Below the pieces are notes generated by a model that saw only the letters and a list, made by a program, of their open reading frames with translations, did not search any database and was not told where the DNA came from. Below are positions 1-64,000 of a DNA stretch of 64,000 nt, in pieces. Source of the stretch: Schmidtea polychroa (lineage: Eukaryota). Every line of letters starts with the position of its first letter. Position 1 is the stretch's first letter. The position numbers were made by a program, and so were the translations under genes. The stretch spans positions 16,432,001 through 16,496,000 of the forward strand of contig CM097885.1 of the NCBI GenBank assembly GCA_044892525.1, in the 5' to 3' direction.

Positions 1-530
1 ATTGGGTTAGGGTGTTTTATTGATTTTATCGAGTTAGGGTGTTTATATTGATTTTATTGGGTTAGGGTGTTTATATCGATTTTATTAAGTTAGGGTGTTT
101 ATATCGATTTTATTGGGTTAGGGTGTTTATATCGATTTTATTGGGTTAGGGTGTTTATATTGATTTTATTGGGTTAGGATCATTATATGGATTTTTAATG
201 TGCTGATTTGATGTGTTCCTATATATTTGGATTATATATATCGATTTTATTGGGTTAAAATATTTAAATCAAATTTAATGTGGAGATAGGACGTTTTCGA
301 ATTGTTATATATAATGATTTTATTGGTTATGGTGTTTATGGATTTCAACTTACTGATGAAGTTTTTGAATTAGGAATAATTATTGATTTAATAGATTAGG
401 GTGATTATATCGATTTTATTGGGTTAGTGTGTTTTTATAGATTTTAACGTGCAGACAGAAGTTTTCGAATATATAAATAAATATTGATATTATCTGGTTA
501 GGGTGATTATTTCGACATTGTTGGGTTAAT
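1..530. repeat. 28-bp tandem satellite containing TTAGGG, decaying towards 530
   Basis: Unit ATTGGGTTAGGGTGTTTATATCGATTTT recurs with a period of 28 (56, 84, 112). About 6 good copies to ~180, then degenerate copies. Truncated by the window edge. Confidence 0.85.
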
Positions 531-2329
531 TAATATACATTTAATTTGTGAAAATTTTGATCATTTTGATTGTGTTTTTTTGTACACATTTAATTATTGT
601 TACTAGTGCTTGTCGCTGGGGTTTCTAACTTTGTGTCGAAGTTGAACTAATTAAGAAGAATTTTGTTGTTGAGTGGAATTAATAAACGATATTTATTTAC
701 ATTTTCACAATAGTATTGAAATGTGAGCGATTCTGACTACTGACTTTTTGCCTGTTTATTGATTTTTAAGTACTAATAATTCTAAGGAATTTTTGCAATT
801 GTTCTAGAGATGATTTTCTAAATTTTTTTTTAAAATCGACTTCAGGCTTTCAAAATACCTAAAATATGAAAATTTAAAATTGCAGTCGAAAAAACGGCAC
901 TTTTGAAATATTTTTGACATTACTGATATTCCACAATTGGATGATGATCAAATGAGCAAAGCCACATTTTTAATGATGTAAGTTTTCGTCCTTAAAATAA
1001 AGAGACTTATAATGCTGCTAGAATTGTTGCGCTTCAACAATTTCAGAAGTATCAAAATATTACCACATCGAATTCACGGTAGTTACGTTTGCAAAAATCC
1101 AACTATCTTACCCTTCTTGAAATTCCTTTAATTTCTTTATACTTATGGCCTCCGTATATTATTTTTCCACTACCATAACTGACTACCTTAATTCAAATTC
1201 GTTGGACTTCGTTCTTTTCATTCTCAATAATTTTATTGAGTTGTCATCTTTGATAATTACTTTTTGATAGTAAAATTTGGCTACACAATTTTTAATTTAT
1301 TTTTATTTTAATTTAAATAATCAATTATTTTTATCATTAAGATATTTTCAAAACATATATTAAAAAATTTTTAAATGATATTTTTTTCACATACAACCTA
1401 ATTTAATACTCAATTTATAACTTTTAAAAAATATATAAAATTATTTAACTATAAATATTAAATTATTAACCATTTAATCTATTTGAAATCGACATAAACT
1501 ATATAAAAACATTAAAAATACAATTTCCTCCAGGATTTTGTACACTAATTTTCGAATTCAATGATCTTATTAACAACGTTTGATATATTCATACTGTTGT
1601 GAATTGAATTGAGGCATCCCCCTGGGGTGCGCATTCAATCAAATCTTTGATGCAAAATTTTTAATTAAATGGTGTGTCTCACGATGGAAGGGTGTGTGCT
1701 TGAGTTGGCATGCTTTATATGTTAAGTTTTCTAGAATTTTGAGAATATTAATTTTATTCTAGTGTGTAAGGATATTTTGGTTTGAGGTGTTGAATCAATT
1801 AAAGTTTTTGAATATTGGAATTTACTTCAGTTATTTTAAATTGTTGATCGACCTAGACATCGAGTAGTTAAAGTTGGTAAAGGTAAAAAAGAGAGCTATG
1901 TTTGTGATAAGACTCAGTGTAAGAGGCGTATTTTAACTTTGAATTTTCCAATTGAACACAATATTGGTCCTAACTGGGATTCTATGAGAAAGATCAGGCT
2001 TCATGCATTTGTTGAGGTCAGTAAATTAAAATAAATTTAAATAAAATGTAGGTCGAATGAAAAAGACAAATAAAAGTGTGGGCATGCACAGAATTGATAA
2101 TAAAGGAAATTATGATGGAAACAGAATTAGGAATTACCAAAAGCAATTACGAAAGGCAAAAATCCGAAAAGATTGAATTGGAAAAGCGGGGCAGGTATAG
2201 ATTAGTTAATGGTCAACAAGATGGTGATTAGGGATTTATCAGAAAATGGTTAGAAAGGGTCGAAAAGCATTCGAATGTGTTGAAACAGAAGATCGTTAAT
2301 TAATTAATTATTTGGTTAATAGAAAAAGG

Positions 2330-3340
2330 TTTGGAGATATTCTCAGTATTCATTTCCTTTATTAACAAGTTGCTTTCTCTTAATTTTTCTATTCTAAACA
2401 TTGAATAGGATCTTTTGGTTCGATAGATGTGTATATGATACGACATCAAGACTGAAGAGGTATTTGAATTCTCTATGAGAAGTTATGTTATTGTTTAATT
2501 TTGCCATGAGGCAGTCGCTGCTTTGAAGATGATGTGGTATTGGTCCATTTGTGTTGGATACTATAGGTCTAATTTTGATAGCAGGACCCTATTTATGAGT
2601 TTTTATTAGGTGGAAGAAGTTGGAAGATCAGAATATTTAGTGACGAACCTCTTTGTTATTCTGTTATTGAGGCCCATTTCCATAGCAATTGCTTTCCATA
2701 ATTTGTTGATCTTCATTTCAGTGGTGTTTGGTGACATGCTGCTGACTTTCTTGTATGTGTCAATCTTGCCGAGGTGTTCGTAAGCAGCTTCACAGTAACG
2801 GCTTTTCTCTATAATGCAAAATTCTCCCCCCTTGTCACTTGGTAAGTAAACGCATGGTTCCTTCTTAAGGGATTTTAATATTTCTTGTTCATCTTTCGTT
2901 AGGTTTGAGAAATTTTCTTTTTTCTTTCTCAACTATCTCCATGATTATGCAGCAAACCTTTGAAAATGTTGAATCTAATTCTGCATCAGGATTTGGACGA
3001 TATATACTGGGAGCTTTTCTTCGTTATTTTCATGACGTATTGTATTGTTTCATTTGATTTGGTATACAATGTGACAAAGAGCTGTTTTGAAATTGAGGAT
3101 GGCTGCTTCATCTTTTTCTCTGTTTATACTGAACTTTGGTCCTAGTGAAAGTAATCCTTTTTCACATCCGGATAGACAATTTGTGAGGTCAGTTACGAAT
3201 CGTTTGTTTTCTCTATTCACTGTAATGCTTTCGTTTCGTCCAGGTTTCATTGTTCGTACCAAGGCCTGCTTTGAGGAACTTTTTTCTCACACTTTCAACA
3301 CTTTCAAAGGTTTACCGCATTGTGTACTTTGTACGAATTA
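2330..3340 (-). mobile_element. Degenerate Penelope-like element (PLE) reverse transcriptase relic
   Basis: Minus-strand fragments in PLE order: TDLTNCLSGCEKGLLSLGPKF (3050-3262), NLTKDEQEILKSLKK...LPSDKG (2606-2932), then KTHK*GPAIKIRPIVSNTNGP and YLFSLDVVS. Broken by stops and frameshifts; boundaries approximate. Confidence 0.8.
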
Positions 3341-3401
3341 GAGTTGATTTTATAATAGAAATTACCCAACCTCTTGTTTATCTTACTCTTATAATCTAAA
3401 A

Positions 3402-3652
3402 CAGGGCTTTTCAAACTTTTTAAACAAGGGACCCCTAATTTTTATTACGCTTAGTTTACGGACCATTTTACTAAAAAAATTACTATTTTGTTTGTAAAAC
3501 CTGATATATAATTATTAATATTTTTATAAAATTAAATTTATTAAAAAGAAATTATTATAGAACATTAACTAAATACGTTTAATAAAATAAATTTCATATA
3601 TCGATACGGACCCTCATAAAATCGCTCATGGACCCCAGTTTGAAAAGCCCTG
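3402..3652. mobile_element. hAT (Charlie/Buster-type) MITE
   Basis: TIR CAGGGCTTTTCAAACT...AGTTTGAAAAGCCCTG; 8-bp TSD ATCTAAAA at 3394-3401 and 3653-3660. Confidence 0.9.
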
Positions 3653-4089
3653 ATCTAAAACCTTCGGAGTTTTTGGGAAATTTAGATTGTAAGATCGTCT
3701 CTGATTCATGTAAGAGAGAATATGCTAATTAACTCCATCTAAACAAAGAAATTATTAATTTAAAAAATAATTTAATTACTAAAACATATTTTCACTAAGA
3801 AACTTAATTAATTTTAATCAAAAGATATTTACAAATAAATGCACAATAGCGTATTTTAATCAACTACCAAAGTACTGCAATATCAAAGCTAATTGCCGCC
3901 AAGAAAAGTCAAGCTGTTTGTTTATAATCTATCAATATCAAAGTGTTGCTCTAATGTTTGGAAACCCTTGCTGATAATAAAATTATCCCGATTTTGTTTC
4001 CATGATAACAATTCTATTAGACTTCCATAAAAAGATATCATCAAATAGCATTTGAATAAGAAGAGAAATTAGTCAATTTCTTCTCCTCT

Positions 4090-4150
4090 CGATTCTGATT
4101 GGCTAATCGAGTGCATGAGTGAAATTTAACCAGCGACATCAGCCAATTTC
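4090..4150 (+). promoter_or_regulatory. Possible promoter (two CCAAT boxes) upstream of the putative first anoctamin exon
   Basis: CTGATTGGCT near 4096 and AGCCAAT at 4141, 100-150 bp upstream of ATG 4240. Motif-level evidence only. Confidence 0.3.
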
Positions 4151-4239
4151 TCCCAACAAAACGATTTGAGTTATTTATCAGGAGACATTTCAAAATGATC
4201 TATTGTCTTTGATTAATGAAAGTCTATAGAAAATTCTAA

Positions 4240-36203
<31,964 letters not shown>

Positions 36204-36283
36204 AGTGTAAATTCTTTGAAATTAAATTATTATCTTTCCATGTCACAGTTATTTATGAAGGAAAGAAAACTAACCTCTAAAAA

Positions 36284-36660
36284 CAGAGGTGGAACTTAAA
36301 ATTTCGGAGCCCCCGCAAAAGAAATATTTTCCCTCGATGAATGTTTTTTATTCAGCAAAAATATACATATTAAATATTTATTTCATATATCATATTACAA
36401 TAAAAAATAATATTAAAAATAAATAAAACTAACATAAAAACGAAACTAAAACTTAACAGACCTGAATATTAAAATATTTCATCGTTGATTTCATATTGGT
36501 AAAATCGGTATTGACATAATTATTTTTTCCATTTTTTCAATCGCTTTTGCATCAGTAGAAAGTATTTCAAGGTCACTTAAACGGCCTTTACTAAAAGAAT
36601 TATCCAAATAGTTTTTTATTATTTTCAGCTTAGAAAAAGATCGTTCAAAGCTTAACTTTT
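36284..36660 (-). mobile_element. hAT transposase C-terminal relic with a probable terminus
   Basis: Minus-strand FERSFSKLKIIKNYL..S...RLSDLEILS (hAT dimerisation motif); CAGAGGTGGAACT...GGAGCCCC terminus-like sequence near 36284. Confidence 0.7.
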
Positions 36661-36827
36661 GGCTATTTCAGTCTAATTCATACACAAACACAATACATAA
36701 TGTTAGCAAAATTAAATAAACAATATCAATATGTTTCGGTTAGTACTAAAACCAATATATAAATATATACCTATCAATTATATATATATATATATATATA
36801 TAAATCCTTTGATTAAATATATATTTT

Positions 36828-39800
36828 TGGTTTCGAGACTTGCTGAAAAATTTAAAGATGGATTTAACTGGCGACCACGCCGAAAATCAAAATATCAACG
36901 CCATTTCAAAATCGACAAAATCGCTAATGGAATGCCTACCGAAATCATGCCAAGACATGCTCACACTGAACATCAGACGATATGATGTTCGAGGTTTAAA
37001 AGAAGCCGAAGAATGGATCAGGGATATAGAAGAATGGCTGCTGACAAATGGACAGCGATTGACAAGCACTTTCGATGTGTTATTAGTGGCAGAAGCAAAG
37101 ACATCGTGGGGAAACGTCAGAGAAGCAGAAACAACAGATGTGAAAGCCAAAGCGTTGTTCTTACATACGTTCAAAATTACAAAATAAATAACTGATAAAA
37201 TCAGAGAATTGGCAGGTATGGAATAGGAAGATAATGAAAGGTTTGCAGCTTTTGATATACGGCTAAGGAAAGCTTTAGCTGAAGTTGTAAATTCAGGACG
37301 ATCAGAAGAAGATATTATTCAAGACCTCATCACAAATAAATCACGCGATGCGAGACTGCGGGAGATACTATTGACGAAACCAGAAACAAAAATTGAAGAA
37401 ACGAGATCATTAGCGAAAATCTTTGAAAGTAACAAAAATGGAAACAATAAAATGGAATTTATTAAAGCAATCGGTCAAAGAATACACGCTAGCGTGACTG
37501 AGGGAGGGCAGATGAGAATTCAAAAGAATACCCAAGATCCAATGCCTACATCACTACAAAGAAGACTATCAGAAGAGTCACTTAGTCACCACAGATCAAG
37601 ATGAGACGAACATCCTATACGCGGACCAATAAAATACGAAGGAAATAACCATGGTCGTCGAAAACAATCTCCAAGAGAACAATTCTTGAGAAATGCGAGA
37701 ATCCCGAATAGCTCAGAAAGGAAGCTGCCAACAATATCCATGAAGAATATTGCAAGGAGGCTGTTCAACGAAAGTAGAGGACTACCACAAGCATAGTCCC
37801 AAAATTAACGGTAGGTGATTGTTTTTGCTGTGGCGAAAGGGAACACAGAAGGTATGAGTGCCCACAGGGAAATAAATGCTTGATATGTGGCAAGGAAGGT
37901 CACGGGTTCCGAGATTGTTTTTCGTTTTGGAAAGAAGTTCCACACCGATATCAAAGAATAGCGTGCATAGAAGAAGAAGATTCAAAATCTGAAAGAAGAG
38001 ATTACACCGAGAACAGCCAGGATTTCAGAACTTCTCACAGCGACATATATACTATATTGCGAGAAGAAGGAAAAAACATCAGCGACTCCATGGGTTTTAT
38101 TTCGTCGGTGGAGTCAAGAAAATAAATTGTGAAAGAAGAAATGAACGACGGAGACAAGCCAGAGATGTACCAGACGGAAGATGGAAGAAATTGGAGTAAA
38201 ATAATGTTGAATAATGCCGAAACAGAGATGTTATGGGACTCTGGAGCATCAGTAACAGTCATTAGCAAGAATTTGTGGGAAAAAATAGGCAAACCATAAC
38301 TTCAACGTAGTATGATATTATTATGCGGAGTTTTATCAACTGGAGGTGAAGAAGCAATGGGATACATGACTATACCAGCCACATGGAATTAGAAGACCAA
38401 AATTATCACAGTAGTAGTGGTAAAAGAGATTAACCCCGAATTCATAGGGGCATTGATACAATGAAAGAGTTTGGAGTAAAGTTAGTGAAAATCAATAATA
38501 TAGAAACGTCATTGATAAACAAAATTTACACTGATGAAAAAAGAATAAATAAAGCACTAGTGGCGATGGCAAGTGAGAATAGTAAAGATATTGAAGGAAT
38601 GATCAGGGAATACGGCGGAATTTTTATGGCATCGAAATTCGATCTGGGATTTACAAACTTAGTTCGACAGGAGATGCGGATAACAGGAGGTCCAATAATG
38701 CAACATCCTCGACGTCAACCAATGCACATGGAGTAAATGATTGAAAAACTGATAAAAGAGTTAATTAAAGCAAATGTTATTCGGTGTTGCAAGAGTCTTT
38801 GGAATGCCCCGTTAGTGATAATAGGGAAGAAAGATGGATCTATCAGGGTGTGTGTAGATTATCGTGGATTGAATTCCATAACAGAAAAAGCGTCATTTCC
38901 GATGCCTATCACCAAATTCTTACTAGACTGTCTCGCGAATGCAAAAATATTTTCGTCAATCGATTTAGGTCAGGCGTATTATCAAGTAGAGTTGGCTCCA
39001 GAAATTCAAGAAATGACTGCATTCAGTGTAAGAGAAGGACAAATTTGCTTCAATAGACTACCGTTTGGCTTAGCAACAGCCCCTGCGACATTCCAGAGAC
39101 TGGTGCACACAGTGCTAGAAGGAATGCTATTCAAGGGAGTAGTAGTTTATCTAGATGATATCTTGGTATATGGTAAAAGTCAAAAAGACCACGATGAGCT
39201 ATTAAGGGAAATATTCAGAAGAATTCAAATGCCAAAACTGAAGATAAATCCAGAAAAATACAAATTCAATAAAACAGAATTGTGTTTCCTTGGTCACAGA
39301 GTTAACGAGAAGGGTATCCAGACAAACAGGAAGAAAGTGGAAGAGATCGAGAAAGCAGAAGTACCAAAATGTTCAAAACAATTGAGATCGTTTCTCGGAT
39401 TAACGAACTACTACAGAAGATTCATCAAAGACTATGCCAAAATCACCGAACCATTATACGCTACAACATCTGGATGCGATAAAGATATAAGTTGGACTAA
39501 AGAATGCAATGACAGCTTCCAAACTCTAAAGAGACGGTTGTGCGAAGCACCTGTCCTTGATTTTCCAAGAGAAGATAGGACTTTTATCCTAGACACAGAC
39601 GCTAGCTTCGGAGCCATTTGTGCAGTTTTGAGTCAAATTACAGAAGATGGAGAAGAATCGGTCATAGCTTATGACTCGAGACATACTGTGTAACCAGGAA
39701 AGAACTGCTGGCCGTACATGAATACGTCATGCATTTTAGAGAATATCTGTACGGGAAAAAATTCATAATTCGCACCGACCACAAAGCACTGGTTTTCATG

Positions 39801-41240
39801 AACACTACAAAAACGCCAATCAGTCCGCAGTTCCAAACACGGTTAGCTAACCTGTCGGAATATGATTTTGAACTAAAATATCGGAAAGGCGAAGAACACT
39901 CGAATGCAGATGGACTATCAAGATTAAAAAGTATGATTTGCACCCAGTGTCAAACAAGACATGAAGAAGCTAAGGAAGGAAAATCAATGATTATATATAT
40001 ATATATATATATATATATACTATCCAAAGAACAGAAGCTATGGAAAAAGTATGGGAACAACAACAAAAGGACATTCGGTTTCGAGAGCTGTGAGAGATAT
40101 TGGAAAATGGTTGTACACGGGAGAAAAAGAATTGTTTTCCTTTCAACGTAAAAAAATACACGAATTGATGGAGGATTAATAACAGTAGAAAAGAACAAAA
40201 ATATCTTAATGTTAGTCCCAGAAACATTTGCAGGCCTGTTAACAATAACCCTACATGAAGAACTATGTCACATTGGAGTTAAGAAATTATTTCATTATAT
40301 GGAAAAGATATTTTATTTGCCGAAAATGCAAGAAACAATCCAACTCTGTTTACGATGTTGCGAGATCTGCGCTAAGAGAAAGATCGATCAGACAAGAACC
40401 AAGGAAACATTTATTCCTAGATATAGCTCTGAATTCCTAGAACAGATTGTTATGGATGTGGCTTACATGGAAATGAACGCCATAAAAAATATATGGTAGT
40501 AATGGAGGAGCGTTTTTGCAAACTGATTTCTTTAACTTCAATCACGAAGCAAGACGAAGGGACAATTTTCAAAACAATACTTAATAGTTGGATCTATCGA
40601 TTTCGAAAACCGAAAAGCATTTTAACAGATAGAGACCGAAATTTCGAAGGGAATTTCCTAAGACAGAAGCTACAGAAACTTGGAATCAAACAGGAATTCA
40701 GCTCACCTTACCAGCACCAATCAAATGGTTTAGCCGAACGAGCCAAACGAACGATAAATTTATTATAAGATTATTATATTACAGCAACATTGGCAGATGG
40801 ATGTGAAGAGAGAAAGTGGCACGAATTTCTACCCAGAATAGAGTTCACTATAAATAGTAGTCGACAAAGTGCTACGGGTTTATCACCATTTGAGATAATT
40901 TATGGACGGAGTGTCAACCTACACTTTAACCTGAAACAAGCCGAGATATCAAGAAGCAAAAGAATCGAAGACGCGAGATTTAACTCGAGTAAAGCCGCAG
41001 ACACTATGAGAGCTATGGATAAGACAAAGAGGTGCACTCGTGTTTTCGAGGTGGGAGAGGAGGTACTCGTACGTAAAGAGCCGCAGAACAGGCAGAAGGA
41101 TGGTATGCAATACGATGGCCCATATAAAATGGTCAGATTTCTATCACCTCATCGAGTCGAACTACATTCACTAGAAGGAACGAAAAAAAGAAGAATCGAG
41201 TGGCTGAAAAAGTGGAAAAAGTCTTAAGAAGGGGAGTGTT
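36828..41240 (+). mobile_element. Decayed Ty3/Gypsy LTR retrotransposon (gag-pro-RT-RNaseH-IN)
   Basis: Gag zinc knuckle CLICGKEGHGFRDC; protease LWDSGAS (~38230); RT CVDYRGLN, RLPFGL, YLDD; RNaseH FILDTDAS, RTDHKAL; integrase HEELCHIG/CEIC, TD, SNGLAER. Polypurine tract AAGAAGGGGAG followed by TGTT at 41237. Multiple stops and frameshifts. A matching LTR pair was not found. Confidence 0.95.
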
Positions 41241-43583
41241 AGATATCTTGTTGTTTTATTAATTGGAGTGGCGGGTTTTGTGAAAAATTAAAAACTTATT
41301 ATTTATAAAAAGGGTGCCGCGGTGAAAATCTTTGGGAAACGCTGAAGTAATGTATAACAAATATAGTTAAAATCAGTATTAAGTGCAAAATTAATTAAAA
41401 ATCGAAAACCTATACTGAACGGAGGAAACGGGTATGGCTGAACACCAAATTGAAAGACAAATTCAGAGTTGACGATGAAAATTTAATAAGGAGTTTACAG
41501 GGAAAGTTATGGCGAAAAGAAATTAATTAAATTTAATTAATCCGTAATGTGAAGTCAGAGTTAATAGGAATCCCGCTGAAGAGAACCCGAAGCCCATTGA
41601 GACCTGACTGATTAGATAGAGAAAAGAACTCACCCGGTCGCCAATACGGTGCAAACAAATTAAAATAATTTAACAACCCTCAAAATATTTACCGAAAATT
41701 CCCGAAAGCTAATTATTTGCAATAATCTTAAATTCTGTAGATAATTGGCCTCTCACAAAAAATATAAAAAGAGAGCTCAAAAACATACAAGCCACCAGTT
41801 GATCGAAGAAAGTAGAAATTAACTGAAGAAGGCAGTCAGCGATCAGAGTACGAAATCTAGTAACTGAAAGCAAAGTTTAACTCTCGTACAAGAAAAGGTG
41901 ATTGCAGTGTTACCTACCTTAGCGAGCAATTTTTATTGGAGAGAAAGGTGCAAATCTCTCTATTTACGTGTTATATCCCTTGACCACATACACATTTCTT
42001 CATAATTCCATTACTTTAATTTTCTTTGTTTGACTTCTTGTAATTTTTATATCTTATTGTTTACTTTTAGTTTATTTTTAACTTGTCATATATTTTCGTT
42101 AATGTTATGAAATTTCTTTTCGATTGCTGTATATACTGTTAATTATCTTTTTCTTTCTTGAAAACCTTTCCTTTCATCATTTCAATCCAACTTTTATAAG
42201 CAATAGTAATGAGAGGTTAGAGGGGCCAGAACCATCAAATAAATAATTACACTTACCCCACAATTAGCATTATTGACATTGTTCGGTTACTAATTGTATA
42301 AAATAGATATGGTGCCAACTGATATCTGCTTTCATATAACCCTTGATAACCTTCCTTGATAAGCTTCCTCAATTCCATAATGGATACAAAATTGAATCTT
42401 ACATTATTGTCTCTTGAGCAGTAATTGTATTTATATTCCCTAACCGACCGAGTGTAATTATTAATAAAATATTAATTTTTATTTCTGTTCTTATGATAAA
42501 GTCCTCAAGAAATGTCATTAAGTGGATCACGCGAGATATCAAGACTCAGTCAGAAAAATAATAAAATAATTTTTCAAATAAAATAATAACTAGAATATGT
42601 AATCTCCCAGGAGAAATCAATTTCATCTGTTTCCATCGATAAAATTTCCCAGTAAAATAACCTCCCCACTGCCTCCTAAACTTGCCAATATTCTACCAAC
42701 CTCCAATTCTAGGAATAGGAAAGGCATTTTATCGATCAAGTTAATTCTAAATGTTTTCCTGTTCTTTCTATTATCACCTGTGAAAAATAATTGATGATAA
42801 ATTTAATTTTTTAATTTAGGGATTTCAAATTTGATAGTGAGCATGAGAGCTTTTTTCATTGGTTCGCGAATATTTTGCCGAATTTCGATGCTTGTAGGGA
42901 TTTTGGTTGATATAAAGTTATGTTCGATTGCTTTTAATGAAGCTGGAAAGTTTCTAAATCTGAATAAAGAAATGGAAATCGGTTCAGAAATGTTGTCTTG
43001 CATCTTTTATAAAAAATTGTTTTTACGGGTGTAATAATTTAGAAATTTCTTCTTCTTAGTGGAATTATGTAGAGGACAGAAGAAATGAAAATCGCATTGA
43101 AATAGTTTCAGAAAACATGGTGATTGATATAGAAATAGAATTGTTTATGAAAATGGTTCATAATCTAATTCTACGCGATTTTATAATAAAATTTCAAAAA
43201 GACTCAAGGCAATAAGTTTTTATTTGGCAACACAATGATCACAATACTAAATACTACAACTATATTTCCCTTTTAAAGGCAGGTGACTCAGTAGAAAACC
43301 GCCTCACAATTATTAATACAAATCTGATTTCCTACAATAATCAAACAACATTATTTCTCTCTTAACTTTGTCAGGAACACTCACCACTAGATCACCATTC
43401 TTTAATGCAATCATTTTGACCATAATGGTAATTAGGCGGTGTTCTATATATGATGTCACCCTTCCTCCAATTTCATTATTTGAAAAATAAAAATTTTATT
43501 TTATTAACATTATAAGAAATCTTTTCAATTTTCACCTCTGATTTCTTTACAATCGACATTGTATTTATTAAAAAACTTGACTA

Positions 43584-43852
43584 CACTCATACCTCGCTAT
43601 ACGGCTGCTCTTTATACGGCTTTTTGCTATAACGGCCTACTTTAATTACGGCACTTTTTCGATTTACGGCCTAAAATGTTTCGTTATACGGCCAAAAAAA
43701 GTGTGAAAAAAATGAATCCAGCCAATGGATCAAGGTGCAATAGCCACTTTTAAGGCATATTATTTACGTAGAACATTTGATTCGTTATGCGGCGTTTCGC
43801 TTTGCGGCCAACTTTCCTGAACGTATCTAGGCCGTAAAGCGAGGTATGAGTG
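43584..43852 (+). mobile_element. Tigger/pogo MITE with a transposase fragment
   Basis: TA|CACTCATACCTCGCT...AGCGAGGTATGAGTG|TA; internal QPMDQGAIATFKAYYLRRTF. Confidence 0.9.
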
Positions 43853-44188
43853 TATATTCATGAATTTTCGGCACTGCTTTTTCAAGTGATTTAGATTATT
43901 ATGATAATATAATTTAAAATTTAAATTAGTTATTATAATTGTAAAATCAATAATGGATAAATGGCTGAAAGAAGAATCAATTAAAAGAAAGCCAAATGCT
44001 AGCTATAGTACGCTTGACTTGCACATCAATAAAATTATCAACTTAATAATTAAACTTAAAATATATTATTAAATTAATCAAATTAAATTAATTGTTTAAA
44101 TATTCTTTTTATTCATAAACATCATAAACAATTCATGCATCATTCGACATCTCAATCGTTAACTCTCATCAAAATCTATTAAACAAAT

Positions 44189-44545
44189 ATGCCAAAAATT
44201 AGAGAAGCTGAAACCTTTGTTTTTCTAGCTGGGTCACTCTATTCAACTCCAAAGAAATTTTCCTTAAAATACTAATTCACAATTCTAATGATTCTCATGA
44301 TAAAGTTCGTTAAAAGAGCCGGGCTTATCCATCCGTCTTCGATTGCCAAAAAGAGTTAATGATGAAAGTTATTTCAGATAAAGATTTCAATACTTACACA
44401 TCGTACGATATTGGAGTCGATATGCCCAAATGCGAGTTCATAAACAATCGTAGTGCAACCGCCAGATCAGGTACCCATGTTTTCGTGGAAACACTGACTG
44501 CTGCAGCAAATATTTCTATGATCGTTTTTAATGTCATTTTCAATA
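44189..44545 (+). pseudogene. HSP90: HSP90 N-terminal pseudogene fragment (second copy)
   Basis: MPKIREAETFVF..., SKEIFLKILIHNSNDSHDKVR*, YDIGVDMPKCEFINN..TARSGTHVFVETLTAAANISMI, collinear with the HSP90 ATPase domain. Contains a stop and a deletion. Confidence 0.85.
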
Positions 44546-44856
44546 AAAACTTTATGGAAATTAGTTTCTTGTCTCTACACTAGCATTGAATCCTCAAATG
44601 CTGAAACTCCAGAAGCCAGAGTAACTTCATAGAACCCAAAAGAAGATAATGTCACTCAAAACAAGTGTTATTTATAGGCAAATGTTGCAAAATGCATTTT
44701 GGGCTCGGACTCCAGTAGGTAGATAGTGGCCTACGGGAACAATTACCCCCCCCCCCCGGGGGGGGGGGGGGGTTGTTCCCAAATTTTTATTACGCAATTG
44801 TTCCCAACTCATTTTTTTGCTTTCAGGGATTTTTGGTCCAAATTTTTTTTTTATCA

Positions 44857-45375
44857 CACTATAGTGAGAGGGTCTTGATGGTCCTGGGAATTTCTATACA
44901 AAAATCCGACTATCAATAAAAAAGTCAAGGATTATTCACACTATAGTGAGGGGGTCTCGATGGTCCTGGGATTTTCAATACAAAAAATTTTTTCTATACA
45001 AAAATCCGACTACCACTAAAAAAGCCAAGGATTATTCACACTATAGTGAGGGGGTCTCGATGGTCCTGGGATTTTCAATACAAAAAATTTTTTTCAATAC
45101 AAAAATCCGACTACCACTAAAAAAGCCAAGGATTATTCACACTATAGTGAGGGGGTCTCGATGGTCCTGGGATTTTCAATACAAAAATTTTTTTTCAATA
45201 CAAAAATCCGACTACCACTAAAAAAGCCAAGGATTTTTCAGACTATAGTGAGGTGAGTCTCCTTGGTCCTGGGATTTTCAATACGAAAAATTTTTTTCTA
45301 TACAAAAATCCTACTATCAATAAAAAAGCCAAGGATTTATCACGCTATAGTGAGGTGAGTCTCCTTGGTCCTGAG
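44857..45375. repeat. ~100-bp subterminal tandem array
   Basis: CTATAGTGAG recurs at 44859, 44941, 45041, 45142, 45243 and 45345. Fewer mirrored copies at ~61300-61590. Confidence 0.9.
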
Positions 45376-45409
45376 AAATAGGTGGTCTACACTAAAAAAC
45401 GTGGTAAAT

Positions 45410-45975
45410 TTTTCAATTACAGTAAATTACGGTTCAAATTTTTCAATTAAAGTAAATAATGGTTCTAAAAATTAAATTAAAGTTAATTATGGCTCAAATT
45501 TTTCAAATAAGGTAATTATGGTTCTAAAAATTAAATTAAAGTAAATTATGGTTCTAAAATATTAAATTACAGTAAATTATGGTCCAAATTTTTCAATTAA
45601 AGTAAATAATGGTTCTAAAAATTAAATTAAAGTAAATTATGGTTCTAAAATATTAAATTACAGTAAATTATGGTCCAGATTTTTCAATTAAAGTAAATAA
45701 TGGTTCTAAAAATTAAATTAAAGTTAATTATGGCTCAAATTTTTCAATTACAGTAAATAATGGTTCTAAAAATTAAATTAAAGTAAATTAAGGTTCTAAA
45801 AAATTAAATTAAAGTTAATTAAGGTCTAAATTTAAAATTAAGTAATCAATGGTAAAAAATTTTAAATAAGTAATAATTTTTAAATAAGTAAATTAAAGTA
45901 ATAATTTTTAAATAAGTAAATTAAAGTAATGTAATAAGTAAATTAAAGTAATGTAATAAGTAAATTAAAGTAAGA
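45410..45975. repeat. ~29-bp AT-rich tandem array
   Basis: Unit approximately AAATTAAAGTAAATTATGGTTCTAAAAATT; mirrored at ~60590-61280. Confidence 0.88.
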
Positions 45976-46159
45976 TTTTAAAATTTATTAACAAAAAGTT
46001 GAAGGTGTTTGAGAATTGAAATTTTTTAATGAAAATTTTTATGAAATAATTTTTTAAGTTAATTTTATAAGTTAATTTTTAATGGAAATTTTTAAGATAA
46101 TTTTTAATGGAAATTTTTATGAAATATTTTTCAAAGACAAATTTTAATAATAATTCAAC

Positions 46160-48110
46160 AACAAACCACCTACTAAGTACCAACAACCAGTAACTTACGA
46201 ACATGTATTACCAACCAGATACCTACAACCAGATACCTACAACTAGTTACTAACAACTAGTTACATGATACTAAGTAAATACAACCACTTAACAAGTACT
46301 AACAACCAAAAACAAGCAACCAACCAGGTACTAGATACCAAGTACTCACAACCGACAACAACCAAGTACTAAGCATTATTAACCAACATCAACCAGGTAC
46401 TAAGCATTAATTACCAACTACTAAGTACCTACAACCACCTAGCTACCAAGTACCAAGTACTAACAACCAGTTACCAACTACTAAGCATTAATTAACTACA
46501 ACCAGCTAACAGCAACCGACAACAACCAAGTACTAACAACCAAAAACAAGCAACCAACTAGCTACCACCTACCAAGTACCTACAACTAGATACTAACAAC
46601 CAGTTACCAAGTACCTACAACCACCTACCCATTAACTAGCTACCAACTACTAAGTACCAACAACCAACTAGCTACCAGATACCTACAACTAGATACTAAC
46701 AACTAGATACCAAGTACCTACAACCACCTATCCATTAACTAGCTACCAAGTACTAACAACTAGGTCTCAAACAACTAAATACTAACAACCAGTTACCAAC
46801 TACTAAGCATTAATTACCTACAACTAGTTACTAACAACTAGATACCAAGTACTTACAACCAACATCAACCAGGTACTAAGCATCATCAACTAACTACTAA
46901 GTACCTACAACCTACAACTAGTTACTAACAACCAACCAACTAGGTACTAGATACCAAGTACTTACAACCAACATCAACCAGGTACTAAGCATCATCAACT
47001 AACTACTAAGTACCTACAACCTACAACTAGATACTAACAACCAGTTATCTGATACCAAATACTTACAACTAGATACCAAGTACTATCAACCAAAACCAAC
47101 CAACCAACTAGGTACTAGATACCAAGTACTAACAACCAACAACAACCAGGTACTAAGCATTATCAACCAACTAGAGTACCTACTAAGTACCTACAACCAA
47201 CTAACAACCACCTACCAAGTACTAACAACCAGTTACCAACTACTAAGCATTAATTACTAACAACCAGTTACCTGCTATCAAGTACTTACAACAAGATACC
47301 AAGTACTAAGCACTGTCAACTAGATACCAAACACTTACAACTAGATACCACGTACTAACTAACTCTCAAACAACTAGTTACTAACAATCAGTTACCTGCT
47401 ACCAAGCACTCAACCGTCAACAACCAGTTACTAAGCATTATTAACCAACTACTAAGTACCTACAACCACCTACCCATTAACTAGCTACAACCACCTAACA
47501 ACCAATTACCTTCAACTAGTTACTAACAACTAGTTACCTGATAGAAACCAACTAGGTACCAGATACCAAGTACTAACAACCGCCAACAACCAGATACCTA
47601 CAATTAGTTACTAACAACCAAAAACAACCAACCAACCAGTTACCTGATACCAAGTACTAACAACCAGTTACCTTATACCAGATACCTACAACTAGTTACT
47701 AACAACTAGTTACCTGATAGCAACCAACTAGGTACCAGATACCAAGTACTAACAACCGCCAACAACCAGATACCTACAATTAGTTACTAACAACCAAAAA
47801 CAACCAACCAACCAGTTACCTGATACCAAGTACTTACAACCAGTTACCTTATACCAGATACCTACAACTAGTTACTAACAACTAGTTACCTGATAGCAAC
47901 CAACTAGCTACCACCTACCAAGTACTAACAACCAGTTACCAAATACTAAGCATTAATTACCTACAACTAGTTACTAACAACTAGATACCAAGTACATACA
48001 ACCAACATCAACCAGATACTAAGCATTATCAACCAAGTACTAACAACCAAGTAACTTACCAAGTACTAAGCACTGTCAACTAGATACCAAACACTTACAA
48101 CAAGATGACC
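46160..48110. repeat. Strand-skewed mosaic repeat of shuffled short words
   Basis: Words ACCAAGTACT, AACAACC, AGATACC, AGTTAC and TACTAAGCATT in varying order; mirrored at ~58990-60380. Confidence 0.88.
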
Positions 48111-48424
48111 ACATGAAATTAATGGTTAAATATGAAAATAAGGATTATATTTAGTTGTTAAGTAAATAATGGTGTAAAATTAAGAAATAAAGAATAATTA
48201 GGTAAATTAAGGATAAGTAAATTAAAGTTAAAAATTTTAAATTAAAGAAAACAATGGTTCAAAATTTAAAATTAAGTATCCAATGGTTCAAATTTTAAAT
48301 TAAAGCTAAAGTAAGATTTTTAAATTTATTATCAAAAGATTGAATAACCACCAACTTTTTTGAGAAATGTAATTTATAATGAAAATTTAAATGGAAATTT
48401 AAATGGAATAATAATAATAATAAT

Positions 48425-48495
<71 letters not shown>

Positions 48496-48918
48496 TACTA
48501 ATAATTCAACAGTTACCAACAATCGGTTACTGATTATTTTTTAACTAGGTGCTAACAAATACTTACACCATGATACCACGTACTAACTAACTCTCAAACA
48601 ACCAGATACTTACAACTAACTACTAAATATTCTTCACTGTATTTTATGAAATGCTTTTTAAATTAATTTTTTATCTATCTTCAAAAATATATTTAATTAC
48701 AATCATTAGAAAAACCTTTTCAAATTTAACAAAAATGATGATTTTCATCAAAAAACCACAACTCATCACCACGTGGAATTCAAAATAATTACAATGAAAG
48801 ACTAATGAATTCTAATTTACAAAACATTCTTCTTTTAAATGATAACTACTGACTTATTATTGCAAAGTAAAAATCGCATTCAATAAATACTTATTGTTGA
48901 TCAGTTTTATTATATATA

Positions 48919-51900
48919 CTCTGAGTTTATCCGACAGGATGTTTTGACCCCCTAAGGGTACAGGTCGTAAGGGTACTGGTCGTAAGGGTATTAGTCGTAA
49001 GGGTACTAGTCGTAGGGGTATTGGTAACACTCAACCCCCATCTACCCATTAACCACCTAACAAGTACCAACAACCAAGTCTCAAACAACTAAATACTAAA
49101 CACTAACAACTAACAACAACCAGGTACTAGATACCAAGTACTAACAACCTACAACTATATAACAACAATCAGTAAACAACACTGTACCAACTACCAAATA
49201 CAAGAAACCAACAACTTAGTACCAACAATCAACTAACAACACATAAAAATAATAGCAATTAAATAAAAAAAATTATTCTTCATCGCATACACTATTTTCT
49301 TATCAAAATCTAAAAAGTCAACCAACTACTTACAACCAACAACTATGTACTAACAAATTGATCTTTAAAAGCAAATACTCATCACTTGAAAAATTAGATG
49401 GAAAATTATTTGAACTCAAGGCATCAATAACTAGGTAAAATTTGATTAAATTATTGTAAAAATTTAAATTATTCAAAATAAATATCATAAAAATTTAATT
49501 AATGGACAGGAAAAAATTCTAATCATCCAGTAAATAAAAAAAATACTGATCATTCAAGTTGAATCAACTAAGATAATAAATTAATAAAAGTTTTGAAATA
49601 AGATCTAGATTTAGATTGAATAAAATTAATTTTAATTATTTTTGTAAAAGTAATACATGTACTCAAATTGATTGACTGATTTCTCAATATATTCAAAAAA
49701 AATCAGTATAAATTCATTACAATTATCAAAGTCAGCAATCTACAATAAAAATAATTATCATAAAATTCCAAAAGAGACTAGAAAACTAATGATAAAATCT
49801 ATCAAACCAGTAAATTCATTTAAATGACAATAATTGGTATATCCAAGTGAATTCTCTAATAAAATCATCTAAAAAGCATCAAATTTCCCTGAAATATATC
49901 AATATTTAAAGATTAGTATCTTATCGATAAGTACTTGTTAAAGATCATATATTCACCTCAAACTAACAAGATTCCTTAAAATCCCTTAAATGGCTATATT
50001 TCAACCCTTAATTCGTATTATTACAAATATCATCTAAAAAGCATCAAATTTCATTGAAATAACTCTATCCTTAAAGATTGATATTTTAATGACAAGTACC
50101 CTTAAAAGGTTATATATTTACCTCAGACTAATAAGATTGCTTAAAATCCCTTAAATGACTATAATTCTAACTTTAATTCGTATTATCACGAATATTTCCC
50201 TATAAAACATGTAAAATCATTAACCCTAAATAATTTATAAAATCTAATGATAAAACTGGTTATAATTAATTTTTTGTTAATCACTGTACTCGATATTTTA
50301 AATAAATATTACTACAATATAACTGACTAGGTCCCATTGAAAGATTAAATTTATCCATTCAATAAAATATATTTCTTCAAATGATCATTTTTACCAATAT
50401 TCAACCGATTTAATTACTAATTAAAATCAAGATTCCTTCCAATAAAGATCAATTTTATTTAGTCGATGTTTTAAGTCCATATTTCTAAACTTTTGTCATT
50501 CTCCGCCTAAATAAAGATAAAAATAAATTAAAGTTGATATCAATCCCATTTATCTGTAAAGTTTTCATCGTCAAAACCAAGTAAATCGACATTGTTCTAA
50601 AACATAAATCTAAATTCATATATTATTTAAACCAGTAAATTCATTTAAATGACAATAATTGGTATATCCAAGTGAATTCTCTAATAAAATCATCTAAAAA
50701 GCATCAAATTTCCCTGAAATATCTATATCTTTTAAGATTAGTATCTTATCGATAAGTACTTGTTAAAGATCATATATTCACCTCAAACTAACAAGATTCC
50801 TTAAAATCCCTTAAATGGCTATATTTCAACCCTTAATTCGTATTATTACAAATATCATCTAAAAAGCATCAAATTTCATTGAAATAACTCTATCCTTAAA
50901 GATTGATATTTTAATGACAAGTACCCTTAAAAGGTTATATATTTACCTCAGACTAATAAGATTGCTTAAAATCCCTTAAATGACTATAATTCTAACTTTA
51001 ATTCGTATTATCACGAATATTTCCCTATAAAACATGTAAAATCATTAACCCTAAATAATTTATAAAATCTAATGATAAAACTGGTTATAATTAATTTTTT
51101 GTTAATCACTGTACTCGATATTTTAAATAAATATTACTACAATATAACTGACTAGGTCCCATTGAAAGATTAAATTTATCCATTCAATAAAATATATTTC
51201 TTCAAATGATCATTTTTACCAATATTCAACCGATTTAATTACTAATTAAAATCAAGATTTCTTCCAATAAAGATCAATTTTATTTAGTCGATGTTTTAAG
51301 TCCATATTTCTAAACTTTTGTCATTCTCCGTCTAAATAAAGATAAAAATAAATTAAAGTTGATATCAATCCCATTTATCTGTAAAGTTTTCATCGTCAAA
51401 ACCAAGTAAATCGACATTGTTCTAAAACATAAATCTAAATTCATATACAATGAATTAATCACAACCTAATAAAACAATATAATTATTATTGATACATAAC
51501 TGACTAATTGACATTTCCCTTAAAACATTGATATTTTACCAACAGCATACTTAAAAAATCATATATTCCCATCTTAACCCATCTCTCATTAAATTCAATC
51601 GACTATATCCCCCTTACAATGATATATTCCCAACTTATCTGATCTCTCATTAAAATCAATCGACTATATCTCCCTTACAATGATATATTTCCATCTTATC
51701 TGATCTCTCATTAAATCTAACCGACTATATCCCCTTAAAAAATCATATATTCCCACCTTATCTGATCTCTCATTAAATCTAACCGACTATATCCCTTTAA
51801 AAATCATATATTCCCATCTTAACCCATCCCTCATTAAATCTCACCGACAATATCCCATCTTATCCGATCTCTCAGCAAATATTTCTACCCCCCTCATTAA

Positions 51901-53041
51901 ATTTAACCGACAATATCCCATCTTATCCGATCTCTCAGCAAATAATTCTACCCTTTTAAACATCTATCCGATTATATCCCTTATTTTCCCTAAAGATTCC
52001 GCCCACTTGAGCCCTTTAATATATATCAATCCTCTTAAAATCCTCAGAGAAATTCAAAAATATGACTTAATTGTTACAGACACCAAATATTCTTCCATTG
52101 AAATAATTTAGTAGCTATGTAGTAAGAGTTCACTAAAAGATCAAAAATCAATATTTTCTACAAATATTTACCATCAAATACTGGAGATGATATATATTGA
52201 TTGATCATAATTCTTCATCGATTCAGCCAATCATTTTCAAGCAATAACAGCAAACTAAATTTCTTTATATCCTACAATAATTATCACGTAAATTTAAAGT
52301 CATTGATAAAGTTGGTTTCTTAGCTTATGTTTTTTAAAGATCATCAATGTGTAAATATTCTTAGAAAATTATTGAAAAATTATTTATTCAAATATATTAC
52401 AAAGTTATCATCAGAAATTTATTCTATCACTTAATTATTAACCTAATTGTCAATGAAATTAATTTTTATTTAAAAACTATTCAATAAAATACAACTAATT
52501 ATCAAGAAATTAATTAAATTTATCAATTAAATTTATCACCATTAAAACTTTTAATCAGTCAACATGAAATTCTTAGAAAATTATTCAATATCCTCATCAA
52601 AATTTATCCTACCACTTGATTATTGTACAAACTTTAATTATTAACCTCATTAAAAATAAATTTTTATTTAAAATTAAAAAACAAGTCAATAAAAATACAT
52701 TCAATTATCAAGAAATTAATTAAATTTACCTTAGAATTAGCATTAAATTACAGATATTCACAAAAATTACGGAAATTCATGAAAATAATGGAAATTCACA
52801 AAAATAATAGAAATTCACAAAAACGATAAAAATTCACAAAAAAGATAGAAATTTACTTGAATAAAACCATCAACTCTAAAAATTATGAATGCCTTAAACA
52901 TCAAATTTGCCTAAATAATCATTCAAATAAAAACATTAAATACCTTTACGACTAATACCCTTGCGACATGTTGAATGTGAGTAGTACCCTTGTGAGCAAT
53001 ACCCATAGGGGGACAGAATATTTTGTCGGATAAACTCAGAG
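48919..53041. mobile_element. Nested TA-flanked TIR element, left-arm copy
   Basis: TA|CTCTGAGTTTATCCGACA...TGTCGGATAAACTCAGAG|TA; 15-bp subterminal repeats GTCGTAAGGGTA(C/T)TA; no long ORF. Confidence 0.8.
49804..51447. repeat. 825-bp near-identical tandem duplication, left arm only
   Basis: Units start AAACCAGTAAATTCATTTAAATG at 49804 and 50629. The right arm has a single inverted copy at ~56600-57390. Confidence 0.9.
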
Positions 53042-55219
53042 TATATATTAATTAACTCATTTATCATTGAATTAGTCAAATTATCGTAAATTTCGATAAA
53101 AAATCTAAAGTGGTAAGCAATGTAAAGAGAAATATTCTTTAAATTTTGATAAAATTAACAATGAAGGTGGTAAGAATCTTCATTAAAGTGAGGAAATTAT
53201 TCATTACTCGATTCAAATGGGTGAAAATAATTGGTAGAATAATCCATTAATGGAGGTAGATAATGAGAAGTGGCATAGATAAGAAGAAGGTGGATAAGAA
53301 TGGAAGTATATTAATTGAATTTATTTAAAATTATTTCATAAAATTCATAAATTTAATAAAAAAAAACTTTTAAAAGAAATATTTGTGGAGATGTTTTAGG
53401 TGAAAATTAATCAAAATCGGCGGAATATAATTGATTAAATATCGAGGATGGGGGTTATAATCAATGGGATACAAATGATTAAATAGTGGAAAATCCGGGA
53501 ATATAAGTGATTAATTAATGGAATATTGAGAATCGGAGGAATATCAATGAGAAGGATATATAATTTAAACTAGTTTATTACATAACAAGCCGCGACTAGT
53601 TTATTACATAACAAGCCGTGAATGGTATTTTACCAACATTTTTAAAGTATGTAATTTAATTTTAATTTTATTTTTAAATTGTACATATTTTGAATATCAT
53701 TCTATTGTTTAATTTCGATAATAAGTATAAAAAGTCTATAATGATTAATAAATTAATATCTTGTTAACATTTACCAGAGAATTTAAAAAACTTTACTTAA
53801 AATTTAGTGAAGTATTTAATTTTGATTGTACTTTATAAGACATATATTTGAGTATTAACTTATTTTGATTGAAGTATCACATTCAATATTATGATGATTT
53901 TCTTTTTCTAAATTGAAATATTTTAGTGTAAAATAGTTAATTTGATAATAAATAGAATACAATGTTAAAGGACTTTTTGAAAAAAAAGTTAGTTTCTACT
54001 GCCTAATCAATAAGTTTAAAAAGTTTAGAACTGTTAATAAATCAATTTCTTATTCGCATTTACATATAAAATTTTTATTTTTAAATTAAAGTATTAAATT
54101 GATGATTTAATTTTAATTGTATTTGAATGATACATTTAATTTACTTTGATTGAAAGGAGTAATATAATTCATATTATGATATTTGTTTTCGAAATATTTA
54201 GTGTAGAATAGTAAATTTAATAATATATAGCTATTATTACAAGTACTTATACAAAAAAAACACTTTTTATTTCTAATGTTTTATTCCATCAATAAGTTTA
54301 AAAGTATGTAACTGGTAATAGATTAATTTCTTATTTACATTATTCGAGAATTTGAAAAACTTATAAAATTTATATTTTTAAAATTTAATTTTGATTGTAT
54401 TTTCTAAGACTTATATTTGAATATTTAACTTATTTTGAATGAAAAGGGTAATATATATATATTATTATCTTTTATGATAATTATTTTTGAAATACATAAT
54501 GCAAATTAAAACATTTTAGTAATAATTTGCTATTATTTTAGAATTTATTTTAGTCAAAAATTAAAAAAAAGATCTAATCAATAATTCTCAATAAATTATC
54601 ATTCACGGCTTGTTATGTAATAAACTAGTCGCGGCTTGTTATGTAATAAACTAGTCGCGGCTTGTTATGTAATAAACTAGTTTAAATTATATATCCTTCT
54701 CATTGATATTCCTCCGATTCTCAATATTCCATTAATTAATCATTTATATTCCCGGATTTTCCACTATTTAATCATTTGTATCCCATTGATTTTCCATTAA
54801 TTATAACCCCCATCCTCGATATTTAATCAATTATATTCCGCCGATTTTGATTAATTTTCACCTAAAACATCTCCACAAATATTTCTTTTAAAAGTTTTTT
54901 TTTATTAAATTTATGAATTTTATGAAATAATTTTAAATAAATTCAATTAATATACTTCCATTCTTATCCACCTTCTTCTTATCTATGCCACTTCTCATTA
55001 TCTACCTCCATTAATGGATTATTCTACCAATTATTTTCACCCATTTGAATCGAGTAATGAATAATTTCCTCACTTTAATGAAGATTCTTACCACCTTCAT
55101 TGTTAATTTTATCAAAATTTAAAGAATATTTCTCTTTACATTGCTTACCACTTTAGATTTTTTATCGAAATTTACGATAATTTGACTAATTCAATGATAA
55201 ATGAGTTAATTAATATATA

Positions 55220-58191
55220 CTCTGAGTTTATCCGACAAAATATTCTGTCCCCCTATGGGTATTGCTCACAAGGGTACTACTCACATTCAACATGTCGCAA
55301 GGGTATTAGTCGTAAAGGTATTTAATGTTTTTATTTGAATGATTATTTAGGCAAATTTGATGTTTAAGGCATTCATAATTTTTAGAGTTGATGGTTTTAT
55401 TCAAGTAAATTTCTATCTTTTTTGTGAATTTTTATCGTTTTTGTGAATTTCTATTATTTTTGTGAATTTCCATTATTTTCATGAATTTCCGTAATTTTTG
55501 TGAATATCTGTAATTTAATGCTAATTCTAAGGTAAATTTAATTAATTTCTTGATAATTGAATGTATTTTTATTGACTTGTTTTTTAATTTTAAATAAAAA
55601 TTTATTTTTAATGAGGTTAATAATTAAAGTTTGTACAATAATCAAGTGGTAGGATAAATTTTGATGAGGATATTGAATAATTTTCTAAGAATTTCATGTT
55701 GACTGATTAAAAGTTTTAATGGTGATAAATTTAATTGATAAATTTAATTAATTTCTTGATAATTAGTTGTATTTTATTGAATAGTTTTTAAATAAAAATT
55801 AATTTCATTGACAATTAGGTTAATAATTAAGTGATAGAATAAATTTCTGATGATAACTTTGTAATATATTTGAATAAATAATTTTTCAATAATTTTCTAA
55901 GAATATTTACTCATTGATGAACTTTAAAAAACATAAGCTAAGAAACCAGTTAAATTACTTGAAAATGATTGTAGTTTGCTGTTATTGCTTGAAAATGATT
56001 GGTTGAATTGATGAAGAATTATGATCAATCAATATATATCATCTCCAGTGTTTGATGGTAAATATTTGTAGAAAATATTGATTTTTGATCTTTTAGTGAA
56101 CTCTTACTACATAGCTACTAAATTATTTCAATGGAAGAATATTTGGTGTCTATAACAATTAAGTCATATTTTTGAAGTTCTTTAAAGATTTTAAGACTGA
56201 ATTGAATTAAAGGAGGATTCAAGTGGGTAGAATTGAAGGATATATTCGGTTAGATGTTTAAAAGGGTAGAAATATTTGCTGAGAGATCGGATAAGATGGG
56301 ATATTGTCGGTTATTAAATTTAATGAGGGATGGGTTAAGATGGGAATATATGATCTTTTAAGGGGATATAGTCGGTTAGATTTAATGTGAGATGGGTTAA
56401 GATGGGAATATATCATTGTAAGGGGGATATAGTCGGTTGCCTTTAATGAGGGAAGGGTTTCGATGGGAATATATGATTTTTTAAGTATGCTGTTGGTAAA
56501 ATATCAATGTTTTAAGGGAAATGTCAATTAGTCAGTTATGTATCAATAATAATTATATTGTTTTATTAGGTTGTGATTAATGCACAGTAAATTATTTTAG
56601 AACAATGTTTTATTAAGTAGGGATAATGATCGATTTACTTGGTTTTGACGATGAAAACTTTACAGATAATTGGGATTGATATCAGCTTTAAATTATTTTT
56701 ATCTTTATTTAGACGGACAACGACAAAAGTTTAGAAATATTGATTTAAAACATCGACAACTAAATAAAATTGATCTTTATTGGAAGAAATCTTGATTTTA
56801 ATTAGTAATTAAATCGGTTGAATATCGGTAAAATGATCATTTTAAGAAATATATTTTATTGAATGGATAAATTTAATCTTTTAATGGGACCTAGTCAGTT
56901 ATATTTATTTTAAATTTCGAGTACAGTGATTTACAAAAATTTACAGTGATTAACAAAAATTTTATTATAACCGGTTTTGTCATTAGATTTTATAAATTCT
57001 TTAAGGTTAATGATTTTACATGTTTTATAAGGAAATATTCGTGATAATAGGAATTAAAGCAATCTTATTAGTCAGAGGTAAATATATAACCTTTTAAGGA
57101 TATTTATCGATAAAATACTAATCTTTAAAGATATAGTTATTTCAGGGAAATTTGATGCTTTTTAGATGATTTTTGTAATAATACGAATTAAGGGTAGAAA
57201 TATAGTCATTTGAGGGATTTTAAGGAATCTTGTTAGTTCGAGGTGAATATATGATCTTTAACAAGTACTTATCGATAAGATACCAATCTTTAAATATTGA
57301 TATATTTCAGGGAAATTTGATGCTTTTTAGATGATTTTATTAGAGAATTCGCTTGAATATACCAATTATTTAAATGAATTTACTGGTTTGTTAGATGTTA
57401 TCATTAGTTATCTAGTCTCTTTTGGAATTTAATGATAATTATTTTTATTGTAGATTGCTGACTTTGATAATTTTAATGAATTCATACTGATTTTTTGAAT
57501 ATATTGAGGAATTAGTAAATAGATTTGAGTACATGTATTACTTTTAAAAAAAATACTTAAAATAAATTTTATTTCAAATAATTTATTCAATCTAAATCAA
57601 TTATCTACTAGATCTTATCTTATTAATTTATTATCTTAGTTGATTCAACTTGAATGATCAGCATTTTTTTTATTTATTGGATGATTAGAATTTTTTCTTG
57701 TCCATTAATTAAATTTTTATGATATTTATTTCGAATAATTTAAATTTTTTACAATAATTTAATCAATTTTTATCAAGTTATTGATGCCTTGAGTTCAATT
57801 AATTTTCCATCTAATTTTTCAAGTGATGAGTATTTGCTTTTAAAGATCAATTTGTTAGTACATAGTTGTTGGTTGTAAGTAGTTGGTTGTTAGTACTTGG
57901 TACTTGGTAGCAGGTATCTGGTTGTATGTATCTAGTTGTAGGTTGATATTTGTTAATTTCTCGATGGGTTTTGATGGTGGTTGTTAGTACATGGTATCTA
58001 GTTGTTAGCTGATTGATAGTAACTACTTAATGGGTAGGTGGGGATTGAGAGTGATCAATACCCCTACGACTAGTACCTTTACGACCAGTACCCTTACGAC
58101 TAATACCCTTACGACCAGTACCCTTACGACTAGTACCCTTACGACCTGTACCCTTAGGGGGGTCAAAACATCCTGTCGGATAAACTCAGAG
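55220..58191. mobile_element. Nested TA-flanked TIR element, right-arm mirror copy
   Basis: Same 18-bp TIRs at 55220 and 58174-58191, same flanks in inverted orientation. Confidence 0.8.
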
Positions 58192-58604
58192 TATATATAA
58201 TAAAACTGATCAACAATAAGTATTTATTGAATGCGATTTTTACTTTGCAATAATAAGTCAGTAGTTATCAATTAAAAGAAGAATGTTTTGTAAATTAGAA
58301 TTCATTAGTCTTTCATTTAAATTATTTTGAATTCCACGTGGTGATGAGTTGTGGTTTTTTGATGAAAATCAACATTTTTGTTAAATTTGAAAAGGTTTTT
58401 CTAATGATTGTAATTAAATATATTTTTGAAGATAGATAAAAAATTAATTTAAAAAGCATTTCATAAAATACAATAAAGAATATTTAGTAGTTAGTTGTAA
58501 GTATCTGGTTGTTTGAGAGTTAGTTAGTACGTGGTATCATGGTGTAAGTATTTGTTAGCACCTAGTTAAAAAATAATCAGTAACCGATTGTTGGTAACTG
58601 TTGA

Positions 58605-58680
<76 letters not shown>

Positions 58681-61600
58681 CATTTAAATTTCCATTTAAA
58701 TTTACATTATAAATTACATTTCTCAAAAAAGTTGGTGGTTATTCAATCTTTTGATAATAAATTTAAAAATCTTAGTTTAATTTACTTAGTACATTAATTA
58801 TTTAAAAATTATTACTTTAATTTACTTATTTAATTTAAAATTTGAACCTTAATTTACTTTTTTAAAAATTATTACTTTAATTTACCTAATTATTCTTTAT
58901 TTCTTAATTTTACACCATAATTTACTTAACAACTAATTATAACCCTTATTTTCATATTTAACCAATAATTTCATGTGGTCATCTGCTTGTAAGTGCTTGG
59001 TACCTAGTTGACAGTGCTTATTACTAGGTAAGTTACTTGGTTGTTAGTACTTGGTATCTAGTACCTGGTTGATGTTGGTTGTAGGTACTTAGTAGTTGGT
59101 AGCTAGTTGAGTGTTGGTTGTAGCTAGTTAATGGGTAACTAGTTGTTAGTAACTAGTTGTAGGTACTTGGTAGGTGGTAGTTAGTTGTTAGCTGGTTGTT
59201 GTTGGTTGTTAGTACTTGGTTGTTTTGATTGTTAGTACTTGGTAGGTGGTAGTTAGTTGTTAGTACTTAGTAGTTGGTTAATAATGCTTAGTAACTGGTT
59301 GTTGTCGGTTGTAAGTACTTGGTATCTAGTAACTAGTTGTAGGTATCTGGTTGTTAGTAACTAGTTGTAAGTACTTGGTATCAGGTAACTGGTTGGTTGG
59401 TTGTTAGTACTTGGTATTTAGTTGGTTGTAGGTACTTAGTAGTTGGTTGATGTTGGTTGTGAGTGCTTGGTATCTAGTACCTAGTTGGTTGGTTGTTTTT
59501 GGTTGATAGTACTTGGTATCTAGTTGTAAGTATTTGGTATCAGGTAACTGGTTGTTAGTATCTAGTTGTAGGTTGTAGGTACTTAGTAGTTGGTTAATAA
59601 TGCTTAGTAACTGGTTGTTGTCGGTTGTAAGTACTTGGTATCTAGTACCTAGTTGGTTGGTTGTTAGTAACTAGTTGTAAGTATTTGGTAGCAGGTAACT
59701 GGTTGTTAGTATCTAGTTGTAGGTTGTAGGTACTTAGTAGTTAGTTGATGATGCTTAGTACCTGGTTGATGGTGGTTGTAAGTACTTGGTATCTAGTTGT
59801 TAGTAACTAGTTGTAGGTAATTAATGCTTAGTAGTTGGTAACTGGTTGTTAGTATTTAGTTGTTTGAGACCTAGTTGTTAGTACTTGGTAGCTAGTTAAT
59901 GGGTAGGTGGTTGTAGGTACTTGGTATCTAGTTGTTAGTATCTAGTTGTAGGTATCTGGTAGCTAGTTGGTTGTTGGTACTTAGTAGGTGGTATCTGGTA
60001 CCTGGTTGGTTGCTTGTTTTTGGTTGTTAGTACTTGTTAGGTGGTTGTAGGTACTTAGTATCAGGTAACTAGTTGTTAGTAACTAGTTGTAGGTACTTGG
60101 TATCTGGTAATTTGTTGTAGGTACTTGGTTGTTTGAGAGTTATTTAGTACGTGGTATCTAGTTGTAAGTACTTGGTAGGTGGTAGCTAGTTGTTAGCTGG
60201 TTGTAGCTAGTTAATGGGTAGGTGGTTGTTAGTAGTTGGTATCAGGTAACTAGTTGTAGGTATCTAGTTGTAGGTATCTGGTATCAGGTAACTGGTTGTT
60301 AGTAACTAGTTGTAGGTATCTGGTTGTTAATACATGTTCATAAGTTACTGGTTGTTGGTACTAAGTTGTTGGTTTGTTGTTGAATTATTATTAAAATTTG
60401 TCTTTGAAAAATATTTCATAAAAATTTTCATTAAAAATTATCTTAAAAATTTCCATCTAAAATTATCATTGAAAAATATTTCATAAAAATTTCCATTAAA
60501 AATTACTTAAAAAAATTATTCCATAAAAATTTTCATTAAAAAATTTCAATTCTCAAACACCTTCAACTTTTTGTTAATAAATTTTAAAATCTTACTTTAA
60601 TTTACTTATTTAAAATTATTTACCATTGATTACTTAATTTAAAAATTATTACTTTAATTTACTTATTTAAAATTTTTTACCATTGATTACTTAATTTTAA
60701 AATTTGGACCTTAATTTACTGTAATTTAATTTTTAGAACCTAAATTTACTTTAATTTAATTTTTAGAACCATTATTTACTGTAATTTAATTTTTAGACCC
60801 ATAATTTACTGTATTGGAAAAATTTGGACCATTATTTACTTTAATTTAAAATGTTTGACCATAATTTACTTTAATTTAATTTTTAGACCATAATTTACTG
60901 TAATTTAAATTTTTAGAACCATTATTTACTTTAATTTAATTTTTAAGAACCATTAATTACTGTAATTCAAAAATTTGAGCCATAATTTACTGTAATTTAA
61001 TATTTTAGAACCATAATTTACTGTAATTCAATTTTTAGAACCATTATTTACTGTAATTGAAAAATTTGAGCCATAATTTACTGTAATTTAATTTTTTAGA
61101 ACCATTATTTACTGTAATTTAATTTTTTAGGACCATTATTTACTGTAATTGAAAAATTTGGACCATATTTTACTTTTAATTTAATTTTTTTGGACCATTA
61201 TTTACTGTAATTTAATTTTTAGAACCATAATTTACTGTAATTCAATTTTTAGGACTATAATTTACTGTATTTAAAAAATTTACCATGTTTTTTAGTGTAG
61301 ACCACCTTTTTCTCAGGACCAAGGAGACTCACATTAATTTAATTCGAAAAATCCATGCTTTTTTATTGATAGTCGGATTTTTGTATTGAAAATATCCTGA
61401 GACCTTAAATTACCACGTTTTTTTAGTGTAGACCAGCTTTTTGTATTGAAAAATTTTTTTGTATTGAAAATCCCAGGACCATCGAGACCCCCTCACTATA
61501 GTGTGAATAATCCTTGACTTTTTTATTGATAGTCGGATTTTTGTATCGAAATTCCCAGGACCATCAAGACCCTCTCACTATAGTGTGATAAAAAAAAATT

Positions 61601-62246
61601 TGGACCAAAAATCCCTGAAAGCAAAAAAATGAGTTGGGAACAATTGCGTAATAAAAATTTGGGAACAAACCCCCCCCCCCGGGGGGGGGGGGGGTAATTG
61701 TTCCCGTAGGCCACTATCTACCTACTGACTCCGCTTCAGACCCTACAATTCTCATAGCCTAATTGCAAGGGGTCTTCACGTTCACTTTTTGTTTTTGATC
61801 TGATTTTTGGTGATGGTGTGCCAATATTCGATTTTCACACCTGGTGGTACAATAAAAAGGTTTGAAAACCTCGGGTCATTTCCTACTGCTCATATCCTTC
61901 CTGTTTTCCTAAGAAATATTGAATTTTGAACTTTTGATATTTTAATTAAATTTAGTTTTATTGGATTCTAATTAATTTTGCACCGGATTTCTTGTGCAAT
62001 TGAATGATATTTGCACTCATTTACATATTCCAGACGCCCCCCCCATATTTTTTATAATTGATTAATTAATATACATTTTAAATATTATTCTATAGAAAAC
62101 AGACAAAGGAAAAACAAAACCATCTCAAAATTGAAAATGAAATTTACAGTTACTTTGAATCTATTTTATTAATAAAACTTTTTATTAGTTATATATATAT
62201 ATATTGATTTTCATAAATATAACTGGCTAATTTATGAGCTTAATTA

Positions 62247-62360
62247 TAATTGTGTGTGTCACCGAGAGTGTAATTGTGTGTGTCACCGAGTATTTGATTG
62301 TGTATGTAACCGAGAATGTAATTGTGTGTGTCACCGAGTATTTGATTGTGTATGTCATCG
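62247..62360. repeat. Short 22-24-bp minisatellite
   Basis: About 5 copies of ATTGTGT(G/A)TGTCACCGAG..., ending ~120 bp upstream of the HPS4-like ATG. Confidence 0.8.
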
Positions 62361-62482
62361 AAAGAATCCGACCTTTGACTGCAATTATCATCGATTATTT
62401 CATTCAGTATCCTTCATAGTTTAATGCAATTAAATTACTTTTAAATTACAATTGTATTACTTTTTAATTATATCATAATTTA

Positions 62483-63829
62483 ATGTCAGAATATTTATTT
62501 ATTTATGACCACAATTTACTTGATGGTAAAGAAGACTCAAATTATGATCCAGCTGATGCAATTTTATACTTTTATCCAACAACTACTTCAGTTGATTACC
62601 AACATTCTTTATGTTCTCATGTCATGGGATTTTGTCAGATTTTATCGAACATTCTCAAGTCTCCTCCAAAATCATTCACTCTCGAAGGCGGTGCTCGAAT
62701 TGCATGTGTCCATGAACCATATTTTGGATTGATTCAAAAATCTCGATCACGAGTTCTTACATTTGCATTGTATTCAGATTCATCTTCATCGACTCATCTC
62801 CATGAGAAGTGCGTATTAATTTATGAATCATTTATATTTTATATGAAAAAGTGTTTGGCATGTGTATTTAAAAAAGGTAAATCGAAATCTAATTACTTAG
62901 GAAATGTAGTTGAAAGATTAATGAATTTGATCAATCATCGTGATAAATTATCATTAATTTTTAATGCTTCACTTTATTGTGATCACGATCGAAAGGGTTC
63001 GACGCCTATTGATTCATTTTTATACCAAACAATGATCAATACTGTTGATTCTATGTGCAATCAGTCGGAAACCATGGATGTTTCCATTTTAGGAAGTTGT
63101 TTTTTCTATAAAAGGAATTTAATTTTAAATCAGTTTTCGGTGAATGTTTCAAATCTATTTAGTCTTCTAATCGACTGCATAAACAGTGATACCGATAAAA
63201 CTGGAAAAGAGATTTTTGGATTGATTAAGCGAATCCAAATTGACACCAACGAATTGCATGCAAGAGACGGCGTATTTTTATTTCAAGTCTGTGTAACAAA
63301 TAAAAGATACCAAGAATTGATTTCCACTGCCCAAAGTACTTCCAAGTTAGATAAAAAGAATTGTTGTGACAATGTTGATTTTCAATATATTCACTTGTAT
63401 CTTGAGCATCATTCGAACACAACAATAATCACATTGATTGATGAACCAGATCTGCAAAAAATCAATAAGGAACTTCTAAAAACATTCGGTAATTTATGTT
63501 TCAACGTCCTCGGTGTCATTGAAGCGCACATGGCGACCACTAAAACCAAATTGGAAGATAGATCTGACCGATTGATGAGCAGTTCTGTAAATTTGTGGAA
63601 TATTACATACGATGAAATCGACCATTCTATCAGTAAAACGAACAGTATAAATGGTACAAATATCCCCGCAGATTGGGAGGAATGGTTAATAAAAAGAGCA
63701 GATGTCCTTCATTCAAACATGGAGAAAGAAGAAACAATTAAAGAAATTCATATCAAAGTAAAGAAAGAAACTTTATCTACAGTTAGATTCGGGAATCAGC
63801 AGATTTATACGATGAAATCAACTAATTGA
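62483..63829 (+). CDS. HPS4: HPS4-like (CCZ1/INTU/HPS4 longin-domain) BLOC-3 subunit, single 448-aa ORF
   Basis: N-terminus YLFIYD...DP..AILYFYP.......Q..LC...MG....S.I...PP matches my recollection of the first longin domain of HPS4; ILGSCFFYK is consistent with the second longin domain. Uninterrupted ORF. Confidence 0.75.
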   Translation: MSEYLFIYDHNLLDGKEDSNYDPADAILYFYPTTTSVDYQHSLCSHVMGFCQILSNILKSPPKSFTLEGGARIACVHEPYFGLIQKSRSRVLTFALYSDSSSSTHLHEKCVLIYESFIFYMKKCLACVFKKGKSKSNYLGNVVERLMNLINHRDKLSLIFNASLYCDHDRKGSTPIDSFLYQTMINTVDSMCNQSETMDVSILGSCFFYKRNLILNQFSVNVSNLFSLLIDCINSDTDKTGKEIFGLIKRIQIDTNELHARDGVFLFQVCVTNKRYQELISTAQSTSKLDKKNCCDNVDFQYIHLYLEHHSNTTIITLIDEPDLQKINKELLKTFGNLCFNVLGVIEAHMATTKTKLEDRSDRLMSSSVNLWNITYDEIDHSISKTNSINGTNIPADWEEWLIKRADVLHSNMEKEETIKEIHIKVKKETLSTVRFGNQQIYTMKSTN

Positions 63830-64000
63830 ATATAAGTATAATAAACATCACAAAATTATTAATAATTGAATCATTACTTAACACCAGCAAGAGTAAACGA
63901 AATATTTATACATCATATAACATTAGGGTTGATCATTTGCCTAGGACAGTCCTATATTTAGGTCCAGGAAACCCCATTTAGAATATTATCTGTTTTTAAA

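Follow-up and report, generated by a model that had tools for sequence, protein, structure and literature searches.

What kind of element fills 17 kb of chromosome with Polinton (Maverick) ends and no genes, how does it move, and what sets its length? The question is raised by a palindrome in the window analysed here, a 64,000-nucleotide stretch of Schmidtea polychroa DNA (assembly GCA_044892525.1, contig CM097885.1, positions 16,432,001 to 16,496,000). From sequence comparison we consider it highly probable (roughly 85%) that it represents a young member of a high-copy family of gene-less palindromes, likely replicated and inserted in trans by a capsid-encoding Polinton family that shares its terminal 1.4 kb.

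The element, its copies and their probable helper

A first-pass annotation of the window had placed the element at 44714-61726 (17,013 bp), with GACTCC directly flanking it on both sides as a 6-bp target-site duplication, and with two inverted arms around a 975-bp spacer; all of this proved exact on re-checking (Table 1). The element starts with AGTAGGTAG and ends with CTACCTACT, termini identical to those of coding copies, and these form AG...CT ends with a short terminal repeat that is a variant of the (AGT)2 motif. The arms are in register up to 53624 and from 54600 on, and the left (8.9 kb) is longer than the right (7.1 kb) because of repeat arrays and an 825-bp tandem duplication. Aligned with each other, they are 96% identical in the first 310 bp, drop to 71-88% in the blocks midway along and recover to 93% in the inner 1.9 kb. 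That the arms are not near-identical had not been remarked upon in the first-pass annotation.

Table 1. Features of the gene-less palindrome in window coordinates.
Feature	Position	Strand	Remarks
Left copy of target-site duplication GACTCC	44708..44713	.	6 bp
Whole gene-less palindromic element	44714..61726	.	17,013 bp
Left outer end, common to coding Polinton TIR	44714..46143	+	alignment with coding copies
C-run/G-run hairpin in left outer end	44735-44780		
101-bp repeats in left outer end	44891-45373		
30-bp repeats in left outer end	45415-45867		
Left-arm filler, degenerate short-period tandem repeats	46156..48111	+	length about twofold variable among copies
Second, shorter, inverted copy of the block resembling family-2 helper TIR	48891..48977	+	
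15-bp repeat array, entered by the preceding block	48953-49020		
Tandem duplication of ~825 bp, 99.1%	49804..51447	+	left arm only
Non-coding core common to gene-less palindromes of second Polinton family	52010..53384	+	
Block 83-91% like inner end of family-2 helper TIR, absent from family-1 helpers	52912..53054	+	
26-bp repeats, inner end of left arm	53569..53624	+	
Non-palindromic AT-rich 975-bp spacer, conserved between copies	53625..54599	.	
26-bp repeats, inner end of right arm	54600..54681	-	
Right-arm copy of shared non-coding core	54877..56251	-	approximate coordinates, from symmetry
Right-arm filler, degenerate tandem repeats	58976..60382	-	
Right outer end, common to coding Polinton TIR	60384..61726	-	
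Right copy of target-site duplication GACTCC	61727..61732	.	6 bp

The claim that the element is gene-less also held: it contains no ORF of at least 150 aa, and 20 overlapping frames, 60-135 aa long, mostly read through repeats. pPolB, integrase, ATPase, protease and capsid proteins, the gene set of an autonomous Polinton, are all absent. Hidden genes or RNAs were rejected, as there is neither a long ORF nor an Rfam match at E<=0.5 in the element, and the lengths of most indels in the shared core are not divisible by three.

The exact terminal 33-mer has 342 matches in the genome (1,353 including sister variants) and its reversed control none, so the matches are not due to chance. For a census of copies, the first 100 matches of the exact 33-bp end on one chromosome were combined into 40 pairs, 39 of which were examined; these comprised 25 gene-less palindromes, 10 conventional coding Polintons, 3 coding palindromes and 1 TIR-only copy. 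A true 6-bp duplication flanks 33 of the 38 copies fetched. The census thus supplied what the first-pass annotation had recommended looking for, namely same-ended copies encoding pPolB, integrase and a capsid (by predicted fold) and 6-bp duplications around paired ends. Among the 39 copies from this chromosome we found neither a long ORF foreign to the set of Polinton genes nor a cognate non-Polinton transposase between the same ends. A filler marker present twice per element has 2,204 matches genome-wide, equivalent to ~1,100 elements, and the helper capsid gene 231, so that gene-free palindromes would outnumber their helper about five to one. A 22-mer with 2,714 matches was rejected as a copy count, since it also occurs in family-2 elements and their helper TIR. 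Likewise, the 26-bp centre motif (327 occurrences) does not mark a nested MITE: at 20 of 20 sampled loci it lies in the same palindromic body, with plan and spacer conserved.

The putative helper (family 1) encodes pPolB, integrase, an A32 ATPase, an adenovirus-type protease, protein X and a 408-aa capsid candidate. By sequence, the latter has no match to solved structures or Pfam, and its predicted double-jelly-roll fold (pLDDT 93) matches the capsids of PBCV-1, iridovirus and mavirus at E about 1e-13 to 1e-15. With pPolB, integrase, ATPase, protease, a TIR, a 6-bp duplication and the predicted capsid, it has the features of an autonomous Polinton. The outer end of the element is like the coding TIR in 95.5-99.1% of aligned columns over ~1.3-1.4 kb, and in more than 99% over the first 300 bp; it is likely to act as replication origin and integrase-binding end. 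The element has the ends and duplication of the helper at many dispersed sites and no mobility genes, as a non-autonomous derivative does. Mobilisation in trans by the helper appears well supported by the shared ends and the duplication length, in agreement with the earlier proposal of a Polinton-dependent element inserted as one unit.

The genome also contains a second family of gene-less palindromes (family 2), with 580 termini; its Polinton ends differ, it has a helper of its own, and its non-coding core is homologous to that of family 1. Among 24 fetched pairs, 15 were gene-less palindromes, all 15 with 6-bp duplications, 5 were complete coding Polintons, whose pPolB is ~60% identical in protein to that of family 1, and one was a chimera of satellite core and capsid genes.

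In an empty-site test of the left flank, a 534-nt contig from two runs of one study reaches 44713 and continues with 451 letters that were not aligned to the element, and in two runs of another study a contig stops at 44713. At this left junction, the contigs would be compatible with an insertion that elsewhere is polymorphic or missing. No RNA dataset was listed as carrying the searched flank stretch.

Length and the packaging question

The gene-less palindromes have a median length of 16.9 kb (25 copies) versus 17.6 kb for conventional Polintons (10 copies), which corresponds to 96% of helper length in family 1; in family 2 the ratio is 87%. They are slightly shorter than the helpers (p 0.02 after exclusion of the two longest gene-less copies). 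The first-pass annotation had proposed, as speculation, that helper-like length would fit a capsid-packaging constraint, as in defective-interfering genomes. Adenovirus genomes shorter or longer than 75-105% of wild-type length undergo rearrangement towards it (available part of PMC9863843). In line with this idea, 21 of 25 family-1 gene-less copies lie within 75-105% of helper length; however, tests for length compensation between modules gave no significant result (p 0.06-0.09), and some copies flanked by a TSD measure just 1.4, 10.1 and 11.7 kb. Left and right arms do not compensate for each other (r -0.07, n 13), and fold-backs with pPolB arms range from 7.4 to 18.1 kb. That filler is kept because the helper capsid packages near-helper-length DNA only is a speculative proposal, to which we assign somewhat less than an even chance.

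At even odds, in our judgement, the same trans-mobilised element merely inherited its length from its founder, with no capsid involved and with replication and integration taking place inside the nucleus. Consistent with this, the SD of arm length (403-421 bp) is near the 476-495 bp that repeats varying independently would be expected to give, both short and long copies occur between TSDs, the family-2 ratio is 87% and not ~100%, and Maverick particles have not been observed according to Barreat and Katzourakis (available part of PMC8097293). On the other hand, the 40 pairs with the exact end include a single one shorter than 10 kb despite direct repeats throughout the interior, the short copies examined are each differently built, and the gene-less median falls within 75-105% of the helper in both families, with both medians lower in family 2. 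The element bears on whether animal Polintons form particles and on how they replicate, and a gene-less passenger that keeps close to the length of its helper, and does so in both families of this genome, offers a direct test of packaging: if packaging sets size, gene-less DNA is expected in natural particles.

Arm haplotypes and a possible replication route

In 15 of 19 copies, the inner segments of a copy's own two arms share 99.4% identity or more, as against a median of 94.7% between copies. Arms match in all seven segments in 7 of 23 copies. Thirteen copies combine matching with differing segments, and in 11 of these the differences lie solely outside a single switch point; the usual pattern is identity from the centre outward, followed by a haplotype switch. 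In a mid-arm segment of the window copy, the left arm matches one other copy at 100% and the right arm a different one at 99.5%. As judged from these matches, it is a young mosaic of two arm haplotypes, in line with the recent insertion suggested previously. Divergence between its arms was rejected as a sign of age, since either arm can be matched almost exactly to another copy.

The centre-outward identity would represent a sequence record of a replication intermediate. We propose that a linear copy, excised or released, is copied from both ends by strand displacement with the protein-primed polymerase of the helper. Being self-complementary, each strand would snap back on itself once displaced, giving an 8-kb hairpin with a double-stranded origin restored at its open end. 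Copies that replicate together would exchange the outer part of one arm through crossovers or template switches, fold-back copying would return both arms to identity, and the helper integrase would insert the product with a 6-bp duplication. The same recombination between a gene-less element and a helper could swap ends and so pass the core between helper families, with transfer out of the family-2 lineage into family 1 as the likeliest direction.

Alternatively, arm-to-arm conversion within the chromosome created or homogenised the palindromes once they had been inserted, or the assembler made them; the moving form then need not fold back. Three of the 38 fetched copies have mirror-image flanks and a fourth was seen separately, and marker and terminus positions suggest a 36-kb palindrome with duplicated nested elements; arm identity within a copy may partly reflect assembly, polishing or chromosomal gene conversion. 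As a general explanation this is nevertheless unlikely, given that the same plan and spacer recur at all sampled centre-motif loci, that 15 family-2 copies share the plan, and that arm haplotypes are near-exactly common to different loci. In the case of the window copy, its unlike flanks, intact duplication and arms of two haplotypes led us to reject a fold-back artefact of assembly.

A shared core and the origin of the interior

The element and the family-1 helper have only the outer 1.4 kb of each 7-9 kb arm in common, and beyond this TIR the interior has no nucleotide match to family-1 helpers, with translated hits of low score only. The core shared with family 2 is 67-71% identical with gaps counted (85.8% of 1,051 aligned columns), and helper genes are 65-80% identical between families. 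A homologous core under different ends suggests helper switching by the gene-less element; since the core, gaps counted, is no more conserved than helper genes, it is also possible that it diverged together with the helpers.

These data bear on whether the element is a plain defective derivative of a resident helper, by snap-back or deletion, with genes decayed into filler. Although the ends are shared and the genome does contain true fold-backs of the coding element, this reading is largely refuted and most improbable: the interior is unmatched, the core is common to the gene-less element of another family, and helper copies are ~99-100% alike in most genes, which makes decay of the element from them impossible. 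The earlier designation as a snap-back parasite of a Polinton accordingly stands for the Polinton-dependent palindrome and not for the interior, which is related to the family-2 gene-less element. Defective AAV genomes with an inverted 'snapback' configuration are helper-dependent (available part of PMC8235507), and the element resembles them as an inverted duplication with the origin at both ends. Unlike these and helper-dependent adenovirus genomes, which are transient and derive from the helper's own genes, it is a heritable integrated lineage, and its body does not come from the helper genome. On adenovirus genomes without genes, a search of PMC3185507 yielded no usable statement.

Foldback transposons such as Drosophila FB and Galileo also have long inverted arms of tandem repeats, and they are a few kb long with cut-and-paste transposases and longer duplications. 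Movement of our element by an ordinary DDE transposase in this manner is extremely improbable despite the similar arms, in view of its coding-Polinton ends, its 6-bp duplication and the gene content of the 39 copies. Non-autonomous zebrafish Polintons were reportedly described by Kapitonov and Jurka in 2006.

Intact vertebrate Polintons, also called polintoviruses or adintoviruses, measure 12.7-24.6 kb in the available parts of PMC8097293 and PMC3014272. The element resembles them in 6-bp duplication, AG...CT ends and length, but it has no genes, its arms far exceed their TIRs (46-1,447 bp; tens of bp to ~1.5 kb for autonomous Polintons in general), its end reads AGTAGG and not (AGT)2 or (AG)3, and its copies number ~1,100 against a reported median of 8 (same sources). 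Insect polintons lacking pPolB remain mobile and, unlike the element, keep capsid genes and have 2-kb TIRs (available part of 10.1101/2025.02.07.637071). The name Polinton-1N1 is in print (available part of PMC9341505). Palindromic gene-less Polintons are not described in the available parts of PMC6431247, 10.1101/2024.01.15.575659, PMC5499653 and PMC4028283, nor did we find such a satellite in the literature searched.

In sharing little beyond the origin with its helper, the preferred trans-mobilised element is like the alpha-, beta- and deltasatellites of begomoviruses, among which deltasatellites lack coding sequence, A-rich regions are believed to fill the molecule up to a set size, and helper-satellite chimeras occur (available part of PMC12193555). 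These differ as non-integrated, non-palindromic circular ssDNAs of 0.7-1.3 kb that replicate by rolling circle. It is conceivable, if doubtful, that animal Polintons have heritable non-coding satellites of this kind, a long-lived hairpin-genome lineage with a cis-acting core that captures the ends of the active family, is padded with repeats to fit the helper capsid and reaches about five copies per helper. If so, element length would be indirect evidence that Polintons move through particles. Should most of the ~1,100 family-1 and 880 family-2 marker pairs be full length, these palindromes would occupy up to ~30 Mb (4% of the genome); as many marker pairs are fragments, this figure is a ceiling. 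Giant inverted repeats of such elements escape gene-based repeat searches.

Structure, copies and coding relatives

The window element starts with AGTAGGTAG and ends with CTACCTACT, has one copy of GACTCC on each side, and its arms keep register up to 53624 and again from 54600, leaving a 975-bp spacer. In agreement with the first-pass annotation, these boundaries, the duplication and the spacer were re-found in the window sequence, and the element is gene-less, with no ORF of at least 150 aa inside it. An Rfam search of the element gave no match. The two arms are 96% identical in the first 310 bp, 71–88% in the middle blocks and 93% in the inner 1.9 kb; tandem repeats form a large share of the interior, and the first 117 nt fold far more strongly than shuffled sequences (z -4.4) through a C-run/G-run hairpin.

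Positions of features in the window and at loci fetched elsewhere in the genome
Feature	Position	Remarks
Retroelement remnant with reverse transcriptase	window 4798-7232	
Retroelement remnant with reverse transcriptase	window 38737-41227	
Separate high-copy repeat immediately left of the insertion site	window 44035-44579	read depth and loose ends
Gene-less palindromic element	window 44714-61726	
Non-coding core	window 52010-53384	
453-aa frame with longin domain (INTU/CCZ1/HPS4 family)	window 62468-63829	~740 bp to the right of the element; probable exon of a host gene
Helper TATA-binding-protein-like (TBP-like) ORF and, in many copies, RING-finger ORF	L059:2246-2758, L060:88-1233	TBP-like ORF: PF00352, E 5e-16; also in family 2
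Family-1 integrase	L059:3976-5136	split over two frames (172 + 207 aa) in the examined conventional coding copies
pPolB-arm palindrome	L145:7993-9995 and L146	inner arms with core-like DNA (660 bp, 74%) and, internally, a TIR-like stretch

In the 781-Mb genome we counted 342 exact copies of the terminal 33-mer (control, 0); among the first 100 places listed, the ends form 40 convergent pairs and 20 are unpaired. Leaving out one 36.6-kb pair, the sample comprised 39 pairs (the window element and 38 fetched): 25 gene-less bodies resembling that of the window element, ten conventional coding elements, as sought in the proposed check for same-ended copies with pPolB, integrase or capsid genes, three coding palindromes and one TIR-only copy. 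Of the 38 fetched copies, 34 scored for the expected 6-bp duplication and 33 are counted as true, one having mirror-image flanks; of the other four, one has three extra bases ahead of the duplication, one lacks it and two have mirrored flanks. Copies whose flanks mirror each other (L077/L078, L099/L100, L173-L175 and L135/L136) are either fold-backs made in assembly or genuine inverted duplications for which the palindrome was the seed. A filler marker, with a single occurrence in each of 45 out of 46 arms, occurs 2,204 times (~1,100 elements or fragments), and a capsid-gene marker 231 times. Sister variants of the family-1 end are found on many copies, and family-1 elements have also inserted into filler belonging to other gene-less copies (L041/L042, L085/L086, L013). 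The palindrome at L191/L192 (7.6 kb, third end variant, 6-bp duplication) has only the short TIR-like block in common with the window element; a similar end lies beside capsid and protease genes at L200.

Family-1 coding elements encode pPolB, an integrase with chromodomain, an A32-type ATPase, an adenovirus-type protease, a protein-X-like ORF and a 408-aa predicted double-jelly-roll capsid, whose model (111 sequences, pLDDT 93) matches capsids of PBCV-1, an iridovirus and mavirus. A RING-finger ORF occurs in many helper copies. Fold-back coding Polintons (L093/L094, L141-L150, L161-L166 group) carry on both arms either pPolB (six loci, 7.4–18.1 kb, one of them belonging to a more distant Polinton family) or the capsid module (22.6 and 26.7 kb).

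The outer 1.4 kb of the window element matches the helper TIR in 95.5–99.1% of aligned columns, whereas the interior past it has no match of at least 50 bits to any conventional family-1 copy (44 loci compared). Without genes it is not an autonomous Polinton, and with an interior not derived from the helper it is not a strict defective-interfering genome. The proposed non-autonomous Polinton parasite is retained on sequence features, and a simple snap-back origin from the helper genome is not supported; by analogy, its way of working would be most like that of a viral DNA satellite. The features of intact Mavericks used for comparison come from PMC8097293 and PMC3014272. Polintons that lack pPolB and stay mobile have been described (10.1101/2025.02.07.637071), and the name Polinton-1N1 has been published (PMC9341505). 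Titles and abstract openings of the Polinton literature searched mention neither helper-length gene-less palindromic Polintons nor helper switching.

A core common to two gene-less families

An interior marker was traced to palindromes whose Polinton-type end differs from that of family 1 (family 2, 580 termini). We fetched 24 of the 33 pairs among the first 100 places listed, a sample leaning to middle lengths, since among the other nine are the five shortest pairs (5.3–8.9 kb) and two of 32 kb. It contained 15 gene-less palindromes, all with a 6-bp duplication, five complete coding Polintons (pPolB protein identity to family 1, ~60%), three elements with capsid genes without pPolB, and one with other ORFs. 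The family-2 marker was counted 1,768 times, against 571 for the capsid gene. The family-2 integrase is a single frame of 376–377 aa. One locus with family-2 ends and no duplication (L217/L218) has long ORFs with matches to a family of viral fusion glycoproteins and to a protease of retroviral type.

The two gene-less families have no TIR in common. Their non-coding core is shared, at 67–71% identity when gaps are counted and 85.8% over 1,051 aligned columns, figures that AT-rich alignment inflates; shuffled controls aligned at most 29 columns. Helper genes of the two families are 65–80% alike by blastn and 71–74% by aligned columns. A block in the window's core resembles, at 83–91%, the inner end of the TIR of family-2 helpers; it was not found in family-1 helpers. 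At L223/L224, a family-2 element of 14.2 kb flanked by a 6-bp duplication has the gene-less core linked to genes for capsid, integrase and ATPase, without pPolB, and on its sequence is a helper–satellite chimera. The simplest reading, to which we give a probability of about 0.6, is that one gene-less lineage switched helper through capture of new ends; the rival is co-divergence of the gene-less families and their helpers, with cis-elements conserved.

Element length and packaging

Packaging by the helper capsid is a possible but rather doubtful reason for the length of gene-less elements. Family-1 medians are 16,945 bp (gene-less, n=25) and 17,580 bp (helper, n=10); 21 of the 25 gene-less copies fall within 75–105% of helper length, a range taken from adenovirus (PMC9863843), and 19 within 90–105%. 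Family-2 medians, worked out by hand from the fetched pairs, are 14,066 bp (n=15) and 16,095 bp (n=5), a ratio of 87%. Both medians are lower in family 2, the direction packaging would predict, although two families are no test. Against packaging, compensation between module lengths is only weak (p 0.06–0.09), left and right arms do not compensate (r -0.07), and there are TSD-flanked copies as short as 1.4, 10.1 and 11.7 kb; short pairs are commoner among sister ends.

Mosaic arms and age of the insertion

Next to the centre, 15 of 19 copies have two arms that agree at 99.4% or more, against a median of 94.7% between copies. In the mid-arm segment the arms match in 15 of 21 copies, and in the other six each arm is closely matched in another copy. 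The window copy is one of these, its left arm being 100% like one copy and its right arm 99.5% like another, so its arm difference reflects mosaicism, and these near-exact matches rule out arm divergence as a measure of its age. Across seven segments in 23 copies, seven match throughout (one with mirrored flanks), 13 are mixed and three uninformative; the arms of 11 mixed copies differ only outside a single switch point. In some copies that match throughout, the arms are in turn mosaic for other haplotypes, implying that recombination came first and that one arm was then copied anew onto its partner. The pattern, read from assembled sequence, would be expected if linear palindromic molecules underwent single crossovers and occasional fold-back copying; chromosomal conversion or assembly effects could contribute.

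Near-exact arm matches between loci, together with the intact duplication, point to a young insertion, as had been suggested. In one other study, contigs follow the window up to 44713 and diverge right there, as they would at a possible empty site.
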